A stretch of 64,000 nt of DNA, from contig DASVVE010000065.1 in NCBI GenBank assembly GCA_036386675.1, positions 11,408 through 75,407 of the forward strand. The letters run 5' to 3'. The notes below the pieces were generated by a model. The model was not told the DNA's origin, made no database searches, and saw only the letters and a list, made by a program, of their open reading frames with translations. The first letter of the stretch is position 1. The number at the start of each line of letters is the position of its first letter. The DNA is from Chloroflexia bacterium. GTDB taxonomy: Bacteria > Chloroflexota > Chloroflexia > QHBQ01 > JADMIH01. Shown one piece after another: positions 1-64,000 of this stretch. Made by a program: the position numbers and the translations under genes.

Positions 1-2489
1 CCGGCCCGGCGGGTGACGCATGTTCCGGGACGAACAGTGGCGACCCCATCGTGCTATTTGATACGATGGCTAATCGCTGGCTGGCAAGCCAGTTCACCAC
101 GTTCAACGTTCCCTCCGGCCCCACCTACGAGTGCATAGCCATCTCCAAGACCAGCGACCCCACGGGCCAGTACTATCGCTATGCCTACCTGGCCAGCCCC
201 GCCTCAAACCCCACCTACTTTGAAGACTATCCCCATTTCGGGGTGTGGCCCGACGCATATTACATGACCACGAACGAGTTCAACATCAACCCTGTGAACG
301 CGGGTGCGGTCTTTGTGGGAGCGGGCAATTTCGCCTTCGAGAGGGAGAAGATGCTGGCGGGCGACCCGGCGGCTAGGATGATCTACTTCCACCTGGAACC
401 CCCTTACGGAGGCTTCCTGCCTTCTGACATGGACGGTCCCACGCCGCCACCGGCGGGCAGCCCCAACTACTTCATCGCCGTCGATGATGAATTTGGCGCC
501 AACGCGGAGGACTTGCTTTCCATATTCAAGTTCCACGTGGACTGGTCGAACGTCATGAGTTCAACCTTCACCGGCCCTGTCGAGGTGCCCGTGGCGGAAT
601 TCGACCCCGACTTGTGCGCGGGTGCCAGGGAGGCATGCATCCCACAGCCCAACACGGAACAGAAGCTCGAAACGATATCGGACCGGCTGATGTTCAGGCT
701 GGCGTATCGCAACTTCGGCACTCACGAGTCGCTTGTGGTGAACCACACAGTCGATGCCAGCGGCACGGGCCAGGCAGGCGTGCGCTGGTACGAGCTGCGC
801 AGCCCCAACACCACGCCCACCATACACCAGCAGGGCACCTACGCCCCCGACGCAAACCACCGCTGGATGGGCAGCATGGCTATGGACGGCGACGGCAATA
901 TAGCTCTCGGCTACAGCGTATCCAACGCCACCGACCTCTTCCCAAGCATACGCTACACCGGCAGGCTGGCAGGCGATCCGCTAGGCCAGATGTCTCAGGG
1001 TGAGGCCAGCATGTACGAGGGGCTTGGCTCGCAGGTCGATCCTGAGGGCGACCTTGCGCGCTGGGGCGACTATAGCATGATGGGCATCGACCCTGTGGAC
1101 GATTGTACTTTCTGGTACACCCAGGAATACTACCCGACCACCGGCACCTACTGGAACACGCGCATCGGTAAGTTCAGGTTCGCAAGCTGCGGAGGGGGTG
1201 CCATACCCACCGAGACGCCCATACCCGCGCCGAACCCTTGCACCCTGCCGGGCCACATAGTGGAGAGGGACGGACTTGGCGACACAGGATTGGGGAACGT
1301 GGATACCAACCAGGATAAGTACGACATAGAATACATCAGTGTCGCGGAACCCTACACCGGGACCGGACCTAACCACCTGGTGTTCACACTGAAAGTAGCA
1401 AGCCTGGATGGCCCGGAGAACGATCCCGCCGCCAGCCCCAACTCCTACTGGCGCATTGTCTTCACGAAGCCACCGACCACAACACTGGGCTTTGTTGACA
1501 TGCGTACGGACGGAAGCGGGAACGTCACGTTCAAGTATGGCACCGGCACCGGCACGGTGGTGGGTGATGCCGACTTCGGTGAGTACACCCGCGAGGGCAA
1601 CATCCGAATTACCATCGCCACTTCAAAGTTAGGTGTCGCGGTGGGCGATACTCTCAGCGGGATCTACGCCAGGGTATCGAACGGGGCTATCATCATTGAC
1701 AACGCGAACTATCCGGAACCTGACAGGAGCATCACGTATACAATCCGTGGTAACGCTGCTTGCCAGTTCGGTGGCGGCGCGACACCCACACCCATAATCA
1801 CCCCCACGGCGTGCCCCATCCAGTTCGCGGACGTGCCCTCCAGCGGAGAAGGCTCCACCTTCTACACGTGGGTGCGCTGCCTGGCATGCCGACAGATAGT
1901 GGGCGGCTATCCTTGCGGCGGTGCCGGTGAACCTTGCAATGGTAGCAACCAGCCCTACTACAGGCCGGGCGCTAACGTCACGCGGGGGCAGCTATCCAAG
2001 ATCATCGCCAATGCCGCAGGTTTGGTGGAGATACCGGCTCCCGACCAGCAGCAATTCGCGGACGTGGAGCCGGGCGACCCGTTCTACGTGTTCGTGGAGA
2101 GGCTGGCGCAGACAGGTGCCGTGGAGGGTTACCCGTGCGGCGGGCCTAGCGAACCGTGCACCACGCCGAATAGACCTTACTTCCGGCCAAGCAATCCCGC
2201 CACACGCGGGCAGATCTCTAAGATCGTGTCTATAGCGGCGGGCTTCGAGGAAGATATACCCGCCGACCAGGAGACGTTCACCGACGTTCCCTCAGACAGT
2301 CCCTTCTGGGTGTATATAGAACGCCTGGCTGGTAGAGGGATCATCTCAGGGTACGGAAGCGCGGCGCAGTGTCCCACGGGCACGCCCTGCTTCCGCTACA
2401 GCGACTTCACTACGAGGGGGCAGATGGCGAAGATAGCCGCTAACGCCTTCTACCCCAACTGCCAGACACCCGCGAGGGCTGCGCCGTAA
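1..2489 (+). CDS. SLH-domain surface (S-layer-associated) protein, probably 5'-partial: reading frame is open to the window edge and no signal peptide follows the first in-window start
   Basis: Three tandem ~60-aa C-terminal repeats with the SLH pattern (F-x-D-V ... G-Y ... F-R-P ... T-R-G-Q-hydrophobic-K). Large N-terminal domain is uncharacterised. No in-frame stop upstream of position 51. Confidence 0.6.
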   Translation, partial: GPAGDACSGTNSGDPIVLFDTMANRWLASQFTTFNVPSGPTYECIAISKTSDPTGQYYRYAYLASPASNPTYFEDYPHFGVWPDAYYMTTNEFNINPVNAGAVFVGAGNFAFEREKMLAGDPAARMIYFHLEPPYGGFLPSDMDGPTPPPAGSPNYFIAVDDEFGANAEDLLSIFKFHVDWSNVMSSTFTGPVEVPVAEFDPDLCAGAREACIPQPNTEQKLETISDRLMFRLAYRNFGTHESLVVNHTVDASGTGQAGVRWYELRSPNTTPTIHQQGTYAPDANHRWMGSMAMDGDGNIALGYSVSNATDLFPSIRYTGRLAGDPLGQMSQGEASMYEGLGSQVDPEGDLARWGDYSMMGIDPVDDCTFWYTQEYYPTTGTYWNTRIGKFRFASCGGGAIPTETPIPAPNPCTLPGHIVERDGLGDTGLGNVDTNQDKYDIEYISVAEPYTGTGPNHLVFTLKVASLDGPENDPAASPNSYWRIVFTKPPTTTLGFVDMRTDGSGNVTFKYGTGTGTVVGDADFGEYTREGNIRITIATSKLGVAVGDTLSGIYARVSNGAIIIDNANYPEPDRSITYTIRGNAACQFGGGATPTPIITPTACPIQFADVPSSGEGSTFYTWVRCLACRQIVGGYPCGGAGEPCNGSNQPYYRPGANVTRGQLSKIIANAAGLVEIPAPDQQQFADVEPGDPFYVFVERLAQTGAVEGYPCGGPSEPCTTPNRPYFRPSNPATRGQISKIVSIAAGFEEDIPADQETFTDVPSDSPFWVYIERLAGRGIISGYGSAAQCPTGTPCFRYSDFTTRGQMAKIAANAFYPNCQTPARAAP

Positions 2490-2503
2490 CTCTAAGTGTC
2501 ACC

Positions 2504-2545
2504 ATACGACCTAGAAAGGGCCTCCATCAGCGGGGGCCTTTTTTT
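2504..2545. terminator. Putative bidirectional rho-independent terminator between convergent genes
   Basis: AAAGGGCC ... GGGGGCC stem (8 bp, one mismatch) followed by a T7 run; lies between the stop at 2489 (+) and the stop at 2568 (-). Confidence 0.5.
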
Positions 2546-2567
2546 CTTCTATACACACTCTTGGGTT

Positions 2568-3578
2568 CTACAGATACCGCTGGAAGAAGCTGTTGACGCG
2601 CTGCTTGTACTCGTCGGGGGCGAGGACCGGTGCGTAGGCGTGGCCGCACTCCGGCACTACCCATAGCTCCTTCGGCCCCGTGGCCGCTTCGTAGAGGCGC
2701 TGAGCCGAGTGGGGGTCGGTGAGAGAGTCGCAGTCGCCGTGGATGACGAGGAGGGCACGGTCGCCTAGACGGGCTGCGGCTTCATCGGGGCGCACCTCCC
2801 CCGACTTCATCCCCAGCATTGTCTCGGCGCTCCGCACGATGAGGGGCGCTAGAAAGAGGGCGCGCGGGCTGATGAAGGCGCTTATGCCCGGCCGCACCAT
2901 CCCGAACAGGTCGGCATACGAGGAGTCGGCCACCACCGCCTTGATGCCGGGGTCCTCCGCCGCCGCGAGCAAAGTAGCGGCCGCACCCATCGACACGCCA
3001 AGCGCGCCTATACGTGCCGGGTCTACGTCTTCGCGGGTGCGCAGGTAGTTGGCCGCGTCCATCGCCTGCCAGCGCTCCTTGTAGCCGAACGTCACAGGCT
3101 CGCCTTTACGCAGGCCGCTACCCGACATGTCGAACAGGAAGGTGGCAAAGCCCCCCTCGTGTATCGACTTAGAGTAGCCCGCCATCTGCTCCTTGAAGCC
3201 GCCGTAGCCATAAGCCAGCATCACCACCGGCCAGGGCTTCGCCACCTCCGGCGGAGCAGGGACGAACCAGCCGCCCAGTGGCTTACCATCGCGCCCTTCA
3301 AAGACGACGTACTCCGGCCGCACGGGCAGAGCCATCTCCAGGTTGCCCAACGTCGCCCGGTAGTACTCATCGGACCAATTCGGGTAGATAATGCGCCGCG
3401 CCGCCAGTATGGGAAGGCCCCCGAACACCAACCCCGCAAGCCCGACTCCCGCTAGCGCGGCACCCCTTGCCAGGCGGCCCGGCAACAGACTACCCTGCCC
3501 AGCCGGCCATTCGATGCGTGCCGTTACATGGTCTAATCGCTCGTGGGATATCTCTGCTCTGTCCAGCGCCACTTCCAT
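2568..3578 (-). CDS. Membrane-anchored alpha/beta-hydrolase (dienelactone hydrolase / S9 peptidase-like)
   Basis: N-terminal TM helix; GVSMG nucleophile elbow (GxSxG); later HGDCD and CGHAY motifs consistent with a Ser-Asp-His triad. Confidence 0.65.
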   Translation of the reverse strand: MEVALDRAEISHERLDHVTARIEWPAGQGSLLPGRLARGAALAGVGLAGLVFGGLPILAARRIIYPNWSDEYYRATLGNLEMALPVRPEYVVFEGRDGKPLGGWFVPAPPEVAKPWPVVMLAYGYGGFKEQMAGYSKSIHEGGFATFLFDMSGSGLRKGEPVTFGYKERWQAMDAANYLRTREDVDPARIGALGVSMGAAATLLAAAEDPGIKAVVADSSYADLFGMVRPGISAFISPRALFLAPLIVRSAETMLGMKSGEVRPDEAAARLGDRALLVIHGDCDSLTDPHSAQRLYEAATGPKELWVVPECGHAYAPVLAPDEYKQRVNSFFQRYL

Positions 3579-3904
3579 CCAGTTGCTCCAGTTTCTTTGC
3601 CAAACACGCCTCTCATAGTCCTACGTACTGCACATACCCAACAGATGTATCTATCCAGGATTATAGAGCGTGCCTACCAACCCCGTCAACGCTCACTGAG
3701 ACGGTGCGGGTTGGGCCACCCACTCGTTCAACGGTGTCAATCTATGCACCAGGCCCCAGCCGGGCACCGGGAGAGGGTCAGGAACGAACCGGGTGGGGGT
3801 CCACTTAAAGCAAAACGCCCATCCGCAAAAGGGCCGGGCGTCGTAAGAGAAGCGAATGCGGCTGCTATCCGAACAAATCCTATGTAGAACCGCGACAGTC
3901 CGAA

Positions 3905-4564
3905 TCAAGCGCGCTGCGCGGGCTGGGTGATCAATCCCCGCTGTATTGCGTACACGGCGGCATGCGTGCGGTCGTTGGTATGCAGTTTCTGGAAGATGGA
4001 GGTTATGTAGTTCTTGATCGTCTTCTCGGAAAGGAAGAGTTTCTCCCCTATCTCGCGGTTGCTGGCACCCTTCGCGATCAAGGTTAGTATTTCCAGCTCG
4101 CGGTCGGTCAGCCCTTCCGGGTTGTGCTTCTGGGCCTGCTGCGAAAGTTGCTTGAACTGCTCGAAGACTTTGCCCGTCATCGCGGAGTCGAGCACGGAGC
4201 TACCGGCTGCCACGCTGCGTAACGCCCTCATCACGTCCAGGCTGTCGGCATCCTTGAGCATGTACCCACGCGCCCCCGCATTTATCGCCTGGAACACGTG
4301 CTCGTCCTCGCGGAACATCGTCAAAATGATTATTGCCTGGTCGGGGCGCTTCATCAAGATCTGGCGGGTTGCTTCCACGCCGTCAGCGCCGGGCATATTG
4401 ATATCCATCAGGATGATGTCCGGGTCCAGCCGTTCGGCCAGTTCCTGTACTTCGAGACCATCTCGCGCTTCGCCAACCACCTTGATGTCGGCCTCCATCT
4501 CGAACAACATGCGCAGGCCCTGTCGGAACATCTTGTGGTCGTCGGCTATTAGCACTTCTATCAT
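3905..4564 (-). CDS. NarL/FixJ-family two-component response regulator (REC + LuxR HTH)
   Basis: DDH...D receiver motifs (LIADDHKMFRQGL, ILMDINMPGADG); C-terminal LTDRELEILTLIAKGASNREIGEKLFLSEKTIKNY LuxR helix-turn-helix. Confidence 0.9.
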   Translation of the reverse strand: MIEVLIADDHKMFRQGLRMLFEMEADIKVVGEARDGLEVQELAERLDPDIILMDINMPGADGVEATRQILMKRPDQAIIILTMFREDEHVFQAINAGARGYMLKDADSLDVMRALRSVAAGSSVLDSAMTGKVFEQFKQLSQQAQKHNPEGLTDRELEILTLIAKGASNREIGEKLFLSEKTIKNYITSIFQKLHTNDRTHAAVYAIQRGLITQPAQRA

Positions 4565-4701
4565 GGTTTCCTTCTTCCACCAGGCCCAACATCGCAGGCT
4601 TTGGTCTACTGCACATCGACATTAGACAATTAGCACTTAACCCGGTTCCATGTTACACCAGCGTGAGGTCAAGTGCAACAAGCAACAGGTCCAGGCGTAT
4701 C

Positions 4702-6315
4702 TTAGAACCACATCTCAGACTGCTGCTCGTGTGCGTCTCCATACCAGGGCAACTGTGCCGAGCTTGCACCAGGACCTTGCAAATCCACTGTGCTCTCTCG
4801 CACCGCTTTAATCGCGGCGATAAGCATCTCTGCGGGCGCTCCACGTGGTATGTAGACGCGTCTGGCCCGCACGGGACGTCCAGGCTCCCACAGGCCCTGC
4901 GGACCAAGCTCGCTCGCATGCGCCGGGTCGTCAAGATCCTCGTCAGCTACCAGCACCACGGACGGCACAGCGGGAAGCTCCCCGCTAAATCCCTCTTGCT
5001 CGGCAAGCAAAGTGTCGCCAGGCCGCAGCTCACGGGATGTGCGCGTCCCTACGACGAGATCGCTGGCTACTACAGCCACATCAACGCCACCGCCTCCCAG
5101 TACCCTTCTGTAAGCTCCCGGCGAGTCCACCGCACCGACCACCTGCACGTCCTCGCGGTGGTCAAGGTAACGCACGAGCACCTGGCGAAACAGCTTGAAG
5201 GGGTCGGCCACGAGCACCTTCACGCGGTCGGCATCCTTGGAACGCCCAAATCCCCAGTCGCCCCCCGGTTGGAGTACGGCCAGCAGACTCCGAAGGTCTA
5301 GAGGGGGGCGCACGGAGGGGGCCTGGCACTCCGCCGGATCGACCCACAGGACAGGGCCTTCCACGGTCTCCAGGACTCCGGCAGGTAGTTTATGGGCGGA
5401 CCGGCAGTCAACTACTGTCAGATCAACGGCTCCAGCTGGCGCAGTGACGTCCAACCCGGACCGCAATTCCGGCGGACATGCACCCGCCCAGTCAACAGGC
5501 CACGGTTCAAGCTCCCAACCCCAGGGGTGGGCGGCGAACCAAAGCTCTCGGAACAGCGCCGGGTCATCCGACACCACTCGCATCGTGCGACGCGGTACGA
5601 ACGTCTCGAGGCCCTCCTCAATGAGGGGCTTGAGGACAGCGACAAGGCCAGGGTCGAACTGCGTGCCTGTACCCCTATCTATCTCGGCAATGATCTCTGC
5701 CGTTGATAGTGCAGGACGGTAGGGGCGGTCGCTGGACATGGCGTCATAGGCGTCCGCAAGGCTGAGGACCCGCGCGCCCAGGGGTATGGCGTCGCCCTGG
5801 AGGCCCATCGGGTAACCCGCCCCGTTGTACCATTCGTGGTGCGATTGGGCCACGCGGGCCACGCTCAAGGGTAGCGCGTGGGCCTTCAGCATCTGCCCTG
5901 ACACCATCGAGTGCTTGGTGATCGCATACCATTCGTCGCGGTCCAACGGGCTAGACTTGTCCAGTATCGCATTCGGCACCACCAGTTTTCCCACGTCGTG
6001 CAGCATCGCCCCGCATTGCAATGTCATCATGGCTTCCGCATCAAGACCGAGCCGCCTGCCAAAAGCCACTGCGTAGCGGGCCACACGCCCGAGGTGCCTC
6101 CATGTCCAGTCGGACCGCGCCTGCAACGTAAGCACGACCTCTACCATCGGCTCTAACAGCCAGCGGCCGTCGATTTGGTTTCTGGGTGGTTCCGGTATGG
6201 GGTCCATCATATTCGTACCAATCTCGCGCAAAAGCGCTGTGGGAGGTATGTGCCGAACATCGGGAGCGAGGTCCTTTCGGCATGACAGGATTGTAACCGA
6301 GGCAGCTAGCGGCAA
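4702..6315 (-). CDS. HD-GYP phosphodiesterase with a C-terminal degenerate receiver-like domain
   Basis: HDVGK ... HHEWYNGAGYP (HD and GYP motifs) in the N-terminal half. The C-terminal approximately 200 aa resemble a NarL-type REC (VKVLVADPFKLFRQVL...VQVVGAVDSPG) with the acidic pocket degraded. Confidence 0.75.
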   Translation of the reverse strand: MPLAASVTILSCRKDLAPDVRHIPPTALLREIGTNMMDPIPEPPRNQIDGRWLLEPMVEVVLTLQARSDWTWRHLGRVARYAVAFGRRLGLDAEAMMTLQCGAMLHDVGKLVVPNAILDKSSPLDRDEWYAITKHSMVSGQMLKAHALPLSVARVAQSHHEWYNGAGYPMGLQGDAIPLGARVLSLADAYDAMSSDRPYRPALSTAEIIAEIDRGTGTQFDPGLVAVLKPLIEEGLETFVPRRTMRVVSDDPALFRELWFAAHPWGWELEPWPVDWAGACPPELRSGLDVTAPAGAVDLTVVDCRSAHKLPAGVLETVEGPVLWVDPAECQAPSVRPPLDLRSLLAVLQPGGDWGFGRSKDADRVKVLVADPFKLFRQVLVRYLDHREDVQVVGAVDSPGAYRRVLGGGGVDVAVVASDLVVGTRTSRELRPGDTLLAEQEGFSGELPAVPSVVLVADEDLDDPAHASELGPQGLWEPGRPVRARRVYIPRGAPAEMLIAAIKAVRESTVDLQGPGASSAQLPWYGDAHEQQSEMWF

Positions 6316-6430
6316 AAAGAAACCATGGTCCCGAATATAGGCAGGACTGGTCCCAAGAATGCCGGGACCCCTCGTGAGATGGCTTGTGATGAACTGTTGT
6401 GGCCCTGGAGTGCGCGTTAGTTCGAGGGAG

Positions 6431-7993
6431 TCAGCCCGGCAAAACCTGGTGGCTGCCAGGGCGGCGGCAGAATCTTCTCAGCGCCTCAAGGTCGGAGCTT
6501 TGAAAATGGCCGGCGCCAAGCAAGGTCTCGTGAGCGGCGGCATCTACTATCATGGCAACCGGCGTATCCATGCCTTCCATTTGAACACGGGACAGCGCAC
6601 CCTGGAAGGCTAGCACAGCATCGGCATGGCGAATCAGAGCGCCCAACTCGGGCGCGCCGGGGGCGAGTATATGGTGTACGTAGCCATCTGCCACGCTCCA
6701 TGTATGTGCTGCCCCTGCTTCTGGTGTGGCTACGGCGACCAGGTAATCGGTAGCAAGGGCGCTCGCAACACGCGCCGCCTCGGTGTCGGAGGGACCAGAG
6801 GGGCCAGCCACGACTAGCACCCGATTGGGCAGCGCTTCAGCGGTGAGATCGTACAGGTTCAGCGCGGCGGCTATCTGGCGCGAGGTTTCGGCGTACTCAC
6901 TCCCGGCGAACTGAGGCTCCCACAAGCGGCCCAGCAGCGGGAGTATCTCCCGGTCGGACCTCACTCGTGCCGCCTGGATACGATGCCGCTCCTCCATGAG
7001 CCGAGGCAGAAGCGAATTGAAGCGGTCAATCGCCGCCAGGTGAGCGACGCTGACCCGAGGCAGACTTTCCACGTTGGCCGGGTTGTTGTCCTTCGGGCCG
7101 CCGAGGTTGTAGTCCTTCCGGTCGAAAGCGTCACCCGCGGCGAGTAATGCGCGCTTGTAGAGCAGCAATAGCGCCCCGGATAGCAGTCGCTCCATGTTAC
7201 CCGACTCGTAGTTCTTGAGGACCGTAGCGAGGGAGTTGCATTCCCACAGGGTGTAGCGGCGGTGAGCGGGCTGCCGAGTGCCTGTCGCGCCGCCTATGTG
7301 CCGGACCAGCGCGTCAGGCGCATACACCACCCTGTATCCGAGCACCCACAGCCTCCAACCCAGATCGACGTCCTCAAAGTAGGCGAAGAAGCTGGGGTCG
7401 AAGCCTCCAACGTCGAGGAAAGTTCGCCTGTGTATGAGCATCGCCCCGCCTGAGGCGAAAAGCAATGGGCTGCCCTTACCTGGCGGCTGGGGAGCGTCCG
7501 GCCAGCCCCAGACCGACCTGGGCCGCCCCACACCGAACAGGTTCGACGATGCCCCGTTGAACTCGATCTCCTTGCCGTCCCGCGACATTATCCGGGAAGC
7601 CACGCACACGGTTCCCGGCTCGGCTTCATCCAGCGCCTCAAACATCCGGTTGAGCCACTGCGGGTCGGACATGGCGTCGTCGTTGAGGAAGGCCACGTAG
7701 TCGCCGCTCGAGTCGGCAGCGCCCCGGTTGCAGGCGGCGGCGAACCCGGTGTTCTGCTCCAGGCGCACGCAACGCACACCCAGTTCCGGCGCGTGCACGG
7801 CTCTATACGTGCCGTCGCCGGAGCCGTTGTCCACCACCGTGACCTCAAGCCTGTCCACCGGGTAATCAAGCGCGCGCACCGACCGGAGGCACTCGCGCAA
7901 CAGGGCTAGATTGTTGTACGTGGGGATGACCACCGACACGCTTCGTGCCCCTGGCTGGGTGCCGGTGTTTACGGCTGTGGGATTAGCGTTCAC
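6431..7993 (-). CDS. Family 2 glycosyltransferase (GT-A) with an approximately 220-aa C-terminal extension
   Basis: VSVVIPTYNNLALL...VVDNGSGDGT and DxD-type motifs typical of GT2. Overlaps the upstream GT gene by 11 nt, so likely operonic. Confidence 0.85.
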   Translation of the reverse strand: MNANPTAVNTGTQPGARSVSVVIPTYNNLALLRECLRSVRALDYPVDRLEVTVVDNGSGDGTYRAVHAPELGVRCVRLEQNTGFAAACNRGAADSSGDYVAFLNDDAMSDPQWLNRMFEALDEAEPGTVCVASRIMSRDGKEIEFNGASSNLFGVGRPRSVWGWPDAPQPPGKGSPLLFASGGAMLIHRRTFLDVGGFDPSFFAYFEDVDLGWRLWVLGYRVVYAPDALVRHIGGATGTRQPAHRRYTLWECNSLATVLKNYESGNMERLLSGALLLLYKRALLAAGDAFDRKDYNLGGPKDNNPANVESLPRVSVAHLAAIDRFNSLLPRLMEERHRIQAARVRSDREILPLLGRLWEPQFAGSEYAETSRQIAAALNLYDLTAEALPNRVLVVAGPSGPSDTEAARVASALATDYLVAVATPEAGAAHTWSVADGYVHHILAPGAPELGALIRHADAVLAFQGALSRVQMEGMDTPVAMIVDAAAHETLLGAGHFQSSDLEALRRFCRRPGSHQVLPG

Positions 7994-10900
7994 CGGTGAC
8001 TCCGTTGTACTCCAGGCTCATGACGAGATAGCCGGAAGCGGGAATACCGTCATCGTAGCGCTGTGCCCGCAGGTCGCCCGACCGCGCGCTGCCTCTCAAG
8101 CTTATGGCGTCACCGGGCACCCCATCAGGCGACTCCGCCACGAAGTAGAAGGCGCGTCCCGCCGAGTCCGGGATGGGCGGGAAGCGGAGGGCGAGCAGTT
8201 GGCCTTGCGTCAGGTTGTGGGTGGGTATCTCTATGTGGAACAGGTCAACGGAGGCACCGGGGTTGTCCCGCAGGCGCAGGAATAGACGCGAGGTGTTGCG
8301 CCTCCCGAACGTCTCCACCTGTACCCTGACCCCCGACAGGCCGGTCTCCGCCACGTAAAACCGCTGCCCCAGGCTGTGCCCGGCGACAAGCTCGGGGAGT
8401 TGCACCTGCCCGGCCAGCGGCGCGCTGACGGCCCCCTTTACGCTCCTCAAAACCTCATTTGCCCTTGCCCTCACTTGCGCGGGGACGGTGCGCCGCCGGT
8501 CGTGCACGGTCTGGAGCTTGCGGGCGGCCTGCGGTTGGGAAGGCACCAAACCGTCGACATGAGGTGCTATGCCCCCGGCGGTGACGTAGCGGCTTGGGTC
8601 TCTGAGTGTGCTGTGTTCGTCCCGGCGCGCAGTGCGGCTCATGCGGGCGCTGCGAATGTAGGGGTCGCGCACGAAGCGGTCGAGTGCGTCCACAGTGAGG
8701 TCCCAGGTAAACCGCTCCCTCGCCAGGCGGGCCGCATTTTCGCCCCGTCTGCGCGCCTCTGACGGGTCGGCCAGGATGCTGGCAACTATGGCACGTAGCC
8801 CATCGGGATCGTCGTGCCGCACGATCCAACCCGCCTCGTGCTCGCGTATCACACCGGCCACCTCGCTGAAGGCGGCATGGATGACAGGCAGACCGCACCA
8901 GAGGTAGTGCACCGTGCGGCTGGGGAAGGCCAACTGGCGCTCGGCGTTGGGCTGCATCACGTCCACCGCCACATGCGCGAGGGTATATCGCTCCACCAGC
9001 GCATCGTGCGGCAGCAGGCCCGACATGCTCACGCTCGGCATAGTTGCGAGTTGGTCCACCAGCGGTCCAAAGCCGCCCGTATGCACCGCGTGGAAGGGGT
9101 GCTTGCCACCTATCACCTCAAGCCGCCCGCGCCCCTGCTCCTGTAATTCGGAGGCGACGGCAAGCAGCGCGGGTGCCGGGTTCTGCCAGGGCAGGAAAAT
9201 GCCCCCGTAGACGAAGCGCACCTCCTGGCCCCCCCAGTCCTGCGGCCAGACGTGTTGAGGTTGTTCGGGGTCGAGGGAATAGGGGATGACCTGAAGGGAG
9301 TTGCCTATATCGTCCGGGTGAACGCCCGCCTGCGCGAGCCACGCGGTGAAGTAGTATCGCTGACGCTCGCTGATGCAGGTGAAAAAGTCGGCACGTTCCA
9401 GGGCCACCAGTTTCTCCTCCGCATTAGCTCGTGCATCAAGGTGCTCCTGGTAGATACGCTCCAGCAGGTGCGGCCCCGTGAGGTCGAGGGCCACGGGCAG
9501 GTTGGCGCGCGGCAGCCAGGTCAGGTTCGGCCAGCCGCACGACACGATCACCTCCGGCGCGAGCGTGTCCACCATGCTTTGCAGCGTCTCCGGCGTCCAT
9601 GCCCCACGTACGTATTCGAGCGGCACCTGGCTCTCACGCCCCTGTATTGCAGCCTTCGGCATTGTGAAACGCACCTTATGCCCCCGGCTCTCCAGCCCCT
9701 TGCCCAGCGCCCACGCCCGGATGCCGGAGCCGCTGGCGGGGATATCGCCCACCGGCAGCACGTCCGGGCTTATAAGCAGCACGTCCTTGGGTTGGCCGTC
9801 CCAAAGTTGCTCTATACCGAACTCATGCAGCACCGCATGGTGCGCCGCCGAGTACGGGGCATCGGTCTCGTGGTTCAGCAGGTGCACTCGCCCCGGCTGG
9901 CCGAACCGGGCAAAAAGCTCTTCATCGGTGCGCTTGCGATTGGCCTGTAGCCACTCCCGCTTGGGCGTCATCTTCTCAATAGTGGCGCGGAACTCGTCGG
10001 CGGCAAGAAGGGTGGCTATGCCGTTGCGATGGACGTGGTCAGTACCCGCCTCCACGGACTGAGTAGGGCGGGCCTGGGTGAAGTCGTAGTCACCCAGTTG
10101 CACGCCGCCCAGTTCCATGAAGCGCACGACACGCTGGCCCAGGAGCAGGAGCGCGGCCGGGAGGATTTTATCGAGGTTCGACTGCTCGTAGTTCTTGTAA
10201 ATCGTGTAGAGGGCATTGCGCTCGTAGATCACCTGCCAGCGGTGATTACCGACGTCGGTGGCGGTGCCGTGATGGCGGTGGTAGGTGATGGCGGTCGGTG
10301 TGAGCGTGATACGATGGCCCAGCAGCCACAGCCGCCAGCCCAGGTCAACGTCCTCGAAGAAGGCGAAGTAGTCCGGGTCGAAGCCGCCCGCGTGCAAGAA
10401 GACCTCGCGCCTGATGAGCATCGAGCCGCCGCACGCGAAGAGTAGCTCCCGCGCTTCGGGGTGGACGGCATCTACGGGCAGGCCATAGGAAGGCTGGAAC
10501 CCGAAGCCGTGGAAGTTGACCGAGCCTGAGTAGAAGTCAATCTTCTTGCCCGCCCAGTCGAGCATGAGAGAGGAGGTACACACCACGCCCTGCGCTGCCC
10601 CGGCAAGGAGACTGTTTACCAGTTCGGTGAGCCAGTACGGCTCCACGCGGGTGTCGTTATTAAGAAAGGCGACGTATTCACCTGACGCCCGTTCAGCCCC
10701 GTAGTTATTCCCCGCCGCGAAGCCGAGGTTCGACCCGGTCTCCACTAACCGCACCGTGGGGAAGCGCTCCCGCATGAACTCCAACGACCCGTCCGCAGAC
10801 CCGTTATCGACCAGCAGCAACTCCAGCCGGTCCTTAGGGTAGTCGAGCGACAGCAGCGACGTGAAGCAGGTCTCCAGGTGCCGCAGGCCATTGTAGTTGA

Positions 10901-11069
10901 GCACGACGACGGAGACAGTGGGGATTTTGGATTTTGGATTTTGGATTTTGGATTGTTCGGAGAAAGAAGATACAGCGCGCTCAAGGAGAGGCTCGTTGCT
11001 CGTCGGCTGGACCGACGGAGATGTATCGACGGGTATGTGATCAGGAGAGTGGTTCAAGCTAGAGAGCAC
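7983..11069 (-). CDS. Fused GT2 (GT-A) and GT4-like (GT-B) bifunctional glycosyltransferase with an uncharacterised approximately 230-aa C-terminal domain. Start codon is uncertain.
   Basis: N-terminal SVVVLNYNG...LLLVDNGSADGS (GT2). Middle GT-B Rossmann domain with an E-x7-E-like region (RFVYGGIF...CGLPVIHAAFSEVAGVI). An N-terminal stretch is encoded by a GGATTTT heptamer array. Confidence 0.8.
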   Translation of the reverse strand: MLSSLNHSPDHIPVDTSPSVQPTSNEPLLERAVSSFSEQSKIQNPKSKIPTVSVVVLNYNGLRHLETCFTSLLSLDYPKDRLELLLVDNGSADGSLEFMRERFPTVRLVETGSNLGFAAGNNYGAERASGEYVAFLNNDTRVEPYWLTELVNSLLAGAAQGVVCTSSLMLDWAGKKIDFYSGSVNFHGFGFQPSYGLPVDAVHPEARELLFACGGSMLIRREVFLHAGGFDPDYFAFFEDVDLGWRLWLLGHRITLTPTAITYHRHHGTATDVGNHRWQVIYERNALYTIYKNYEQSNLDKILPAALLLLGQRVVRFMELGGVQLGDYDFTQARPTQSVEAGTDHVHRNGIATLLAADEFRATIEKMTPKREWLQANRKRTDEELFARFGQPGRVHLLNHETDAPYSAAHHAVLHEFGIEQLWDGQPKDVLLISPDVLPVGDIPASGSGIRAWALGKGLESRGHKVRFTMPKAAIQGRESQVPLEYVRGAWTPETLQSMVDTLAPEVIVSCGWPNLTWLPRANLPVALDLTGPHLLERIYQEHLDARANAEEKLVALERADFFTCISERQRYYFTAWLAQAGVHPDDIGNSLQVIPYSLDPEQPQHVWPQDWGGQEVRFVYGGIFLPWQNPAPALLAVASELQEQGRGRLEVIGGKHPFHAVHTGGFGPLVDQLATMPSVSMSGLLPHDALVERYTLAHVAVDVMQPNAERQLAFPSRTVHYLWCGLPVIHAAFSEVAGVIREHEAGWIVRHDDPDGLRAIVASILADPSEARRRGENAARLARERFTWDLTVDALDRFVRDPYIRSARMSRTARRDEHSTLRDPSRYVTAGGIAPHVDGLVPSQPQAARKLQTVHDRRRTVPAQVRARANEVLRSVKGAVSAPLAGQVQLPELVAGHSLGQRFYVAETGLSGVRVQVETFGRRNTSRLFLRLRDNPGASVDLFHIEIPTHNLTQGQLLALRFPPIPDSAGRAFYFVAESPDGVPGDAISLRGSARSGDLRAQRYDDGIPASGYLVMSLEYNGVTGER
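10922..10955 (+). repeat. Tandem heptanucleotide array (GGATTTT)x4 + GGATTG inside the 5' coding region of the fusion GT
   Basis: Read directly: ggattttggattttggattttggattttggattg. Translated as QSKIQNPKSKIP in the ORF. Confidence 0.9.
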
Positions 11070-11100
11070 CTTGCAAGCGAAATAGTCACGATGAAGCGAC

Positions 11101-11136
11101 CAAATCTAAAATCTAAAATCCAAAATCAGAAATACG
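11101..11136 (-). repeat. Tandem heptanucleotide array (GATTTTR)n in inverted orientation, in the 5' leader of the fusion GT gene
   Basis: caaatctaaaatctaaaatccaaaatcagaaatacg is the reverse complement of a GATTTTG/GATTTTA array. It forms an inverted pair with 10922-10955 across the start codon. Confidence 0.85.
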
Positions 11137-11140
11137 TCCT

Positions 11141-12463
11141 CTATTTTCCCAGCAGGCGGGAGACGCGGCGAGTCAGGCGAAGCACTCGGCCCTGCTCGAT
11201 CCCTTGTAGGAGCTTCTCAAGGTAGAGGATATGTTCGTCTTTGGTGCGTAGCTCATTGGTGAGGCGAGACTCCAGATTGGCGATGTGCTGGTCCTTGGAC
11301 GCTAGCTCCCGGTTCATCTCGTCCAACTGTTGCAGGTCGTGGTGGGCGCGGTCGAGTTGCAAGTCCAGCACGGCCAGGCGCTGCTCCATGCCCGCTATGT
11401 GGCGGTCGCGCGCCTCGAGTTGTTGGCGCAGCAGGCGGTCCTCGTGGTTGGCGGTCTTGAGGTCCAACAGCGTCATGAGCACCTGCGTGAGTTGCAGGCG
11501 CATGGTGTTAGCAGTGTCGCTGCTCGTTAACGGCGGGTACGCTGCCTGTATCCGCTCAAGCGCCGGTTCGAGGCCAGGTCGCACCGCCACTACCACCCCC
11601 CGATAAGCGGGCGCGGTCCGGTCCGAGTCGGAGAACGTCAGGTTGTAGAAGCGGTCGAGGGTACGCTCGAAGCCACTAGCTTTCTCGTCGCGTAGCGAAA
11701 TAAGGTAGTGTTTAGCTATCATCATCAACAGCCAGTTGTAGACGTTGGCTGCCGGGAAGGAATGAGTACGCCAGCCGTTGCGCTCGAACGCGTCACCCGT
11801 CGAGGAGAAATCAGGCAGGCCGAAATCGCGGTGCTCCCTCAGCTGCTCCTGCTGGGCATCCAATATCCAACGTATATATTCGTCCAGGGTCTCCTCGGCC
11901 ACGTCCGCTTCCACCGACTGCACGGGGTTAATCAACACGCAGGCGTGGCGGGCCACCCGCATCATCTCGGTGAGAAAGCGGTCGCGCTCTGTGTTGGGGA
12001 TATGTTCCAGGGTGTCGAGCGCCGTGACGATATCGAAGGAGCGGTCTGGGTAAGGCAGGTCCATGCCCGAACCCTGCGTGTAGTTGGGGATCGAGCCGTC
12101 GTCCGAGACCACGTCGAGCACGTGCACGTCAAAGTAGACTGGGCTGACGAAATGGTGCAGCACGCCAGGATAGCCGCCCACGTCGAGTATTTGGGATTTC
12201 GGATTTCGGATTTCGGATTGGTTGGGAGCCTGGGAAATACCGGAGATGGAGTCGGGTGACGTGCGGCTGCCGAAGCTCACGTCGGCCATGCTCTCAAGCA
12301 GGATAGTGAGCACGTTCTCGGCGATGCGCATGCGGCCATACTGGTCGAAGGGTAGGGAAAGTAAGTCGCCCTCGCGGGGGGCAAGGCTAGCCTCGAAATC
12401 CTGTCTCTGCAAGGCTGGGACTGCTCCAATCTGGGGTCTGCGTTCTGCGGGGTAGTATAACAC
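11141..12463 (-). CDS. Class I SAM-dependent methyltransferase with a C-terminal coiled-coil region
   Basis: Motif I ILDVGGYPG, followed by acidic post-I and motif II features. C-terminal heptad-like repeats (LESRLTNELRTKDEHILYLEKLL ...). Lies in the glycosyltransferase operon. Confidence 0.75.
   Translation of the reverse strand: MLYYPAERRPQIGAVPALQRQDFEASLAPREGDLLSLPFDQYGRMRIAENVLTILLESMADVSFGSRTSPDSISGISQAPNQSEIRNPKSQILDVGGYPGVLHHFVSPVYFDVHVLDVVSDDGSIPNYTQGSGMDLPYPDRSFDIVTALDTLEHIPNTERDRFLTEMMRVARHACVLINPVQSVEADVAEETLDEYIRWILDAQQEQLREHRDFGLPDFSSTGDAFERNGWRTHSFPAANVYNWLLMMIAKHYLISLRDEKASGFERTLDRFYNLTFSDSDRTAPAYRGVVVAVRPGLEPALERIQAAYPPLTSSDTANTMRLQLTQVLMTLLDLKTANHEDRLLRQQLEARDRHIAGMEQRLAVLDLQLDRAHHDLQQLDEMNRELASKDQHIANLESRLTNELRTKDEHILYLEKLLQGIEQGRVLRLTRRVSRLLGK
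12194..12222 (+). repeat. Tandem heptanucleotide array (GGATTTC)x3 + GGATTGG inside the methyltransferase coding region
   Basis: gggatttcggatttcggatttcggattgg. Translated as QSEIRNPKSQI, the same frame and peptide pattern as in the GT gene. Confidence 0.9.
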
Positions 12464-12503
12464 GTGAAACGTGAAACGTGAAACGTGAAACGTGAAACGT
12501 GAT
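12462..12503 (+). repeat. Tandem heptanucleotide array (ACGTGAA)x6 in the divergent promoter region between the methyltransferase and the EEP gene
   Basis: acgtgaaacgtgaaacgtgaaacgtgaaacgtgaaacgtgatgg. Starts 1 nt after the methyltransferase start codon position. Confidence 0.9.
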
Positions 12504-12545
12504 GGGGTTTGGCAACGTTAAGGGTGTAAGACTGTTTGGAGGTGG

Positions 12546-13550
12546 TTGGTGCTGAGGAAATTGAGGCCGGGGTTGCTGGTCATGTCGACAGGCTATCCCG
12601 TGGCGCTGTTGCTACTGATGGGGATGCACGCCTTGATGCCTCAGCGTGGGGGCGTGCTTGCGCTCACCCAGATATTCGCACCCTATCTCTTCCTGCCGTT
12701 GCTCGCCTTGCTGACACTCGCGTTCCTGAGGGGAGCAGTGCCCCTGCGGGTCGCGCTGCTGCTTTGCATGGTGGTATTTGGTCTGCGCTTCATGCCCCGG
12801 TTGGCGTCGCCAGTTGTTGAGCCTACGCCAGGTGCGATGCAGATTACGGCACTCAGTTGGAACGTGGAAGTTGGGGGCGACCCGGCCTCAATCAGGGAGA
12901 TGCTGTTGGCAAAACAGCCTGACATCGCCGCGTTCCAGGAAATCGACTGGCTACCACTGCAACGTGACCCGGAGTTGTTGAGCCTCTACCCTCATTTCTT
13001 TGTGCAGCCGCCCTACGATGCTACATCCGGCATGGTGCTCCTGAGCAAGTTCCCCATGCTGGAGGCGCGTGTTCCTGAGCTTGATCCTTCGCTTTGGGCG
13101 CGCCCCAGGATGGTAGAGGCGAAGCTGAATGTTGGTGGGCAGACCCTCAATATCTTTTCTGTCCATCCTTCTCCCCCTGGCGGAGGGTGCCGTTATTTCC
13201 TCTGCTACGATTCTGCCCTGCGGGATGCCAGACTCTCGGCCATACGTGCCCACATTGAACCTGCCGTGCTGAAGGGGGAGGCAGTGCTTCTGGTGGGTGA
13301 CTTCAACACCACTGAGCGGGAACCTGGCTACTGGGACGTGTCGCGAGGCTTGCAGGATAGCTACAGGGCGGTAGGGGCAGGCATCAGCAACACATGGGGT
13401 CCGCCCTGGATAAGGGACCGCGGCTTTGCTCTCTTGCGCATCGACTACATATTTTCCGGGCCGAAGCTTCGCCCGCTACAGTTCGAGGTCGACTGCAAGT
13501 CGAAGAGTAGCGACCATTGTGCGCTCATGGGCAAGTTTGAGCTGCATTAG
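12546..13550 (+). CDS. Membrane-anchored endonuclease/exonuclease/phosphatase (EEP) family protein
   Basis: Three N-terminal TM helices, then EEP signatures (SWNVE, QEIDW, HPSPP, GDFNTTE, SDHCAL). TTG start per the ORF track; alternative ATG at 12582. Confidence 0.7.
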   Translation: MVLRKLRPGLLVMSTGYPVALLLLMGMHALMPQRGGVLALTQIFAPYLFLPLLALLTLAFLRGAVPLRVALLLCMVVFGLRFMPRLASPVVEPTPGAMQITALSWNVEVGGDPASIREMLLAKQPDIAAFQEIDWLPLQRDPELLSLYPHFFVQPPYDATSGMVLLSKFPMLEARVPELDPSLWARPRMVEAKLNVGGQTLNIFSVHPSPPGGGCRYFLCYDSALRDARLSAIRAHIEPAVLKGEAVLLVGDFNTTEREPGYWDVSRGLQDSYRAVGAGISNTWGPPWIRDRGFALLRIDYIFSGPKLRPLQFEVDCKSKSSDHCALMGKFELH

Positions 13551-13640
13551 AAAGAGGCTTGCACCGCAGCCGCACAAAAGGGGCACGATTGTGCGTGCCC
13601 CTTTTAACATTGCCACTTCTGACCAGCCTACCGCCAACCG

Positions 13641-14735
13641 TTATCGCTTGCTGAAGAAAGCCACCGGCGCGCCACGCTTGGCTTCCTGCTGGCGGTAGGC
13701 TACCACGCTCACCTGGGCGGCGAGGTTGCGGGCTACCTGCATAAAGGCCTCGGCTTCCGGGGTGCCGGGCGAGTCCACCACGACGGGGCGGCCTTCATCG
13801 CCACCTTCCCGGATGCGCAGGTGGAGCGGGATTTCGCCGAGGAAGGGGACGCTGTAGCGGGCTGCCGCCGCCTGCGCGCCACCGTGTCCGAACAGGTCCG
13901 TGGGGTTCTGGCAGTGGGGGCAGACGAAGGTGCTCATGTTCTCCACGATGCCGAGCACCGGCACGTTGAGCTTCTTGAACATCATCAGCGCCTTGCCCGC
14001 GTCGAGCAGCGCCACGTCCTGCGGTGTGGAGACCATCACCGAGCCTGTAAGCGGCACCGACTGCGCGGTGGTGAGTTGCACGTCGCCCGTGCCCGGCGGC
14101 ATGTCCATCACAAGGTAATCCAGCTCGCCCCACTCAACGTCGTACATGAACTGGGTGAGCAGCTTGGTGAGCATCGGGCCGCGCCAGATGACCGGGCTAT
14201 CGGCGTCGATGAAGAAGCCCATCGACATGATCTTGATGCCGTAGGCTTCCACCGGGGCGATCTTCTCGCCAACCTGCTGCGGCTTGGCCGAGGTGCCCAT
14301 CATCAGGGGCACGTTGGGGCCATAAACGTCGGCGTCAAGCAGCCCGATTCTCGCGCCGTCACGAGCCAGGGCCAGCGCCAGGTTGACTGCCACGGTGCTC
14401 TTGCCCACGCCGCCCTTGCCGGAGCCTACCGCCACGATGTTGCGCACGCCGGGTATACCCTGCCGCTCGGTCATGATGCCCTGCCGCACGCGGGAGGTCA
14501 TGTTCGCGCTCACGTCGCGCACGCCCGGTATGGCGGACACCACGGACTCCGACTGCTGCTTCAGTTGCTCCTTGACCGGGCACGCCGGGGTGGTGAGCAC
14601 GACGTTGAAGGACACGTTATTGCGGTCGTCTATGTTAAGTTCTTCTATGAAGCCGAGCGATACGATGTCGCGCCCCAGGTCCGGGTCTTTGACGACGCTC
14701 AGCGCCTGTAACACCTGCTCTTTTGTGATTGGCAT
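13641..14735 (-). CDS. apbC: Mrp/ApbC/NBP35 Fe-S cluster carrier ATPase
   Basis: N-terminal DUF59-like domain, deviant Walker A GKGGVGKST, and a CPHC motif. Start likely at the second ATG (MPITKEQ), which is preceded by GAAAGG. Confidence 0.9.
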   Translation of the reverse strand: MPITKEQVLQALSVVKDPDLGRDIVSLGFIEELNIDDRNNVSFNVVLTTPACPVKEQLKQQSESVVSAIPGVRDVSANMTSRVRQGIMTERQGIPGVRNIVAVGSGKGGVGKSTVAVNLALALARDGARIGLLDADVYGPNVPLMMGTSAKPQQVGEKIAPVEAYGIKIMSMGFFIDADSPVIWRGPMLTKLLTQFMYDVEWGELDYLVMDMPPGTGDVQLTTAQSVPLTGSVMVSTPQDVALLDAGKALMMFKKLNVPVLGIVENMSTFVCPHCQNPTDLFGHGGAQAAAARYSVPFLGEIPLHLRIREGGDEGRPVVVDSPGTPEAEAFMQVARNLAAQVSVVAYRQQEAKRGAPVAFFSKR

Positions 14736-14749
14736 GGGTGCCATCCTTT

Positions 14750-14784
14750 CGATTTTGGATTTTAGATTTCGGATTTTGGATTGC
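14750..14784 (+). repeat. Tandem heptanucleotide array (GATTTTG/GATTTTA/GATTTCG)n in the 5' leader directly upstream of the mrp/apbC RBS
   Basis: cgattttggattttagatttcggattttggattgc. Ends with GGATTG like the other arrays. Confidence 0.9.
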
Positions 14785-15027
14785 TTAGTTTGTGATGTTA
14801 TTGTGCAGAATTGCGCAAAGTGTGCGCTACCGTTATGGTACTTGCTTTTCTAATCTATGTCAATGAATCCAGCTTGCTTTGCACCAGGACAAAGGCCGGG
14901 CCAGATTGCCTTTGGAGGTACCTGATTGGTACCTTGTTTAGTGCCCTTGGGATTGCCATTGAACAGTGGTGTATCTGTTGTACCCAAGAATTGACACGCC
15001 GCCGCGCGTGCTCTATAAACGAGCCAT

Positions 15028-17520
15028 ATGACTTCGGATGTATCTACCAGGACCGTGCTCCACGGAGCGGCGTCTCACTCGCGCACTCGGCGGATGCTTA
15101 TGCTGATTGGCCCCCCTGCCCTCTTCATGCTGCTCAGCGCATTGTTCCTGTGGCGGCCCATAGTCACGGGGCAGGTCTATTTGCCCACCGACCTGAGCTA
15201 CAAGTACGACTACATGTGGATAGGTCACGAGCCGCCCGCGGGCACGAAGATAGACCAGAACCACACCGTATCCGACGTGTCCGACTATTTCTATCCCTCC
15301 GTTACCTACGCTATCGAGCGCCTGCGCGCCGGGAACTTTCCCCTGTGGAACCCCTACATCCTGACCGGAACCCCCTTCTTTGCCTCAGGCCAGCAGGCAG
15401 TGTTGGACCCTGTAAACCTTATGGCTTTCCTGGCGGGGCCGCACGACTACTGGACCTGGGCGGCCTGGCTGAGGCTGGCGCTGCTGGGCTTTACCACCTA
15501 CGGGTTCATGCGCGCGCTCGGCAGGAACGCGGCGGCTGGAATAGCGTCGGGTGTGGTTTTCATGGTGTGCGGGTTTGCCGTCGTATGGCTCAATTACGCC
15601 ATTACCTGGTCCCTTGCCTGGATGCCCGCGCTTTTCTGGGCGAGCACGCGGCTCTTGCAGACCGGGCGGCTGCCGTGGATAGGGCTTACCGGAGTGGCAA
15701 TGGGCGCGTTACTGCTCAGTGGGCACCCGGAAACGCAGTTCCTGTGCGGGCTGTTGTGGGCGGCCTACATGGTGTATGCCCTGTTCGTTTTCAGGGCGAG
15801 TACGAGACAGCGGTTTGCCGGGTCTGGACAGGTCGCTGCCGCTGTGGCCCTGGGCCTGGGCATGGGCGCGGTGCAGTTCGTACCCACGCTCGACTTCATG
15901 GTCTCGAGCGGCGCATTCGGCGCGCGTTCCACCGACGTCCAGCCCTTCAACCTTGGAGAGACGGCGTTGCGCTTCATCAGCCAGCTATTCCCCAATTGGA
16001 CGGGCACCCCGCTGGCCGACACTTATTGGGTGCGTCCCGAACTCACCAATTTCAACGAGCAGACCGGTTATATAGGCATCCTCGCCCTCGGGTTGGGTGC
16101 GCTGGGTGCCGCGTCGATGTGGAAGCGCGACCGGCTGGTGCCTTTCTTCGGCATGTGTTCGGTGCTCGCGCTCCTGGTAGCAATACGCGCGCCCGGTTTC
16201 CACCTTGTGAAGGCGTTGCCCGTATTGAGCGCAGGGCATGGGGTGCGCTGGCTGGTAGTCGTGTCGTTCTTCGGGGCGGTGCTGGCCGGGTACGGCGTCG
16301 AGGCGCTGATGAAGCAGTCTTCCGGCTCGCGCAGGTTGAGGGATAGCGGGCTATGGCTGGCGAGTGGCGCGCTTGCGGCGTTCGGTCTCATGCTGGCGAT
16401 CTACCTGGGCATACGTGACCTTAGCTGGGACCGCGCCTGGAACCCGATGCTCAGCCACGTAGACATGGCGCGACTCCTCTATCCCGCGCAACTGGCTAAT
16501 AACTGGCCGGTGGTCTTCCTGGGGCTGGGGGCGCTCGTAGTGCTCGCCCGCTGGAGGGGCTTGATACCGGCGGCTGCCTTGCCCACGCTCATCGTGGCCC
16601 TGCTGTACGCCGACCTCTGGACGTTCGGCCATGGCTACAACCCCACAACGCCACGCGAGGCCATCATGCCGCCCACACAGGTGACAAGTTACCTGTCCGA
16701 ACACGCGGGCCACGACCGCATGGCGGGCACCATCAACCTGCTGCGCCCTAATGTTGCCATGCTGTTCGGCTTGCGCGATCTGCGCGGGTACGAGCCTATC
16801 GTAGACGATGCCTTCGCGCACCTGTATGAGGATTTCTACCACCAGTTGAGCACTCCCGTGTTCGACGTGCAACGCAAGCAAGACCTGGAGCTTACCGCGA
16901 TGGAGCAGCGCCAGTTGAACATTGCCGGGGTGCGCTACGTCGCCACCGTCCGCAAGCCCAGGGTGGACGGCAGCGCCAGGCCCTACACGTTCATCCTACA
17001 GGAGCAACGCGCCGCGCTTTATGAGAACCTCGAAGCGTTCCCCCGCGCCTATGTCGTATTCGGCTCCCGCGTCGTTCCTGACACGGACGAAGCCACTGCG
17101 GTCCTGCGATCGCCGGAACTGGACCCAGGTCGCACTATCGTGCTGGCTTCCGGCCAGGAAGTAGCCCCTCCACCCGGCTTGGACAGGACCACCGCTCTCG
17201 TAACGTGGCTGGCGGATGAACCTGAACGAGTCGAGTTAGAGGTCACCCTGCCGCAAGCAGGTTGGCTCGTCTTAAGCGACAATTTCGCGAGCGGTTGGGA
17301 GGCTATGCTGGACGACAACCCGGCACCACTCCTGCGGGGAAACGTGGCCTTTCGCGCGGTGGCCGTACCGGCAGGGACGCACAACATCAGCTTCCACTAC
17401 CGGCCCGCCCTCTTCTTCGTCGCCGCGACTATAAGTACCCTGTCTGCCGCACTCGCACTCAGCCTGGGCCTAATACACCTCATACGGCGGTCTCGTCGCT
17501 CTAGCCCCACTAACCACTAA
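15028..17520 (+). CDS. Large polytopic membrane protein, YfhO-like / GT-C-type (putative glycosylation or glycan export function)
   Basis: At least 12 predicted TM helices over the first approximately 480 aa, a approximately 300-aa soluble domain, and a terminal TM helix; this architecture is typical of YfhO-family proteins. The overlapping 511-aa +2 frame ORF has aberrant composition and is rejected. Confidence 0.5.
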   Translation: MTSDVSTRTVLHGAASHSRTRRMLMLIGPPALFMLLSALFLWRPIVTGQVYLPTDLSYKYDYMWIGHEPPAGTKIDQNHTVSDVSDYFYPSVTYAIERLRAGNFPLWNPYILTGTPFFASGQQAVLDPVNLMAFLAGPHDYWTWAAWLRLALLGFTTYGFMRALGRNAAAGIASGVVFMVCGFAVVWLNYAITWSLAWMPALFWASTRLLQTGRLPWIGLTGVAMGALLLSGHPETQFLCGLLWAAYMVYALFVFRASTRQRFAGSGQVAAAVALGLGMGAVQFVPTLDFMVSSGAFGARSTDVQPFNLGETALRFISQLFPNWTGTPLADTYWVRPELTNFNEQTGYIGILALGLGALGAASMWKRDRLVPFFGMCSVLALLVAIRAPGFHLVKALPVLSAGHGVRWLVVVSFFGAVLAGYGVEALMKQSSGSRRLRDSGLWLASGALAAFGLMLAIYLGIRDLSWDRAWNPMLSHVDMARLLYPAQLANNWPVVFLGLGALVVLARWRGLIPAAALPTLIVALLYADLWTFGHGYNPTTPREAIMPPTQVTSYLSEHAGHDRMAGTINLLRPNVAMLFGLRDLRGYEPIVDDAFAHLYEDFYHQLSTPVFDVQRKQDLELTAMEQRQLNIAGVRYVATVRKPRVDGSARPYTFILQEQRAALYENLEAFPRAYVVFGSRVVPDTDEATAVLRSPELDPGRTIVLASGQEVAPPPGLDRTTALVTWLADEPERVELEVTLPQAGWLVLSDNFASGWEAMLDDNPAPLLRGNVAFRAVAVPAGTHNISFHYRPALFFVAATISTLSAALALSLGLIHLIRRSRRSSPTNH

Positions 17521-17540
17521 CCACTAACCACTAACCACTG
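17508..17540 (+). repeat. Tandem heptanucleotide array (CTAACCA)x4.5 overlapping the stop of the YfhO-like gene, upstream of folE
   Basis: cactaaccactaaccactaaccactaaccactgag. A single inverted copy (tggttag) lies 30 bp downstream, next to a TATACT -10-like hexamer. Confidence 0.9.
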
Positions 17541-17606
17541 AGCACGGGCACTCGTTATGCTATACTCGTGGTTAGCCCCACTCACACGCCCTACAGGGAG
17601 GACCGA

Positions 17607-18167
17607 TTGGACCGCGACAAGATACAGGCTGCCGTGCGCATGATACTGGAGGCGGTCGGGGAGGACCCCGAACGCGAGGGCCTGCTTGAAACCCCCCGCC
17701 GAGTTGCCGATCTTTACGAGGAGGTGTTCGCCGGCCTCACGATAGAGCCGAGCGAGTACCTGGCCGTGGGCTTCGAGGAGTCGCACAAGGAGATGGTTGT
17801 CCTCAAAGACATCCCGTTCCAGTCCCTGTGCGAGCACCATCTACTTCCCTTCGTGGGCCGGGCGCACGTCGGCTACATCCCTGCTGGGCGCATAGTAGGC
17901 CTATCAAAGCTGGCGAGGGTGGTAGAGGGGTTCGCCCGCCGCCCGCAGTTGCAGGAGCGGCTGACCAGCCAGATAGCCGACACGATTGTGGACGCGATCA
18001 ACCCTGTAGGCGTGGGCGTGGTAATCGAGGCGCAGCACTACTGTATGATAATGCGGGGCGTGAAGAAGCCGGGCAGCACGATGATTACCTCGGCCATGCG
18101 CGGCCTCTTCCGCAACAACCCCCCCACCAGGGCTGAGTTCCTGGAATTCATCCGTAGCGCCAAATAG
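17607..18167 (+). CDS. folE: GTP cyclohydrolase I
   Basis: Strong match to the FolE core ([53 protein letters not shown]). TTG at 17607 is preceded by GGGAGG at a 5-nt spacing; the ORF track offers a GTG at 17568. Confidence 0.9.
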
Positions 18168-18192
18168 CCCTCCGAAGATAAGACAGTCCCCT

Positions 18193-19239
18193 ATGTCAGA
18201 AACACTCAGCAGCATCCAAAACTGGGCAGGCACGCTGCCAGGGCTGGGGTCGAGGCAGCCGGAGGTCACGTTCAAGTACGAGCGTGACGGCGTGCGTTCT
18301 TACACTCTGTCGTATGCCGACAACCGGCTGCGGTTCAAGCACTACCTGGACAGACCGGGCGCAAAACCATCCCTCCTGGAGCGGAGCGCACGAGACTTAG
18401 GGCAGGCCGAGGCTACCGCATTAGAGTCGTATGCTGCCGAGGGGTTAGCGCCACAGCTTGTTTGGTCCGGCGAGATGCCGGCCCAGTTAGGAGGCTACGG
18501 GGTCGTTTACAGGCGTGTGGAGGGGCTTACCGCCGAGGCTGCATACCTGACCGAGGCCCATGCGGAGAGACTTGCCCATGCTCTTCGCCAGGTACATAGC
18601 CGCACCTTGCAGTCGAAACTCCTGGCCCCGCAACCACGCAACCTCGCGGGCTGGTGGAACCGGGTGCACGAGCAGTACCGCGACCTGCCACCAGAGTTCA
18701 CAGCCGCGCTGCCACCGACGTTGGAGGAGTCGCTCGTGGGGCTGGTGCAGTCGGTGTCAGGTGATGCCAACGCCCACATCCGCTTCTGGCAGGGGGCCTC
18801 GCTGGTGCCGGTCCACGGCAATCTCACGATGCGCAACGTTATATTTGATGACCGCCAGGTGACGCTGGTGGACTGGCCTCGCTTTGGTTTGGGCGACCCG
18901 GCGTACGAGCTGGCGAATGCAGTGTGGGAAATGGCCCTCTCGGGTAACGAGCCGCTAGTGGAGCACTTGGCGAGTTCGTACCTGCGACAAGCCGGGGATA
19001 TCATGCTTGAGCGCCGGGTGCTGATCTACCGTCGCCTGCTGCCGTTCGGCCGCTTCCTCGACTTCCTGCACAGCCAATGGCGCGGCGAGTCCTCGGTCTC
19101 TCACCGGGCAGACACGAGCAGCCGTTATCTCTCAGCCGCTATGTCGGTCTACGGCTGGCAGCAGCAAACAGTAGATCAGACAGTAAGCCAATTCGAGTCT
19201 TGGCTAACAACACGACAAAAAGGTCAGTCAAGCAACTAA
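18193..19239 (+). CDS. Aminoglycoside/choline-kinase-like phosphotransferase (APH fold), possibly catalytically atypical
   Basis: Brenner-like motif VHGNLTMRNVIFDD (Asn where the catalytic Asp is expected) and LVDWPRFGLGDPAYELAN (Mg-binding DxE/D region). Confidence 0.55.
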   Translation: MSETLSSIQNWAGTLPGLGSRQPEVTFKYERDGVRSYTLSYADNRLRFKHYLDRPGAKPSLLERSARDLGQAEATALESYAAEGLAPQLVWSGEMPAQLGGYGVVYRRVEGLTAEAAYLTEAHAERLAHALRQVHSRTLQSKLLAPQPRNLAGWWNRVHEQYRDLPPEFTAALPPTLEESLVGLVQSVSGDANAHIRFWQGASLVPVHGNLTMRNVIFDDRQVTLVDWPRFGLGDPAYELANAVWEMALSGNEPLVEHLASSYLRQAGDIMLERRVLIYRRLLPFGRFLDFLHSQWRGESSVSHRADTSSRYLSAAMSVYGWQQQTVDQTVSQFESWLTTRQKGQSSN

Positions 19240-19247
19240 GTCTAGCC

Positions 19248-19283
19248 TCACGGAGGACCTTACGGAGGACCTTACGGAGGTAA
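19248..19283 (+). repeat. 12-nt direct repeat (CGGAGGACCTTA)x2.5 just downstream of the phosphotransferase stop
   Basis: cacggaggaccttacggaggaccttacggaggtaa. Confidence 0.8.
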
Positions 19284-19306
19284 TTGAGCACCTAAAGACG
19301 CTTCCC

Positions 19307-19437
19307 GTCATTTCGAGCGGAGTGAGAAATCTCGTCCTCTACCCCGATGCTCCGTTATTCCTGTGAGACTCTGTGGCTGAGAGAAAGGTGGTATTTGGGT
19401 GGTGAAAGGCGAGATTTCTCACTCCGCTCGAAATGAC
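19307..19437. repeat. 131-bp element bounded by 28-bp perfect inverted repeats (MITE-like or long hairpin), copy 1
   Basis: GTCATTTCGAGCGGAGTGAGAAATCTCG at 19307-19334 is the exact reverse complement of 19410-19437. Intergenic between convergent genes. Confidence 0.85.
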
Positions 19438-19504
19438 AGAGGGGAAGATGGTTCTACAACTTCCCCCTCGCTCGTATTCACGCACCAACAATAGCAAGCC
19501 GCAT

Positions 19505-19540
19505 CACGTTTCACGTTTCAGCACCACGTTTCACGTTTCA
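19505..19540 (-). repeat. GAAACGT heptamer array (two doublets) overlapping the stop of the GNAT gene
   Basis: cacgtttcacgtttca gcac cacgtttcacgtttca is the reverse complement of (TGAAACG)n. Same unit and same terminal GAAACGTGATG as at 12462 and 54667. Confidence 0.85.
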
Positions 19541-20061
19541 CCAACCAGTCTGTCCAGCCCCTCCCTATCGAGCCTGTAGATGTGCCAGTCAGCCAGATGG
19601 CGGGCACCCAACCGCTCGTAGAAGTTGATGGCGTGTTGGTTCCAGTCGAGCACGGCCCACTCGAAGCGACCGCAGCCCCGGCGTATCGCTTCCTCGGCGC
19701 AATGGCTGAAGAGGGCGTACCCCACACGCCTGCCTCGGTACTCCTCTAGCACAAATAAGTCTTCCAGGTACAGGGTCGGCAGGGCCAGGAAGGTGGAGTA
19801 AGTCTCAAAGACGAAGGCGTACCCTGCAACGTCACCCTCGTGCTCGGCAAGGAAGATCTCAAACCGGGGCCGGGTGCCAAAAGCATCGTCCAGGAGGCGC
19901 GACTGTGCCGTCGCGTCGGGGGGAGGTAACTTCTCGAAGTCAGCCAGCGCGGTAATAAGACGCACGATGGCCGGCCCGTCCTGAGGCGTTGCGCGGCGGA
20001 CGCTCACGCCGGGCGTTTGGGACGCTATTTCACCTGCTGAATTAGACATCGGTGGCTCCAA
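19531..20061 (-). CDS. GNAT-family N-acetyltransferase
   Basis: Acetyl-CoA-binding motif RGRRVGYALFSHCAEEAIRRGCGRFEW, with the GNAT beta4-alpha3 pattern. Confidence 0.8.
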   Translation of the reverse strand: MEPPMSNSAGEIASQTPGVSVRRATPQDGPAIVRLITALADFEKLPPPDATAQSRLLDDAFGTRPRFEIFLAEHEGDVAGYAFVFETYSTFLALPTLYLEDLFVLEEYRGRRVGYALFSHCAEEAIRRGCGRFEWAVLDWNQHAINFYERLGARHLADWHIYRLDREGLDRLVGET

Positions 20062-20073
20062 TCCAGCAGAAGA

Positions 20074-20418
20074 CTACGTCCCCTTCTCTCCATGTTCCTC
20101 ACCGGCTTCAGGCTGCGCCTGGCGATGCCGCCCGATTTCGCCCAGGGTGTCATGGGGCTTGTTCACCATCTCGCCACCGTCAGCGGTGCCCTGGGCGGAT
20201 TGCTTGCTGTAATAGTATTCCGGCTCGCGCCCGGCGTGCTCCATGTGGTCGGCTCCGGCAGCCTCACCTGATACCTCTCCGGTGGCCTGTGCCGTCTCTG
20301 TGCCCGCCTCCGACACCATCTGGTACTCGGTGCCCATTGCTTGAGCCGTGGGGCCTCCTAGCCTGGCTACGTCCTGCTCCTCCGGGTCACCGCCGCTGTT
20401 CTGGGGTGTGTCCGCCAT
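20074..20418 (-). CDS. Small acidic, Gly/Glu/Ala-rich, low-complexity hypothetical protein downstream of the dynamin-like gene
   Basis: 114-aa ORF tightly spaced between the dynamin-like and GNAT genes on the same strand. No recognisable domain; composition suggests intrinsic disorder. Confidence 0.4.
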   Translation of the reverse strand: MADTPQNSGGDPEEQDVARLGGPTAQAMGTEYQMVSEAGTETAQATGEVSGEAAGADHMEHAGREPEYYYSKQSAQGTADGGEMVNKPHDTLGEIGRHRQAQPEAGEEHGEKGT

Positions 20419-20445
20419 GTTGCTCTCCTCTATGCTTGTAATGCC

Positions 20446-22221
20446 TTACCTGCCTATTATCTCCACCTGCGCTCGGAGCGACTCGAGACTCTCCTGGATG
20501 CGTCCCAATTCAACGTCTGCCGCCGTCATGCGGGTCTGCTCCAGCCGCACGAAACGAGTGTACGGGGCGAGGGCTTCCCGGATGCGGTTGGTGGACTGGT
20601 CAAGCTCGGTGTTGAACTGCGTGCTCATGGCGGCTACCAGCTTGTCGCGTAGCTCCTCGGTGCGCTCGCGGAACTCCTGCTTGGCCTTGCGCTTGCGGTA
20701 CGGCAGCACGAACAGGCCAGCCGCCCCCGACACCAGCGCGGCTGTGATGCCCGTTATGTCAATAAAGGCCGCCGCGAAGGCCAGCGACACAAGAACGCCC
20801 ACGGCCACCCCGCCGCCGGCCACCACCATCTGTCCCACCGCGGTCCTCATGTCCTGGGCTATGGCATCGGCCTGCTGCCTGCGGTCGTAGGTCTCCACCA
20901 CCCGCCGGGCTTCCAGCACCACCGAGCGCAACAGCGACTCGCGGTTTGACTCGAATTGCCCGCCGATGCTACCTATCACGTGCTCGTCGAACCCCGGCGT
21001 TGAGGCTACCCCGGCGTCTCTCCGGCGGCTGACGTACTGCATCACCGCCTGCCACAGCCGCAGGTCCTGGTCCACCATCCAGTTGATGAGGCCGCTGACC
21101 GCGTCGTCAATGCGCCGGGCGCTGTCGGCTACCACCCGGTCCTCGAACTCGCGCTTGATCTTTTCGGAGTTGAGCAGGTCGCGGATGCGGCCCACGCGCA
21201 GGGTCTCCTCGAAGAAAGCATCGCCGCGCTCGCGCATCTCGTAGATAATGTTTTCGATTTGTGAGAGGCGTCCCGCGAACTCCCTCTCCATGTCCCCACG
21301 GTACAGCCCTATCTGGCCCTCTATGTTCTCTACCGTCTTGAAGTCCTCGGCCAGCACCGCCAGCCGGGTGCGCGTTACCTGGTGGTACCGCTCCGCGACT
21401 CGTCCGGCTATGCCCAGCGGTGTGGACAGCTTGAGGCGGATGCGGCCTACTTCGTCCAGCGTGTTGAAGATGTACTTCTCCAGTTGCTCCATGCGGCTGG
21501 CGTTCATGATGGCGTCCCGCTCGATACCCGGCTGCATCTCACGCGCCCTTTGTGCGAGCCGTGCTGACACCGGGTAAATCTCCGGTTGCTGGCCGAGCAG
21601 CGCCAGGCTGTTCTCCTGGATGAAGTGGAGCACGCGGTCGAGGTCTTCGGACGTCTGTAGCAGGTCGATCTTGTTGAGCACGACTACGATCTTCTTGCCC
21701 CACTCCCGTATCGTCTCCATGAAGCCCCGCTCAGACTCGGTGAAGGGGCGGTCGGCGGAAGTAAGGAAGAGCACCATGTCGGAGCGAGGCACGAAGGTGC
21801 GGGTCAATTCCTCGTGCCGCCGGATGATGGCGTTGGTGCCCGGCGTGTCCACGATACTGATCTCGCGCAGGAACTCGGCGGGGAAGGTGCGCTCGGTCAC
21901 AAAATCAGAGACAAGGCGCTCGGTAGGCTGATCGCCATGGCGCAAGAGGTTGATGGTGGCGGTAGTCGGTGTCACGCCTTCCGGCAGCACCTTCCGCCCC
22001 AGTAGAGCGTTTATGAAGGCCGACTTGCCCGCGTTGAACTCACCCACCACCACGAGCAGGAAAAGCTCCTCCAGGTCCTCCACAGCCTGCCGCAGCGCCC
22101 CCCTGTCCTTGGGGTCAGGCTCCAACGGCTCTATGGCCTGTAGCAACTGACCGAGCGCCTGCCGCTCGGCGTGCCTTATCTCCAGTTGTCGTTCGTCCAG
22201 GATGTCTATCATGCTTACCAT
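20446..22221 (-). CDS. Bacterial dynamin-like GTPase with a C-terminal transmembrane/paddle segment
   Basis: G1 GEFNAGKS, G2 T, G3 DTPG, G4 NKID; long helical stalk; hydrophobic segment near the C-terminus. Confidence 0.85.
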   Translation of the reverse strand: MVSMIDILDERQLEIRHAERQALGQLLQAIEPLEPDPKDRGALRQAVEDLEELFLLVVVGEFNAGKSAFINALLGRKVLPEGVTPTTATINLLRHGDQPTERLVSDFVTERTFPAEFLREISIVDTPGTNAIIRRHEELTRTFVPRSDMVLFLTSADRPFTESERGFMETIREWGKKIVVVLNKIDLLQTSEDLDRVLHFIQENSLALLGQQPEIYPVSARLAQRAREMQPGIERDAIMNASRMEQLEKYIFNTLDEVGRIRLKLSTPLGIAGRVAERYHQVTRTRLAVLAEDFKTVENIEGQIGLYRGDMEREFAGRLSQIENIIYEMRERGDAFFEETLRVGRIRDLLNSEKIKREFEDRVVADSARRIDDAVSGLINWMVDQDLRLWQAVMQYVSRRRDAGVASTPGFDEHVIGSIGGQFESNRESLLRSVVLEARRVVETYDRRQQADAIAQDMRTAVGQMVVAGGGVAVGVLVSLAFAAAFIDITGITAALVSGAAGLFVLPYRKRKAKQEFRERTEELRDKLVAAMSTQFNTELDQSTNRIREALAPYTRFVRLEQTRMTAADVELGRIQESLESLRAQVEIIGR

Positions 22222-22389
22222 TTACCGGCCAAAGTGATTTGCCGCCCTTGATCGCAGGCTTACCGGCTCCAAAGTCTTTCGCATGCCGGTACAATTACCG
22301 TGAATTCAATCGGCCATACTTCTACATAGCAAAAAGGTTGCCATTGTGCGCTGTGGCGGTGTGTATCTCGCTCCGTCTAGAGAGCCAAG

Positions 22390-22541
22390 CCCCCCTTGTC
22401 ATTCCGACCGCAGTGAGGAATCAGGTGGAAGTCGTGCATTGTTGCATTAGGGAGCAAAGCCGACAAGGCCACTCCTGTGCCCCAATTCAGCAGCGTTCCT
22501 ATCCACCTGATTCCTCACTGCGGTCGGAATGACAAGGGGGG
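22390..22541. repeat. Approximately 152-bp element bounded by 39-40-bp perfect inverted repeats (copy 2 of the family at 19307-19437)
   Basis: CCCCCTTGTCATTCCGACCGCAGTGAGGAATCAGGTGGA at 22391-22429 is the exact reverse complement of 22502-22540. The core GTCATTYCGASCGSAGTGAGRAATC is shared with copy 1. Confidence 0.85.
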
Positions 22542-22611
22542 AAGTGAGTCCTGGGGCGCAGCATACTGCTTGCCAATCGCTTGTGCCGCCTGGAAGGTCA
22601 GGGCGGCTCGA

Positions 22612-24339
22612 CTACTCCAGGGGCACTGTGAACCAGAAGGTGCTGCCCACGCCTCCCGGACCTTCCTCCACGCCGATATGGCCCCCATGCGCCTCCACCG
22701 CCAGGCGCGAAATGTAGAGGCCCAGTCCCAGACCTTGCGCGCTGATCTCTTTGCCCCTGTCTCCCCTGTACGCCCTGTCGAAGATGCGCCTGCGCTCCTC
22801 CGGCGGCACCCCCGCCCCCTGGTCCGTCACCGACACCATCAGGCTCGCCGGGGCCAACTCTGCGGTAGTGTACTCGCTGGCGGGCAGTACGAAATGTTTC
22901 TCAGGCGGAGTCCGCTCCACGGCTACCATGATAGCGCCACCGGAGGGTGAATACTTGACCGCGTTGGTGATGAGGTTTGTCAGCACCTGGTCGATGCGAC
23001 GTGCGTCCATCTCGACCTGGGGCAGGTCAGACTCTATACGTACGTCGACGGTGTGAAAGTTTGGCGCGTGGCTCTGCTCGGTGCTGATGCGCCCCGCCAC
23101 GCTCATGACCAGTGCCCCCAGGTCACCAGGCTCCTTGTTGATAGCCTGCACGCCCGACTCCAGCCGCCCGGAGTCAACGAGGTCGCCCACCATGCCGCTC
23201 ATGCGCAGGGCGTTTTCCTTGACCAGCGAGACGTAATTGACCTCTTCCTGGAGGCCGAGCCTGCCTAGCCGTCGGGATAGCATTTGGGCATAGCCGCTGA
23301 TCACGGTGAGGGGTCCGCGTAACTCGTGCGATAGGATGCTCAGGAACTCCTCTTTCATAACATCGGCTTCCCGCTCTTCCGTGATGTCGCGCACCAGAAT
23401 CACCGCGCCATCGCGCCCGCCACCGGGCCGCCGCACCGGGGAGGCTGTCAAGCTCAACACTCGCTCGTCCTCGCGCACCACCCACCTGATGTGGTAGTTC
23501 CGGCACTCGTCACCGCGCTCGAATACCCTGCCCAGCGGCCAGTCCTGCCCGTCGTCCTCGCCAGCGTGCTCTCCCGAAGCCGCGCGCCAGGCACCACTCA
23601 ATACGCAGCTACCCACCAGGCTCGACATCGGCATGCCGAGGATGCGCGCGGCCGCCCGGTTCGCCCGCACGATGGTGCCGGAATTGTCACACATGAGCAG
23701 GCCGTCAGACATGCTGCCCAGTACCGTCTCCATCTCGGCAACGCGCCGCCGGAACTCGCTGTCAGCCGCGACCAGTGCCTTCTCATGCATGACCGCGTTG
23801 GAAATCGACAGGCCAAGTAGTTGCCCCACCACGCGCAACAGTTCTAGGTGGACCATGTTGAAGGCGTTGTAGTTGTGGCTGGATAGGGTCAGCACACCCC
23901 AGATCGTGTTGACGGCCACAATGGTAATGGCGGCCCAACTTTGGGTGCCGGCTTCCTTGGCGGCCCGCGAGACGAACCCGCCGGATTCTTCAAGGCGTTC
24001 GCTACGAGTGACAGGGCCGCCGGACTCCAGTACCAGGCGCAGCGCCGGCTCGTCGGGGGCGAGCACAGACCGCTTCTCGTTGAGGTCTTCCGGCAGGTTG
24101 TGCCTGACCGCAAGCAACCACGTGCCGTCGGGCTGGGGCACGTAAATGCCGCCCCTGTGAGCACCCGTAACCTCGGCTATTCGCCCCAAGGCGCTTTGCA
24201 GCAGTTCTTCGGTGGTCTCGGTGGAGTTTATTGCCGTGGAGATGGAGTCGATGGCCCAGAATACGCGCGTTTGCTCCTCCAGGCGCGAGGCCAGGTTCTG
24301 CCAACCGCTGTTGTCCGGTCCGTCCCAGAAGTTCCCCAC
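22612..24339 (-). CDS. Sensor histidine kinase (GAF + PAS + HisKA + HATPase_c), cytoplasmic
   Basis: H-box FLSILSHELRGPL, N-box NLITNAVKYS, G-boxes DQGAGV / GLGLGLYIS. Confidence 0.9.
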   Translation of the reverse strand: MGNFWDGPDNSGWQNLASRLEEQTRVFWAIDSISTAINSTETTEELLQSALGRIAEVTGAHRGGIYVPQPDGTWLLAVRHNLPEDLNEKRSVLAPDEPALRLVLESGGPVTRSERLEESGGFVSRAAKEAGTQSWAAITIVAVNTIWGVLTLSSHNYNAFNMVHLELLRVVGQLLGLSISNAVMHEKALVAADSEFRRRVAEMETVLGSMSDGLLMCDNSGTIVRANRAAARILGMPMSSLVGSCVLSGAWRAASGEHAGEDDGQDWPLGRVFERGDECRNYHIRWVVREDERVLSLTASPVRRPGGGRDGAVILVRDITEEREADVMKEEFLSILSHELRGPLTVISGYAQMLSRRLGRLGLQEEVNYVSLVKENALRMSGMVGDLVDSGRLESGVQAINKEPGDLGALVMSVAGRISTEQSHAPNFHTVDVRIESDLPQVEMDARRIDQVLTNLITNAVKYSPSGGAIMVAVERTPPEKHFVLPASEYTTAELAPASLMVSVTDQGAGVPPEERRRIFDRAYRGDRGKEISAQGLGLGLYISRLAVEAHGGHIGVEEGPGGVGSTFWFTVPLE

Positions 24340-24525
24340 TCGTCTCCACCTCTGCTGATACAGGCTGCTGCTTGACTACTGGTTGAACATCTGATACAAA
24401 TGCCACGAGTAGCAACCGATGTGTCAAGAGGGCCACAGCGAGCCTCTGTATTAAGAGAGGGCTGCCTACCATCTACTACACCGGGTGCAGGCAATATGAT
24501 AAACCAAAACGAGCAGGAAGGAAAG

Positions 24526-24930
24526 ATGCAGACAGGTCAGGTGCCGGAGGGTGAGCCTGTGGCGCTGCTGTATTGCACAGACCTCATGTTTGGCGTGCAG
24601 TTGCAAAACATGGCACTCAAGACAGGCTATCGCTTCACCAACGCCCGCCCTGGTAGCCCTTTAGCCGATGCAGCCGTCATGATCGTGGACCTGGGTTCGA
24701 GAGGCGACTGGGAAGCTGCGATACGAGAAGTGTCGGCGCGCGGAGTGCCGGTGATCGCCTTCGGCCCCCATATGGACGCGGAGGGGCGCAAGAGAGCCAA
24801 AGCGGCAGGGGCCACCCGTGTGCTCGCCAATTCGAACCTGGCACGAGACCTGCCTCGCATGCTCACGGATCTGAAGGAGCGCGTCCTCACCACGTCTGAC
24901 GAAGATGAAGATGGCGAGCACGACGCCTGA
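24526..24930 (+). CDS. Hypothetical protein (approximately 134 aa) with acidic tail
   Basis: ATG preceded by AGGAAGGAAAG; the ORF continues to 24930 and ends DEDEDGEHDA. No confident domain call. Confidence 0.45.
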   Translation: MQTGQVPEGEPVALLYCTDLMFGVQLQNMALKTGYRFTNARPGSPLADAAVMIVDLGSRGDWEAAIREVSARGVPVIAFGPHMDAEGRKRAKAAGATRVLANSNLARDLPRMLTDLKERVLTTSDEDEDGEHDA

Positions 24931-24976
24931 GCGGGTAGTCTACGCGGGCTTATTTTTGACTGAGAGGGAGACAAGG

Positions 24977-25441
24977 ATGCCTGAAATCGAGGGCGTAGTG
25001 GTAAAGGAACTTGTTACGCACACGGACGAGCGCGGCTTCTTTCGCGAGCTTATCCGCAAGACGGACGACTTCTTTGGCGAAGGGTTTGCCCAATTGAGCC
25101 ACTCGCTCATGCACCCCGGCGTAGCTAAGGCCTGGCACATCCACAAGCACCAGATCGACTGGTGGTACGTGCCGGTGGGGGTGCTCAAGGTGGCCCTCTA
25201 CGATACCCGGGCCGAGTCGCCCACCAAAGGCCTCTTGCAGGAACTGTTCATGGGTGGCGACTACGGGCAGAGGATACTGAAGATACCCCCCGGCGTGGCC
25301 CACGGCTGCAAGGCGATAGGCGGCCCCGCTCACCTCGTGTACGTCACCTCCAACACATACGACCCCAAGGATGAGGGCCGCATCCCCCACGACGACCCGG
25401 AGATTGGCTACGACTGGGTCTCTTTGCCGGAAATAAAGTGA
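24977..25441 (+). CDS. dTDP-4-dehydrorhamnose 3,5-epimerase-like cupin (RmlC family)
   Basis: DERGFFRE, HIHKHQIDWWY and cupin beta-strand pattern. Start taken at MPEIEG to match RmlC N-termini. Confidence 0.65.
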   Translation: MPEIEGVVVKELVTHTDERGFFRELIRKTDDFFGEGFAQLSHSLMHPGVAKAWHIHKHQIDWWYVPVGVLKVALYDTRAESPTKGLLQELFMGGDYGQRILKIPPGVAHGCKAIGGPAHLVYVTSNTYDPKDEGRIPHDDPEIGYDWVSLPEIK

Positions 25442-25456
25442 TGCAAGACAACCAGC

Positions 25457-25630
25457 ACAGCTTCTAAACGCCAAGACGCGGAGACGCCAAGAACCACGCC
25501 AAGCTAGGATTGTGGCACAAGCAAAAGGACCGGAGTGCAACATCACGTACTCCGGTCCTTTTTCTACTCTCCATACCTTATTTCTCTTGGCGCGTTCTCT
25601 GCGTCTCCGCGTCTTGGCGTTTAGTTACCC
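25457..25630. repeat. Approximately 170-bp cruciform-like intergenic repeat element with an embedded rho-independent terminator (copy A)
   Basis: Outer 24-bp perfect inverted repeat CTAAACGCCAAGACGCGGAGACGC / GCGTCTCCGCGTCTTGGCGTTTAG. Central hairpin GGACCGGAGT-loop-ACTCCGGTCC at 25527-25558, flanked by an A-run and a T-run. Shared core (CGCCAAG)x3 and TACTCTCCAWACCT. Confidence 0.85.
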
Positions 25631-25635
25631 AGGAG

Positions 25636-27540
25636 CTATCGCCACCACAGGTCAAGCTTGAGCATGTTGGCCCCCAGGAGGCCAAGTTGCACCTCGAAGC
25701 GAGTGCCCGCGAACTCCGGGTGGTGCTCGAAGCGGTTGCGCTCGAAGTACTGCACCTTGTACTCCTTGCCATCGGTGGGTGACACCTCGGTTATCTCCTG
25801 CGAGATCGGGTAGCCGTAGACCTGTAACCCGCCGTTCTCCTGCCAGTACTTCAAGAAGGCCCCTCCCAGGGTATGCCCTGTTTCGGGAAAGTAGACCAAG
25901 TCGGGGGTTAGCAGCGCGGTGTCAGCCTTGTCGAACGTGCGCCCCTGTGTGAACTCGTTGCCCAGGAGGCGCAATTGCACCTCATAGGGCGTGCCTGTGT
26001 GCTCCGGGTGGTACTCGAAGATGGCCCGCTCGAAGAACTGGCTCAGGTAGCCGTTGAGCGGCACGGGGCGGCTGATTGGGTAGCCGAATAGCTCCAGGCC
26101 GCCATTATCGCGCCAGTAATCGGTGAATTGCCGGGCGATGATCTGTCCGGTCTCTCCGAAGTAAAGCTGGTCCGTGCCCAACACCTGTACTTCGTCTACC
26201 GGGTTCGTAATCGCCCCTCCGCGGGCGATCTCCTGGTACGTGCGGAAGGCAAGCTTACGTATTTCGACGGAGCCGGAGGAATGGTAGCCCGTCCGACTTT
26301 CGTTCTCCATCAGCCTCACTAACCCATAATTGTGCGTGTAGTTGCCGGGCACAAAGTCCTCGTACTTGAACCAGAAGACGCGCGGTATTATCGCTCGAAG
26401 TTCGGAGTCCGCCAGGATACCGGAGTAGAGGCCGCGCAGGTAGTCCGATTGCTTGATCTCCTGCTCGGTGGGTGAGTCCCCACGGTTGGCGGGCGGCACG
26501 GCCTGCTGCCCGATCTCGGTGATCCAGAGCTTGCTCTTATGGTCGCCACGGTCTCGGAACTTACGGGCAAACTCGCGCAACAGGTCGAATAGCTCCGGGT
26601 GGTCCAGGAAGTAAGGGTGCACGGCCACGCCATCCCACGGCACCACGTTCCAACCCGTACGCGTGCTGAACCCGTCGGCCTGGTACTTCTGGACCCAGGG
26701 CGACGTGTAAATCTGGTACAGGTAGTCGAACTGGTCGTGGTCCTGCCCCTCCGGTGGCGAGCCTATCATGATGCCGCCCACGATGACCTGCGCCAGGGGG
26801 TTCACGCTCTTGATGGCACGGTAGCCGTTGAAGATGAGGGCCGCGTACCGTTCGGGGTTTATCTCTGCCGAGCCGTGCCCGCTATCCAGCCACAGGTCGA
26901 AGCTGATGTTCGGCTCGTTGATGATTTCATAGGCGCTAATCGCGGTGCCATAACGGGCCGCTATCGTTTGGGCACGCGCTTTGAAGACGCGGATGAAGTG
27001 ATTGGAGCCGTCGGAAGGGTCGCTACCGCCACCATCGGCGGGATCGTTGAAGGCCAGCGTGCGTAGCGTTTCGCCGTTGAAGGCCACCATGCCCACGTTC
27101 AACAGGGCGAGCACCTTCAGGTTGTACTTGGGCGCAAGCTCCCGGATGAACCAGTCATACTTCTCCCAGTTGATCTCGCCGGGCTGGACGGAGCCGTCGT
27201 AATCGGCAAAGAACTCCATGCGTATCCAGCGTACGCCGAGAGAGGCCAGTTCCGAGGCTTGCCGCTCGAGTGCCACTTTGTTGGGCTGCATGGGAAAATT
27301 CACCGGGTCGGTGTTGAACTCGTAAAAGGGGTCGCGGGCCACCATGCCAAAAAGCTCGCCATCATTGGTGCGCATCGCGAGAGGCGAAATCTCCAGGCTG
27401 GGCGCGGCGGGAGCGGTGGGGTCCACAAGGGTCTGAGCGCGGGCGGGCTGCTGGGCGGGGGCTATACCCGTTGCCAGGAGCAGCGCGCATGCCAGTATCG
27501 TAAATGCCCGTTTGTTGCGTCGTAAGAATGAAACCAGCAT
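25636..27540 (-). CDS. Secreted glycoside hydrolase (GH5-like clan GH-A) with two C-terminal LGFP-like repeats
   Basis: Signal peptide; NEP acid/base motif (EIINEPN) and TEIG nucleophile motif (LWITEIGQ). Two approximately 55-aa repeats: F-x-E-T-G-x-I...YW..NGGL..GYPIS...QFFERA.FEYHP. Confidence 0.6.
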   Translation of the reverse strand: MLVSFLRRNKRAFTILACALLLATGIAPAQQPARAQTLVDPTAPAAPSLEISPLAMRTNDGELFGMVARDPFYEFNTDPVNFPMQPNKVALERQASELASLGVRWIRMEFFADYDGSVQPGEINWEKYDWFIRELAPKYNLKVLALLNVGMVAFNGETLRTLAFNDPADGGGSDPSDGSNHFIRVFKARAQTIAARYGTAISAYEIINEPNISFDLWLDSGHGSAEINPERYAALIFNGYRAIKSVNPLAQVIVGGIMIGSPPEGQDHDQFDYLYQIYTSPWVQKYQADGFSTRTGWNVVPWDGVAVHPYFLDHPELFDLLREFARKFRDRGDHKSKLWITEIGQQAVPPANRGDSPTEQEIKQSDYLRGLYSGILADSELRAIIPRVFWFKYEDFVPGNYTHNYGLVRLMENESRTGYHSSGSVEIRKLAFRTYQEIARGGAITNPVDEVQVLGTDQLYFGETGQIIARQFTDYWRDNGGLELFGYPISRPVPLNGYLSQFFERAIFEYHPEHTGTPYEVQLRLLGNEFTQGRTFDKADTALLTPDLVYFPETGHTLGGAFLKYWQENGGLQVYGYPISQEITEVSPTDGKEYKVQYFERNRFEHHPEFAGTRFEVQLGLLGANMLKLDLWWR

Positions 27541-27827
27541 CTCTTTTTTGCTTTACCTCAACTACTTCAACAGTCTTCCAGGCGCGATAACTGGCCGCGC
27601 GGCATGCGGCCGTACGCACATCAATAGGTGAATAGTGCGGTGCCGAAGCTGGCACCCTAAGTAGAAGACGGACCAATGAGCCGCGGGTTGCGCTCCTGGC
27701 GCGCCTCGTGTAACAGAACGGAGCCACAGACCAAACCGGGCGGCTTCGTCTGCGCCTCTCTCTGCCATATTATACCAGTTCCGGAGGCCGAGTAGCGCGG
27801 GCGATGTGGAAAAATAACCGGTTGTAA

Positions 27828-28187
27828 CTAATGCCCGTCCACGATACCCGGTCCTGTTACTGGCAGTTTCTCAGCTTGCCAGGACAGCATCCCACCCTCC
27901 AGGTTGGCCGCGTCTATGCCGACCTGGCGGAGCATGGCAGCTACGTAGTTGGAGCGACTGCCGCTGTGACACACCACCACCAGCTTGCGCCCTGGGTCGA
28001 GCTCGCGCCAGCGTGTCTGCAAGTGGCCCATCGGTATCCACTTCGCGCCCTCTATATGGCCCTGGTTCCACTCATCCGGCTCCCGCACGTCGAGCAGGTC
28101 CACCTCGCCCCTCTCAAAGTGCTCCTGTGTGGCCTTCGCTTCGACCTGTGGAACGCCCGCGAATGGGTCCTCGTTGGGTCCGTACAT
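27828..28187 (-). CDS. Rhodanese-domain sulfurtransferase
   Basis: Active-site loop CHSGSRS. Confidence 0.85.
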   Translation of the reverse strand: MYGPNEDPFAGVPQVEAKATQEHFERGEVDLLDVREPDEWNQGHIEGAKWIPMGHLQTRWRELDPGRKLVVVCHSGSRSNYVAAMLRQVGIDAANLEGGMLSWQAEKLPVTGPGIVDGH

Positions 28188-28224
28188 GCTCGATGTCGCC
28201 TTTCGATGCCCCTGCCGGTAGGCT

Positions 28225-29769
28225 CTACTGAAAGTCCTTGATCAACTCGATAGCCCTGAGGATATGAGGGTCTTCACTCTCAGGGTATTCACTCCACTGG
28301 ACGTCAATCTCCTCATCGGGTATGACGCCGGTGCCTTCCAGGGTCGTGCCGTCGGGCAGCTGGAAGCCTTCTTCGGCCAACCAGAGCCGCGAGCCATCAT
28401 CGAAGTCGTAGGGGTATACCGTTTCGGTGTTGCCCGCGCTAGGTACGCCCACCACCTGGGCGCGCCCGGCGTACTGCAAGGCAGCGGTCATCATCTCCGA
28501 GGCGCTCTCGGAACCTTCATCCACCAGGATTACCAGCGGTATGTCGCGCAGGTCTCTGTAGTGCGAGCCCCTGGGCGGGATCATCGCGCGGTCGCTACCT
28601 TTGGAAGCATAGTTGCCCGACTCGCCGGTGAGGAACTGGCCGGCGATACGCTCCATCGTATCAAGCAAGCCGCCACCATTGCCGCGAAGATCGATGATTA
28701 CGCCCGACAGAGGCTCATCGCCGTCGAGGAGTGCTGCAAGCTCCTCATCTACCAGTTCATCCATGTCCTCCGGGTCGAAGCTAGGCACGATGAGGTACCC
28801 CACCGACGGGTCCGCTTCCAGCCTGTGGCCCATGGGAACTACCTTCCCGGTGATGGGTCGCCTGACCAGGTCGATATCGCGTGGCGCTTCACCAGGCGAG
28901 CGTACCGTCAGCTTTACGGTTGTGCCCTCCGGGCCGCGGACGCGGCTCAAGTCCTCGTCTTCCGTCGTAATAGGTATGCCGTCCACCGCGGTAATAACGT
29001 CGCGCCGCCGAAGCCCGCCTTCCTCGGCGGGGCTGCCGGGGAAAACATATACTATCTGTATTTCATCCTCTTTATACCGGCTGAAGATTCCGACGCCCAC
29101 ATAGTTGTAATTCCCGCTCATCGCGTCGTCTTCTTCTTTGGCCTCCCACGGCGAGATGTAGCGCGAGTGGTCGTCCCCAAGCTCCGCGATCATATCATCT
29201 ATCGCGAGGTAAAACTCGTCGCCCGTCGTAACCTCGCTAACGAGGGCCTCGTATTCGTCCCTGAGCGCGTCCCAGTCGGCACCTCGGAAGTCGTCATACA
29301 GGTAGTTGTCCCGCACCGTTTCCCACACCTGCGTGAAAAGTTCCAGGCGTGCGGCAGAGGGCATTACCGTGGCGACAGGGGTAGCTTCCTCGGCTACGGC
29401 AGTCGGGGTGTCCCTTGGAGCGCGGGTTCGCGTGGGAGCTGCCTCGGTGGGAACTACCTCCGTGGGAGTATCTTCATCTCCGCCGCCACCAAACGACTTG
29501 CCGGTAGTGGGTGTGGCGGCAGGCTCTTCCTCCGGCGTGTCCGTAGGCTCCTCGACCGGCACTTCTTCCGTCGGCGTGTCCTCCAATATGCGTTCGGTGG
29601 GCAGGGGCACCACACGAGTGGCACGGGGCGTACGTGTCGCGGCCACCGCTACCGTGGTGGGTGTGGCCTGGGTGCTCACCGGAAGGTCGGTGCAGCCCCA
29701 TAGAAGCAAGGCGGCCATGACAAATAGCATGGCGTTGAAAGCAAATCGCCTGGTGTGAGTTTGCGGCAT
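28225..29769 (-). CDS. C-terminal processing peptidase, family S41 (lipoprotein, PDZ-containing)
   Basis: Lipobox LLWGC; PDZ (GSPAEEGGLRRRDVITAVDG); catalytic region IIDLRGNGGG ... VDEGSESASE. Confidence 0.85.
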   Translation of the reverse strand: MPQTHTRRFAFNAMLFVMAALLLWGCTDLPVSTQATPTTVAVAATRTPRATRVVPLPTERILEDTPTEEVPVEEPTDTPEEEPAATPTTGKSFGGGGDEDTPTEVVPTEAAPTRTRAPRDTPTAVAEEATPVATVMPSAARLELFTQVWETVRDNYLYDDFRGADWDALRDEYEALVSEVTTGDEFYLAIDDMIAELGDDHSRYISPWEAKEEDDAMSGNYNYVGVGIFSRYKEDEIQIVYVFPGSPAEEGGLRRRDVITAVDGIPITTEDEDLSRVRGPEGTTVKLTVRSPGEAPRDIDLVRRPITGKVVPMGHRLEADPSVGYLIVPSFDPEDMDELVDEELAALLDGDEPLSGVIIDLRGNGGGLLDTMERIAGQFLTGESGNYASKGSDRAMIPPRGSHYRDLRDIPLVILVDEGSESASEMMTAALQYAGRAQVVGVPSAGNTETVYPYDFDDGSRLWLAEEGFQLPDGTTLEGTGVIPDEEIDVQWSEYPESEDPHILRAIELIKDFQ

Positions 29770-29775
29770 CTTATC

Positions 29776-30969
29776 CTACTTTGCTGCTGGTGCCCATTGG
29801 GGCTGAAAGTCCGTACCGGCCCCGGAGGAGATTACCTTCAGGCCGGAGCCGTCAACATTACCTATTACTATCTTGTATCCCGGAGTTGGGTTCTCCGGGC
29901 GGTCGCTCGCCCAGGTGAGCCTCTTACCATCAGGGGACCACGAGGGAAGGTAATCCTCCCCATTGTCAGGTGTGACTACCGTGGGTGTGCCGCCCTCCAG
30001 GGGGACGGTTAGAATATCGGTACCCTGAGACTCAACTAGCACCCTATGATAGGCGAGCCTCGGCGGCTCTACAGGCGATAGCTGAATGCTTTTTACGGAG
30101 GCGGGTTCGATGATGTCTCTCACCTCGCCGCCAGCGACAGGCACGACGGCAATAGTCTGGATGCGGTCTCCGCTGCCCTGTGCGAAGACAATCGACTGGC
30201 CGTCCCGAGTCCAGATCGGGTTGGTCTTTACAGAGCCGTTGCTGGTGATCGCCCTGGCCGCGCCACCGGCTGCCGGGATTACATGGATCTCTCCTGAGGC
30301 GCTCTGACCATCGCTCAACACATATCCTATGCTCTGGCTGTCCGGCGACCACGTTGGGAACTTGGCCTGGCCTTTGCCGTCGGTCACCATGCGCTTGTCC
30401 GAGCCATCAGCCTTCATAACGTGGATCTGCCAGTCACCACCCCCCCGCTTCGACTGCACGGCGATCTGCGTGCCGTCGGGCGACCAGGCGGGGAAGACGC
30501 TCTCGGCGGTGTCCCCGTCGGTGAGATTGAGTATCTCCACTGGCTTGTTGTCCGGCCCCACCTCAACCCTCAATATGGCCGCGACATTGTTGAACTGGGC
30601 CTGCGCGACTATGTACCTGCCATCTGGAGACCATGCACTCTGGTCGATGATGATGTCACGGGTAAGTTGCTGCTGGTTGGTGCCGTCCGGATTGACCACA
30701 AACAGGCTTTGGGCTTGGCCCTCCAGCAGGCGCACGAAGCTGATACGACCTTCCGGGGATGCTTGAGGGACGGTTGGACCCAGACCCCAGCGTATGAAAG
30801 GAGGCAGCACCGTCGGCGCGGCCAGCAACAGCGTAACGTACATGAGGGCCAGGGCCGTTAATATGCCGGCAGCCACAAGCGCTGCCGCTGGTCTGGCGGC
30901 CACCTGCTGGAATTGTGAAGACCGGCCGGCCTGTCTGCCGGACGAGTCTCGCCTGGAACGATTGCTCAT
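29776..30969 (-). CDS. TolB-like periplasmic beta-propeller protein (PD40 repeats) with N-terminal TM anchor
   Basis: Repeated W/F-S-P-D-G-x motifs (SWSPDGRYI, AWSPDGTQI, TWSPDSQSI, SWSPDGKRL). Confidence 0.75.
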   Translation of the reverse strand: MSNRSRRDSSGRQAGRSSQFQQVAARPAAALVAAGILTALALMYVTLLLAAPTVLPPFIRWGLGPTVPQASPEGRISFVRLLEGQAQSLFVVNPDGTNQQQLTRDIIIDQSAWSPDGRYIVAQAQFNNVAAILRVEVGPDNKPVEILNLTDGDTAESVFPAWSPDGTQIAVQSKRGGGDWQIHVMKADGSDKRMVTDGKGQAKFPTWSPDSQSIGYVLSDGQSASGEIHVIPAAGGAARAITSNGSVKTNPIWTRDGQSIVFAQGSGDRIQTIAVVPVAGGEVRDIIEPASVKSIQLSPVEPPRLAYHRVLVESQGTDILTVPLEGGTPTVVTPDNGEDYLPSWSPDGKRLTWASDRPENPTPGYKIVIGNVDGSGLKVISSGAGTDFQPQWAPAAK

Positions 30970-31074
30970 GTTGAAGAACGCTCTAGTATAGAGTTTAGCA
31001 CCGCGCCGGGAATGGGGAGCCGCGCGGAACCTAACATTATTATAGCGTACGGGAGGCTAACGGCTCAAGCGGAT

Positions 31075-31250
31075 TAGACGGAAACGCCAAGACGCAAAGA
31101 CGCCAAGGACCACGCCAAGTTTTGGCAGGTGTTCATAAGTAAAAGGAGCAGGGTACGACAGTACGTACCCTGCTCCTTTTTGTACTCTCCAAACCTCTAT
31201 ACTCTCTTGGCGCGTCCTTGGCGTCTTGGCGTCTTGGCGTTTCCGTCTGT
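31075..31250. repeat. Copy B of the cruciform-like repeat element with embedded terminator
   Basis: Outer inverted repeat AGACGGAAACGCCAAGACGC / GCGTCTTGGCGTTTCCGTCT. Central 13-bp hairpin GGAGCAGGGTACG / CGTACCCTGCTCC at 31145-31176 plus T5. Same flanking core as copy A. Confidence 0.85.
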
Positions 31251-31258
31251 TCGAGCGG

Positions 31259-31768
31259 TCAGGAGCTAAAGCGGTTGACCACTTCCGCAATCTGGTCTAT
31301 GTCGAAGGGCTTGGTCACCACGGCCACCGCGCCTGTCTCCTCCTGGGTGCGCTTGATGTCGTACACGGCGGTGACGACCACGATCGGGATGCTTGCCCAC
31401 TCGCGGTTGGTGCGAAGCGCGCGAATAAACTCCCACCCGTCCATGACAGGCATCATCAGGTCAAGCAGGATCAACTGGGGCTTGCGCTCCAGTACCCGCT
31501 CGAGGGCCTCCATGCCGTTGGACGCCGTGCGCGCCGTGTGCCCCTCAGCCTCCAGCACGTCGGCTACAAGGTCGCACAGGTACGCTTCATCTTCAACAAC
31601 GAGCACATCTTTCGGCTCGTTCAGGGCATCTCCAAGGCTCCGATCAGGTCGCATATCGGGTGGCTGCATTCCCCTGCCGCCCTTACCGGGCCGCAGAATA
31701 TAGTGCGACTGCGTGGTGGCTGGCCCCGCCACACCGTACTCGCCGGTAGCATAAAATCGTCGAGACAT
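31259..31768 (-). CDS. Single-domain CheY-like response regulator (start probably internal, near MQPPDMRPD)
   Basis: VLVVEDEAYL ... LILLDLMMPVMDG ... IPIVVVTA receiver motifs. Confidence 0.8.
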   Translation of the reverse strand: MSRRFYATGEYGVAGPATTQSHYILRPGKGGRGMQPPDMRPDRSLGDALNEPKDVLVVEDEAYLCDLVADVLEAEGHTARTASNGMEALERVLERKPQLILLDLMMPVMDGWEFIRALRTNREWASIPIVVVTAVYDIKRTQEETGAVAVVTKPFDIDQIAEVVNRFSS

Positions 31769-31919
31769 GGGGGAGATGCTTGTCCTTAGATGAGTCTCGT
31801 TATAATAGTCCCAATGAGAAGGGCTGAATAGATGATCCGGTGCAAGTTACGTGCCAGCAGCCGACAGTAACCACGCTTATTTCATGCGTATCTATCAATA
31901 AATTGACCTATCTAACCGC

Positions 31920-32363
31920 CTAGCCTCCTCTTTCTCTCTCCAGCACCACCGACACCTCAGCCGTAGTGCTCCCCTTAAGGGGAGGGCTTGGCTTGCCTAC
32001 CTCTACCCGCGCCCTGGTTATGCGCGCGTCGAATTGCAGCACGCGGTCCAGGAGGCGGCCCGCCAGGTGTTCCAGCAGCTTGCTCGGCTCCCCCTCCACT
32101 TCTGCGCGCACCAGCTTGTAGATGGCCGAATAACTGACAGTGTCTTCCAGCCGGTCGGAGCGCGAAGCCGCCGACATGTCGAGCCACAACGAGAGGTTTA
32201 CGGCGAAGCGCTGCCCCAGGGCCGTTTCTTCAGGGTTCGCACCGTGAGTCCCGAAGAAGACCATGTTGCTCAGCCGTATCTCACCAGGCTCGACCCGCGC
32301 GTGCCCAGGTCCATTCGTTGCACTCATAAGGCCGATTGTACATCGCTTGACGCTGCCCCGCAA
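31920..32363 (-). CDS. folB: Dihydroneopterin aldolase
   Basis: FolB core (FFGTHGANPEETALGQRFAVNLSL ... VSYSAIYKLV ... LLEHLA). Confidence 0.8.
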   Translation of the reverse strand: MRGSVKRCTIGLMSATNGPGHARVEPGEIRLSNMVFFGTHGANPEETALGQRFAVNLSLWLDMSAASRSDRLEDTVSYSAIYKLVRAEVEGEPSKLLEHLAGRLLDRVLQFDARITRARVEVGKPSPPLKGSTTAEVSVVLERERGG

Positions 32364-32441
32364 GGAGTGTTATACCGTTGAGGCGTGCGTGTCTGCACGC
32401 TAAATGAGCATTCGATATATGCAAAGGGAGTGACCTATCAC

Positions 32442-33341
32442 ATGGCCGACAGCGATACTAGAGACAACTCCGACAACAAAATTATCAATGACGAAGCTAA
32501 CACCAGCCAGGGCCAGGCAACCGCCGGTACGCAATCACCCGCCCAGCTTCAAAGTTCAGCAACCAGTGTGCCAACCCCTCCCTCGCTGCCTCCCATGAAC
32601 CCTATCGAGCGGCCCGGCCCGACGGCCGAGGAGTGGCCGGAGGAGCAGCGCAGGGTGCTCCTGGTGGCGGCTCACCCCGACGACCCGGAGTTCTCCTCGG
32701 CGGGCACTGTGGCGCGCTGGGTGCGGGCGGGCATAGAAGTAATATTCGTGGTGGCGACCAGCGGCGACAAGGGCACCCCTGACCGCTCGATGACCAACGA
32801 GCGACTCAGCAATTTGCGCGAAGACGAGCAGCGAGCCGCGGCCGCGCGCCTGGGCGTGACCACGGTGGAGTTCCTGCGCTTCGGTGACGGCGAATTGATG
32901 CCCAACATGGAACTGCGCGGGGCCGTGACCTACATGATCCGCAAGTATCGCCCCTACGCCGTGATGACTCACGACCCACTCACCCTGTTCTACAATAACG
33001 AGTTCATCAACCACCCCGACCATCGCGCCATCGGCCAGGCCACCGTGGACGCCATTTACCCCACCGCTCGCGACCCACTTCAGTTCCCCGACCACATCCG
33101 CGAGGGTCTTGAGCCTCACAAAGTGAAGGAGATTTACCTCTGGGGCACCGAGGAACCCAACATCCTGATTGACATCACCGAGACCATAGAGGACAAGATA
33201 GAGGCATTGAAATTGCATGTTACGCAGGTGGGAGAAGCAGTTGAGCTGGGCAATCGGATAAAGACCCGTGCGTCCCAGATAGGCGAGCCATACGGTATCG
33301 CCTATGCCGAAGCTTACCGTCGCGTGGTCATGCGTATGTGA
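32442..33341 (+). CDS. PIG-L/LmbE-family N-acetylglucosaminyl deacetylase with low-complexity N-terminal tail
   Basis: LLVAAHPDDPEF motif and zinc-binding His/Asp pattern (HPDH). AAGGGAG upstream of the ATG. Confidence 0.75.
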   Translation: MADSDTRDNSDNKIINDEANTSQGQATAGTQSPAQLQSSATSVPTPPSLPPMNPIERPGPTAEEWPEEQRRVLLVAAHPDDPEFSSAGTVARWVRAGIEVIFVVATSGDKGTPDRSMTNERLSNLREDEQRAAAARLGVTTVEFLRFGDGELMPNMELRGAVTYMIRKYRPYAVMTHDPLTLFYNNEFINHPDHRAIGQATVDAIYPTARDPLQFPDHIREGLEPHKVKEIYLWGTEEPNILIDITETIEDKIEALKLHVTQVGEAVELGNRIKTRASQIGEPYGIAYAEAYRRVVMRM

Positions 33342-33438
33342 ACGGGACTATAGCTTTGCGCGCAACGGGCTGCATTGAGAACGTTGCGACCGGCTACATT
33401 GAGACAGTACATCCGCACGTGGGAGAGGACAGGGGGGA

Positions 33439-36345
33439 ATGGAGTCTACAAACAGGAGGGACCCACGGCTTGCTGGAGGGGCATACACGGCGTTGCAGAG
33501 CCTCCTGGGAGCGGTAGCTCACACTGTGGGGGCAACGCAGGTCTGCCTCATCTCGCCCAGCTACGACCCCGAGTGCATCACCCTGGTCCAGTCCGGCGAG
33601 GCATCTGGCGAGGGAGAGCCTTTCGAGTCGCGTGAGAGCGACGTGACAGTGCCCGTGCGCTACGGGGAACTTGAGCTTGCGCAACTCGTAGTGGTGGAAG
33701 CCGCTACCACCGTAGACCGAGAGCGTCTTGACGCATTCGCGCGAGCAGCAGGCTACATCCTGGGGCATGCCGAGCAGGTGTCAAGGGCCGAATCGGTCAT
33801 GGAAGAGACACGAGTGCTGCGGGAGCTTGGCATGCGTCTCGGCCAGCCAACCGACCTGCAAGAGTTGCTCGACTCGATGCTGGCGGGCGTGCGCCGGGTG
33901 CTCAACGCTGATTACGCAAGCATCGCCACTGTGGAGTCGGACGGCACGACCAGGTGGCTCGCGATGGACGGCTTCCGCACTCCTACATACAGGGACCACA
34001 TTTTCCCGCCGGGGCACGGGGTTTCAGGACGCACCATCGCCGCCGGGCGACCCGTCGTAGTAAGAGATATCGGCACCGATCCCAGCGTGCCTGCCGAGGA
34101 CTTCACGGTCCACATTGCCGAGGGGGGCGTGTCGGCGCTGGGGGTGCCGCTTGTGGCGGGCGGCAAGACGATTGGCGCGCTCATCATGGGCAGCCGCACC
34201 GACCGCGACTGGCAGCAACACGAAATCGAGCTTGCGACCGTGATAGCCAATGGCGCGGCGGTGGCTATCGACCAGAACCGCGCCCAGAGGGCGGAAAGCG
34301 CCCAACGCCACTTCCTGCAAGAGGTAATAGACCATTATCCCGGCATCCTCCTCGTAATGGGCCCACCACCCGATTGGCGCGTCATCCACGCCAACAGCCA
34401 GTTCAGCAGGTTCCTGCCCGAGCCTTATCGCAGCGGCCAGTCCATCGTGGGCCTGAGCGTCCTGGAACTTGGCACTCAAAACACCGAACGATCTGAGGCT
34501 ACGCGGCAGATGCTTGCGCACGTCTTCACCACCGGGGAGCCTATCTCCTTCGAGCAATACGAGTCGGAAAATCCCGAAGCAGGCACCACCTACTGGAACT
34601 GGCAAGCCCTGCCTGTGGACAACCTGACCGGCGACGGGGAGCGCTCCCTCATGCTCATAGCTAACGAAGTCACCGACGTGGTACGCTCCCGGCAGGCCGC
34701 GCAAGAAGGTGCGGAACTGGCGCGGGCCAGGGCTGAAGAACTTGAGATGATCATCAGCCACATGGCCGACGGCGTGATGATTTTCGACCGCAACGGCGAA
34801 GTGCTACGTATGAACCCGGCGGCTGAGATGTTGCTGGGCAAGGGCGTTGTGCCTGGTGCCCTACCCGAGGCGCACGCCGCACTGTACGGGCTGTTCACCG
34901 CCGAGGGCGAACCATATGAGGCCGAGCAGCTACCCTCCATGCGAGCGCTACAGGGCGAGGTGGTTGTGGGTGAGAACGTCCTGGTACGGCAGCCCAACCA
35001 CCCGGAGACCATCCTGGGGATAAGTTGCGCCCCTCTTAGCGGTCCCCAGGGCGAGACAATAGGCGCGGTGGCAGTGCTGCACGACATTACCCAGGACAAG
35101 CTCGTGGAGCGGCTGAAGGACGAGTTCCTTTCCATAGTGAGCCACGAGCTGCGGACGCCTCTCACCGCCATCATTGGCTACAGCGACTTGATGCTTCGTG
35201 GCGTACACGGCGCATTGGCGGACCGCCAGGCGAAGGTGCTCAACTCGGTCCGCGCCAATGCCGACAGGCTGCTGCGCCTGATAAACGACCTGCTCGACGT
35301 TTCCAAGCTGGAGTCGGGCGCGGTGCAGTTGCGCCTCGACCCCCTCGACCTAGGAGAAATCGCCGGTCGTACGTTAGCGCAGACCCGTATCCTGGCGATG
35401 AACGCGGGCGTGCAGATTGCCAACCTGCTCCCCAACAGGCACTTGAACAAGGTCCGGGCCGACGACCAGAAGCTTCAGCAGGTATTCGAGAACCTGATAA
35501 CGAACGCCATCAAACACTCAGCCGGGGGAAGCATAACGATAGACGGCTACCTCACGCCTCTGGAGCCTGACGACCCCGGCTTGCTCGTGTACGAGCCACC
35601 TTCGCAACCGCTCGAGGAGGGGCAGGCCCGCAGCCTCGTGGTATCCGTACATGACACCGGGGCGGGCCTCGAAGCGGACCAGCTTGCCCGCATCTGGGAC
35701 AAGTTCTACCAGGTAGACACGACAGTCAAACGCCGCTCTGGTGGGGCGGGACTTGGCCTGACGATAGTGCGCAACCTGGTCGATCTCCACAGCGGGCAGG
35801 TGTGGGCCTACAGCGCGGGGCCGGGTACAGGCAGCACCTTCAGCTTCAGCCTGCCCATCGTGCAGGGGGACTACGGCACTTACACGCGACCCGGCGACAG
35901 GATACCCCTCGGAGCCAGGTCCGTAGAGCAGAGGCGCGATCGCCAACCCGCTATTGGCACGGTGTTGGTTGCCGAGGACGACGCGGACCAGCGGGAAATC
36001 ATCTGCGACATGCTGCAATTGGAAGGCTTCGAGGTGGTGCTAGCCGAAACGGGCGAAGAGGCGCTGGAGCTGGCGACCCAGATCATGCCCTCGGCCATCG
36101 CGCTCGACGTGATCCTGCCGAGGCGCGACGGCTGGGAGGTGCTGGAGGCACTGAGGCAAGACCCCCGCACCAAAGACATCCCGGTGCTGATTATCTCGGT
36201 GGTGGACCAGACCGAGTTCGGCAAGAAGCTGGGCGCGGACGAGTACCTGCTCAAACCGCTCGACCCACGCAGCCTGCGCACCGCCATTCGTCGCCTGGTG
36301 CTCGCCCACGAACGCGACAGAGCCGCCAACCAGCAGAACAACTGA
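33439..36345 (+). CDS. Hybrid sensor histidine kinase (multiple GAF/PAS + HisKA + HATPase_c + C-terminal REC)
   Basis: H-box FLSIVSHELRTPL, ATPase G-boxes, and terminal receiver VLVAEDDADQ...ALDVILPRRDGW. Confidence 0.9.
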   Translation: MESTNRRDPRLAGGAYTALQSLLGAVAHTVGATQVCLISPSYDPECITLVQSGEASGEGEPFESRESDVTVPVRYGELELAQLVVVEAATTVDRERLDAFARAAGYILGHAEQVSRAESVMEETRVLRELGMRLGQPTDLQELLDSMLAGVRRVLNADYASIATVESDGTTRWLAMDGFRTPTYRDHIFPPGHGVSGRTIAAGRPVVVRDIGTDPSVPAEDFTVHIAEGGVSALGVPLVAGGKTIGALIMGSRTDRDWQQHEIELATVIANGAAVAIDQNRAQRAESAQRHFLQEVIDHYPGILLVMGPPPDWRVIHANSQFSRFLPEPYRSGQSIVGLSVLELGTQNTERSEATRQMLAHVFTTGEPISFEQYESENPEAGTTYWNWQALPVDNLTGDGERSLMLIANEVTDVVRSRQAAQEGAELARARAEELEMIISHMADGVMIFDRNGEVLRMNPAAEMLLGKGVVPGALPEAHAALYGLFTAEGEPYEAEQLPSMRALQGEVVVGENVLVRQPNHPETILGISCAPLSGPQGETIGAVAVLHDITQDKLVERLKDEFLSIVSHELRTPLTAIIGYSDLMLRGVHGALADRQAKVLNSVRANADRLLRLINDLLDVSKLESGAVQLRLDPLDLGEIAGRTLAQTRILAMNAGVQIANLLPNRHLNKVRADDQKLQQVFENLITNAIKHSAGGSITIDGYLTPLEPDDPGLLVYEPPSQPLEEGQARSLVVSVHDTGAGLEADQLARIWDKFYQVDTTVKRRSGGAGLGLTIVRNLVDLHSGQVWAYSAGPGTGSTFSFSLPIVQGDYGTYTRPGDRIPLGARSVEQRRDRQPAIGTVLVAEDDADQREIICDMLQLEGFEVVLAETGEEALELATQIMPSAIALDVILPRRDGWEVLEALRQDPRTKDIPVLIISVVDQTEFGKKLGADEYLLKPLDPRSLRTAIRRLVLAHERDRAANQQNN

Positions 36346-36401
36346 GGCGGGGCTACTCAGCGGAGTCTGCCGTGCCCTTTTGGGACGTTAAGGGAGATAC
36401 T

Positions 36402-37103
36402 ATGACGGGACCGGGAGTGCGGGAGTCGCAAGGAGCCGGTGCTCCTCACGAGGGCCAGCCTGTGGTGCTCAGGGGTGAGCCTCTGGAGACGGCACAGGCG
36501 GCGATGATAATGGTGCATGGCCGGGGAGCCAGGGCGGAGGACATCCTGACGCTCGTGGACGAATTGCAGCGCCCAGGAGTTGCATACATTGCACCCCAGG
36601 CCGCGGGCAACGCCTGGTACCCCTACCCCTTCATGACTCCCATGGAGATGAACGAGCCATGGCTTTCCTCCGCGTTGTACACCCTTGAGCAGACCCTGGC
36701 GAGAGTGGAAGAGCACATCCCAGCCGAGCGCATTATCTGGCTGGGATTCTCGCAAGGTGCCTGCCTTGCCACCGAATTCGTGGCGCGGCATGCCCGGCGG
36801 TACGGCGGCATTGTGGGCCTCAGCGGAGGGCTGATAGGGCCTCAGGGCACGCCACGCGACTACCCAGGTTCACTCGACGGTACCACGGTCTTTCTCGGGT
36901 GTAGCGACGTAGACGCCCACATACCTGCCTCACGCGTGGAAGAGACGGCGCAGGTCTTCCGTGGATTGGGCGGCCATGTGACGGCCCGCCTCTATCCCGG
37001 TATGGGCCACCTTGTGAATGCCGACGAGATTGCCTTCGTACAGGGCATGATCGATGCGCTGACGAATGGCGGCACGACATCGCCCTCCGGTACGGGCCGC
37101 TGA
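36402..37103 (+). CDS. Phospholipase/carboxylesterase-family alpha/beta hydrolase
   Basis: GFSQGA nucleophile elbow; AAGGGAG 5 nt upstream of the ATG. The longer track ORF from 35802 overlaps the kinase and is rejected. Confidence 0.7.
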   Translation: MTGPGVRESQGAGAPHEGQPVVLRGEPLETAQAAMIMVHGRGARAEDILTLVDELQRPGVAYIAPQAAGNAWYPYPFMTPMEMNEPWLSSALYTLEQTLARVEEHIPAERIIWLGFSQGACLATEFVARHARRYGGIVGLSGGLIGPQGTPRDYPGSLDGTTVFLGCSDVDAHIPASRVEETAQVFRGLGGHVTARLYPGMGHLVNADEIAFVQGMIDALTNGGTTSPSGTGR

Positions 37104-37119
37104 CGAGCAGCCTGTATCC

Positions 37120-37224
37120 ATGAGCGACAAGCGCCTCACCATGCGGGAAGCTGTTTCGACCTATGTTCGAGACGGCCAAACGCTGGCCCTGGAAGGCTTC
37201 ACCTCCTCCATTCCAGGTAACTAG
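37120..37224 (+). pseudogene. 34-codon remnant of a family I CoA-transferase subunit A (GctA/AtoD-like) N-terminus
   Basis: MSDKRLTMREAVSTYVRDGQTLALEGFTSS matches the conserved N-terminus of CoA-transferase A subunits (MTL.DAI.KYV.DGD.IALGGFT), then stops. Followed by an AT-rich approximately 300-bp tract. Confidence 0.6.
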
Positions 37225-37534
37225 GCACCTGCCACTTACCCTTCGATAGCCCTTCTCCTGTGCTTTTCACTTTTGATGGTTCTCCTTTATATGATGGTTG
37301 CTGAATATGTTGCTTTTCTTTATGTGAATGCCTTATTTGTTATTGCGAAAGACTTCTTTCATGTTGCTTCCCTGATAAGTGGACCGCTGGAGCTAAGTGC
37401 CTGACCTCCTCCGACCACCCAGATAATAATGCTTTTCCGCCCGGCTACCGTGAGTCCGCGTATGGGCCTTGCTTACACCTTTGCGTGTAGCGTCTAACTA
37501 AGACGAAAGTTGTAGGGCATAGAAAGAGAGTAAA

Positions 37535-37575
37535 GCCCCCGCAACGTCTCTAGGACGAAACGGGGGCTTTACTCT
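37535..37575. terminator. Rho-independent terminator (bidirectional)
   Basis: AAAGCCCCCG ... CGGGGGCTTT perfect 10-bp stem with a T-rich tail, downstream of the minus-strand gene ending at 37627. Confidence 0.65.
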
Positions 37576-37626
37576 TTAATTGCCTACAGTTCTTTGTTAT
37601 GTCTACTTATCCAAGGCATGTGAGGC

Positions 37627-38673
37627 TTATGGCTCCTTGGTAGGTTTGGGTTCTTTCGTCGGCTCAGGCTCGTCCGTTGGTTTGGGTTCCTTGGTCGGCT
37701 TAGGTTCGTCAGTGGGCTTTGGTTCTTTGGTTTCCTTTGGCTCTCTGGTCTCCTTCGGCTCCTCGGTTGGCGGGACCTCCTGGGTTGCCGTAGGCTCCTG
37801 TGTGGGTACGCTCGTAAGTATGGCTGCCTGCGTTGGGGTAGTGGTTGGGGTATGCGTAGGCTCCACGTACGGCTGGGGAGTCGGAGTTGGCGTATCGGTA
37901 GGCAAGCTCAATACAGGTGTGTTGGTAGCTGTGGACGGTGAAGGAGCGCTCTTTTCAGTCGGCGTGGCTGAAGGCTTGGGTTTGCTATTCGAGGGTTCGG
38001 CTGTAGGCTTCGGGGTGTCCGTGGGCTTGGGCTGGGAACGCTCGCTAACGGGAGAAGCCGTAGGCACACTCGTCGGAGAAGCTTCAACAGCCGGGCGCTG
38101 ACCTTCCTCAACCGGGGTCCTGCGCGGTTGAGTTGTGGCAGTTGCCGTGTGCGTCGGTTGAGCAGTATTCGTGGCGATTACCTCAGCAAGGGCTGTAGGA
38201 GTTGCCGTTGCCGTGTTCGTAGGTGTGGATGTGGGAGCGACCTGCCTTGCTTGCCTGATAGGCGTCACGGTCCTGGTGGGTGTGGGTGTGGCGGTGGTAG
38301 CAGGGGCTGGTGTGGCCTTGCCGGATTGCTCTTGAGGGGAGGGTGTTTCTGTGGGTGCCAGCCAGGTAAGGCTGGGCGACTGCGGCACCAACCCGTCGGC
38401 ATCATCGCGCTCGAACATCTCGTTGTCCTTGGCTACAGCCGCTGCTATGTCCGCGCTGAGAGGCATGTACACGACGCCGGCCGGGTCCTGGCTGTAGTCC
38501 GCCACCCTGTAGGCCTTCACTTCGCCACGTAGCCACGGCAGATTAGGCGGCAGGAGGGCCAGCCACGCGGTCGCGAATAGCGCGGCCATTCCCAACAGAG
38601 TACCTACCGCGAGGACGCGGAGCTCGCCTGAGGTCTGTCTCGAACGTGGTGCTCTAATGAGATTGGCCCGCAT
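37627..38673 (-). CDS. Membrane-anchored Pro/Thr-rich protein with C-terminal (KEPKPT)n tandem repeats
   Basis: N-terminal TM helix, long PT-rich low-complexity region, and approximately 8 hexapeptide repeats encoded by an 18-nt tandem repeat at 37630-37770. Start overlaps the stop of the cyclase gene at 38673. Confidence 0.55.
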   Translation of the reverse strand: MRANLIRAPRSRQTSGELRVLAVGTLLGMAALFATAWLALLPPNLPWLRGEVKAYRVADYSQDPAGVVYMPLSADIAAAVAKDNEMFERDDADGLVPQSPSLTWLAPTETPSPQEQSGKATPAPATTATPTPTRTVTPIRQARQVAPTSTPTNTATATPTALAEVIATNTAQPTHTATATTQPRRTPVEEGQRPAVEASPTSVPTASPVSERSQPKPTDTPKPTAEPSNSKPKPSATPTEKSAPSPSTATNTPVLSLPTDTPTPTPQPYVEPTHTPTTTPTQAAILTSVPTQEPTATQEVPPTEEPKETREPKETKEPKPTDEPKPTKEPKPTDEPEPTKEPKPTKEP

Positions 38674-40589
38674 CAGCTTGCTCGTCCTGGTCCTGTGACA
38701 GCCGCCGCAGTCGCGTTCTCAGTCGCTGGCTGTTCCGAGTGAAGCGCCTGGATCACCTCAGTCCAGTCCAGGCTCTCCACCGGCCTCTCACTTCGACCCA
38801 GGAGACCGTATGCCAGCACGGGCTTCTGCTTACCGCGCACGTCCATAGGCCCCAGGTCCTCGACCAGCCACTCTGATGGGTCGGAGAGGGCGGCCAGGGT
38901 GTGCTCGCTGAAGGCAATGTCGCAGCCGGTAAGGTCCTTCGTTATGGACTGTAGGCGAGAGGCCAGGTTTACGGCGTCACCGATGACCGTGTATTCCATG
39001 CGGGCTTCCGAGCCGATTTGTCCCGCTACGACGGTGCCGGTGTTGATACCAATGCCCTGGCGGAGCGGTGCCCAACCTTCTTTCGTGCGGTGCTCGTTGA
39101 GCCTGTCGAGGGCGGACTGCATGGCGAGGGCTGTGGACATGGCGCGGTCGGCGTGGTCCGGCATGTCCACCGGCGCGCCAAAGATAATCAGGGTCGAATC
39201 GCCCCCGAACTTGTTGACGATACCGCCGTTCTCCTGGGCCGCCTGGATGACGTTGCTGAAGTGCTCGTTCAGCAGGTCCACGATCGCCGTAGCGGAATAT
39301 TGCTCGGACAGCTTGGTGAAATCCCTCAGGTCGCTGAACAGCACAGTGACTTCCCGCTGCTCGCCGCCCAATTCTATCTGTCCGGCCAGCAGCTTGGCGG
39401 ATACCTCGGGCGACACGAAACGGCCGAACAGATCCTTGACGAACAGCGAATGCCGCAGGCCCGTCACCATGCCGTTGAAACGTGACGCCAGCACCCCTAA
39501 CTCATCCTGGCGGGTGGCTGGGATTTGCACGTCGAGGTCGCCATGGGCCACGTCATTGGAGGCGCTTACCAATTGTGCCACGGGCCTGTGTATACCGGAG
39601 GCGATCATGTGCCCGACGAATACGATCAGCAGCAGACCCAGCGCGAACAGGGGGAGCAACTTCCACACAGTTTCGCGCAGGTTCGAGTCGAGCGTAGTCG
39701 TGCTGAGCATCACCCCGTACACGCCAATGGGAGAGCCCTTGACGCCGTTACCCGGCACCACTCCCAGCGCCTCCACGTACGAGCCACCCGGCAGCGCAAC
39801 CGTCCGCAGGCGCACCTGATCACCCGCCTCGCCCACGACCTCCTGGTACCAACCGCCCGGTAGCGCGGGGACAGGCGGCCTGGCGTCGGAGGAGGTCATC
39901 ATGTACTGCGGGACCCCATCGCTGGTGTAGAAGCCCGCGCCATCGCTGAGGCTGCTCCTGGCAAGTTGCCTCATCAAGCGAGACAGGTCGGTACCCACGA
40001 GCACGGCACCCACTATATTGTCGCCAGTGCGCGCAGGCCCGGCAGTGTAGAACACAGGCCCGTTTGGGGTATTCACCACGGAAGAAGCCTTGTCCAAATT
40101 GCCGGAGGGGTGTAGCGCCGCGTCCACAAGAGCCTTCAGACCGCCGGGCACGCTGTCCAAAGGGGCTGCGCCCTGGCTCTCGGAAAGGTCCAGCAAGGCT
40201 TTCCCTTCGGCGCTCACCACTAACAGCGTGTCAAAGCCGTAATTGACGGCTTGCGGGGCGGCAAGGTTACGCAGGGCCTGAGCGTCCTTCTCGACCAGGG
40301 CGTCAGCAAAGCCTTGCGTGTAAATGATGGCACGCAGCCCCGCCAGTTGGTCTACTTCCGACTTCGTAAGGCCATCGGCGGCACCGCGCGCGGCATCCCG
40401 CAACTGGTTGTTGAAACGTGCGTGCAGCGACTCGTTGGCCGAGCTAAGAAGCACAAACGTCCCGACCATCGCGAACACCGTCGCCAGCACCAGGTAGGGC
40501 ACGATAATCTGGTTGCGCAACCGCCGGGTAAGGAAACCCGCGGCCCTGCTAAACACAGAACCCAAGTTCAGACCAGCCTTGTTAGGCAT
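38673..40589 (-). CDS. Membrane-bound class III adenylate/guanylate cyclase with periplasmic sensor domain and HAMP
   Basis: Two TM helices flanking a approximately 280-aa extracytoplasmic domain; HAMP; cyclase motifs FSDLRDFT ... KFGGDS ... GINTGTVVAGQIGS ... TVIGDAVNLASRL. Confidence 0.85.
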   Translation of the reverse strand: MPNKAGLNLGSVFSRAAGFLTRRLRNQIIVPYLVLATVFAMVGTFVLLSSANESLHARFNNQLRDAARGAADGLTKSEVDQLAGLRAIIYTQGFADALVEKDAQALRNLAAPQAVNYGFDTLLVVSAEGKALLDLSESQGAAPLDSVPGGLKALVDAALHPSGNLDKASSVVNTPNGPVFYTAGPARTGDNIVGAVLVGTDLSRLMRQLARSSLSDGAGFYTSDGVPQYMMTSSDARPPVPALPGGWYQEVVGEAGDQVRLRTVALPGGSYVEALGVVPGNGVKGSPIGVYGVMLSTTTLDSNLRETVWKLLPLFALGLLLIVFVGHMIASGIHRPVAQLVSASNDVAHGDLDVQIPATRQDELGVLASRFNGMVTGLRHSLFVKDLFGRFVSPEVSAKLLAGQIELGGEQREVTVLFSDLRDFTKLSEQYSATAIVDLLNEHFSNVIQAAQENGGIVNKFGGDSTLIIFGAPVDMPDHADRAMSTALAMQSALDRLNEHRTKEGWAPLRQGIGINTGTVVAGQIGSEARMEYTVIGDAVNLASRLQSITKDLTGCDIAFSEHTLAALSDPSEWLVEDLGPMDVRGKQKPVLAYGLLGRSERPVESLDWTEVIQALHSEQPATENATAAAVTGPGRAS

Positions 40590-40750
40590 AGGTAATTATT
40601 CTCCCGCTAAATTTACTCACTCCCTTCATTATAGGTGGGGGCTGAGCATGGGGATATAGCTACACAGGGGTATAAGCTTATGGCCGATTTGTACTAGCGT
40701 GATCGGGTGTGACAGGGAGGATTTTGGCTGCTGCGAGAGGAATCGCCTTG

Positions 40751-42025
40751 TTAGTCGACCAGGCTATTCATTGGAGAGAGCAAGGTGAGAGGGCCTGTGG
40801 CGTACAGGTGATAGACCATGCTGGCCTCAGCAGGTGTTACGCCGTCGGACGCTTCCCTGAGCCGCTGCCACTCCTGGGGCGGCACCATCAGGAAGACCTG
40901 GACCACCCTTGGGTCGAACTTCACGCCGCTCTCCGCGATAAGGATGTCGCGTGCTTCTTCGTAACTACGGGCGGGAGAATAAGGCCTATCCGAGGTGATG
41001 GCATCGAAGGCGTCCACGACGGAGAAGATACGGGCCTCGACGGGAATGTCCTCACCGCGCAGTCCGCACGGATAGCCGCTGCCGTCCCAATTCTCGTGAT
41101 GGAAGCGCACGATAGGTAGCGTCTCGCGGAGGAAGCCGAGGTTCTTCAGCAGCTTGTAGCCAATTTCGGGGTGGCGGCGCATCTCGGCCCATTCCTCGGG
41201 CGAAAGCGGCCCCGGCTTGCGGAGCACGGCGTCAGCGATGCCTATCTTTCCCACGTCGTGCAACAGCGCGCCCTGCTCGATGGACTTAAGCTGCCTGCGG
41301 TCGGTGATGCCCATCATCTTAGCCAGCTTCATGGTGAAGGTGACCACCCGCCGGCTATGCCCGTGCGTGGCGTCGTCGCGGGCGTCCAGTATGCCGGCGA
41401 GCGTCTGGAGCGTAGACCTGTGGGCCTCCTTCAGCTCGTCGTACGCCTGCTCAAGTTGCTCGGCCTTGAGGAGCTGTTCTTCGTACAGGCGGGCGTTCTC
41501 GATAGCGATAGCCGCCGCATCCGCCAATACCTCCAATAGCTCGACGTCCTCGGCCTCGAAGTCCTGCCCTGAAAGCTTGTCTACCAATTCGACCACGCCG
41601 ATTATATTGCCGTGTACCTTCAGGGGCACGCTCAACAGCTTGCGGGTGGTATAGCCGGTTTTCTTGTCTACCTGCCCGGAGAAATAGGGGCTGTTCGCGG
41701 TGTCATTCTCGATGTAGGGGGTGCCGAGCAAGGCCGTTACTCCCACCACGCTGCGGTCGTTGATGGGCAACGTCAGGCCAACCAGTTGGTCTGCTGCCGG
41801 GCCGCACGCCACGCGGAACGTGAGGCTGCGACCATCGGGGGTGACGAGCAGCAGCGAGCCACCCTCAGCCAATATCAACTCGGCGGCCGAGGCCATGATC
41901 TGGTTCAACAGCTTGTCCAGCTTAATTATGGAATTGAGCGACCGGATTATACCGTACAGCCTCCGCAGGCGGTCGGGGGATGTGTGCATATTTGTAGGCT
42001 GTAGTGGTTCAGTATGTAAGCTCAT
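40751..42025 (-). CDS. GAF domain - HD-GYP phosphodiesterase
   Basis: GAF N-terminus; HDVGK ... HHENWDGSGYP motifs. Confidence 0.85.
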   Translation of the reverse strand: MSLHTEPLQPTNMHTSPDRLRRLYGIIRSLNSIIKLDKLLNQIMASAAELILAEGGSLLLVTPDGRSLTFRVACGPAADQLVGLTLPINDRSVVGVTALLGTPYIENDTANSPYFSGQVDKKTGYTTRKLLSVPLKVHGNIIGVVELVDKLSGQDFEAEDVELLEVLADAAAIAIENARLYEEQLLKAEQLEQAYDELKEAHRSTLQTLAGILDARDDATHGHSRRVVTFTMKLAKMMGITDRRQLKSIEQGALLHDVGKIGIADAVLRKPGPLSPEEWAEMRRHPEIGYKLLKNLGFLRETLPIVRFHHENWDGSGYPCGLRGEDIPVEARIFSVVDAFDAITSDRPYSPARSYEEARDILIAESGVKFDPRVVQVFLMVPPQEWQRLREASDGVTPAEASMVYHLYATGPLTLLSPMNSLVD

Positions 42026-42300
42026 ATGCTTAGCGCAGAGGTGCCTCTTCTAAAAGGCGCAGGCTGGAACGCCGAAGGTCGGGCACCATTTACCCTGGCG
42101 CTGGTCCCTCGATACACATTGTAATGTTTGAGGTGGTGTCTTCGTAATAGCACAAGGGTACTCCACACAATCAGAAGAGAGTACCAAATAGCAGTGTGAG
42201 CACTAAAAGCCTCGGGAGACGGCAACACTTGAGGCTCCAAGCGGAAAAGGGTAGCCGGACAGAGCAGCTACCCCTTTCCCTTCAACGGCAAACGCGCTTC

Positions 42301-43848
42301 CTAGCGCCGGGGCACCCCTGTGGTTCCCGTTGTGAACTGCCACGTCCGGTCAAATGAGATGGTGCCAACTGCTCCGCGCGCACGGACGGAATAGGTCGTA
42401 TTCGCCTTTAGCGGTCCGACGGGAATCATCATGAAGCAGTTGTAGTGGGCCTCCCGACAATGGGCCGTGCTTGGGTGCACAGCCACGACTTGCCCACCGC
42501 TATCGCGCATCTCCGCATGGTCCACTCGGAGCAGGCCGTACGCACCCTGCAATGTGAAGGGGTAGCCGGCGGGCAGGGTGGCACCGGCGGGGAGTGGGTC
42601 GGGGAACTCGATATAGTTCCAGCTTGTCGGCACCCCGCTGTGCTTGTCAACCGGGTAAGCCATAAGGTAGGGGTCGCGCTTGGGCATAGTATCAAGCGGA
42701 CCTGTGCCGAGATCGACAACGCTGTAGGCAACCCGGTTGTTGCGCCCCCGCGCCGGGTCAGCCGCCAACACCGCGCGCCCATAGCCGACCTGCCGGAAGT
42801 CTGTGTTCAGGACTATCACGCGGTGCAGAGGCAGGTCTATCAAGGCGTCTATGCTCGCCGAGGGGTCTTCTATGGGCACCAGCACGTTGGAGACCCTGTA
42901 ACCCGAGGAGTAGCTATAACCTGCCGCCTGTACGCGCTCCAGTATTCCCGCGCCCGTGAATCCTGGCCGCCCCCCGACCTGGACGTGCGGATTGCTGCCC
43001 TCTCCATTCAAGACAAGGTAGTTCGCGTGCCCCTGGGCGGAAACCACCAGCGATGAATGTTGTTCTACCATAGGCGAGCCTACTAGCTGCCGGTAGTAGT
43101 TGAGCCTGTCCAGCCCTTGCCGCGCCGAGGCGACGTTCATCTCGTTGCCCAACAGCCCAAGCAGCACTCGGTACTGTGCGGGGTTGTTTGGGTGGTGCTC
43201 AAAGCGGGCGCGCTCGAACCACTGCGTCAACACCTGCTGCCCGTTGGCGGCGAGTTCCATCTGCGCTTCAGTAATGGGATAGCCGTAGAGGGCAACGCTC
43301 TCCCGCTGGCTCGTCCCGGTGTCGCCCAGGTCAAGCCCCTGGGTCCGCCAGTACTCCCAGAACTGTGGTGCGATGGCATGCCCGGTCTCGGGAAAGTAAT
43401 GCGGGGTGGAAGCGGCGGCCCTGGGCAGCGTCATAGGGTCTCGGCCCGTTTGCCTCAGTCGCTGCTCTCCGAGCCGCCCCAGGAGCACACGGTAGGGAGG
43501 TTGGTTCTCAGGGTGCAACTCAAAGCGGTTGCGCTCGAACCACTGTGTCAGGAAGATAGAGGTGCTGGCGGGGTCGATCTCCGGCCTCGCGGGTGTGACC
43601 GGGTAGCCGAAGGCAGGCAGGCCGCCATTCTGCTCCCAGTACAGCCGGAACTCCCCTTCTATACACTCGCCCGTTTGTGGGAAGCACTGGCGGGCGGCCT
43701 GCGCTGAGGCGAGCCTGGAGGTGCTCACGTCCGGGAGTGACGGGGTCGCCAATAGCAGCACCAGACAAAGAGTAGCTATGGCGGTGGGGCGGGTCTTCAT
43801 CAAGTCACCTTTCTGCGGTGTTCGTAGCGCGGTCGTGGGTGCGGGCAC
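42301..43848 (-). CDS. Secreted protein with two LGFP-like repeats and an uncharacterised C-terminal domain
   Basis: Signal peptide; repeats FPQTGECIEGEFRLYWEQNGGLPAFGYPVT...QWFERNRFELHP and FPETGHAIAPQFWEYWRTQG...GYPITE...QWFERARFEHHP. Confidence 0.6.
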   Translation of the reverse strand: MPAPTTALRTPQKGDLMKTRPTAIATLCLVLLLATPSLPDVSTSRLASAQAARQCFPQTGECIEGEFRLYWEQNGGLPAFGYPVTPARPEIDPASTSIFLTQWFERNRFELHPENQPPYRVLLGRLGEQRLRQTGRDPMTLPRAAASTPHYFPETGHAIAPQFWEYWRTQGLDLGDTGTSQRESVALYGYPITEAQMELAANGQQVLTQWFERARFEHHPNNPAQYRVLLGLLGNEMNVASARQGLDRLNYYRQLVGSPMVEQHSSLVVSAQGHANYLVLNGEGSNPHVQVGGRPGFTGAGILERVQAAGYSYSSGYRVSNVLVPIEDPSASIDALIDLPLHRVIVLNTDFRQVGYGRAVLAADPARGRNNRVAYSVVDLGTGPLDTMPKRDPYLMAYPVDKHSGVPTSWNYIEFPDPLPAGATLPAGYPFTLQGAYGLLRVDHAEMRDSGGQVVAVHPSTAHCREAHYNCFMMIPVGPLKANTTYSVRARGAVGTISFDRTWQFTTGTTGVPRR

Positions 43849-44003
43849 ATAGACATGATCTTGAGCTGATAGATAGCAGGCACCGTGCCTACTTCATAGA
43901 GACAACCCTCAAGCCGGCCGATATTTCGGCCCGACCACCGGCTCAGAGACAATGTGCGGACGCTGCACGGTGGTACAATGGGAGAGTTTGAGGAGGTGAC
44001 TTA

Positions 44004-44846
44004 TTGATCGAGCATGACAACCTGGAGGAGTTTGCCGACCCGCACAACTACGACATGGAGGACAGCAGCGACACCGGCATCGCGTTCTACTCCGCCCTGG
44101 CACAGGAGACCGGCGGCCCCGTGCTGGAGATAGCCTGCGGCACCGGACGCGTTAGCATCCCGATTGCACGTCTTGGGTTCGCCGTAACCGGCCTGGACAT
44201 CGTCCCTGGGATGTTAGACCAGGCGCGTAGCAAATCAAGCGGCCTACCAGCGCGCTGGATTGAGGGTGACGCGCGAACGTTCGAGCTGGGCGAGCGATTC
44301 CGGCTGGTCTTCTTGACGGGCAACGCCTTCCAGGCATTTCTCACGCGCTCCGACCAGGAGGCGCTGTTGCAGCGGGCGCGCGCTCACCTGGACGATAATG
44401 GGCTTTTTGCCTTTGAGACTCGCAACCCCCGCTGGGGCAACCCGGTGCGCACCGACCAACAAGAGATGGGGTTCGGCAGCAATAGTGCTCGCTCGCAAGA
44501 CGAAGGACTGTTTGCCTTCCTTGAGACCCGCGACGAGGAAGAGTACGGGCAGACCTACACCGATACCAGCGGGCGTGAGGTGCGTGTGTCGAGGACGCAA
44601 GTATACGACCATGTCGCCCAGGTCCTGCACTGGACGACCTACCGGCGCCGGAGCGAGGGCGACCGGAGCGCTCAAGAGCAAACTAAGATCACACGCATCG
44701 CCGTACGCTTCACGTTCCCGCAGGAACTTGCGACCCTGCTACACTATAATGGCTTCACTATCGTCCGGCAGTACGGAGATTGGAACCTGGAGCCACTTAC
44801 CGCCGCAAGCAGAAGCATCATCGTAGTTTGTCGAAAGCACGTATAA
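44004..44846 (+). CDS. Class I SAM-dependent methyltransferase
   Basis: Motif I LEIACGTGRVS; motif II/III spacing typical of small-molecule methyltransferases. Confidence 0.8.
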   Translation: MIEHDNLEEFADPHNYDMEDSSDTGIAFYSALAQETGGPVLEIACGTGRVSIPIARLGFAVTGLDIVPGMLDQARSKSSGLPARWIEGDARTFELGERFRLVFLTGNAFQAFLTRSDQEALLQRARAHLDDNGLFAFETRNPRWGNPVRTDQQEMGFGSNSARSQDEGLFAFLETRDEEEYGQTYTDTSGREVRVSRTQVYDHVAQVLHWTTYRRRSEGDRSAQEQTKITRIAVRFTFPQELATLLHYNGFTIVRQYGDWNLEPLTAASRSIIVVCRKHV

Positions 44847-44925
44847 CAACCCCATGAGGAATGCATCGATTCCGTAACAGTCTTCTATGTAAGCAAATAG
44901 CTGAGAATGTTCGGCAGGTACCCAA

Positions 44926-45696
44926 TCAGGAGGTTTGCGCTTCCAACGGTTGAAGCTTTGCACCCCTTATCAAAAGCCAAAACATGGTTGGAATACCGCC
45001 GAGAGCACCACCCAACATAGCCAACTGGGTGAACACAGCGGGATAAAATTGCGGGAGCAGAAATTTTTGAAAGATATTGATCGCGAAACCGGTCCCCATG
45101 AGCATCAACAAGATGCCGAAGACCCTCGGGAGGTACCTGGACCTGAGGATGAGCAGTCCCAACGAGAAATAGAACGGCGCCCAGAATATTTCGATGAGTC
45201 CCTGTCCGGAACTGTTAGCCAGCCTGAGAAGGAGCAACGCCAGGGCGTCAAGCTGTTCGGTACTGAATACTTTCAAGAAGTCAGGCCGGCTCAAGACCAG
45301 TAAGGCTCCGAGTTGATTCAGCGTATTGACGACCGCTATGCCGACGGTTAGCATTGCTGACGCCAGTAACACCTTTGCCGTCCGTCTATCAGCTTCCTTG
45401 AACAGGTCGAATAGGGTCAATCCGAGAAAGAACAAGAAGATCTGTCCGAGGAGAATGCCTACAATCGCTGCGCGGTATAGAAACTCGGAAGTCATAACGT
45501 TGCCGGCAGTCGCCCCGGCGTCGCCAGGTACGAGCACGGAAGTCCGAATAACCAGCAGGCCGAAGCTCCCGGTGATGGTGGACAATAACCAGAGTAAGCC
45601 TGCCCATCTTGCTGTGTTTTTGCTGAGATGCATACCTTCTCTAGAACTATAGCTGCCCGTATTCACTTGATGCTCCTTTTTGAAGATGAGGCTCAT
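44926..45696 (-). CDS. Polytopic membrane protein (DUF4386-like)
   Basis: 6-7 predicted TM helices; lies in a lower-GC stretch. Confidence 0.5.
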   Translation of the reverse strand: MSLIFKKEHQVNTGSYSSREGMHLSKNTARWAGLLWLLSTITGSFGLLVIRTSVLVPGDAGATAGNVMTSEFLYRAAIVGILLGQIFLFFLGLTLFDLFKEADRRTAKVLLASAMLTVGIAVVNTLNQLGALLVLSRPDFLKVFSTEQLDALALLLLRLANSSGQGLIEIFWAPFYFSLGLLILRSRYLPRVFGILLMLMGTGFAINIFQKFLLPQFYPAVFTQLAMLGGALGGIPTMFWLLIRGAKLQPLEAQTS

Positions 45697-45937
45697 TGAA
45701 CCGGACCGGGTTGACCGAAACCAATGGCATTCCTAAATCGCGGACTTTTTTTAGCAATCCATGCAGCGCCGCCTGGTCCAGCACCGGGCCGGTCAGGGAC
45801 GTATCGCCGTCATCTTCCAGGGTGATGGTCAGCCCCCCGAACCAGTCCGCCCATTGACAACTAAGGTGACCCTTGACCCTTATTTGATAGACGGTTGGCT
45901 GACCCGGATCGATTTCTGAGTTGAGTGTGTTTGACAT
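45647..45937 (-). CDS. Small conserved hypothetical protein (approximately 96 aa)
   Basis: Start placed at MSNTLNSEID; the Arg-rich upstream extension of the track ORF is rejected. Confidence 0.4.
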   Translation of the reverse strand: MSNTLNSEIDPGQPTVYQIRVKGHLSCQWADWFGGLTITLEDDGDTSLTGPVLDQAALHGLLKKVRDLGMPLVSVNPVRFNEPHLQKGASSEYGQL

Positions 45938-46181
45938 AGCCCTGTACCTGTAATGACCACCCCATCGCCAACGCCAACTGTCGCCAATATGGCCTAGCGA
46001 GAGTGAGAAGCGTCTTGATTGTCGCCCGTTCAGGTGGCAGACTCGCCTCCTGCGATTGTCGTGTGCTACCTCTGCGGCGTGCCGAGCCACTTGTCCCTCT
46101 GATTAGCATTTCTTACCTCTATGTGCCCGTCCTGGGGTGGTGTTGTAGCGTGCTATATGCGTGTTCTTTACCTGCACCGAA

Positions 46182-46814
46182 CTATCTGGGCCACAAAGGC
46201 TCAGGCACCGTGAAGCCGAGGTCACCCTGCCAGCTATTGCGTGCCGCCACCTCGTGCACCGGCTTGCGGGGGCCGACCCCCCACTTACCCAGTGGATAGC
46301 CCATGGGAACAACCCCGTGCATGTACCAGCCTGCGTCCTTCGGCACTCCCAGGATCTCCATCACCTCGGGCGCGAAGTAACTTTGTAAGAACCCCGTCAA
46401 GGTAGAGCCGATCCCTTCTGCGCGGGCTGCCAGCATCGCGTTCTGTAGCGCCGGGTAGATACCGCTTCCCTCTTTCGTGCGGCCAAACCCGATCAGCAAT
46501 AGGGGCACCTCGGCAAAATGCTCGACTAGATGAATGCCCGACCGGATGGTCCGCTCCATTGACGGGTCGCCCTTCATCATCTCGACCAGGGACTCGATTG
46601 GCGCGCCAATCATGCGCTCCATCCCCTGACGGTAGAGTGGGGCGAGCTTAGCCTTGATCTCCGGGTCGTCCACCAGGATGAATCGCCAGCCTTCTCCGAT
46701 GTGCGGTGCACGAATGGCGGCATCGAGGATGCGGGCCTGTACATCGTGGGGGATGGGGTCCGGCTTCAGCCGCCGCATCGCCCGGGTTGTGTAGATCGCT
46801 TCGTAGATATCCAT
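46182..46814 (-). CDS. Nitroreductase-family NAD(P)H-flavin oxidoreductase
   Basis: MDIYEAIYTTRAMRRLKPDPIP...RILDAAIRAP nitroreductase N-terminal signature. Confidence 0.8.
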   Translation of the reverse strand: MDIYEAIYTTRAMRRLKPDPIPHDVQARILDAAIRAPHIGEGWRFILVDDPEIKAKLAPLYRQGMERMIGAPIESLVEMMKGDPSMERTIRSGIHLVEHFAEVPLLLIGFGRTKEGSGIYPALQNAMLAARAEGIGSTLTGFLQSYFAPEVMEILGVPKDAGWYMHGVVPMGYPLGKWGVGPRKPVHEVAARNSWQGDLGFTVPEPLWPR

Positions 46815-46879
46815 GTTGTCCCTCCTTGTTAGCTTGTTTCTACTTTGTCTCTTCAGTTTTGGTCGCCTGGCACAGGTGG

Positions 46880-47863
46880 TTACCTGCCATCCTGTCCCAC
46901 GGTGATGACCACTTTTCCTCGCGCGTGTTCTACGCCGAAGTACCGCACCGCTTCAGCAACCTCGCTCAGCGGGTAACACTTGTCAAGAACAGGTACGACT
47001 TTGCCCGCTTCAAGAAGCTCTTTCAACAGGACCAAATCCTTGCGGTACAGTTTCGCCAGGAAGCGAACGAATTTCTTGTTCCCGGTCCTTGACGCCAAAG
47101 ATCCCATCACCATAGACCGCAGCATGTGAAACATGGTTGAAAATCCGACAATGACGCATGTTCCTTGCGGACTTAAGGCCCGTGCGTAATCTGAAACAGA
47201 ACGACTTCCCGCGGTATCAATAATCAGGTCATATTGCTTTCCCTTTCTGGTGAAATCTTCTTTGGTGTAATCAATGACGTAATCCGCGCCAACCGCTCGC
47301 GCCATCGCCAAATTACGCGGGCTGCACACAGCGGTAACTTCAGCGCCGAACGACCTGGCAAGCTGCACCGCAAACGTGCCCACGCCGCCAGATGCCCCAT
47401 TTATCAACACCTTTTGCCCCGGCTGGACCTGCCCTTTGTCGCGAAGAGCCTGGAGAGCGGTCACCGCAGCCACAGGGACGGCCGCCGCTGACTCGAACGA
47501 TATGTTGGCCGGTTTCATCAACAGTGCCCGTTCTCGAACGGCTATGTACTCGGCGAAGCCGCCCTGGCCTACGCCCCCAAATACCTCATCGCCTGGCTTA
47601 AACTCAGTTACGTCTTTGCCGACCGCTTCAACGCGCCCTGCTATGTCAGCGCCGAGTATCGAGGCTTTTGGTTTCGTCAACCCGAGCATCATGCGGAACA
47701 TGAGCGGCTTACCTCTCATGCGGTGCCAGTCCATTGCGTTGACGGATACAGCGTGAATCTTTACCAGGACTTCATCGTCACCCGGCTTGGGCTTCTCTAC
47801 CTCGCTGAGCTGAAGAACGTCAGGTGATCCATATTTCGTGCATACAATCGCTTTCATAAGCAT
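46880..47863 (-). CDS. Zinc-type MDR alcohol dehydrogenase / quinone oxidoreductase
   Basis: VLINGASGGVGTFAVQLA Rossmann GxGxxG; N-terminal GroES-like domain. Confidence 0.85.
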   Translation of the reverse strand: MLMKAIVCTKYGSPDVLQLSEVEKPKPGDDEVLVKIHAVSVNAMDWHRMRGKPLMFRMMLGLTKPKASILGADIAGRVEAVGKDVTEFKPGDEVFGGVGQGGFAEYIAVRERALLMKPANISFESAAAVPVAAVTALQALRDKGQVQPGQKVLINGASGGVGTFAVQLARSFGAEVTAVCSPRNLAMARAVGADYVIDYTKEDFTRKGKQYDLIIDTAGSRSVSDYARALSPQGTCVIVGFSTMFHMLRSMVMGSLASRTGNKKFVRFLAKLYRKDLVLLKELLEAGKVVPVLDKCYPLSEVAEAVRYFGVEHARGKVVITVGQDGR

Positions 47864-47875
47864 TCCTCCAACCCC

Positions 47876-48856
47876 TTAGGCTTTGCTATTCTGTTCCAGG
47901 GTGATGACGATTTTTCCTTTGGCGCGCTCTTCCCCCAGATATCGGAGCGCTTCAGGAACCTCACGTAAGGGATACCGTCTCCCAATGACCGGGACCACCT
48001 TGCCGGCTTCACAAAGCTCCGTTATATGAGTCATATCTCTCAGGTTTGGTTGAACTATCAGGTAGCGTATTTTCTTGCCCGTGGTCCTTCTAATCAATGG
48101 TCCCAGGAGCAAAATCTGCAACGCTGTAGCTACAGAGCCTCCGACGGCGAAATAACTGCCGTTGGGCCTTAGCGCCCGCTTGTAGGCAAAAACCGAACGA
48201 TGCGCGACAACATCAAGTATCAGGTCATATTGTTTTCCGTTCCTGCTGAAGTCTTTGCGGGTGTTATCAATGACGTGGTCCACGCCAAGCGAGCGCATGA
48301 AGTCCAGCTTACTGGTGTTATCCACGCCGGTGACTTCCGCCCCATACATCTTGGCAAGCTGCACTGCAAACATGCCGGTGCCGCCGCCCGCGCCGTTAAT
48401 CAGCACCTTTTGCCCCTGCTTGACCTGTCCTTTGTCGCGAATGCCTTGCAAAGCGATCACTCCAGCTTGCGGGATGGCCGCTACTTCCTCGAATGTCATA
48501 CCGGCCGGTTTCAGGGCCAGGGACTTCTCACCAGCGCAGACATACTCGGCAAAACCACCCATGCGCCACATGATGTCTCCGAAGACCTCATCCCCTGTTT
48601 GAAATCGCTTGATGTTTTTGCCGACCGCCTCAACTCGCCCCGCTATGTCCGACCCGAGCACCGGGTGGCGCGGCTTTCGTAGACCTCCTATACGGGCATA
48701 CAAAGGCTTACCTATCAGCCCCTCCCAGTCAGTTCGATTTACCGATACCGCCTGGACCTTGATCAACACTTCATCCTCTGTAGGGGTAGGTTTTTCCACC
48801 TCTTTGAGTTGAAGCACATCCGGTGAGCCATATCTTGTGCGGACAACAGCTTTCAC
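47876..48856 (-). CDS. Zinc-type MDR alcohol dehydrogenase / quinone oxidoreductase (tandem paralogue)
   Basis: VLINGAGGGTGMFAVQLA; closely collinear with the adjacent gene. Confidence 0.85.
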   Translation of the reverse strand: MKAVVRTRYGSPDVLQLKEVEKPTPTEDEVLIKVQAVSVNRTDWEGLIGKPLYARIGGLRKPRHPVLGSDIAGRVEAVGKNIKRFQTGDEVFGDIMWRMGGFAEYVCAGEKSLALKPAGMTFEEVAAIPQAGVIALQGIRDKGQVKQGQKVLINGAGGGTGMFAVQLAKMYGAEVTGVDNTSKLDFMRSLGVDHVIDNTRKDFSRNGKQYDLILDVVAHRSVFAYKRALRPNGSYFAVGGSVATALQILLLGPLIRRTTGKKIRYLIVQPNLRDMTHITELCEAGKVVPVIGRRYPLREVPEALRYLGEERAKGKIVITLEQNSKA

Positions 48857-49482
48857 AAATTACCCCCGGCCTGCTTTGATTCGGGCCTTTCGGTATGCAC
48901 ACAATTGATAGCTCGCGGTCGATTAGGCCAAACGGCGGGCGAACTGTGCAGCGATGAAGTCGTCCACCAGCCGCCCTATCGTGGCTTGCGGGCCTCTGGA
49001 CTGCACCGGCTGGGCAGACACGGTTTCCTGCTCTTCAGCGGTCTGCACCGGGGCGCTGACCAGTTGCACCAGGAGCCAGCGCCGCACGCGGCCTGTGTTG
49101 AAGTGCAGCGAAAACCGAGAACGCCTTACGCCATTCAGTACGGCCTCACCAAGTTGCTCTGCTCTGCTTATCGTCCCTATCGTTGATGCCACTGTCTTAC
49201 CTCCTAGAACACTCGAACAATACCAATGTAGATCAGCCGTTGAACACTTGCATCGCCTGGACGGCACTCAACTTGACGTTTGTCAGGTCACGAGCCGCTA
49301 TCGATCTACAAGCAGCATATCCGCGGTAAGGTATGACGTATAGACACCAAAGTGTTGTTTGAGGTGTTGTTGTGGGGTGTTATAGAGGGTTATTGCGGGG
49401 GGTGAGCAGCTCTTATGTGCAGGCTTTGTGCACGACTTCATGCAGTCGTGGATTGCAAGCTCGCGTACAAACTGTCGCCATG

Positions 49483-52140
49483 CTACAACAAACCTAGCTC
49501 GCGGGCGCGGGCAATAGCTTCGGTCCGGCTCTGGACTTGTAGTTTGTCAAAGATTTTCCGGTTGTGCCCCTTGACCGTGTCCAAGGCGAGGAAGAGTCTC
49601 TCGCTAATCTCACGATTTGAGAGTCCCTGGGCAATGAGTTGCAGTACTTCTAGCTCGCGCTGGCTCAATGGCTCATCAAGGGGCTGCGAAGTTGGGGGAA
49701 GGTGGAGAGGAGGTTCGCCCGCACTACTCTGTTTCTCAGCTTCAAACGCTGACATGAGCCTGCCCGCGTAATCGGACATTATCCCGCGAGTGTTCGCTTC
49801 GGCCAGTAACTGGGCCATCGGCATACCTTCGTCGAGGAAGATGCGGATGAAGCCGCCCGGTTCTGCCAGGGCGAGCGCGTCACCCAGCATTTGCACGGCC
49901 CTGTCGTTTTCCCCATGCGCATGCAGAGCGACCGCCTGTAGGACCATCACCTTAAGCCGTTCATCCTCTAGACCTTTTGCCTCCACCTCGCGGTGCAACT
50001 GTTCCAGCACCGCCAAGGCTGCGGAAGTGTCGCCCTGGGCCAGGTGCACGCGGGCCTGGCTAATGGGCAGGCCATAAGTGTGCGCGAGATGAGCGGCCCC
50101 CGCCACGTTACCCTGGCGAAGCAACGTCACCACCTGCGCGGCAGCAACTTCAGGGAGGCGATGCACGAAGTTTTTCTCGCGGGCGGTCTGGCTGGTCTGG
50201 GCTAGCATGGCGGCAGCACCGTCCACATCTCCCCTGGCCTGTTTGAGGCGCGCCTGAAACACCTCGACCAGGATGAACCTGTCGATAACTCTATCATACT
50301 GCCGCGCCAGTTGCAGGCTCTGTCGAGCGTGCTCCTCGGCGGCTTCCAGGTCGTTCCATTCGTAGAGCACACGGGCCAGGCCAAGATGCGCTTCGGCGAT
50401 AATCTGAAGTGGCTGGTCGCCTGCCAATTGCAGGATTTGGCGGTAGGTCTCGGCCGCCTGGTGGAGCTGGTTTTCGAATTCCTGTACCTGACCCAGACCG
50501 ATAGTCGCCAGTATCAGGGTGAAAACACTCCGGGATGCCTGGCTGAGAGAAATGGACTCGGCCAGGTACTGACGCGCGGCCGCGCGGTCTCCCTGGAGCA
50601 AGCAGGCGAACCCCAGCGTCCAGTAAGCGTTGGCGCGCAGAGTCAGGTGCTTGGGGTGCAGATGCTCCAGGGCGCGGTGCGACTGGGTAAGCATGGTTTC
50701 TACGTCGTACCTGGTGAGGGCCAACGTAGCCCTGGCGGCGGCGATTTGGCCGATGAGGTACTGGGTCGCCTCGTCCGCTTCGGTGCCTTGCAGGGCGGCT
50801 TCAGCAGCTTGTAGTTTCTCCTCCACGCCGGTGGATTGACCATTGACCAGCAACAGCGAGGCATGCCGCCACCACAGCGAGGGCCTGGCATTCAGCACTG
50901 TCGCCGGAAGCGAGTCCAGCCAGTTGATTATAGTGGTCACAGCGCCACGGAAGTGCAGGGGGATGCCTTTTCCATCAATCAGACGCTCGGCACGGTCGAT
51001 ATCGTTGGCGGCGGCAGCATGCTGAAAAGCTTCTATATCGAGGCCATTGTCCTCAAACCATTGGCTGGCACGTATGTGTAGTTCGACTACAACGTCCCGG
51101 CCATCCCTGGTAGACGAGGCGCTCCTCTGGTGCAGTCGCTGGCGCAGCAAATCAGCAAAGAGATGGTGGTATCGGTACCAGCGCCGCTCGTCGTCCAGGG
51201 GGACGATGAACAGGTTGGAGCGTTCCAGGTATTCCAGCGTTTCTTGCCCGGCAGCAGAGGCCTCGAGCAGCACGGCATCACACAGCGAGCCGCACAGGCG
51301 ATCCAGGATAGACGTGCGCAGCAAAAAAGTCTGGACGCTTTCGGGCTGCTGTTGCAGGACCTCTTCAACCAGGTAGTCCATCACGAAATGGTGGCTGCCG
51401 GTGAAAGACTTGACGAAGCTGGTGGGGGCCTGGTGTCCACGCAAGGATATCGCCGCCAGTTGCAGTCCAGCAATCCAGCCTTCGGTGCGGCTCTCCAGGG
51501 CATCGATATCTTGCGCCGAGAGGTCCAGGCCCATTACCTGGTTGAGAAATCCGGCGGCCTCCGACGGAGTAAAGCGCAGGTCTGTTACGCGTAGCTCGGT
51601 CACCTGGTCCCTGGCGCGCAGCCGTGCGAGGGGTAATTGCGGGTCCTCACGGGTGGCAATGACCAGGTGCATCTGCGGCGGCAGGTGCTCGATCAGAAAG
51701 GTGAGGGCCTGGTCGGCGGCTGGGGCATCAACAACGTGGTAGTCATCGAGGACGAGTAGGAAATTCTCCGGGATTGTGGTAATGTCATTGAGCAGCGTGG
51801 TAAGAACCGTGTCGGCTGATGGGGGTTGAGGGGATTGGAGTACCCCCAGTATTCCGTCTCCGACAGCCGGTGAAATCGTCCGCAAAGCAGCGATGAGGTA
51901 GGTCAGAAAGCGCGCGGGGTCGTTATCCCCTTCGTCGAGCGACAGCCAGGCCACGCGCCGGTCGCAACCGGCCACCCATTCGCTCACCAGGGTGGTCTTA
52001 CCAAAGCCGGCGGGGGCAGCGATGAGGGTCAGCTTCCGGTGCAGACCCTCATTTAGCCGCTCAATCAAGCGAGGGCGGCGGACAACTTTAGGCCGAGGTG
52101 GCGGAGTATAAAGTTTTGTGGCTAATACCGGCGTTGACAT
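49483..52140 (-). CDS. LAL/MalT-type large ATP-binding LuxR-family transcriptional regulator
   Basis: Walker A AAPAGFGKTT, long TPR-like helical region, C-terminal LuxR HTH (LSQRELEVLQLIAQGLSNREISERLFLALDTVKGH). Confidence 0.85.
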   Translation of the reverse strand: MSTPVLATKLYTPPPRPKVVRRPRLIERLNEGLHRKLTLIAAPAGFGKTTLVSEWVAGCDRRVAWLSLDEGDNDPARFLTYLIAALRTISPAVGDGILGVLQSPQPPSADTVLTTLLNDITTIPENFLLVLDDYHVVDAPAADQALTFLIEHLPPQMHLVIATREDPQLPLARLRARDQVTELRVTDLRFTPSEAAGFLNQVMGLDLSAQDIDALESRTEGWIAGLQLAAISLRGHQAPTSFVKSFTGSHHFVMDYLVEEVLQQQPESVQTFLLRTSILDRLCGSLCDAVLLEASAAGQETLEYLERSNLFIVPLDDERRWYRYHHLFADLLRQRLHQRSASSTRDGRDVVVELHIRASQWFEDNGLDIEAFQHAAAANDIDRAERLIDGKGIPLHFRGAVTTIINWLDSLPATVLNARPSLWWRHASLLLVNGQSTGVEEKLQAAEAALQGTEADEATQYLIGQIAAARATLALTRYDVETMLTQSHRALEHLHPKHLTLRANAYWTLGFACLLQGDRAAARQYLAESISLSQASRSVFTLILATIGLGQVQEFENQLHQAAETYRQILQLAGDQPLQIIAEAHLGLARVLYEWNDLEAAEEHARQSLQLARQYDRVIDRFILVEVFQARLKQARGDVDGAAAMLAQTSQTAREKNFVHRLPEVAAAQVVTLLRQGNVAGAAHLAHTYGLPISQARVHLAQGDTSAALAVLEQLHREVEAKGLEDERLKVMVLQAVALHAHGENDRAVQMLGDALALAEPGGFIRIFLDEGMPMAQLLAEANTRGIMSDYAGRLMSAFEAEKQSSAGEPPLHLPPTSQPLDEPLSQRELEVLQLIAQGLSNREISERLFLALDTVKGHNRKIFDKLQVQSRTEAIARARELGLL

Positions 52141-52415
52141 GGGCTAATTATAGAACATCTACTTAAAATATATGAGGCCCCTAAAGTGGCTTTTGCATCA
52201 GAAAGGTGGCAGGGTGCTAATCTTCCTTCCTGCGCAAGAAAGTGTGAGGCGAGTCAGGAAGCAAGGCACTTCTAGATACGAGGCAACCAGTTCTCATGTT
52301 ACAGGCGCAGTGTGCAGATAGTAGGCGGTTGCACTTTACGGCAATGCACTCGCTTATTGAGATTCTGAGTGGTGCCACTAGACAGTCCAGAAACTGAAGG
52401 TTTAGGTAGTCCTGA

Positions 52416-53249
52416 ATGGGGCACTCACCACACTTTGTGGCACCATTTCTGACCTACTGCGTAATACAGACCCTGAATGGAGAGGCGAACTTGGACCAGC
52501 ATCAAGACCCAAACGAGCAAGCCAAGCAGCAACAGCCTGGGCGGCAGACCAACACAGTGCTCATTTGCGTTCGACATACAGACGTACACAATCCTGAAGA
52601 TCTATTTTATGGCCGATTGCCGCGCTTTGGCTTGAGCGTGGTGGGGCGACAGCAAGCGGAGCGCACCGCCACTATACTGGCGGACGTACCTGTAGATGCT
52701 TTCTACACATCGCCTATGCTTCGCGCTCGGCAGACGGCGCGTGTGCTTGCCTCCAGGCATAAAGAGGTACCTGTGCGCCTTTCACGCCTGCTGATAGAGG
52801 TGTACACTTCATGGCAAGGTCGCTCGCATGCAGAGCTTGAGCCGCTCCACTTCGACTTCTACAGCAACCCCCTGGACGAAGCTGATGAGACTCTAGACCA
52901 GATCTGGGACCGCATCAACAGGTTCGTGCGGCGCGTGAGGAGGCGGCACCCATGCCAGACCATCGTGGGCGTCACTCACGGCGACGTCGTGTTCCTGGCG
53001 AAATCGGGCTTCCGGGGCATGCCCATCGCTATCGAATCGATCCGGCGGCGCGACTTCTACCCCGGCAAAGGCTCCCTCACCAGGCTTACCTTCAGTAACG
53101 ACCTCTCCCAGGTCTTCCCGTTACGCGTGGAATACTACGACCCCAACAGCGAGGACCCGCAGTGGAACCAGGGCTGGGTTACGCTCGAGCCTGTAAGCGA
53201 TAAAGCCAGGCTCGCGGCTCGGCTAGCTACGCAGGACGTGGTTGTGTGA
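52416..53249 (+). CDS. Histidine phosphatase superfamily (phosphoglycerate-mutase-like) protein; start uncertain
   Basis: RH motif region LICVRHTDV ... LRARQTA; branch 1 histidine phosphatase pattern. Confidence 0.55.
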   Translation: MGHSPHFVAPFLTYCVIQTLNGEANLDQHQDPNEQAKQQQPGRQTNTVLICVRHTDVHNPEDLFYGRLPRFGLSVVGRQQAERTATILADVPVDAFYTSPMLRARQTARVLASRHKEVPVRLSRLLIEVYTSWQGRSHAELEPLHFDFYSNPLDEADETLDQIWDRINRFVRRVRRRHPCQTIVGVTHGDVVFLAKSGFRGMPIAIESIRRRDFYPGKGSLTRLTFSNDLSQVFPLRVEYYDPNSEDPQWNQGWVTLEPVSDKARLAARLATQDVVV

Positions 53250-53297
53250 CATGGTTGCCGGTGCAGGGTGACCGCGCCCTTCGCCGTATGAGCATGG

Positions 53298-53645
53298 ATG
53301 GAGCTAATCTGCTTGGACGTGAACACGCTCAGAAGCCAGGTAGTATGGCACAGCGCGTACCGCCCGGAATGGGACGCTACCCCGCAGAAATATGCGGAAC
53401 AGGGCCTGGTGCGGTGGGGCAAGAGCAGGCGATTGGGGATGTTGCGTCACGGACGGGTTAAGGCCTACCTGGGGGTGCAGCACGTCGATCCGGGCAGACC
53501 TGGCTGGGCAATAGTGGACGAGCCGACTGCCCGCTTCTTCCTCTCGGTCTTCGTGTCTGGCAAGGTGGTAACTTTGAAAACGCATGCCACCATGCACGAG
53601 GCGCTTGAGATGCTGGCAGCCTTTATAGAACGCGCCGGAAGCTAG
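53298..53645 (+). CDS. Hypothetical protein
   Basis: 115-aa ORF with protein-like composition; no domain recognised. Confidence 0.35.
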   Translation: MELICLDVNTLRSQVVWHSAYRPEWDATPQKYAEQGLVRWGKSRRLGMLRHGRVKAYLGVQHVDPGRPGWAIVDEPTARFFLSVFVSGKVVTLKTHATMHEALEMLAAFIERAGS

Positions 53646-54658
53646 TCCCGCCGGAAGACTTCAGGGTTGACGCAATTCGGCGGCATCTCACCCTTGAGTG
53701 CGGCGATTATGTTCTCTGCGGCCATGAGGGCCATGGCGTTGCGGGTGTCCAGGGAGGCTGAGGCGATGTGGGGGGCAAGCACCGCGTTGTCCAGTTCGAG
53801 CAGACCGGCGTGCACCTCCGGCTCTCTCTCGAACACGTCGAGTCCCGCGCCCGCGATTGTGCCATTCTTGAGGGCTTCTACCAGGGCCGCTTCGTCCACT
53901 ATGGCACCGCGAGCAGTGTTTATCAGGTAGGCCGTAGGCTTCATGCTCTCAAGCTCTGGCTTGCCTATCAGGTGGTGGGTCTCCGGGTTGTAGTCGGTGT
54001 GAATTGTCACATAGTCTGACTCGCTCAGCAACTCCTCCATAGTTACCAGGCGGGCTTTCAGAGCCTTCTCGGTGTCCGCGTCGGCGGGGTGCCTGTCGAA
54101 GTAGAGCACCTGCATGTCGAAGCCGGTGGCCCGCTTGGCGACCGCCTTGCCGATGCGCCCGAACCCTATTACCCCCAGCGTCTTGCCGTACACGTCCTGC
54201 CCTACCATCATGAGCGGCCCCCACCCATAAAAGCGGCCCGCCCTCAGGAACTTGTCGGCCTCCACCACGCGCCGCGCCGCGGCCATCAGGAGCGTCCAGG
54301 CAAAGTCGGCTGTGGTGTCGGTGAGCACACCCGGCGTGTTGGTCACCGCTATGCCCCGCGTGGTAGCTTCGTCCACCTGGATGTTGTTGTAGCCAACGGC
54401 CATGTTCGCCACGACCTTGAGCGCAGGAGCGGCGTCCAGCACCTCGGCATCGATAGGGTTGGTAAGCAGGCAGTACAGGGCGTTGTATTCGCCCCCGTGT
54501 AGGCGATCTATCAGCTCCTGCTTGGTCCAGATACGGTCGGGGTCCGGGTTGACGTCGAGCGTGCCGTCCTCACCGGCGACCTGGCGCAATCGCTCTATGG
54601 CGACTTCCGGCACGCGCTGGGTCATCAAGACACGCAAAGTCTCTTCAGGCATGTTCAC
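53642..54658 (-). CDS. D-isomer-specific 2-hydroxyacid dehydrogenase (glyoxylate/hydroxypyruvate reductase-like)
   Basis: NAD-binding GVIGFGRIGKAVA; catalytic R/E/H region (RGAIVDE, PHIASAS). Confidence 0.85.
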   Translation of the reverse strand: MNMPEETLRVLMTQRVPEVAIERLRQVAGEDGTLDVNPDPDRIWTKQELIDRLHGGEYNALYCLLTNPIDAEVLDAAPALKVVANMAVGYNNIQVDEATTRGIAVTNTPGVLTDTTADFAWTLLMAAARRVVEADKFLRAGRFYGWGPLMMVGQDVYGKTLGVIGFGRIGKAVAKRATGFDMQVLYFDRHPADADTEKALKARLVTMEELLSESDYVTIHTDYNPETHHLIGKPELESMKPTAYLINTARGAIVDEAALVEALKNGTIAGAGLDVFEREPEVHAGLLELDNAVLAPHIASASLDTRNAMALMAAENIIAALKGEMPPNCVNPEVFRRD

Positions 54659-54666
54659 TCCGGGTT

Positions 54667-54764
54667 CTGAAACTTGAAACGTGAAACGTGATGGTACTCA
54701 ACGCACCATTGCGATGCACATGAGACCACATACCACAAGCCACACCACGTTTCACGTTTCAGAA
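54667..54764. repeat. Inverted pair of GAAACGT heptamer arrays flanking a approximately 55-bp spacer
   Basis: ctgaaacttgaaacgtgaaacgtgatgg at 54667-54694 and cacgtttcacgtttca at 54748-54763. The right array overlaps the stop of the small ORF at 54759. Confidence 0.85.
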
Positions 54765-54914
54765 TGAGGGTGTCGGTGTCGTGGTGTTCATGTTCAGCCA
54801 CCAGAGTATCCAGCAGAAGGCGAAGCAGGCCCCGAGTATCAGCACTATAGTGAGGAGTGGGAGCAATATGTTGAGTACCGGGTTTCTCTTCCTGGTTGCA
54901 GGGCTACCGATCAT
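54759..54914 (-). CDS. Possible 51-aa single-pass membrane protein downstream of the helicase gene
   Basis: MIGSPATRKRNPVLNILLPLLTIVLILGACFAFCWILWWLNMNTTTPTPSF: basic N-terminus plus one strongly hydrophobic helix. Below the ORF-track length cut-off. Confidence 0.3.
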   Translation of the reverse strand: MIGSPATRKRNPVLNILLPLLTIVLILGACFAFCWILWWLNMNTTTPTPSF

Positions 54915-54938
54915 GCTGTTTTTCTCCTACAGTAGATT

Positions 54939-57305
54939 TTAGTCCGTAAGTGCCTCCAGGGCGCCGCCCCCGGTAGGCATGCCGTCGCCGGCGACATTGT
55001 CACTGCCGATTGCCCTGGCGGGGACGTTCGCCGCTACCAACAAGCCGTTGATGAGGTCGAGCGTGTGCCCTTTGCCCCCCGGCCCGACTTCCATCGCCGG
55101 ACCAACACACGCCGGACAGCCATCGTCGCAGGCGCAGGCCTTGATTAGCTCACGTGACCCTTCAAGTAGTATGCCGTGCATCTCGTACAGCTTGCGGCTG
55201 AACCCTATGCCTCCCGGATAGGAGTCGTACAGGAATATTGTACTCTGCCCCGTAAAGGGGTTCTTCACCTGCGGCACCACCCCCAGGTCGCGGGGATCGC
55301 ACATCAGGTACAACGGCGCGAGCTGCGAGAGCACGTTGCCCAGGCCCACCAGTCCCGCTTGTAGGGCCTGCTTGCCGGGCATGTTTTCGGCCACGATGGG
55401 CGGCACGCACAGCCAGTACGAGGTTGTATGCAATTCTTGTTCCGGCAGATGAATCTTGCCCCAACCGACGTTCTCGTGCGTGCCCAGCTTTATCTTTTTG
55501 TAGATAGTGGCCTGGGCCGATACCATCACGTCGCCGTGGTTGCGCAACGCCTCCGCCGGCTCACCGCTCGTCATATCTAATACACGTAAAGTGACGGCAA
55601 GGTTCGCATCGGTGTAGTAGTCGGCTTCGACCGCCCGCACGTAGGCCTTCTGCTCGTCCCAGTCGAGCTTATCGACGTGGTATTGCTGGCCCTCGTGCAG
55701 GTAAATCGCCTCTTCGTGCAACAGGGTGAGCACCGAAAAGCGGTCCATCTCCCCGATGATGCGGGGCGTAGGGTCGGTGGTGTTTATGATGACGAAGTTC
55801 TCGGCGGCTGCCGTCCTGAGCGAAATCTTCTCGGCGGGGAAGTTCTCGCTGGACCAGTGCCACATCCCTCCCGCATGCCGAACCACCATGTCGTCAGCCA
55901 GGTACTCCAACATCTGGGCCATCTCGGCGGGGTTGTGACTGCCGTAGCCTTCGCTGTCGTGGAAGGGTAGCTCGAAAGCTGCACATTGCAGATGGCTCAT
56001 CAGGATGAAGAGGTTGTCGGGGTTTATGAGGCCGTTTTCGGGCGAGCGGTTGAAGAAGTACTGCGGGTTGTTCACGAGGAACTGGTCGAGGGGCGACGAG
56101 GCCGCCACCATGACCACCAGTGACTGCGAAGCCCGCCGCCCAGCGCGTCCCGCCTGCTGCCAGGTCGAGGCCACGGTGCCGGGGTAACCAACCAGCACCG
56201 CTGCCTCAAGGTTGCCGATATCAATACCTAGCTCCAGGGCGTTGGTGCTCACCACGGTGCGCACGGTGCCTTCGCGCAGGCCCTTCTCTATCTCCCGCCG
56301 CTGGTTGGGCAGGTAACCACCCCGGTAGCCGCGCACCTTGTCGGGGTCGTGGCGGTGCCTGGTGGCGGCCTGCCGCAAGTACGTCAGCAGCACCTCTACG
56401 GCCGTGCGGGTGCGGCCAAAGACAATCGTCTGGATGTCGTTAGCCAGCAACTGTGACGCTATGTCGGTGGCCTCAAGCAGGGCTGAACGGCGCAGGCCAA
56501 GCTCCTTGTTCACCACGGGGGGGTTGTAGAAAATAAGCGTCTTAGGCCCCTGGGGTGCCCCGTTGTTGTCCACCAGGGTGATGGGAGAGACGCTGGTGAC
56601 CCGCTCGGCAAGCTCCATAGGGTTAGCTATGGTGGCCGAAGAGAGAATGAACTGCGGGCGCGAGCCGTAGAACTCGCAGATGCGCACCAGGCGGCGCAGG
56701 ACGTTAGCCACATGCGAGCCGAACACGCCACGGTAGTTGTGTAGCTCGTCAATCACCACGTACTTGAGGTTCTCGAACAGGCGCACCCACTTGGTATGGT
56801 GGGGCAGCACGCCCGTGTGCAGCATATCGGGGTTGGATATGACGATGTGCCCGGCGGTGCGTATCAGCTTGCGGGCGGTGGGCGGGGTATCGCCGTCGTA
56901 GGTATACGTCTTCACGTCCTGGTTGAGCAGGGTGGCGATAGCATGCAGGTTCGCCATCTGGTCCTGGGCCAGGGCCTTGGTAGGGAAAAGGTAAAGCGCT
57001 CGCGCCTCCGGGTCCTCCAGGATGGTATTGAGCACCGGCAGGTTGTAGCACAGCGTCTTGCCCGAAGCGGTAGGTGTGACGACCACCGCGTGCTCGCCCC
57101 GGTGTATGGCGTCAACAGCGTCACGTTGGTGAGTGTAAAGCTCTTGCACCCCACGCTGCCGCAGCACCTCCACCAGCCGGGGGTCCACCCAGTCGGGGTA
57201 AGGTGCGGTACGCGCCTCCCTGGCCGGGATATCCTCCCAGTAAGTGATGCGCTGCCCAAACATCGGAGAGCGCCGCATATGCTCGACAAGCTGTGTGAGG
57301 TTCAT
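54939..57305 (-). CDS. DExH-box helicase with C-terminal DUF1998 zinc-ribbon domain (MrfA/YprA-like)
   Basis: Walker A TPTASGKT, DExH VVIDELHNY, helicase C motifs (QQAGRAGR), and C-terminal Cys cluster CACDDGCPAC. Confidence 0.85.
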   Translation of the reverse strand: MNLTQLVEHMRRSPMFGQRITYWEDIPAREARTAPYPDWVDPRLVEVLRQRGVQELYTHQRDAVDAIHRGEHAVVVTPTASGKTLCYNLPVLNTILEDPEARALYLFPTKALAQDQMANLHAIATLLNQDVKTYTYDGDTPPTARKLIRTAGHIVISNPDMLHTGVLPHHTKWVRLFENLKYVVIDELHNYRGVFGSHVANVLRRLVRICEFYGSRPQFILSSATIANPMELAERVTSVSPITLVDNNGAPQGPKTLIFYNPPVVNKELGLRRSALLEATDIASQLLANDIQTIVFGRTRTAVEVLLTYLRQAATRHRHDPDKVRGYRGGYLPNQRREIEKGLREGTVRTVVSTNALELGIDIGNLEAAVLVGYPGTVASTWQQAGRAGRRASQSLVVMVAASSPLDQFLVNNPQYFFNRSPENGLINPDNLFILMSHLQCAAFELPFHDSEGYGSHNPAEMAQMLEYLADDMVVRHAGGMWHWSSENFPAEKISLRTAAAENFVIINTTDPTPRIIGEMDRFSVLTLLHEEAIYLHEGQQYHVDKLDWDEQKAYVRAVEADYYTDANLAVTLRVLDMTSGEPAEALRNHGDVMVSAQATIYKKIKLGTHENVGWGKIHLPEQELHTTSYWLCVPPIVAENMPGKQALQAGLVGLGNVLSQLAPLYLMCDPRDLGVVPQVKNPFTGQSTIFLYDSYPGGIGFSRKLYEMHGILLEGSRELIKACACDDGCPACVGPAMEVGPGGKGHTLDLINGLLVAANVPARAIGSDNVAGDGMPTGGGALEALTD

Positions 57306-57310
57306 AGCTC

Positions 57311-57391
57311 CATTATAAATTACGAATTACGAATTACTGGCGAACCGGCATCTTGTCATTCGTAATTCGTAATTCGTAATTCGTAATTACT
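57311..57391. repeat. Inverted pair of ATTACGA heptamer arrays (3 + 4.5 units) around an 18-nt spacer in the helicase 5' leader
   Basis: aaattacgaattacgaattac ... cattcgtaattcgtaattcgtaattcgtaatt; predicted approximately 20-bp stem. Confidence 0.9.
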
Positions 57392-59177
57392 TGATCCACC
57401 CTCGCTTCTGCAACAATTCGGTGCCGATATTCGCCAGCACGATACGGCGGCTTTCGGGGAAGTCGCGGTGCCACTCGAAGCGTGCCCGCTCGAACCATTG
57501 GATTTCGAGGCCATCGCTGGGGCTGTACGACTCGCTGACAGGGTAGCCCATGCCGTCGATGCGGCCATTCTCACGCCAGAAGTCCAGGAACGGGCCGCTG
57601 ATGGAGTGCCTGGTAGGACCGAAGTAGATATTGTCGTCGGTGCTGACGAAGAAGGGTATGGGGCGGAACGCCTGGCCGCTCATGCCTTGCGCCAGTTCAG
57701 TGCCCAGGTTGCCCATGCTCACCTTGCCCTCGCGGAACTCCAGGCGGGCGCGCTCGAAGTACTGCACGCTAACCCCGTTCTCCACAAACTCCTCGGTCAG
57801 CGGATAGCCGAAGCGAGCCAGCCCACCATTAGCATGCCAGAAGGTGCGGAAGCCATGCGTGATATTGTGCTTCGTCTCCTCGAAGTAGTCTGATACCTCG
57901 GGGTCGCCGGGCGGCACGGGGTCCGAGGGTTTAGGTCCGCCGACAAGGGCAATAGTGGGCGTAGCTGACGGCGTGGAGGTGGGCGTTGCGGTTGGGGGTA
58001 TGGGCGTGGAAGTAGGCGTATAGGTGGCGAGGCTGACCGGCGGGGGAGGCGTGGGCGGCACCTGCGTAGCGGTAGGGGTGGGCTGCTGGGGCAACCTGAC
58101 GACCCCGGCAGGCATCGTGTAGCCATAAGCGCTGCCCGCTGAAGACATCACCACCCGGCCACTGCCTGCATCCAACGCCAGCAGCACGGCCCTGCCACGC
58201 GCCTGTTCCGGCCCAAATGCTACCCAGGTGCCACCACCATCCAGCGACTGGTACGCGCCCTCCTCGGTACCGAGCACCAGCGCGCCGTCCGCGTCCGCGT
58301 GCAGGGACAGTACCTTCAACGGTAACGTGCCCGAATTGCCCTGCGGGCCTGTTGCCTCGGCACGGCGCGGCATGACGGCGAGGCTCCAGTTTGTACCTGC
58401 GTCGGCGGACCTGTATAGGCCGTCGTGCGAAGTGGCCGCAAAGAGAGCGGTGCCGCTCCAGGCAAGTCCCACTATCTGCCCGCCATTGTTGGGCAGCGCG
58501 CGCAGTCCAAGCGAAGAGGAGCGCCAGGTGAGGCCGCCATCGACCGACTTGTAGATGTAAGCGCTGGGGTGGTCCCGCGTGGTGTACTGCAAGCCGATGT
58601 ATATATTAGAAGGTCGCTTCGGGTCCGCCGTGAGGGCCGTCACCCAGGAGTTGGGGGGCAGTCCCTTGGAGGCACCATGCCAGGTGGCACCCGAATCGGT
58701 GGAGCGGAAGAGGCCACCCAGCCCGTCCATGCCTGCGTACAGCACGCTCATGTTATTCGGATAGGAAGCCAGCCAGCGCACGTGAGCGGCGGATGGTGTG
58801 ATGCCCTGCTGCGGCACGTCCCGCCAGGTGCGACAGCCGTCGTCGCTGACCCTCACCCCTGTGGCGGTAGTCGAGTAGAGCAGCGCATTGCCGGCCTGTC
58901 CCTTCATAGGAGCCACCAGCCGCAGCATGGAGGCACCGGGCGCGCATACCGCCCAGGTGGAACCCTTATCACCGGAGCGCGATATGCCCGCGCTGTTGAG
59001 GGCGTACAGGGTGTTCGGATCGGATGGCTCAGGTAACACACTCCATGCGCCCCGTGGTAGCGCGCCCAGGGTAATCCACTGCGGCTGTTGTGCCTGCACG
59101 CCTATTGGCAAAAGAGCCAAAGTTATCAGGACGAAAGCCACTATCACCATCGGTTGTCGCAACTTACCTAACCTCAT
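57387..59177 (-). CDS. Secreted BNR/Asp-box beta-propeller protein with Pro/Thr linker and two C-terminal LGFP-like repeats
   Basis: Signal peptide; repeated S/D-x-D-x-G-x-T-W Asp-boxes (DKGSTW, DDGCRTW, DSGATW, DGGLTW, DAGTNW, DGGGTW); PT-rich linker; repeats YFEETKHNITHGFRTFWHANGGL..GYPLTE / FGPTRHSISGPFLDFWRENG..GYPVSE ... WFERARFEWH. Confidence 0.7.
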   Translation of the reverse strand: MRLGKLRQPMVIVAFVLITLALLPIGVQAQQPQWITLGALPRGAWSVLPEPSDPNTLYALNSAGISRSGDKGSTWAVCAPGASMLRLVAPMKGQAGNALLYSTTATGVRVSDDGCRTWRDVPQQGITPSAAHVRWLASYPNNMSVLYAGMDGLGGLFRSTDSGATWHGASKGLPPNSWVTALTADPKRPSNIYIGLQYTTRDHPSAYIYKSVDGGLTWRSSSLGLRALPNNGGQIVGLAWSGTALFAATSHDGLYRSADAGTNWSLAVMPRRAEATGPQGNSGTLPLKVLSLHADADGALVLGTEEGAYQSLDGGGTWVAFGPEQARGRAVLLALDAGSGRVVMSSAGSAYGYTMPAGVVRLPQQPTPTATQVPPTPPPPVSLATYTPTSTPIPPTATPTSTPSATPTIALVGGPKPSDPVPPGDPEVSDYFEETKHNITHGFRTFWHANGGLARFGYPLTEEFVENGVSVQYFERARLEFREGKVSMGNLGTELAQGMSGQAFRPIPFFVSTDDNIYFGPTRHSISGPFLDFWRENGRIDGMGYPVSESYSPSDGLEIQWFERARFEWHRDFPESRRIVLANIGTELLQKRGWIK

Positions 59178-59682
59178 CTACGTCCTTACTTTCCAGGTCG
59201 GCACAGGGCCACACACCCTGCACCACTATCTCTTCGCTCTTGAGTACTTCACTAATACACCTACCGTCGGGGTCCTGTAAGTCCGGCAGGAGTTCGGCCA
59301 GCGGCATCAGCACAAACTGGCGCTGCCACATACGAGGATGCGGTATGGTTAGAGTAGGGCTGTCGAGCGCGAGGTCATCATACAGCAGTATGTCTATATC
59401 CAGCACCCTCGGGCCCCAATGCTCACCCGCCGTTCGCCCCGCTTCGCGCTCGATACGTTTGCACTCCGAGAGCAACTCACCAGGGTTCAACTGCGTCTCA
59501 ACCAAAGCGGCCATGTTCATAAAATCGGGCTGGTCGAGCTTGCCCCAGGGCTTGCTACAATACAAGCTGGAGGCAGCGACTACCCTGGTGCCTTCCAGGG
59601 CATCCAGACGCAGCAGGGCGGCCCGCAAGTACGCTTCCCGGTTGCCCAGGTTCGAGCCAAGTCCCAGGCAGGCTGTCGCCAC
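59164..59682 (-). CDS. folK: 2-amino-4-hydroxy-6-hydroxymethyldihydropteridine pyrophosphokinase
   Basis: LGLGSNLGN ... VLDIDILLYDD ... TIPHPRMWQRQFVLMPLAEL HPPK signatures. Confidence 0.9.
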   Translation of the reverse strand: MATACLGLGSNLGNREAYLRAALLRLDALEGTRVVAASSLYCSKPWGKLDQPDFMNMAALVETQLNPGELLSECKRIEREAGRTAGEHWGPRVLDIDILLYDDLALDSPTLTIPHPRMWQRQFVLMPLAELLPDLQDPDGRCISEVLKSEEIVVQGVWPCADLESKDVDEVR

Positions 59683-59685
59683 GTC

Positions 59686-60957
59686 CTACTTCAAGCCCCT
59701 TACTATGGCATCGGCTATGCGCGCCACCTGCACGTTGTGAGCTACGTCGTGCACCCGCACTATCTCCGCCCCGCTGGCTATGGCGAGGGCTGTAGTCGCC
59801 CCTGTGCCTATTACGCGCTCCTCAGGGGGTGGTAGCTCCCCGCCGGACGAGCGGGCCAGCACCCGGCCTATGAAGCTCTTTCGCGAGGTGCCCACCAAAA
59901 CGCCGCAGCCGAGAGAGCGCAACTCACCCAGCCGACGTAGCAGTTCCAGGTTGTGGTCCAGCGTCTTGCCGAAGCCGATGCCCGGATCGAGCCATATCCG
60001 CTCTCTGTTTACCCCAGCCGATACCGCTTTGTCAACTCCCTCGCGCAAATAGGCTGTCACCTCGCCCAGCAGGTCGTCGTAATGTGGATTTTGCTGCATG
60101 GTGCGCGGGGTGCCCTGGATGTGCATCAGCACCAGCCCGGCACCCGTTTCAGCAGCCACCGCAGACATCACCGGGTCGTCGCGCAACCCGGTGATATCGT
60201 TGATGATGACCGCACCCGCCGCCACGGCCTGCCTCGCAACCTCTGCCCTGCGAGTATCAATAGAGATAGGGAGGGACACACCACCAGGCGCGCTGAGACG
60301 CTCGATCACAGGCAGCACACGCCGCAACTCCTCCTCTACCGGCACGGGGTCCGAGCCAGGGCGGGTGCTCTCGCCGCCGATGTCCAGGATGTCGGCACCT
60401 TCGGCATACATCCTTCGCGCCTGGGCTACCGCGGCATCTACATCGTCGCCCAGCGAGTCGCCGGAGAAGGAGTCGGGCGTCACGTTCAAGATGCCCATCA
60501 CGAGCGTGCGCTCGCCTCTCGGCAAGGTATAGGGTCCAAGTTGCAGGGGGCGCGGCTGAGCGGCAATGTTAGCCAGCAAGGCCGCGATTTGCCTGCTCGC
60601 CTCAGGGAGGTCGAATCCCTGCGCGTGCAGCTTACCTACCAGGCTGTCATATTGCTCGCGGGTGCCGGTAAGGAGCACCGAAGTGGTATCGCGCTCCAAC
60701 GTAAGGCAGTCGTGGTGCACCGCGCAGTCGCCCCCCCGCGCCAGCATCTCCTGCTTGAGCACGTTCGCCGCCACGCAGGAGAGATTATCCAGCTTCACCA
60801 CCAGGAAGTCGGCCTTGGTGCCAATGATCCGTTGTCCCGGCTTCTGAGCGCCAACCAGGGCCAACTCTGAGGCGATGGTCGCGTGGTCGGGAGTGATGAG
60901 GCGGGCGTTGTAGCTGGTATCGTTGGTAGAAGTCATAGTGTTAGTGACAACTTGCAT
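59686..60957 (-). CDS. folP: Dihydropteroate synthase with an approximately 145-aa uncharacterised N-terminal extension
   Basis: Pterin-binding core (MGILNVTPDSFSGD, DILDIGGESTRPG, IDTRRAEVA, INDITG, LMH.QGTP). The upstream 145 codons are in the same frame with no stop. Confidence 0.8.
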   Translation of the reverse strand: MQVVTNTMTSTNDTSYNARLITPDHATIASELALVGAQKPGQRIIGTKADFLVVKLDNLSCVAANVLKQEMLARGGDCAVHHDCLTLERDTTSVLLTGTREQYDSLVGKLHAQGFDLPEASRQIAALLANIAAQPRPLQLGPYTLPRGERTLVMGILNVTPDSFSGDSLGDDVDAAVAQARRMYAEGADILDIGGESTRPGSDPVPVEEELRRVLPVIERLSAPGGVSLPISIDTRRAEVARQAVAAGAVIINDITGLRDDPVMSAVAAETGAGLVLMHIQGTPRTMQQNPHYDDLLGEVTAYLREGVDKAVSAGVNRERIWLDPGIGFGKTLDHNLELLRRLGELRSLGCGVLVGTSRKSFIGRVLARSSGGELPPPEERVIGTGATTALAIASGAEIVRVHDVAHNVQVARIADAIVRGLK

Positions 60958-61061
60958 CCTTGGGCGACCAAAGTTCCTCTATGCCATCCTGGGCGCAGCG
61001 AAGGACCTTGGGGCTTCAAGTTAGTTTCACGCCCAGGCTCCGCAACCGTAGTGCTCTACGT

Positions 61062-61505
61062 TCACCCTGCCTGGTTCCAGATGTCCTGAGAGTAAAGTGC
61101 TTTCAGCCGGTGCAGGATCGCTCGAATATGCCCCAGGTCGATCATCTCGGATATGTGGCCTTCGACGAAGCGGTCCTTGCGCACGTGCAGGGTGAGCAGC
61201 TTGCGCAGCGTGTCGAGGTCGGCATCGTTGAGCAGGTCCGGGTCGTTCACAAACCCCCATGCTTCGTCCTGCCAGGCTACCCAATCGTACGGGACCACGA
61301 AGCCTGCTGAGGACAGTGCTCCGATGAAGCGCTCCACTTCCGGCGAATAGGTGATGTACAACATATACATGACCCCATCTTGCTCCTGCGGCGGCGTGAC
61401 AGTGTAAAGCGGACCTTGATCTCCAGCCTCAAACAGCGGCAGGAATGCTAGGACCCGCTCTACACTTTCTCGAGTGATTTCCGGCGCAGGTGGGTAGTCT
61501 CGCAT
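61062..61505 (-). CDS. Hypothetical protein
   Basis: 147-aa ORF with protein-like composition; no domain recognised. Confidence 0.4.
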   Translation of the reverse strand: MRDYPPAPEITRESVERVLAFLPLFEAGDQGPLYTVTPPQEQDGVMYMLYITYSPEVERFIGALSSAGFVVPYDWVAWQDEAWGFVNDPDLLNDADLDTLRKLLTLHVRKDRFVEGHISEMIDLGHIRAILHRLKALYSQDIWNQAG

Positions 61506-61556
61506 TGTATTCTATTCTCCCGTACTTGCGAGCGGCTTTCAACTCACGTTTCAGAC

Positions 61557-63626
61557 CTATTGCCTGAGTTTCGCCTCCACCTCCGCCGGGTCTACAGTGG
61601 GAGCTTCGCAGATGTAGTTGCGGCAGATGTAGGCGGTGGCGTGGTCGTCTACCTGGGGGCGGTCTGCCAGCAGCGGCACTATCTGAGCGGCCGCTTCGTC
61701 GCCTGGATAGGAGGCGGCAACTACCTTGTTGGGGGCGTAGGGCCGCCACACCGCCTGTAGCATCTGCTGCATCTCGCCGCTGGGCAGGTCGCCTATGAGC
61801 GCCACCTCCACGGGCGAGCCGAGATAGAAGTCGAGGGCGCACAGCATACGCCCGAACGCGGTGGGTGCCCGGCCTACTTTGTCCAGCAAGGGGCGCATCG
61901 TATCGACCGCGTGCTGCTCGTAATCAGGCTCGGTCGTGAGCAGGTAGAGCCGTATCAGGGCCTCGGCTGCCTCCGCGTTGGCGGATGGGATGGCGTTGTC
62001 GTACCACTCCTTGGGCCGGGCGACTAGAGTCTCGTGGAAGTTAGATGTGGAGAAGAAGCCGCCCGTAGCCTCGTCCCGGAAGTGGCCCACCAAAGTGGAC
62101 ACCAGCGAGCGGGCCGCCTCAATCCAGCGAGGCTCGAACGTGGCCTCATAAAGAGACACGAGGCCGTTGGCGTAGAAGGCATAGTCCTCAGCGAAGGCCT
62201 GGATGTGCGCGCGCCCGTCCTTGTAGGTGCGGTAGAGGCGGATTTCACCGCCTGTGTCGTCAGCCTGCTCCTGCATGGTCGAGAATATGAACTCGGCGTT
62301 GGCTATAGCTGTAGTCCGGTAGTCATCGCGGCCTAATATGCTGGCAGCCTCGGCAAAGGCGCGTAGCATCAGCCCGTTCCACCCCACCAGTATCTTGTCG
62401 TCTCTACCGGGGTGCACGCGCTCTTCACGGGCTTCGTACAACGTTTGGCGGCTGCGCTGGACAATGCCTTCTAAGATGTCAAGCTCTATGTCGGCTTGGG
62501 TGGCTAGCTCTTGCAGCGGGCGAGACAGGTGGAGGATGTTGTGCCCCTCGAAGTTACCTCGCTCGGTAACATCGAACAGCATGTTGAATACCTTGCCGTC
62601 TTCCTCCCCCAACACCTGGATAACCTCCTGGGGCGTCCAGACGTAGAACTTGCCCTCCTCGCCTTCGCTGTCAGCGTCCTGGGTCGAGTAGAATCCGCCC
62701 TCACCGGAGGTCATTTCGCGCATCACATAATCGAGCGTTTCTTCGGCAATGCGCCTGTAGAAGCCGTTCCCCGTTGCCTGGAAAGCGGCCAGGTACACGC
62801 GAGCGAGTTGCGCGTTGTCATACAGCATCTTCTCGAAGTGGGGCACCAGCCAGACGTCGTCCACCGAATAGCGATGGAAGCCGCCGCCCACCTGGTCGTA
62901 CAGGCCGCCGAGCGCCATCTTCTGCAACGTAAGCTCGGCAAGGGCCAGCAAATCGGCGTTGCCGGTGCGCCTGTAAGCCTTCAGCATGAACTCCAGGTTC
63001 ATCGGCTGGGGGAACTTGGGCGCGCCATGCGTACCGCCGTTCACCCTGTCCATCTGCGTAAGCATAACGCGTGTGGCTTCGTCCAAAATAGAGGGGTTTG
63101 GCTCGATGCGGGCGGGTTCGACGGCCATGCTGCTCTGGAGGAACCCCCGCATCTCGTGGGCGCTCTGGACCACCTTCTCGCGCTGTTCATGGTAGGCGCG
63201 GGAGACCGCAGTCAAGACCTGAGGGAAGCTCATCATGCCGTGCCGTGGTGTGGGCGGGAAGTAGGTCCCCCCGAAGAAGGGCACTCCCTCCGGTGTCAGG
63301 AAAACGGTCATCGGCCAGCCGCCGTGCCCCGTCATCGCCTGCACGGCCTCCATGTAGACCGAGTCGAGGTCGGGCCGCTCCTCCCGGTCCACCTTGATGC
63401 TGACGAAGTGCTGGTTCATCAGCGCGGCGATCTCCGGGTTCTCGAACGACTCGTGCTCCATGACGTGGCACCAGTGGCAGGCCGAGTAGCCGATGCTAAG
63501 TAGGATCGGCTTGTCCTCGGTAGTGGCACGTTCGAGCGCCTCCGGTCCCCAGGGGTACCAATCAACGGGGTTGTCCTTGTGTTGTAGCAGATAGGGACTC
63601 GTCTCAGCGGCAAGTCTGTTAGGCAT
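61557..63626 (-). CDS. Thioredoxin-domain protein YyaL-like (DUF255 + six-hairpin glycosidase-like domain)
   Basis: N-terminal [18 protein letters not shown] ... [13 protein letters not shown] (thioredoxin-like CxxC), followed by (alpha/alpha)6-type region. Confidence 0.85.
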
Positions 63627-63678
63627 GCGTCTATATCCTCCTACCTATGTAGTCAGCAATCTTTGAGCCAACGGCATG

Positions 63679-64000
63679 TCAGAGGAACAGGCTGGCGAGC
63701 GAAGTCACTCCCATGCCCGCGATGATAAGGCCGGAGGCCCTGTTGATCCACACCAGGGAGCGCCTGTTAACCCTGGCCCGCAACATGCCGACCACCCCAC
63801 TCAGTATGAGCCACCAGAACGCCGAACCGAGAAACACACCGAGCACCAAGAGCGCCGAGGAGCCATAGTCCCGCACCTCCCCGACGATACCGAAGCCCAC
63901 GAAGATGGCGGTGAAGCTTAGGATGGTCGTCGGGTTCGCAAGTGTGAGCAGGAATGTGGACACGTAAGCCCCCAGCAAGCCTCGCCCGGACCCGGCAGCG
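63679..64000 (-). CDS. LysE/RhtB-type amino-acid exporter, 5'-partial (N-terminus lies beyond the window end)
   Basis: Hydrophobic C-terminal half with LysE-family pattern (ANPTTILSFTAIFVG ... LIIAGMG). The ORF is open at the window edge. Confidence 0.6.
   Translation of the reverse strand, partial: AAGSGRGLLGAYVSTFLLTLANPTTILSFTAIFVGFGIVGEVRDYGSSALLVLGVFLGSAFWWLILSGVVGMLRARVNRRSLVWINRASGLIIAGMGVTSLASLFL

Follow-up and report, generated by a model that had tools for sequence, protein, structure and literature searches.

Inverted heptamer arrays around a glycosyltransferase start codon belong to a lineage-wide class of hairpins in Chloroflexia

Two short heptamer arrays lie in inverted orientation on either side of the translation start of a fusion glycosyltransferase gene in a Chloroflexia bacterium, and this pair belongs to a class of hairpins, built from inverted heptamer arrays, that is found across the lineage. 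The pair sits in a 64,000-nt stretch of DNA (GCA_036386675.1 DASVVE010000065.1:11408-75407), which we call the window. Judging from aligned orthologs, the pairing between the two arrays is conserved, with compensatory change, while the heptamer sequence itself has changed, and it is mainly this comparison that excludes chance. The pairing evidence does not show selection at the level of RNA. The reading that we favour, tentatively and as one that may well prove wrong, is that within a polycistronic mRNA the pair serves as a clamp or processing stem of double-stranded RNA derived from an SSR.

Results

Two inverted arrays in the window

The window has a GC content of 61%. Along its minus strand run, in order, genes for a SAM methyltransferase, a GT2+GT1 fusion glycosyltransferase, a second GT2 protein and an HD-domain protein (Pfam). 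The 3′ arm of the pair (10919..10955, minus strand) lies within the fusion gene, where the coding strand reads (AAAATCC)~5 and forms glycosyltransferase codons 35-45 (peptide QSKIQNPKSKI), ending two codons before the GT2 β-1 strand TVSVVVLNYN. Tandem Repeats Finder reports this array as 4.7 copies of GGATTTT at 10922-10954, with 100% matches. The 5′ arm (11101..11136, minus strand) is a GGATTTT/AGATTTT array in the spacer between the methyltransferase and glycosyltransferase cistrons, and its onset is 7 nt past the methyltransferase stop codon (TAG, 11143-11141). Here the same program finds 3.7 copies of AAATCTA (94%) at 11102-11127 or, with a period of 14, an array reaching 11133; from 11102 to 11133 the sequence reads AAATCTA AAATCTA AAATCCA AAATCAG, an imperfect array of the reverse-complement unit. 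The unit, GGATTTT/AAAATCC, contains no run of three G.

A separate inverted-repeat search joins 10924-10954 to 11103-11133 as 31-nt arms spaced 148 nt apart, with a best sub-arm of 26 nt that is 92% complementary. The initial annotation, that the two arrays are reverse complements of each other, is confirmed at its stated coordinates. The complementarity is real, but the leader array is imperfect and the 31-nt arms are 87% complementary; three G-to-A changes in the leader array place A·C mismatches in the sense RNA. The enclosed loop (10956..11100, minus strand; ~148 nt) holds a small local hairpin (11102-11083, minus strand), an SD-like AAGGTG, a TTG start and codons 2-34, which encode a Pro/Ser-rich variable linker opening with the conserved N-terminus M-NHPPDY.

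Complementarity is retained among orthologs

We compared the window with 19 orthologous fusion-gene loci from Chloroflexia MAGs (60-94% identity) and three from metagenomes. A metagenome scan for closer orthologs returned only these three, at 69-73% identity and all without arrays, and in a protein search the closest match was a fragment with 81% identity over 54% of the query. Because no more close array-bearing orthologs were found, the covariation rests on five loci, effectively three lineages. Besides the window these are L004, L001, L002 and L007, independent MAG assemblies with 88-94% protein identity that carry the pair at the orthologous place. In all four, the leader array is the reverse complement of that locus's own coding-region array, although the units differ, being AAAATCC in the window, L004 and L001, AATCCGC/AATTCCC in L002 and GAAATTC/AATTTCC in L007. 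The complementarity described initially for one sequence is thus preserved, with compensatory changes, in four others.

RNAalifold over the five loci keeps the stem, and its whole fold includes 15 pairs in which both sides have changed. Within a named stem of 34 pairs, 88.8% of cells pair, compared with 81.9% in shuffles, and 11 pairs are changed on both sides, compared with 4.2; none of 500 shuffles reaches either value, and every slid control on this stem is far worse. The arms of L002 and L007 contain mixed unit variants in mirrored order. They match at 77-80% in register, a figure that falls to 48-70% after displacement by 7 or 14 nt, and because the mirrored variants match in register, the arms are position-by-position complements, beyond what two arrays of one unit would give.

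Arm-arm duplex energies point the same way. They are −28.2 kcal/mol in the window and −42.3, −44.1, −61.7 and −52.1 kcal/mol in the others, and in each of the five loci the energy beats all 200 shuffles of the 3′ arm, with a narrow margin in the window (−28.2 vs a shuffle minimum of −26.5). Among the 14 orthologs without the pair, duplex energy is at shuffle background in 13, and L005 is weakly better. We considered this last locus, a 70% ortholog, as a further carrier and rejected it; its candidate pairing is degenerate and bulged, with an unconvincing duplex energy of −23 vs a shuffle mean of −18.

Exchange between the arms at the DNA level would yield an equal covariation pattern, which counts against the RNA-clamp reading. 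Slippage during replication could make the microsatellites and template switching the inverted copy, leaving an RNA stem that is incidental and nearly neutral, and it would then be gene conversion between the two arms or quasipalindrome correction, not selection, that keeps them complementary. Slippage combined with template switching of this kind also yields mirrored variants and 'compensatory' changes, and arms that are often perfect, with mirrored unit variants, are what recent copying would give. Against such a by-product, the 148-nt spacer is long for hairpin-templated correction, and the pair has persisted across five diverging lineages while the loop diverged. Long inverted repeats are, moreover, usually a deletion hazard, and their persistence implies at least tolerance. 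We take this origin to be a serious possibility, if on balance not one that we expect to hold.

A class of heptamer hairpins between co-directional genes

A census of arrays in the window and 23 Chloroflexia loci, 316 kb altogether, recovered 68 arrays of period 7 compared with 0-6 for each other period in the range 4-12. The density of period-7 arrays was 218 per Mb, ~12 times the 18 per Mb found in 1.16 Mb of unrelated loci that came from the same searches. Partners were counted in 293 kb (the window, L001-L019 and L055), which holds all 69 arrays. These comprise 27 different canonical heptamers with a mean unit GC of 42%; 31 of the 69 lie no more than 400 nt from an inverted array built on the same unit, compared with seven that have a direct partner. 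Each hairpin has its own heptamer unit.

The usual layout is an upstream stop codon, often within the first unit, followed by the 5′ array, a loop, the inverted 3′ array, an SD and the next start codon. Arms are 15-38 nt long and often perfect, and loops span 3-77 nt. The hairpin mostly begins 0-17 nt after the stop (40 nt in one case) and ends 2-19 nt before the next start; at several junctions the start follows the hairpin by 2-6 nt and has no SD. Two further members are found in the window itself. In the first, an inverted pair of (AATTACG)n arrays (57309..57388, minus strand) with arms complementary at 20 of 20 positions and a 24-nt loop, the upstream TAA stop lies in unit 1, and the hairpin is followed by TATAATGGAGCT-ATG, with GGAG as SD and the ATG at 57305. 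In the second, an inverted pair of (AAACGTG)n arrays (54665..54764, also delimited as 54791-54668, minus strand) with 19-nt arms and a 62-nt loop, unit 1 contains the TGA stop of a 47-codon ORF, and an SD (GGAG) and an ATG at 54658 follow the 3′ arm.

The dominance of period 7 (68 arrays vs at most six) and the many different heptamers in use suit a by-product of replication. Further, mismatches on the sense strand are symmetric across hairpins (G·U 8 vs A·C 9, too few to decide); no sense-RNA-specific selection is visible in these counts, which again speaks against an RNA clamp, as does the geometry of the pair studied here. It is the only class member seen with a coding 3′ arm and a loop enclosing a start codon, and this arrangement, with its 148-nt loop, is unlike that of all other members observed. 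By contrast, a replication by-product does not readily account for the placement of these hairpins, which were seen only in co-directional, operon-internal gaps: ~12 of ~12 independent hairpins lie between co-directional genes, compared with a background of 66-72% for gaps of 40-600 nt (p ~0.01-0.03).

The start codon and a translated arm

The translation start of the fusion gene is TTG 11057-11055, which follows the ORF's first GTG (11069) by 12 nt, with AAGGTG (11072-11067) as its SD, 9 nt upstream. Fourteen orthologs share the N-terminus M-(N/S)H(P/S)PD(Y/H)..PP.TP directly after a GTG or TTG, and third codon positions within it vary among them. L001 has an in-frame TAA after the upstream GTG and before the TTG, so a common start at the GTG in the 11069 position is excluded. 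The gene (7983..11057, minus strand; ORF 11069..7983) therefore encodes 1024 aa, rather than the 1028 aa initially given, with PF00535 at residues 53-224 and PF00534 at residues 670-780 (Pfam). Arrays in coding sequence and beside starts can mislead gene callers in this way; here the longest ORF starts four codons early.

The linker that follows varies in length, and the distance from the upstream stop to GT2 ranges from 137 to 230 nt, yet the NHPPDY N-terminus is in frame with the GT2 β-1 strand (Pfam model position 1 = residue 53) in 14 of 14 loci. There is no usable start codon between the heptamer array and β-1. Because the N-terminus stays in frame with GT2 in all 14, the linker, heptamer array included, is translated; by this comparison of reading frames, the coding-region array is part of a variable N-terminal linker. 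None of three features, this translated in-gene arm, the TTG start at 11057 and membership in a wider class, was mentioned in the initial annotation.

A heptamer array early in a surface-polysaccharide-type gene, with a unit length that is not a multiple of 3, brings to mind phase variation, in which gain or loss of a 7-nt unit would shift the glycosyltransferase frame and switch the gene off and on, a mechanism that pathogens use for their lipopolysaccharide glycosyltransferases. In that case the leader array would be of secondary importance. Copy number does vary at a nearby promoter array, but the number of units in the coding-region arm is identical in the window, L004 and L001, and the frame is intact in every ortholog that bears the NHPPDY N-terminus. 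Arrays of only 4.7 units also have a low expected slippage rate, and frame switching leaves the complementary leader arm and the covariation unexplained. We regard it as quite improbable.

The upstream gene encodes a class I SAM methyltransferase with a coiled-coil tail (11141..12463, minus strand; exact start uncertain). It contains a second translated array, (GAAATCC)n (12187..12219, minus strand; NQSEIRNPKSQ), just before methyltransferase motif I (LDVGGYPG), and this array shares its AATCC core and sense orientation with the 3′ arm. A pairing of the leader arm with a methyltransferase array 1 kb upstream was considered and set aside, given that array's location in a translated gene and the lack of covariation on visual comparison.

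Both arms probably lie on one transcript

A promoter-like site (12482-12454; TTCACG-17-TATACT, TG extension) precedes the methyltransferase gene and is kept together with the 5′ UTR in all five loci. It is overlapped by a (CACGTTT)5.9 array (12454..12502, minus strand) whose copy number ranges from 3 to 6 units among the five orthologs, a sign of active repeat dynamics that favours a replication by-product. This site is likely to be the promoter of the operon, with the leader arm internal to the transcript. A promoter-like scan found no minus-strand site between 11140 and 11057, and between the two genes there is no credible terminator, the weak match at 11102-11083 being the sole candidate. 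Based on these promoter-like and terminator-like scans, both arrays are most likely carried on one transcript.

The same data bear on whether the element is itself a transcription terminator or attenuator acting between both genes. Its position directly after a stop codon and the weak terminator-like hairpin would fit, but the arms are AU-rich, lie 148 nt apart and are followed by no U tract. In addition, terminator-like sites occur at shuffle expectation (4 vs 4.0), and there is no downstream promoter-like site from which glycosyltransferase transcription could restart. A terminator is very improbable.

Predicted folding and the accessibility of the start

In the minimum-free-energy structure of the sense RNA (11150-10900; −63 kcal/mol), the arrays form one long-range helix. 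Folding of the minus strand, proposed at the outset as a check, gave a structure better than 198 of 200 dinucleotide shuffles, the other two being as good, although with z = −2.26 the signal is modest. The hairpin is predicted in all five array-bearing loci, with z = −5.71 for the sense RNA of L002. As anticipated, the SD and the start codon, together with 34 codons, are enclosed by the predicted stem of roughly 30 bp. Across the five loci the outer stem accounts for 34-65 kcal/mol. Rfam covariance models gave no match at E ≤ 1 for 10000-15200 on either strand.

In the window the antisense RNA folds better than the sense RNA (−80.5 kcal/mol, z −3.06) because of the three G-to-A changes in the leader array. 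That the window's sense stem is less stable than those of the other four loci, and than its own antisense, counts against the RNA-clamp reading and fits a by-product of replication.

The initial annotation had offered a translational gate as one function. A gate in which the stem hides the ribosome-binding site is not supported, as blocking the 5′ arm leaves the predicted unpaired probabilities of the SD and start codon unchanged in each of the five loci. Part of the SD can pair in an inner helix, which is conserved in no more than the three closest loci.

A second proposal, that the arms act in DNA as a cruciform or recombination substrate, fares no better. Inverted arms do flank expression signals, and recombination of the 31-nt arms would flip a 148-bp segment with the SD and start. 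However, the orientation of this segment is constant across the five loci, with no sign of inversion, the arms are imperfect and no recombinase is encoded among the neighbouring genes; a Pfam scan of 26 window proteins found no transposase or recombinase. Cruciform extrusion needs short spacers, and a 148-bp spacer is far too long for it. An invertible switch or cruciform is thus extremely improbable.

A probable order of events at the junction

Distant orthologs have a tight junction, with 0-15 nt from the methyltransferase stop to the glycosyltransferase start, such as the TAGTG of L010 or the TAAAAGTG found in both L009 and L062; stop/start junctions this tight are the kind used for translational coupling. 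The clade of the window has an 83-nt spacer with the leader array, the small hairpin and a new SD. An AATCC-core array just before (E/D)LPTVS is more widespread, occurring in L005, L012, L016 and L017; in L012 and L016 an AATCC-core array is found directly after the start codon. The linker array of L006 has a different unit (AGGGATC) and lies mid-linker. This distribution suggests that the translated (AATCC-NN)n microsatellite in the disordered glycosyltransferase linker is the older element, and that an inverted copy and ~45 nt were inserted later, in the window's clade, at the formerly tight junction.

Discussion

If the pair acts as an RNA clamp, one polycistronic mRNA, probably initiated at the promoter upstream of the methyltransferase, would carry both arms. 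These would pair into a near-perfect stem of 26-38 bp closing a loop of ~150 nt that takes in the SD, the TTG start codon and the gene up to codon 34, and evolution would retain the pairing rather than the sequence. The stem would form in vivo and leave the SD unmasked, and ribosomes crossing codons 31-49 would have to melt it; because they do, the stem would be limited to mRNA copies in which the glycosyltransferase cistron is untranslated. Double-stranded RNA above two helical turns is the classical substrate of RNase III, and a stem of at least two turns would presumably be sensitive to it. Cleavage would cut the ribosome-binding site and 5′ coding region of the glycosyltransferase off the mRNA, and the methyltransferase cistron would then end in a 3′ structure. 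Overall, the two gene products would no longer be coupled and less would be made of the downstream one, which may be the regulatory benefit.

Extended to the whole class, this idea would make the arrays self-renewing RNA clamps that punctuate operons, with arms co-evolving through an hmw-like mechanism that depends on repeats and a hairpin or RNA, an extension that is speculative and that we consider unlikely. Because both arms are tandem arrays, the helix of such a clamp can re-form in registers shifted by 7 nt. At junctions where a start without an SD follows the hairpin by 2-6 nt, the hairpin would bridge termination and re-initiation. Were this class-wide reading true, the pair in the window would be a derived clamp that has captured a linker array and encloses the initiation region. 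The interest of the class is higher if it acts at the RNA level, and the lineage offers a dense natural series for testing RNA-level action (operon punctuation, differential stability or coupled translation) against a by-product of replication.

Several bacterial phyla have an excess of heptamer microsatellites, most of which have no known function; the sole heptamer case known to be tied to an RNA hairpin and RNase III is hmw of H. influenzae. The nearest likeness in arrangement is in Xanthomonas campestris and X. axonopodis, which have paired inverted GGGAATC arrays in 70-75 cases per genome (Rehm et al. 2015, PMC4692102). Those arrays have 7-nt units, typically in ~4 copies, and are transcribed; the pairs are mostly intergenic between co-directional genes, near or overlapping the upstream stop (PMC4692102). 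Whether an array is single or paired is preserved between species while lengths vary, and no function has been found for these common pairs (PMC4692102), which favours a by-product of replication here too. Our pair likewise consists of two same-unit arrays on opposite strands, close together, with the 5′ arm near a stop, and the intergenic, stop-adjacent placement is shared by the other class members in the window. It differs in that Xanthomonas uses one G-rich unit genome-wide, studied as a G-quadruplex former, whereas the Chloroflexia loci use many AU-rich units without G-tracts. In addition, one arm of our pair is coding and translated and its loop encloses a start codon, unlike the mostly intergenic Xanthomonas pairs.

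In H. influenzae hmw1A, an (ATCTTTC)n repeat forms one arm of a 5′-UTR hairpin, which is a target of RNase III cleavage (Rapun-Araiz et al. 2025, PMC12721329). Both systems have a heptamer repeat as the arm of a long hairpin near a surface-related gene, with transcription and the hairpin predicted in our case, and in both the structure of the partner arm, not its sequence, matters. In hmw the partner arm is G-rich and non-repeat and the hairpin lies wholly in the 5′ UTR, whereas here both arms are arrays and one is coding. The hmw repeat has at least 11 copies and is phase-variable; our arms have ~4-5 units and no copy-number variation was seen. Finally, cleavage raises expression in hmw, but here the predicted cleavage would inactivate the message.

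An excess of heptamer arrays is also described for cyanobacteria (STRR; GGGGATT in Nostoc), Beggiatoaceae (TAACTGA) and Chloroflexus aurantiacus ((GATAGRA)n satellites), where the arrays are mostly intergenic and often a few nt from a start codon (PMC4679880, PMC4692102, PMC6749651). These are described as direct arrays, with inverted arrangements rare among them: of 170 Beggiatoa sets one is inverted, and Nostoc has 'only a few' pairs. Unlike these direct arrays, 31 of the 69 in our census have an inverted partner, and the AATCC core seen here is the reverse complement of the Nostoc GGGGATT (AATCCCC).

REP, BIME and REPIN elements reportedly form hairpins after stop codons between co-directional genes and stabilize upstream mRNA. 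REP elements set relative expression within operons and belong to one sequence family per genome, spread by a RAYT transposase. The Chloroflexia hairpins resemble them in being packed between co-directional genes just after stops, and differ in that their heptamers are site-specific and their arms internally tandem. No RAYT (Y1 transposase) was found among the 26 window proteins (Pfam; window only). Long-range stems are also formed by rRNA precursors, by intercistronic RNase III sites of phage T7 and by the MS2 coat-replicase interaction. There, as predicted for our pair, distant complementary segments close a loop that holds a functional unit, with ribosomes or RNase III acting on the stem. 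In MS2 the start site itself is paired, whereas here the start is left unpaired by the arms; the rRNA and T7 stems are non-repetitive and outside coding sequence, whereas this one is built from repeats and has one coding arm.

The literature that we searched contained no description of an inverted heptamer-array arrangement in Chloroflexia. Relative to the known cases, the new features here are the diversity of units, arms that covary across orthologs, the translation of one arm, a loop with the initiation region inside it, and junctions where the start codon has no SD.

Hairpins at gene junctions

Several inverted heptamer arrays occupy the gap between a stop codon and the next start. At three such junctions in other Chloroflexia loci (L014 10485-10544, L055 3310-3383 and L016 4638-4762), the next ATG lies only 2-11 nt past the 3' arm and no SD is visible. 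Folding of the hairpin would place stop and start side by side at these junctions, which suggests hairpin-bridged re-initiation. The L016 hairpin and that of a further locus, L006 (4389-4505), occupy the orthologous mrp-to-methyltransferase junction. Their heptamers are of CGTACTG type in L016 and CGTGATG type in L006, and the arms are complementary in each; the junction is a second site at which pairing is kept while the unit differs.

Stop codon and array are merged in the window at a 47-codon ORF (54771-54913, minus strand) that encodes one hydrophobic helix (MIGSPATRKRNPVLNILLPLLTIVLILGACFAFCWILWWLNMNTTTPTPSF). In the hairpin at 54791-54668, the (TGAAACG)n arm has the TGA stop of this ORF as its first unit. 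A more elaborate arrangement lies upstream of the methyltransferase ortholog in another Chloroflexia locus, L017, which carries three arrays of ACGATGG-type units at 345-533 in the order +, -, +. The middle array is able to pair with either neighbouring array, the last array is followed by ATATATATTTTG, and we regard these alternative hairpins as attenuator-like.

Arrays in and around the methyltransferase gene

A (CACGTTT)n array with a promoter-like site (12454-12502, minus strand) lies upstream of the SAM methyltransferase gene. The array itself supplies the -35 hexamer of this site, TTCACG-17-TATACT with a TG. Orthologous arrays are found in four Chloroflexia loci (L001 ~4576-4600, L002 ~70-94, L004 ~4569-4600 and L007 ~2214-2238), with about 3-4 units against 5.9 in the window. 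In contrast to array length, hardly any variation is seen among orthologs in the -10 element and 5' UTR.

Within the gene, a second in-frame array, (GAAATCC)n (12187-12219, minus strand), is translated as NQSEIRNPKSQ directly ahead of SAM-binding motif I (LDVGGYPG). Unit substitutions in this array are homogenised per ortholog, with CCG in the window and CCC in L001.

On the antisense strand of the glycosyltransferase leader (11083-11112, plus strand), window-specific G-to-A changes turn array units into CTAAAAT. These give a -10-like TAAAAT and a promoter-like match of 9/12, directed antisense into the methyltransferase gene.

Unpaired arrays, other repeats and occurrence in other taxa

Two further sites in the window carry unpaired arrays. 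(CCACTAA)4.7 (17507-17539) overlaps the stop of a YfhO-like gene just ahead of a GTP cyclohydrolase I gene, and (TCACGTT)n arrays (19501-19541) lie between convergent genes, overlapping a GNAT acetyltransferase stop. The 18/36-nt tandem repeats at 37646-37761 are an ordinary coding repeat with no relation to the heptamer arrays: they encode the C-terminal KEPKPT(D/K)EP repeats of a 348-aa Pro/Thr-rich protein with a single N-terminal hydrophobic segment (37627..38673, minus strand).

At 14747-14782 (minus strand), imperfect copies of an AATCC-core unit (AATCCAA, AATCCGA, AATCTAA, AATCCAA, AATCGAA) form an array that terminates right at the SD-like GAAAGGA of the Mrp/NUBPL-type ATPase gene, a placement similar to that of the Beggiatoaceae TAACTGA arrays just upstream of starts. 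Arrays of AAAATCC, the unit of the window's glycosyltransferase arm, also occur in a Chloracidobacterium (L059 8624-8655), a Tychonema, which is a cyanobacterium (L060 5810-5829), and a Caldilinea contig (L061 2803-4255), where the unit is paired in inverted orientation with AAAATCG. The AATCC core also matches the GGGGATT repeat of Nostoc when that repeat is read in reverse complement.

Follow-up and report, generated by a model that had tools for sequence, protein, structure and literature searches.

The GAAACGT tracts of the window, the 64-kb stretch of an uncultured Chloroflexia MAG analysed here at its full length, are, in the reading that we favour with reasonable confidence, arm modules of palindromes dispersed through the Chloroflexota; these palindromes would serve as hairpin modules in mRNA, and one tract, at site 1, was probably co-opted. 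Each array is an arm, or half an arm, of a composite hairpin element; such elements, which have nested palindromes, are common across the phylum, an organization missed by an earlier note on this DNA. The GAAACGT family shows a fixed outside-to-inside polarity, conserved non-repeat flanks, and persistence at orthologous positions with changing unit number. As a class, the elements are best read as STRR-like heptamer arrays arranged as REP/MITE-like hairpin modules, for which we infer a function and a mode of spread.

Heptamer arrays of the window

The GAAACGT runs of the window are real and far beyond chance. The 14-mer GAAACGTGAAACGT has nine matches with at most one mismatch, as compared with 0.00 expected from 100 shuffles of the window, and the unit GAAACGT has 18 matches against 5.0 ± 2.3 expected, 13 of the 18 falling within three loci. 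Among periods 4-12, only period 7 is over-represented, with five arrays of at least three copies vs. 0-1 for each other period. These data uphold the earlier claims that the heptamers form a dispersed family of short tandem arrays and that GAAACGT arrays occur at three gene boundaries (sites 1, 2, and 3). The high-GC, non-cyanobacterial nature of the host, a Chloroflexia MAG, and the identification of methyltransferase, EEP, and GNAT as flanking genes also agree with that description. A search of the window for additional decayed GAAACGT copies by means of the non-repeat flanks gave matches at chance level.

Site 1 (12462..12502, plus strand) is a solo “left arm”, ACGT(GAAACGT)5GA, in the spacer between the divergent methyltransferase (minus) and EEP (plus) genes. 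The array has a perfect period of 7 (TRF: 5.9 copies, 100% matches, score 82); it is thus perfect as described, the number of six units excepted. The CACGTG core attributed to the unit occurs only at the left edge of this site and not in the arrays generally.

Site 2 (19504..19541, minus strand) is a compound right arm, (GAAACGT)2 GGTGCT (GAAACGT)2, made of two minus-strand doublets of 2.4 units each (19504-19520 and 19525-19541). As the earlier note proposed, the doublets lie over the GNAT stop on the opposite strand: the ORF ends in ...GET*, and its TGA (19531-19533) is supplied by the outer doublet. By alignment, the site corresponds to the right half of a long-class element. Its conserved non-repeat right interior (...ATTCACGCACCAA...CAAGCCGCATCAC; 19445..19507, plus strand) includes the exact inner flank at 19494-19507 and can be aligned with long-class elements, seven in all, of other Chloroflexota MAGs. 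A nested palindrome of a second family (GTCATTTCGAGCGGAGTGAGAAATC...; 19307..19437) lies in the loop and has compensatory changes relative to the orthologue in the related MAG contig L125. The same kind of compound arm (...CAGAACC ACGTTTCACG...) is found at loci L006 and L063. The L125 orthologue of site 2 is shorter, and assemblies break at this element, whose predicted hairpin energy has z = -5.1.

Site 3 (54663..54766, minus strand) is a complete short-class element, with the structure GGTTCT-(GAAACGT)2-3-GTGATG, a loop of about 50 nt, and CACCAC-(ACGTTTC)2-AGAATG. Its arrays (54669-54691, plus strand, with GAAACTT as first unit, and 54746-54761, minus strand) correspond to the inverted pair previously placed near 54667-54764, the arms spanning 54669-54761; over 19 nt the arms are 95% complementary. 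The element lies between the stop codon of a 51-aa ORF and the RBS/ATG of a D-glycerate dehydrogenase gene, and the RNA hairpin predicted from it has an energy of -48.4 kcal/mol (z = -3.9). Its orthologues show changed arm lengths (3 and 4.4 units, vs. 2-3 in the window), decay or replacement; the element is therefore dispensable in the relatives where it was decayed or replaced.

It was also claimed that all copies have the same end. Three of the five arrays end in GAAACGTGATG. The other two, namely the site 2 outer doublet and the site 3 minus arm, have GAAACGTGGTG instead. The GATG end is nevertheless a real conserved feature, since GATGCG is the commonest hexamer past the last unit (35 arrays) at 118 other loci among the matches listed.

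The same inverted-arm design is displayed in the window by GGATTTT, AATTACG, and octamer arrays. The GGATTTT element (10922..11133), with arms (GGATTTT)4.7 and (AAAATCY)n 148 nt apart, fills the methyltransferase-glycosyltransferase spacer; its L125 counterpart is conserved, and that of another relative, L129, has decayed in place. Overlapping GT/MT gene calls had given the L129 locus the look of an empty site, and alignment revealed an orthologous spacer with decayed arms. The AATTACG element (57312..57388), with arms (AATTACG)2.9 and (CGTAATT)4.4, adjoins the TAA stop of a sortilin-like ORF. A candidate “stop-codon-first” rule for arm polarity fails for both of these families. The GGATTTT, AATTACG, and octamer families have 72-81% matches in the same MAGs. 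The statement that the arrays are always intergenic or at stops holds for the GAAACGT arrays of the window, but not for a sister array, (GAAATCC)3.7, which lies in frame inside the methyltransferase CDS.

Architecture of the family across Chloroflexota

A search for (GAAACGT)3 was carried out over 185,579 species genomes, with loci chosen for at least three perfect units. It gave more than 118 stretches among the matches listed, about 58% of them from Chloroflexota; the Chloroflexota-named stretches listed number at least 68, from at least 39 MAGs and five or more classes, and mis-binning is possible for some of these MAG contigs. Several contigs per MAG carry arrays among the matches listed. 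Array-bearing genomes include those of Ca. Leptofilum proximum (JADJXK010000002.1, 5.9 Mb) and Litorilinea aerophila.

Polarity is strict. Among the matches listed, close arrays on opposite strands are convergent, (GAAACGT)n...(ACGTTTC)n, in 44 cases and divergent in none (34 adjacent). Solo arrays (85) outnumber pairs (29) among these matches, a point against the hairpin reading; a decayed partner arm is seen on the inner side of 21 solo arrays vs. the outer side of one, and the arms of 22 of the 29 pairs are equal in length within one unit, with a mode of 3.4 units. The outer flank GGTTCT recurs, GGTTC being enriched 5-fold outside the arrays, and the inner flank GATGCGGCTTG recurs across the family, again among the matches listed. 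A full element can thus be written [GGTTCT](GAAACGT)~3 GATGCGGCTTG... loop ...CAAGCCGCATC (ACGTTTC)~3 [AGAACC], that is, a short non-coding body bounded by terminal inverted repeats of fixed polarity. The body falls into two length classes among the matches listed, about 50 nt or about 260 nt, the longer where a palindrome of the second family lies within it. In some elements, though not in all, the two arms have complementary inner flanks. In the related units GATGCGT, GAAGCGT, and GAGGCGT, two positions vary while the CGTGA core stays constant. A literature search with the motif string found no paper; in Rfam 15 the window had no match at gathering thresholds, and a long-class element had none at E values up to 1.

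With gene calls taken as GC3-based approximations, 131 of 159 arrays among the matches listed lie outside genes. In the same set, the outer array edges adjoin stop codons (74 stops, median distance 12 nt), and arm pairs occupy stop-hairpin-RBS gaps, 14-18 nt from the start codon. The forward arm carries TGA in all three reading frames, so that an ORF may terminate within it.

The elements share with a classical MITE a TIR-like fixed polarity, conserved ends, discrete size classes, the nesting of one element in another, multi-copy status and assembly breaks. On that reading they would be non-autonomous transposons, with heptamer arrays as terminal inverted repeats, that a DDE transposase mobilises in trans. 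We consider this origin quite improbable. Target-site duplications in 25 elements were of 0 nt in 16, 1 nt in six, and 2 nt in three, which is the chance level. Clustering of ORFs within 8 kb of arrays (854 kb, 118 loci among the matches listed) found no recurrent transposase family, and yielded only artefacts, namely translated arrays (...HVSRFTFHVSRFT...) and low-complexity ORFs; no transposase enclosed by an arm pair was found among these matches. The DDE transposase at locus L130 has its own unrelated ends and simply inserted beside an array. No clean empty site was found at three loci compared, the element being retained, decayed or replaced at the orthologous positions, and outside the stems copies from a single genome share only about 60% identity. 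The spread of the hairpin modules thus does not look like classical cut-and-paste transposition.

Evolution and possible co-option of site 1

Replication slippage had been suggested as one role of the arrays, together with comparison of related genomes for presence and unit number. The site 1 array is present in relatives, and at the orthologous position it has five units in the window, four in L125-127, and three in L129; the L130 orthologue has a compound 3+3 form. Comparison of these sequences shows that unit number at site 1 changes over evolutionary time, in a manner that fits slipped-strand mispairing; slippage is thereby supported for unit number only.

The array and its outer flank are, by sequence comparison, under purifying selection. 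The segment (GAAACGT)3GATGGGG is identical at 28 of 28 positions between the window and L129, and the outer flank (49 nt, 12413..12461, minus strand) at 45 of 49, as compared with 53-61% at third codon positions. The L129 flank carries a 1-nt indel, which shows the flank to be non-coding. The inner flank, GTGATGGGGTTTGG (12499..12512, plus strand), is a diverged copy of the family inner flank GTGATGCGGCTTGC, with three mismatches.

The hypothesis that AT-rich heptamers expand independently by polymerase slippage, as neutral microsatellites with neither common origin nor function, could explain why period 7 dominates whatever the unit, why orthologues of sites 1 and 3 differ in unit number, and why mosaic arrays of mutated units resemble ordinary satellite evolution; heptanucleotides are moreover the commonest class of long SSR in many prokaryotes (cited in PMC4679880). 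This hypothesis gives no account, however, of the 44:0 polarity, the cross-genome conservation of non-repeat flanks or the matched arm lengths found among the matches listed, nor of perfect conservation at site 1 where about 45% of neutral sites have changed. Polarity and flank conservation largely refute it, and we regard it as most improbable.

The conserved outer flank is a candidate promoter plus 5' leader leading to the likely methyltransferase TTG start at 12412. A promoter scan, by consensus match only, gave a candidate extended -10, TGtTATACT, at 12462-12454 (minus strand), with a -35-like TTCACG coming from the array. A candidate TATAAC promoter on the plus strand, which would make the array part of the EEP 5' UTR, has no convincing -35 or TG extension. 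Site 1 has no partner arm, so a hairpin role cannot apply there. Probably the array was co-opted into the divergent methyltransferase/EEP control region, where it would provide the TTCACG element to the TGtTATACT promoter. The sequence TGAAACG presumably resembles a LacI/Cra-type half-site.

An array in a divergent promoter region near glycosyltransferase, YfhO, and methyltransferase genes, with different unit numbers in related species and with the H. influenzae hmw heptamer array as precedent, might also be a contingency locus, in which rapid gain and loss of units at site 1 would switch, within one population, expression of the methyltransferase/EEP (cell-envelope glycan) genes. Such phase variation seems to us very improbable. 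Three independent assemblies of the same strain (JGI, ENA, and the window; compared as L001-L003 and L122-L124) are identical at every heptamer array, at the level of consensus sequences in which minor variants are invisible, while a neighbouring 12-mer repeat does vary among them (three, five, and six copies). Arrays of 3-5 units are also below typical phase-variation lengths, and the predicted -35/-10 spacing is independent of unit number.

Selection on the site 1 array, kept perfect in a promoter region, would also be expected of protein-binding repeats, i.e. operators or post-transcriptional control sites read by a putative conserved Chloroflexota protein that would recognize GANNCGT in a 7-nt register. 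The target could be DNA or, more plausibly, single-stranded RNA or DNA, as proposed for the TAACTGA repeats of Beggiatoaceae. The recurrence of the GAAACGT unit in at least five Chloroflexota classes, the CGTGA core kept by its sister units, and the (ACGTTTC)n arrays that end 4-30 nt before a start codon (about 20 cases among the matches listed) are consistent with such a reader, and CspB-type OB folds are known to bind heptamer repeats (cited in PMC4679880). Against it, GGATTTT, AATTACG, CCACTAA, and octamer arrays have the same architecture in the same genome; with many unrelated units sharing one architecture, a single reader protein cannot account for the class. The element at site 3 has been lost or replaced in close relatives, and arrays adjoin stops more often than starts among the matches listed. 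We therefore hold protein binding as the primary role of the family to be unlikely.

Known repeats and a putative RNA role

Like the STRR elements, the arrays are tandem heptanucleotides with several unit families per genome, at many dispersed, mostly intergenic sites; here, there are three loci in 64 kb. STRRs belong to heterocystous cyanobacteria, in contrast to the present high-GC Chloroflexota, and the STRR1-3 units, which we take to be CCCCAGT, TTGGTCA, and CAACAGT, are unrelated to GAAACGT. The arrays described here are short (mode three units) and form inverted arms of fixed polarity with conserved non-repeat flanks; to our knowledge, inverted polar arms and conserved flanks are absent from the STRR definition. 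STRRs and their relatives have been on record for more than 30 years, and we know of no accepted origin or function for them.

Similar in placement are the direct TAACTGA repeats found in marine Beggiatoaceae, in Cyanobacteria, and in Bacteroidetes (MacGregor, 2015; PMC4679880), in which one heptamer occurs in intergenic sets of 2-6, often just 5' of start codons. Their forward orientation gives stop codons and the reverse gives open frames, with a patchy cross-phylum spread and many filamentous hosts. Besides unit and host phylum, the two differ in orientation: 169 direct sets and one inverted set were reported for TAACTGA (PMC4679880), whereas inverted pairs are common and strictly polar here. 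In the same phylum, Chloroflexus aurantiacus has (GATAGRA)n “satellites”, dispersed arrays of one heptamer, with 22 sites in all, which Subirana and Messeguer (2019; PMC6749651) regard as probably transposed; the unit differs, and hairpin architecture, flanks, and cross-genome distribution are not described there. A role as iterons was also suggested for the arrays and may apply, although typical iterons have 17-22-bp units, directly repeated and clustered at an origin beside a rep gene, unlike these 7-nt units at loci scattered among ordinary metabolic and envelope genes.

REP/BIME/REPIN and Correia (NEMIS) elements are likewise small, multi-copy intergenic palindromes, mostly 3' of genes or between cistrons, which occur as singletons and inverted dimers and are transcribed as mRNA hairpins. 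Correia hairpins are RNase III substrates and may carry promoter elements. The present elements differ in having tandem heptamers as arms and, from Correia elements, in the TA target duplication, which was not found in the 25 elements analysed. No enrichment of a REP head was detected in outer flanks among the matches listed (GTAG in 10.3% vs. 7.0% background; CGTC depleted), and no RAYT was found by the ORF clustering near arrays (within 8 kb, 118 loci among the matches listed).

The hmw1A/hmw2A genes of H. influenzae have a 5'-UTR repeat, (ATCTTTC)n, that serves as one of the two arms of a long RNA hairpin and varies in unit number by slippage (PMC12721329). This is a heptamer array 5' of a gene, as here, but the locus is single and phase-variable, its array has 11 units or more, and the other arm is a G-rich non-repeat (PMC12721329); the Chloroflexota elements have 3-5 units, arrays as both arms and many loci per genome, with no population-level variation seen.

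The best fit among the three roles proposed in the earlier note is a structure module, since the arrays form palindrome arms with one fixed polarity. From the tight placement of the elements in gaps that run from a stop codon to the following RBS, we infer that they are transcribed within mRNAs, where they would fold into long, near-perfect hairpins. By analogy with REP/BIME, Correia elements and the hmw hairpin, they may act as modules for 3'-end protection, intercistronic processing or termination, and possibly as RNase III substrates, cleavage of a heptamer-array hairpin by RNase III having experimental precedent (PMC12721329). Against a terminator role, the hairpins lack following U-tracts. 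That the period is 7 is not accounted for by the hairpin-module model.

If these are only decaying selfish hairpins, they make a useful repeat-library entry and bring no new biological principle. It is possible, if doubtful, that tandem-heptamer-armed palindromes constitute a distinct phylum-wide class of elements, spread or used by a putative machinery with a 7-nt register, leaving no target duplication and imposing strict polarity. This machinery might be a single-strand enzyme, of HUH type or another, or else a regulator that binds RNA, and the same logic could lie behind the heptamer repeats (STRR and TAACTGA) of other bacteria, most of them filamentous. The elements are also relevant to annotation, as they terminate ORFs, break assemblies, and may sit in frame within genes. 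One heptamer unit family now has a defined composite architecture, with inverted arms of fixed polarity, flanks that are conserved, palindromes nested within, and tight stop-hairpin-RBS placement, and it spans several classes of Chloroflexota, to which the named taxa Litorilinea aerophila and the genus Thermoflexus belong.

GAAACGT arrays and their polar organisation

The heptamer GAAACGT forms arrays at three loci of the window, sites 1 to 3. Site 1 is a tandem array, ACGT(GAAACGT)5GA (12462-12502; period 7, 5.9 copies and 100% matches by TRF), site 2 comprises two minus-strand doublets of 2.4 units each (19504-19520 and 19525-19541), and site 3 is an inverted pair (54669-54691 on the plus strand, 54746-54761 on the minus strand), all in agreement with the earlier note. 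The heptamer excess over base composition was confirmed within the window, where GAAACGTGAAACGT with at most one mismatch had nine matches against none in 100 dinucleotide shuffles, and single GAAACGT units numbered 18 against 5.0 ± 2.3 expected, 13 of the 18 lying within sites 1-3. Period 7 alone was over-represented (five arrays of at least three copies, against 0-1 at each other period from 4 to 12), and further AT-rich heptamer units (GGATTTT, GGATTTC, TTTGGAT, CCACTAA and AATTACG) are present in this 61% GC sequence. The statement that all copies end in GAAACGTGATG applies to only three of the five arrays, the remaining two ending in GTGGTG; the CACGTG core is found at the edge of site 1 and nowhere else among the arrays.

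A search for (GAAACGT)3 in one genome per GTDB species (185,579 species) recovered at least 118 stretches. Opposite-strand pairs within 400 nt, among 200 listed GAAACGT arrays, always had the form (GAAACGT)n...(ACGTTTC)n; 34 such pairs were adjacent and 44 were counted in all combinations, against none reversed, among the matches listed. Since the polarity is unchanged when the other strand is read, the pairs have an intrinsic outside-to-inside orientation. Also among the matches listed, a decayed reverse arm was detected beside 85 apparently solo arrays 21 times on the inner side and once on the outer side, and in 22 of 29 pairs the two arms differed by no more than one unit, the commonest length being 3.4 units. 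The GATG end does hold generally, GATGCG being the commonest hexamer past the last unit (35 arrays among those listed), and GGTTC shows a 5-fold enrichment immediately outside the listed arms. Interiors in this set fall into a short class of ~51-54 nt and a long class of ~258-271 nt, the latter containing a second, nested palindrome (CTGTCATCCTGAGCGTAGCGAAGGATC...).

Site 3 is a complete short-class element (54663-54766). Site 2 aligned with seven long-class elements of other MAGs through the nested palindrome and the right interior (...ATTCACGCACCAA...CAAGCCGCA), and has the same compound right arm; it is without a left arm, in whose place stands a 12-mer tandem repeat (CCTTACGGAGGA, 19246-19280). 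The inner flank of site 1 is a diverged form of that of the family, GTGATGGGGTTTGG, and there is no partner arm; site 1 is thus a solo left arm. Exact protein matches led to same-strain assemblies from JGI (a 238.8-kb metagenome contig), ENA and Logan. In their consensus sequences, three assemblies of the strain (window, JGI and ENA) agree fully at every heptamer array. The 12-mer has three copies in the window, five in ENA and six in JGI; no other repeat here differs at the population or assembly level. The 86% relative lacks the 12-mer. Both the ENA and the Logan contig break off within the site 2 element.

Distribution and sister families

Chloroflexota accounted for at least 68 stretches in at least 39 MAGs among the matches listed (taxa from record titles; nine stretches without a taxon), including Chloroflexia, Anaerolineae, Ardenticatenia, Caldilineae, Thermoflexales and Limnocylindria. 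Another 41 listed stretches belonged to scattered phyla (e.g. Verrucomicrobiota, a Desulfococcaceae isolate and Gemmatimonadota), part of which may be mis-binned; listed genomes with multiple matches were mostly Chloroflexota. NCBI proteins identical or 86-93% identical to those of the window came from MAGs labelled ‘Chloroflexia bacterium’ or ‘Chloroflexota bacterium’. In 854 kb around the listed arrays, 99 period-7 arrays of other units with at least three copies were found, against 30 arrays for all other periods together, and units of the window (AATTACG, AACCACT, AAAATCC and AAATCCG) recurred. As these regions had been chosen for GAAACGT alone, richness in heptamer arrays is a property of these genomes.

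Nineteen IMG/VR contigs also carried (GAAACGT)3, most of them near 60% GC and with several further heptamer arrays, and one (L140) with four AAAGCAG arrays; judging by GC and the other arrays, these contigs probably represent phages of similar hosts or fragments of such hosts, which suggests that phages or prophage regions of such hosts share the heptamer-repeat habit.

Sister elements occur in the window itself. Its arrays of GGATTTT and of AATTACG are likewise arranged as inverted pairs, and two palindromes (25464-25624 and 31076-31248) have octamer-array arms, ACGCCAAG/GACGCGGA, each around a small inner hairpin. The latter have 71-81% identical copies in other Chloroflexia MAGs (loci L007, L034 and L038); the families of the window other than GAAACGT have matches of 72-81% in the same Chloroflexia MAGs. 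A GTCAT...GGAATC/GAAATC palindrome occurs alone at 22390-22541 and within site 2 at 19307-19437; one copy of this type has perfectly complementary 40-nt arms, compensatory changes separate the copies from each other and from orthologues, and related copies are nested within long-class GAAACGT elements of other MAGs. Rfam gave no matches in the window, and the GTCAT-type palindrome matches no Rfam family.

Many array-bearing taxa belong to groups known as largely filamentous (the Chloroflexota classes, Niastella, perhaps the Desulfococcaceae isolate HSG8). Judged from names only, this gives the impression of an echo of STRR and TAACTGA repeats, whose hosts are mostly filamentous. STRR, the dispersed heptamer repeats of cyanobacteria, have long been known. 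Dispersed heptamer arrays, a trait that the GAAACGT family has in common with STRR, are also formed by TAACTGA in Beggiatoaceae, Cyanobacteria and Bacteroidetes (PMC4679880) and by (GATAGRA)n in Chloroflexus aurantiacus (PMC6749651). No mention of a GAAACGT array was found in the searchable literature. The novelty, as far as checked, lies in how the arrays are organised: the inverted arms are strictly polar, their flanks are conserved and palindromes are nested within, an arrangement shared phylum-wide.

Gene context and evolution at orthologous loci

By Pfam, site 1 lies between a class I methyltransferase (-) and an EEP-family gene (+), site 2 between a GNAT gene (-) and a convergent APH-family kinase (+), and site 3 between a 2-hydroxyacid dehydrogenase (-) and, upstream of it, a 51-aa ORF and an MrfA/Hrq1-like helicase. 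All three frames of (GAAACGT)n followed by GA are closed by TGA, the reverse arm being open (TFHVSRF), and the TGA of the GNAT gene falls within the site 2 array. Among the matches listed, at loci with 55% GC or more and with genes called by GC3, 74 outer array edges faced a stop codon (at a median of 12 nt, with frequent overlap) and 41 a start codon (at a median of 52 nt). There, a paired element typically takes up the interval from a stop to the next start, which lies 14-18 nt past the right arm, and few solo arrays (3/50) lie between divergent genes.

Three other heptamer arrays of the window fall precisely at gene boundaries. (CCACTAA)4.7 at 17507-17539 provides the TAA stop of a YfhO-like ORF, an AATTACG-family array at 57358-57388 abuts the TAA of a sortilin-like ORF, and (TTTGGAT)5.1 occupies the space between two divergent genes (14747-14782). 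(GAAATCC)3.7 (12194-12219, minus strand) lies in frame within the methyltransferase gene (...PNQSEIRNPKSQ|ILDVGG), directly before SAM-binding motif I, where gain or loss of one unit would cause a frameshift; the 86% orthologue has a degenerate version of the tract.

Syntenic relatives were retrieved through the EEP protein and the dehydrogenase. The site 1 array is kept in all those recovered through EEP, with five units in the window, four in three NCBI MAGs (86% EEP identity), three in L129 (69%), and in L130 a compound 3+3 form linked by GGGTTCT with an IS inserted upstream. Between the window and L129, (GAAACGT)3GATGGGG is identical at 28/28 positions and 49 nt on the methyltransferase side at 45/49, against only 53-61% at third codon positions of the flanking genes; the neutral probability of such array conservation is P ~1e-6 to 1e-7. 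A 1-nt indel indicates that the methyltransferase-side flank is non-coding. In all three lineages this flank contains an extended -10-like TGtTATACT, with TTCACG of the array 17 nt upstream, a candidate promoter by resemblance to the consensus. The IS of L130 (181-1306; 84% relative; DDE_Tnp_1, ends ACGCTAATTCTG/CAGAATTAGCGT) takes the place of the methyltransferase side of the locus. Because it sits between two heptamer arrays, (TGTTACG)3 and the orthologous GAAACGT array, such arrays may be IS targets.

At site 3, the orthologue at 93% identity has arms of 3 and 4.4 units, that at 87% has decayed into other heptamers, that at 80% has an octamer array instead, and that at 77% retains the right arm alone, in the same pre-RBS position. 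In the 86% relative the spacer with GGATTTT arms is conserved; in L129 it has decayed in place, so that this is not an empty site. At site 2, differences in the nested palindrome between the window and the 86% orthologue are paired and preserve the stem.

Mode of spread and the RNA hairpin reading

Tests for classical mobility gave no sign of it. Target-site duplications were looked for at the elements and none was found; no transposase family recurred within 8 kb of arrays, no gene was enclosed by convergent arms among the matches listed, no GTAG/CGTC REP head was found at arrays, and orthologous loci gave no clean empty sites. Copies in one MAG are only ~60% identical outside the stems.

As RNA, site 3 has a predicted hairpin fold of -48.4 kcal/mol (z = -3.9), and the site 2 palindrome a predicted stem of ~36 bp (z = -5.1). 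In H. influenzae, a heptamer array serves as a hairpin arm, and cleavage by RNase III was experimentally demonstrated (PMC12721329). The structural claims on the GAAACGT elements are well supported; those on function and propagation are not. On the most economical reading, the elements would be REP/Correia-like hairpin modules carried within transcripts.

Follow-up and report, generated by a model that had tools for sequence, protein, structure and literature searches.

Among the described systems that come closest to the repeats reported here is that of the Ssn nuclease and its NTS/SRM sites, whose characterisation, in Neisseria and Wolbachia, dates only from 2025 (Chenal et al. 2025, Nat Commun 16:2388; PMC11893778). 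The NTS has the sequence CGTCATTCCCGCGMAVGCGGGAATCYRG (PMC11893778). Ssn-family GIY-YIG proteins bind this hairpin only as single-stranded DNA and only on the strand which carries GTC...C, and they nick a few nucleotides upstream of the motif, the GTC governing cutting and the C after the palindrome governing binding (PMC11893778). Neither the RNA version of the motif nor double-stranded DNA is bound by SsnA (PMC11893778). SRMs are found near 71% of the ssnA homologues, an NTS-ssnA-NTS architecture has been described, and in a census of repeat number against ssn presence the figure for genomes with over 200 SRMs is 81%; binding and nicking have been demonstrated for the homologues of N. meningitidis, N. 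elongata, N. wadsworthii, and Wolbachia only (PMC11893778).

Two further repeat systems and one structural motif are relevant. In Neisseria, dRS3 repeats form dRS3-RS-dRS3 units known as NIMEs (Bentley et al. 2007, PMC1797815), in which short inverted palindromes (ATTCCC-N8-GGGAAT) surround an 'RS' spacer of 50–150 bp that falls into sequence families; these units occur as long arrays beside surface-protein genes, the arrays are dynamic between strains, and the architecture had been regarded as specific for the genus. In the REP/REPIN-RAYT system (Bertels and Rainey 2011, PMC3116915; Quentin et al. 2018, PMC6006769) a single-stranded DNA hairpin with a conserved 5' foot is combined with a small nuclease encoded by a repeat-flanked gene, and inverted doublets of the repeat have two alternative folds, a long hairpin or a 'clover', show compensatory changes, and are kept at orthologous sites. 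The 'mini-hairpin DNA' motif GCGNAGC/CCGAAGG (Hirao and colleagues; PMC13037366), finally, is extraordinarily stable as DNA, far more so than as RNA, and is found at initiation signals on single-stranded DNA. The literature on it is concerned with a biophysical motif and a few phage and plasmid origins, not with a dispersed genomic repeat family.

The DNA analysed here is a stretch of 64,000 nucleotides (the window) from a Chloroflexia metagenome contig of 238.8 kb. It contains two elements (Table 1) which are real and not unique, as they are members of a very large family of small DNA hairpin repeats crossing many phyla. Both are probably inverted doublets of an Ssn-related hairpin repeat of the Neisseria NTS/dRS3 kind in a variant form, and their arms are putative substrates for a cognate Ssn nuclease.

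Table 1: Features of the two inverted doublets, in positions of the window.
Feature	Start	End	Strand	Description
Intergenic block with element 1	19246	19541	.	whole block absent in relative L306; flanks conserved in L309/L312
Element 1	19307	19437	.	131-bp inverted doublet: arm, 81-nt core-to-core spacer, arm; 'TCTCGTCC' subfamily
Element 1, left arm	19307	19334	+	25-nt core 19307-19331, GTC-ATTTC-GA-GCGGAGT-GA-GAAAT-C, then TCG
Element 1, spacer	19335	19409	.	homologous to spacers of the L309/L312 orthologues, in inverted orientation
Element 1, right arm	19410	19437	-	core 19413-19437, minus strand; exact reverse complement of left arm, 28 nt
Element 2	22390	22541	.	152-bp inverted doublet with 40-bp perfect arms; 'AGGTGG' subfamily
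Element 2, left arm	22390	22429	+	CCCCCCTT, then core 22398-22422 (GTC-ATTCC-GA-CCGCAGT-GA-GGAAT-C), then AGGTGGA
Element 2, right arm	22502	22541	-	core 22509-22533, minus strand; exact reverse complement of left arm, 40 nt

A preliminary description of this DNA had reported the two elements with perfect inverted repeats of 28 and 40 bp, a common 25-nt core, and an intergenic position, and in all these points it is borne out. The core, GTCATTYCGASCGSAGTGAGRAATC, has four matches in the window (19307+, 19413-, 22398+, and 22509-) where 0.00 are expected from 100 dinucleotide shuffles. The inverted repeat of element 1 can be followed for 37 nt with 89% complementarity (19307-19343 / 19401-19437), the outer 28 nt being perfect, and the arms of element 2 are complementary over their whole 40 nt with 72 nt between them. 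Element 1 shows no mismatch to the core and has a G.T at the inner pair of its left arm, and the corresponding pair of element 2 is a C.T mismatch. The cores of the two elements differ from each other at 4 of 25 positions (7 T/C, 11 G/C, 14 G/C, and 21 A/G), and all four differences are mirrored exactly across the two arms of each copy, as had been noted when the arms were described as differing between copies yet complementary within a copy; the change at positions 7 and 21 is in addition compensatory within the small hairpin of each single arm. The spacers had been called unrelated, which holds between the two copies but not beyond them, as each falls in a subfamily of its own with a conserved spacer.

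Element 1 is flanked by an APH-family kinase gene (18193-19239, plus strand) and a GNAT gene (19531-20061, minus strand), whose 3' ends converge on it. The neighbours of element 2 are a GAF-PAS histidine kinase gene (22612-24339, minus strand), which has its stop towards the element, and a dynamin-family GTPase gene (20446-22221, minus strand), which has its start towards it. The intergenic block of element 1 also holds a tandem 12-mer repeat (19246-19280), a small GGGGAAG/CTTCCCC hairpin (19441-19466), and an array of CACGTTT heptamers (19501-19541). As single strands the two elements are predicted to fold into long hairpins of -73 to -104 kcal/mol with z scores of -9 to -15.5 against shuffles, element 1 reaching -80/-72.6 kcal/mol (z about -9.5) and element 2 -101/-104 kcal/mol (z about -15).

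That these might be the only two copies, an outcome the preliminary description had allowed for, does not apply: two further doublets lie within 10 kb beyond the window on the same contig, giving four doublets with eight arms in the approximately 74 kb read, all of them intergenic, and the core recurs across almost all bacterial phyla, with hundreds of other genomes carrying it, which agrees with a dispersed repeat family. The exact 25-nt core was found at 120 or more metagenome loci. A degenerate form of it was found at 54 loci among viral contigs and at 120 or more genome loci, including Acidobacteriota, Chloroflexota, Bacteroidota, Planctomycetota, Desulfobacterota, Nitrospirota, Patescibacteria, Burkholderiales, and others; most of the genome matches are MAGs, and the isolate Hymenobacter lutimineralis is among them.

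From 205 and 140 family members a common layout of the arm was derived. The 5'-GTC is followed by one strand (ATTYC) of a 5-bp stem, which is separated from its return strand (GRAAT) by a tandem GA, an N-C-GNA-G-N' mini-hairpin, and a second GA, and C-3' completes the arm. All arms have GTCA as their foot. A covariance analysis, which had been suggested as a check, was carried out on the positions left free by the search pattern: pair 7/21 is Watson-Crick in 98% of the members (C-G 126, T-A 75) and pair 11/17 in 93% (G-C 105, A-T 50, C-G 36), as compared to 53% and 39% in shuffles, respectively. In a counting of all pairs 98.3% of the cells were paired versus 89.3% in shuffles, with slid controls at 63% or less, and 109 cells were changed on both sides versus 32.9, a value reached by none of 500 shuffles. 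The apex exactly matches the GCGNAGC motif of the mini-hairpin literature, with GCGAAGC in 49 arms, GCGCAGC in 37, GCGGAGC in 24, and GCGTAGC in 18, and with covarying ACGNAGT and CCGNAGG forms. The window copies, unlike this motif, are degenerate at the closing pair of the mini-hairpin, their G.T (element 1) and C.T (element 2) standing at the inner pair for which 93% of the family have a Watson-Crick combination.

Preservation of complementarity within a copy, which had been pointed out for the two elements, does not hold family-wide, as identical arms were seen in no more than 9 of the 157 doublets from elsewhere. The family-wide conserved feature is the small hairpin inside each single arm and not the complementarity between arms. 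With nearest-neighbour DNA parameters single GA-type arms fold at -2 to -2.7 kcal/mol, no better than shuffles, and the gonococcal NTS at -8.9 kcal/mol (z -3.4); support for the arm hairpin accordingly comes from covariation and from the stabilities of the GNA loop and of the tandem GA, which are absent from the energy model.

With the Ssn/NTS system the window repeats have in common an oriented hairpin with a GTC-AT start and an AT-C end, an intergenic position, occurrence in several copies (eight arms in the approximately 74 kb read), and, in the family, the flanking of genes for single-domain GIY-YIG proteins of about 95 amino acids. The NTS can be written as CGTC-ATTCCCGCG-MAV-GCGGGAAT-C and the window arms as GTC-ATTYCGASCG-SAG-TGAGRAAT-C, and the GTC on the 5' side and the C on the 3' side of the palindrome are present in the arms of both elements (GTC-ATTTC...GAAAT-C and GTC-ATTCC...GGAAT-C). 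In contrast to the continuous NTS stem of about 8-9 bp, however, a symmetric tandem GA breaks the stem of the GA-type, and a GNA mini-hairpin of 2 bp forms its cap. Further differences are the hosts, which are Chloroflexia here and for the class lie mainly outside Pseudomonadota, and the arrangement of the window copies as isolated inverted doublets with homogenised arms. The published SRM string HGTCWYN(0-2)YYVSBRHN(0-5)WNVSBRGN(0-2)RNCYNB, a search heuristic drawn from 29 genomes rather than a biochemical definition, picks up the gonococcal NTS, but it has no match among 209 GA-type arms or in any window arm. The GA-type arms thus use a hairpin variant which is not captured by the published SRM consensus, and the window arms are for this reason filed as a variant. 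Tandem GA and GNA mini-hairpin together define a second architectural class of Ssn-associated hairpin, dominant outside Proteobacteria. Since the published string does not pick up this class, the system is probably more frequent than present censuses indicate; the class also provides new candidate pairs of nuclease and site for tools acting on single-stranded DNA.

The link to Ssn comes from the genes found beside the arms. An open reading frame of about 92 amino acids with a GIY-YIG domain (Pfam PF01541) lies between a left and a right arm at seven loci ascertained by their arms. When sampling started from the protein, GTC-hairpin arms adjoined the GIY-YIG gene at all 8 loci from viral contigs, for all 4 proteins taken from further assemblies, a Chloroflexi MAG and Coleofasciculus among them, and in all 5 isolate records (Planktothrix, Rhizobium, Novosphingobium, Spirosoma, and N. 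gonorrhoeae), the GTC...C layout beside these genes having been found without a constraint on sequence. One protein associated with GA-type arms shows 53% identity (E 2e-32) to a gonococcal reading frame which is flanked by canonical NTS repeats, and it is this gonococcal locus with its dRS3-like arms that provides the connection to Ssn/NTS. The nearest solved structures are those of the UPF0213 proteins 1ZG2 and 1YWL. Arm-ssn-arm units of about 450 bp exist, and the doublets look like counterparts of these units lacking a reading frame, by analogy with REPINs and RAYT. Neither the 64-kb window nor the further 10 kb or so read of its contig yielded an ssn or GIY-YIG gene, and roughly 45 kb from close relatives gave none either, so that the cognate nuclease of this genome is assumed. 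An all-against-all clustering of 5,584 open reading frames yielded no family present in more than 10 of 174 loci; due to its cut-off of 90 amino acids the small GIY-YIG frames had at first been missed.

The closest named architecture to the window doublets, judged by analogy, is that of the dRS3-RS-dRS3 units of Neisseria. Inverted short palindromes (ATTCC..GGAAT in the window) surround a spacer in both, and the window units, at 131 and 152 bp, likewise have spacers that belong to sequence families. They are, however, solitary rather than arrayed, are found in Chloroflexia, and have arms that are perfect complements over 28-40 bp. The NIME architecture, previously regarded as Neisseria-specific, has counterparts in a Chloroflexia genome.

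Comparison with close Chloroflexia relatives shows that the window copies have been gained, lost, flipped, and homogenised in their arms on short timescales. Orthologues of element 1, 131 nt long with an 81-nt spacer, are found at the same site in L309 and L312, and L312 has a paralogue at another site; in L306 the element is missing and the intergenic region between the APH and GNAT genes is, by alignment, 29 nt long. All four element-1-type spacers compared measure exactly 81 nt from core to core, and that of the window matches the L309 and L312 orthologues at 59 and 57 of 81 positions when flipped versus 49 and 48 in direct orientation. Element 2 has orthologues in the same intergenic site in L306, with non-identical arms and lacking the CCCCCCTT extension, and in L312/L313, with identical arms of a different sequence. 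At site A both arms read CCGCAGT in the window and ACGTAGT in L312, and the arms of L306 differ from each other (GCGTAGC and ACGGAGT). At site B the window has ATTTC..GCGGAGT..GAAAT and L312 ATTCT..GCGCAGC..AGAAT, each in both arms, which makes six differences per arm, every one of them mirrored. Mirrored changes in the arms together with an inverted spacer are the expected product of recombination or templated repair between arms, and the proposal of homogenisation or gene conversion within the element made in the preliminary description fits these data.

Such gain, loss, inversion, and homogenisation in very close relatives bears on the question of a mobile versus a domesticated system. We infer mobility of the repeat from presence and absence within fast-evolving intergenic DNA only. 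Neither a target-site duplication nor an empty-site junction nor a transposition intermediate could be made out at the copies inspected; among the collected loci there were no empty sites, the element being present in all orthologous pairs, and a blastn search of plasmids with the consensus doublet, too short a query, gave no match.

A mechanism can be proposed in which the region becomes single-stranded during replication, repair, or DNA uptake, and the 5'-GTCAT strand of each arm folds. The folded arm would then be a substrate for a cognate Ssn nuclease presumably encoded elsewhere in the genome. Since the arms are inverted with their GTC facing outward, each DNA strand would offer one site at its 5' end. 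Alternatively the whole unit may fold to a hairpin or cruciform with a stem of 28-40 bp, and recombination or repair templated from arm to arm would keep the arms identical and could invert the spacer. An extension of this mechanism, which we consider rather unlikely, is that GA-type doublets are the non-autonomous form of a still-active mobile element whose sole protein would be the 95-aa GIY-YIG nuclease for single-stranded DNA. If the DNA were nicked immediately beyond each outward-facing arm and then folded back or was repaired with an arm as template, this would account for new copies, for homogenised arms and flipped spacers, and for the partial tandem duplications of flank plus the first 10-18 nt of the arm which are observed upstream of arms. 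Gain and loss between close relatives, the arm-ssn-arm units of about 450 bp, and the concerted orthologous copies make the data compatible with such an element. If true, it would be a class of prokaryotic transposons working without a DDE, serine, tyrosine, or HUH enzyme.

The preliminary description had also considered a structured RNA, and transcribed hairpins that act at the RNA level as mRNA stabilisers, processing sites, or terminators independently of a nuclease would agree with the probable untranslated positions of both elements (convergent 3' ends in one case, between co-directional genes in the other), with their very stable predicted RNA hairpins, and with the many single arms which elsewhere lie just upstream of ribosome-binding sites. 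We regard this as improbable. With Rfam 15 in gathering mode the window and nine doublet loci gave no family match, one tRNA elsewhere apart, and in E-value mode the region 19200-22650 gave only sub-threshold models of miRNA hairpins (MIR1515 with 43.6 bits versus a gathering score of 140). The hairpins are not followed by a T-run on either strand, the symmetry of the elements provides no orientation for a transcript, and the element is dispensable in L306. As RNA the GNA mini-hairpin lacks much of the stability that it has as DNA (PMC13037366), and the partner protein of this kind of repeat binds single-stranded DNA only, the RNA version of the motif not being bound by SsnA (PMC11893778). A classical MITE, that is a deletion derivative of an insertion sequence with DDE transposase in which the arms are terminal inverted repeats, is in our view distinctly improbable. 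It has in its favour the size of 130-150 bp, the terminal inverted repeats, the dispersed occurrence with presence and absence between relatives, the frequent TG...CA ends (TGTCATT...AATGACA), and the breaking of assemblies at the element, L002 and L003 ending in or beside element 1. A target-site duplication, however, was seen at none of the inspected copies, as opposed to the clear 5-bp duplication of a true MITE that lies within one of the arms in L309. Clustering of the reading frames of 174 loci yielded neither an arm-bounded gene of transposase size nor a recurrent transposase gene. Arms differing in length and sequence in 148 of 157 doublets are unlike terminal repeats copied from a master element, and covariation within a single arm is not expected for a duplex repeat bound by a DDE enzyme.

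That the doublets are REPINs, REP-sequence doublets mobilised by a RAYT (TnpA-REP, a Y1/HUH transposase), appears very improbable despite a conserved 5' foot, an imperfect palindrome, inverted doublets, the long hairpin or 'clover', and compensatory changes (PMC3116915), as well as GCGNAGC apices that also occur in enterobacterial REPs (PMC2817692). RAYT-like reading frames were seen at two independent arm-containing loci. These matches, obtained with approximate IS608 TnpA and E. coli RayT sequences as probes, are leads only and have HuH and Y-NP motifs; a further probe match in L110 was dropped since its sequence looked unrelated. The genes in L012/L019 and L228 are flanked by repeats of their own of the GTGG-CGCAGGCTTCCAGCCTGTGGG type rather than by GTCATT arms, and an iterated HMM search of 11,033 reading frames from 2.2 Mb of arm-containing DNA revealed no further Y1 genes. 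The foot is GTCA and not the GT[AG]G which defines canonical REPs (PMC6006769), REP families are lineage-specific whereas the core is common to many phyla, and the gene family consistently flanked by arms encodes a GIY-YIG and not an HUH/Y1 enzyme. Chance palindromes or artefacts of assembly, which might be suspected as the window is from a metagenome contig and most genome matches are MAGs, have practically no probability. No core matches are expected in shuffles, and the idea is refuted by the occurrence of the same locus with its element in independent assemblies (L001 and L002) and in NCBI MAGs of relatives, and of the motif in the isolate genomes of Hymenobacter, Planktothrix, Coleofasciculus, Spirosoma, and N. 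gonorrhoeae.

Two copies of an element with perfect terminal inverted repeats of 28 and 40 bp had been claimed in the preliminary description, and both repeats are present (table). Both copies proved to be intergenic as described, element 1 lying between an APH-family kinase gene and a GNAT gene with converging 3' ends, and element 2 having the stop of a GAF-PAS histidine kinase gene on one side and the start of a dynamin-family GTPase gene on the other. The 25-nt core GTCATTYCGASCGSAGTGAGRAATC said to be common to both copies has four matches in the window, one per arm (an arm being one terminal repeat), with 0.00 expected from shuffles, and elements 1 and 2 differ at core positions 7, 11, 14, and 21. 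The core-to-core spacers measure 81 and 86 nt, and direct comparison of the two spacers likewise agreed with the claim that they are unrelated. Folded as single strands, both elements yield long hairpins of -73 to -104 kcal/mol with z scores of -9 to -15.5 versus shuffled controls. Element 1 or its edge is the break point in two further assemblies of the same locus; assembly breaks are a usual consequence of repeats. Two more doublets (two inverted arms plus spacer) are found about 10 kb further along the contig, one with arms a single base apart, the other with quite different arms.

Location of the repeats and associated features in the window and in comparison loci (L numbers)
Feature	Location	Remarks
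Element 1 arms	19307-19343 / 19401-19437	inverted; 37 nt at 89%, outer 28 nt perfect
Element 2 arms	22390-22429 / 22502-22541	inverted; 40 nt each, 100% complementary, 72 nt between
Heptamer arrays	10922-10954, 11102-11133, 12189-12219, 12462-12502, 14747-14782, 17507-17539, 19501-19541, 54668-54691, 57318-57388	intergenic
Inverted pairs of heptamer arrays	10924-10954/11103-11133; 57312-57337/57362-57387	
Second palindromic family	25464-25624 and 31076-31248	~160-170 bp
RAYT-like Y1 ORFs	L012 1170-1817; L019 1410-2165; L228 6775-7491	motifs NH[IV]H, Y...NP
GIY-YIG (Ssn-like) gene with arm arrays	L330, NZ_LR882964.1 18347-19622	Planktothrix agardhii plasmid p1
MITE inside right arm of GTCATT doublet	L309 ~3610-3815; also L310	~200 bp
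Outer-nested doublets	L024 660-930, L089, L091, L094, L107 (Acidobacteriota); L133 (Ignavibacteria); L152	
Doublet of element 1's subfamily	L074 3589-3740	Chloroflexota MAG PEA bin11
GTTCACCGAGAACGTTCTCCGTGAAC insertion	L021 ~3640-3680; one genome locus near L130	
Partial duplications	L154 2660-2830; L016 ~5960-6060 minus; L069, L083, L027, L067, L059	
Partial duplications, GIY-YIG-linked	L323, L330	downstream of GIY-YIG gene

The two elements are not a two-copy curiosity. The core search for further copies suggested in the preliminary description revealed many loci: the degenerate core GTCATTNCGANCGNAGNGANNAATC matched 54 loci in viral contigs and at least 120 in species-representative genomes, and the narrower core of that description at least 120 in metagenomes. 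Among the genome matches listed are Acidobacteriota, Chloroflexota, Bacteroidota (gut Phocaeicola included), Planctomycetota, Desulfobacterota, Nitrospirales, Gemmatimonadota, Patescibacteria, Burkholderiales, one Nanoarchaeota bin, and, as an isolate, Hymenobacter lutimineralis. A search of Rfam with the elements matched no family, and no paper with the literal core was found in the literature searched.

From several hundred copies the anatomy of an arm could be derived. Each single arm is a small hairpin composed of GTC, a 5-bp stem A-T-N-N-Y, GA, an inner hairpin (N-C-GNA-G-N' in its minimal form), GA, the return strand, and C, and is called here a GA-type or GTCATT arm. The minimal apex GCGNAGC is the "mini-hairpin DNA" motif, the stability of which is much greater as DNA than as RNA (PMC13037366). 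The covariance analysis across copies which had been proposed located pairing within each single arm. As positions 7, 11, 14, 17, 20, and 21 were unconstrained by the search pattern, the test is unbiased: among 205 matches the pair 7/21 is Watson-Crick in 98% (C-G 126, T-A 75; shuffles 53%) and the pair 11/17 in 93% (G-C 105, A-T 50, C-G 36; shuffles 39%), although at the latter element 1 has G.T in its arms and element 2 has C.T. In 140 arms 98.3% of cells were paired versus 89.3% when shuffled and at most 63% in slid controls, and 109 cells had changed on both sides versus 32.9, values reached in none of 500 shuffles. Partner arms show covarying outer stems (ATTGC/GCAAT, ATCCC/GGGAT, ATCCT/AGGAT, ATCTC/GAGAT, ATGCT/AGCAT) and inner hairpins of 7 to about 35 nt. 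A nearest-neighbour DNA model gave single GA-type arms -2 to -2.7 kcal/mol, not better than shuffles, and the case for the arm hairpin therefore stands on covariation, not on energy.

It is this arm-internal hairpin, not arm-arm complementarity, that is conserved across the family. All retrieved DNA contained 157 inverted arm pairs with a median spacer of 30 nt, most of them pairing a short arm with one that is longer or different. Only nine have identical arms, the window's two among them, and arm-arm complementarity is therefore not a family-wide conserved feature; the complementarity within a copy emphasised in the preliminary description holds for the window's copies and does not extend to the family. 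Orthologous copies in L256 and L169 (flanks 73-76% identical) have kept both arms, with compensatory changes in the inner stem and a diverged spacer.

REP-associated Y1 transposases (RAYTs) were rejected as partners of the arms, Y1-transposase-like ORFs occurring in just two independent loci, each with its own GTGG-foot REP; the REP-like hairpins flanking them are GTGGCGCAGGCTTCCAGCCTGTGGG in L012/L019 and CTGGGAACGCGCCTGTCTTCGAAGCTCCAGCTTCGTCAGCGTGAC in L228. The defining foot of canonical REPs is GT[AG]G (PMC6006769), whereas the foot of the arms is GTCA. RAYT-like ORFs and GTCATT doublets share the contigs of L012, L019, and L228, and two distinct hairpin-repeat systems therefore coexist in the same genomes.

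Clustering of ORFs around the arms gave no large recurrent neighbour gene. When two orthologous loci were aligned, a small ORF became apparent that begins about 50 nt past the left arm and ends in the right arm, the GGAATGAC of which provides the stop codon. It encodes a GIY-YIG domain of about 92 amino acids (PF01541), and such an ORF lies between or adjoins the arms in seven arm-ascertained loci. Ascertainment was then reversed by choosing loci by the GIY-YIG protein and checking them for arms. GTC-hairpin arms or doublets adjoined the gene in 8/8 viral-contig loci, and arms were also found beside the genes of 4/4 proteins from other assemblies (a Chloroflexi MAG, two other metagenome-derived lineages, and Coleofasciculus chthonoplastes) and 5/5 annotated isolate records (Planktothrix agardhii, Rhizobium sp. 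CIAT894, Novosphingobium aromaticivorans, Spirosoma oryzicola, and Neisseria gonorrhoeae). The arm sequence varies with protein lineage, for example GTCATTCCCGCGNAGGCGGGAATC, GTCATCCCAGGGCTTGACCCTGGGATC, and GTCATTGCGAGGAAGAATGACGAAGCAATC. The protein family is very large (at least 8,000 candidates, E <= 1e-5), its closest solved structures being the UPF0213 proteins 1ZG2 and 1YWL, which Dunin-Horkawicz et al. assigned to the "stand-alone" bacterial Slx1-like group (PMC1564403). On the Planktothrix plasmid the gene and its arm arrays have a type IIL MmeI restriction-modification gene on one side and DISARM drmA on the other, and so reside in a defence island.

The gonococcal arms are the Neisseria dRS3 repeat (ATTCCC-N8-GGGAAT), an identity which led to the Ssn system of Chenal et al. 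2025. Ssn are single-domain GIY-YIG proteins (cd10448) for which others have shown site-specific cleavage of single-stranded DNA only: their binding to the oriented neisserial hairpin NTS (CGTCATTCCCGCGMAVGCGGGAATCYRG) is confined to one strand, with the cut falling a few nucleotides upstream, and they do not bind RNA or double-stranded DNA and depend on the GTC before the palindrome most for cutting and on the C after it most for binding (PMC11893778). Ssn-related motifs (SRMs) occur near 71% of ssnA homologues, the NTS-ssnA-NTS layout was likened by the authors to insertion sequences and REP/RAYT, and in N. meningitidis the system makes NTS-bearing DNA less efficient in transformation (PMC11893778). 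A protein linked to GA-type arms shares 53% identity (E 2e-32) with the NTS-flanked gonococcal ORF, and the window's arms have the same GTC...C frame as NTS, which places the window's elements in the Ssn-related kind of repeat, and their arm-spacer-arm order corresponds to the neisserial dRS3-RS-dRS3 unit (PMC1797815). They differ in falling outside the published degenerate SRM string, which matches the gonococcal NTS but 0/209 GA-type arms and no arm in the window. Chloroflexi, Bacteroidetes, Cyanobacteria, and Acidobacteria are unmentioned in the main text of PMC11893778, and a literature search for follow-up on SRM motif variants found none. The window's elements are a variant of these recently described hairpin repeats in the layout of the neisserial NIME unit, not a new category, and their GA/GNA-type class, apparently widespread, escapes the published consensus.

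The Chloroflexia lineage offers unusually clear evidence that the elements turn over and that their arms evolve together. Relatives were found via the dynamin-family protein beside element 2, whose cluster at >=90% identity has members from other Chloroflexia assemblies and gave the syntenic loci L306, L309/L310, and L312/L313. Elements are gained and lost between these genomes with proteins at least 90% identical. At the position of element 1 (site B) the APH-GNAT intergenic region of L306 is 29 nt long, the whole block of element 1 and flanking tandem repeats being missing, and L309 and L312 contain a 131-nt orthologue of it whose flanks match and whose core-to-core spacer is likewise 81 nt. 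Near the position of element 2 (site A), L306 bears one more perfect doublet, which the window lacks; L312 bears a doublet of element 1's subfamily at a third site, which is free of doublets in the window; and site A of L309 is occupied by the element 1 subfamily plus an added third arm.

The two arms of a copy evolve in concert, and the spacer can invert. At site B both arms read ATTTC..GCGGAGT..GAAAT in the window and ATTCT..GCGCAGC..AGAAT in L312, giving six differences per arm, every one mirrored, in line with the homogenisation of arms considered in the preliminary description; the arms of L309 are unlike (GCGAAGC vs GCGGAGC). At site A both arms contain CCGCAGT in the window, inside the 40-bp perfect palindrome, and ACGTAGT in L312, and L306 has two unlike arms (GCGTAGC, ACGGAGT) without the CCCCCCTT extension. 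The spacer of element 1 matches its orthologues at 59/81 and 57/81 positions when flipped versus 49/81 and 48/81 directly. From this we infer recombination or templated repair between arms, while replacement by another copy of the family could also produce mirrored arm changes. For exchange between arms, nicking together with an alternative long-hairpin or cruciform fold might be the driving force of both homogenisation and spacer flipping. The window's genome would presumably have a cognate Ssn recognising the GA-type arm, and the doublets would be ORF-less counterparts of arm-ssn-arm units. The 74 kb read, and about 45 kb from relatives, yielded no ssn gene. No target-site duplication or junction was resolved at the inspected copies. 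A classical MITE inside a GTCATT arm of L309, bounded by 17-bp terminal inverted repeats (GGGTGTCTAATAA...), is flanked by a clear target-site duplication of 5 bp (TCAGA), a feature not seen at the GTCATT elements themselves.

The doublets of several lineages lie 10-14 nt inside an additional, outer inverted repeat (for example ACAGGCTGCGGAAAAA ... TTTTTCCGCAGCCTGT; GAGACTGTGTAAAAA ... TTTTTACACAGTCTC), and the full repeated unit there therefore exceeds two arms. The doublet of L074 has the same TCTCGTCCCTCACCCC sub-arm as element 1, and its right arm carries GA..GAA..GA on the strand of the left arm (GATTTCGAACGAAGTGAGAAATGAC) instead of the left arm's reverse complement, so that both mini-hairpins would form on one strand in a four-way-junction-like fold. 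Between L314 and L318, near-identical assemblies of one Chloroflexi locus, the inner hairpin of the right (downstream) arm differs by a 23-nt net insertion (about 29 nt in, few lost; GACCCTTCGGCTACGCTCAGGGTGAC vs GACCCTTCGCGGAGTTTATCCTGAGCGCAGTCGAAGGGCTCAGGGTGAC) resembling part of another arm, which suggests that long inner hairpins arise by nesting of arm within arm. The 26-nt near-perfect palindrome GTTCACCGAGAACGTTCTCCGTGAAC interrupts the right arm on two unrelated contigs, in both at CTCGG|AATGAC, which suggests another small palindromic element targeting these arms. Partial duplications arranged in tandem (period 18-27 nt), each unit comprising 4-12 nt of flank and the first 10-18 nt of the arm and up to 3-4 units following consecutively, occur on the outer side of complete arms (17/611 arms vs 5 in a displaced control window). 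This is the side where Ssn nucleases reportedly cut, and one might speculate that the duplications are repair scars.

The window is also rich in short tandem heptamer arrays (GGATTTT, ATTTCGG, ACGTGAA, TTTGGAT, CCACTAA, TCACGTT, TGAAACG, AATTACG), some forming inverted pairs, which resemble cyanobacterial STRR repeats though the host is a Chloroflexia bacterium; in other phyla, arrays like these are often found directly beside GTCATT arms (L014, L027, L069, L144). A second two-copy palindromic family, without sequence relation to the GTCATT arms, has outer arms of ACGCCAAG-type octamer repeats (31-35 nt, 94-97% complementary) and, enclosed by them, a conserved perfect hairpin with a T-run after it (aaaaggaccggagt...actccggtccttttt), resembling an intrinsic terminator.
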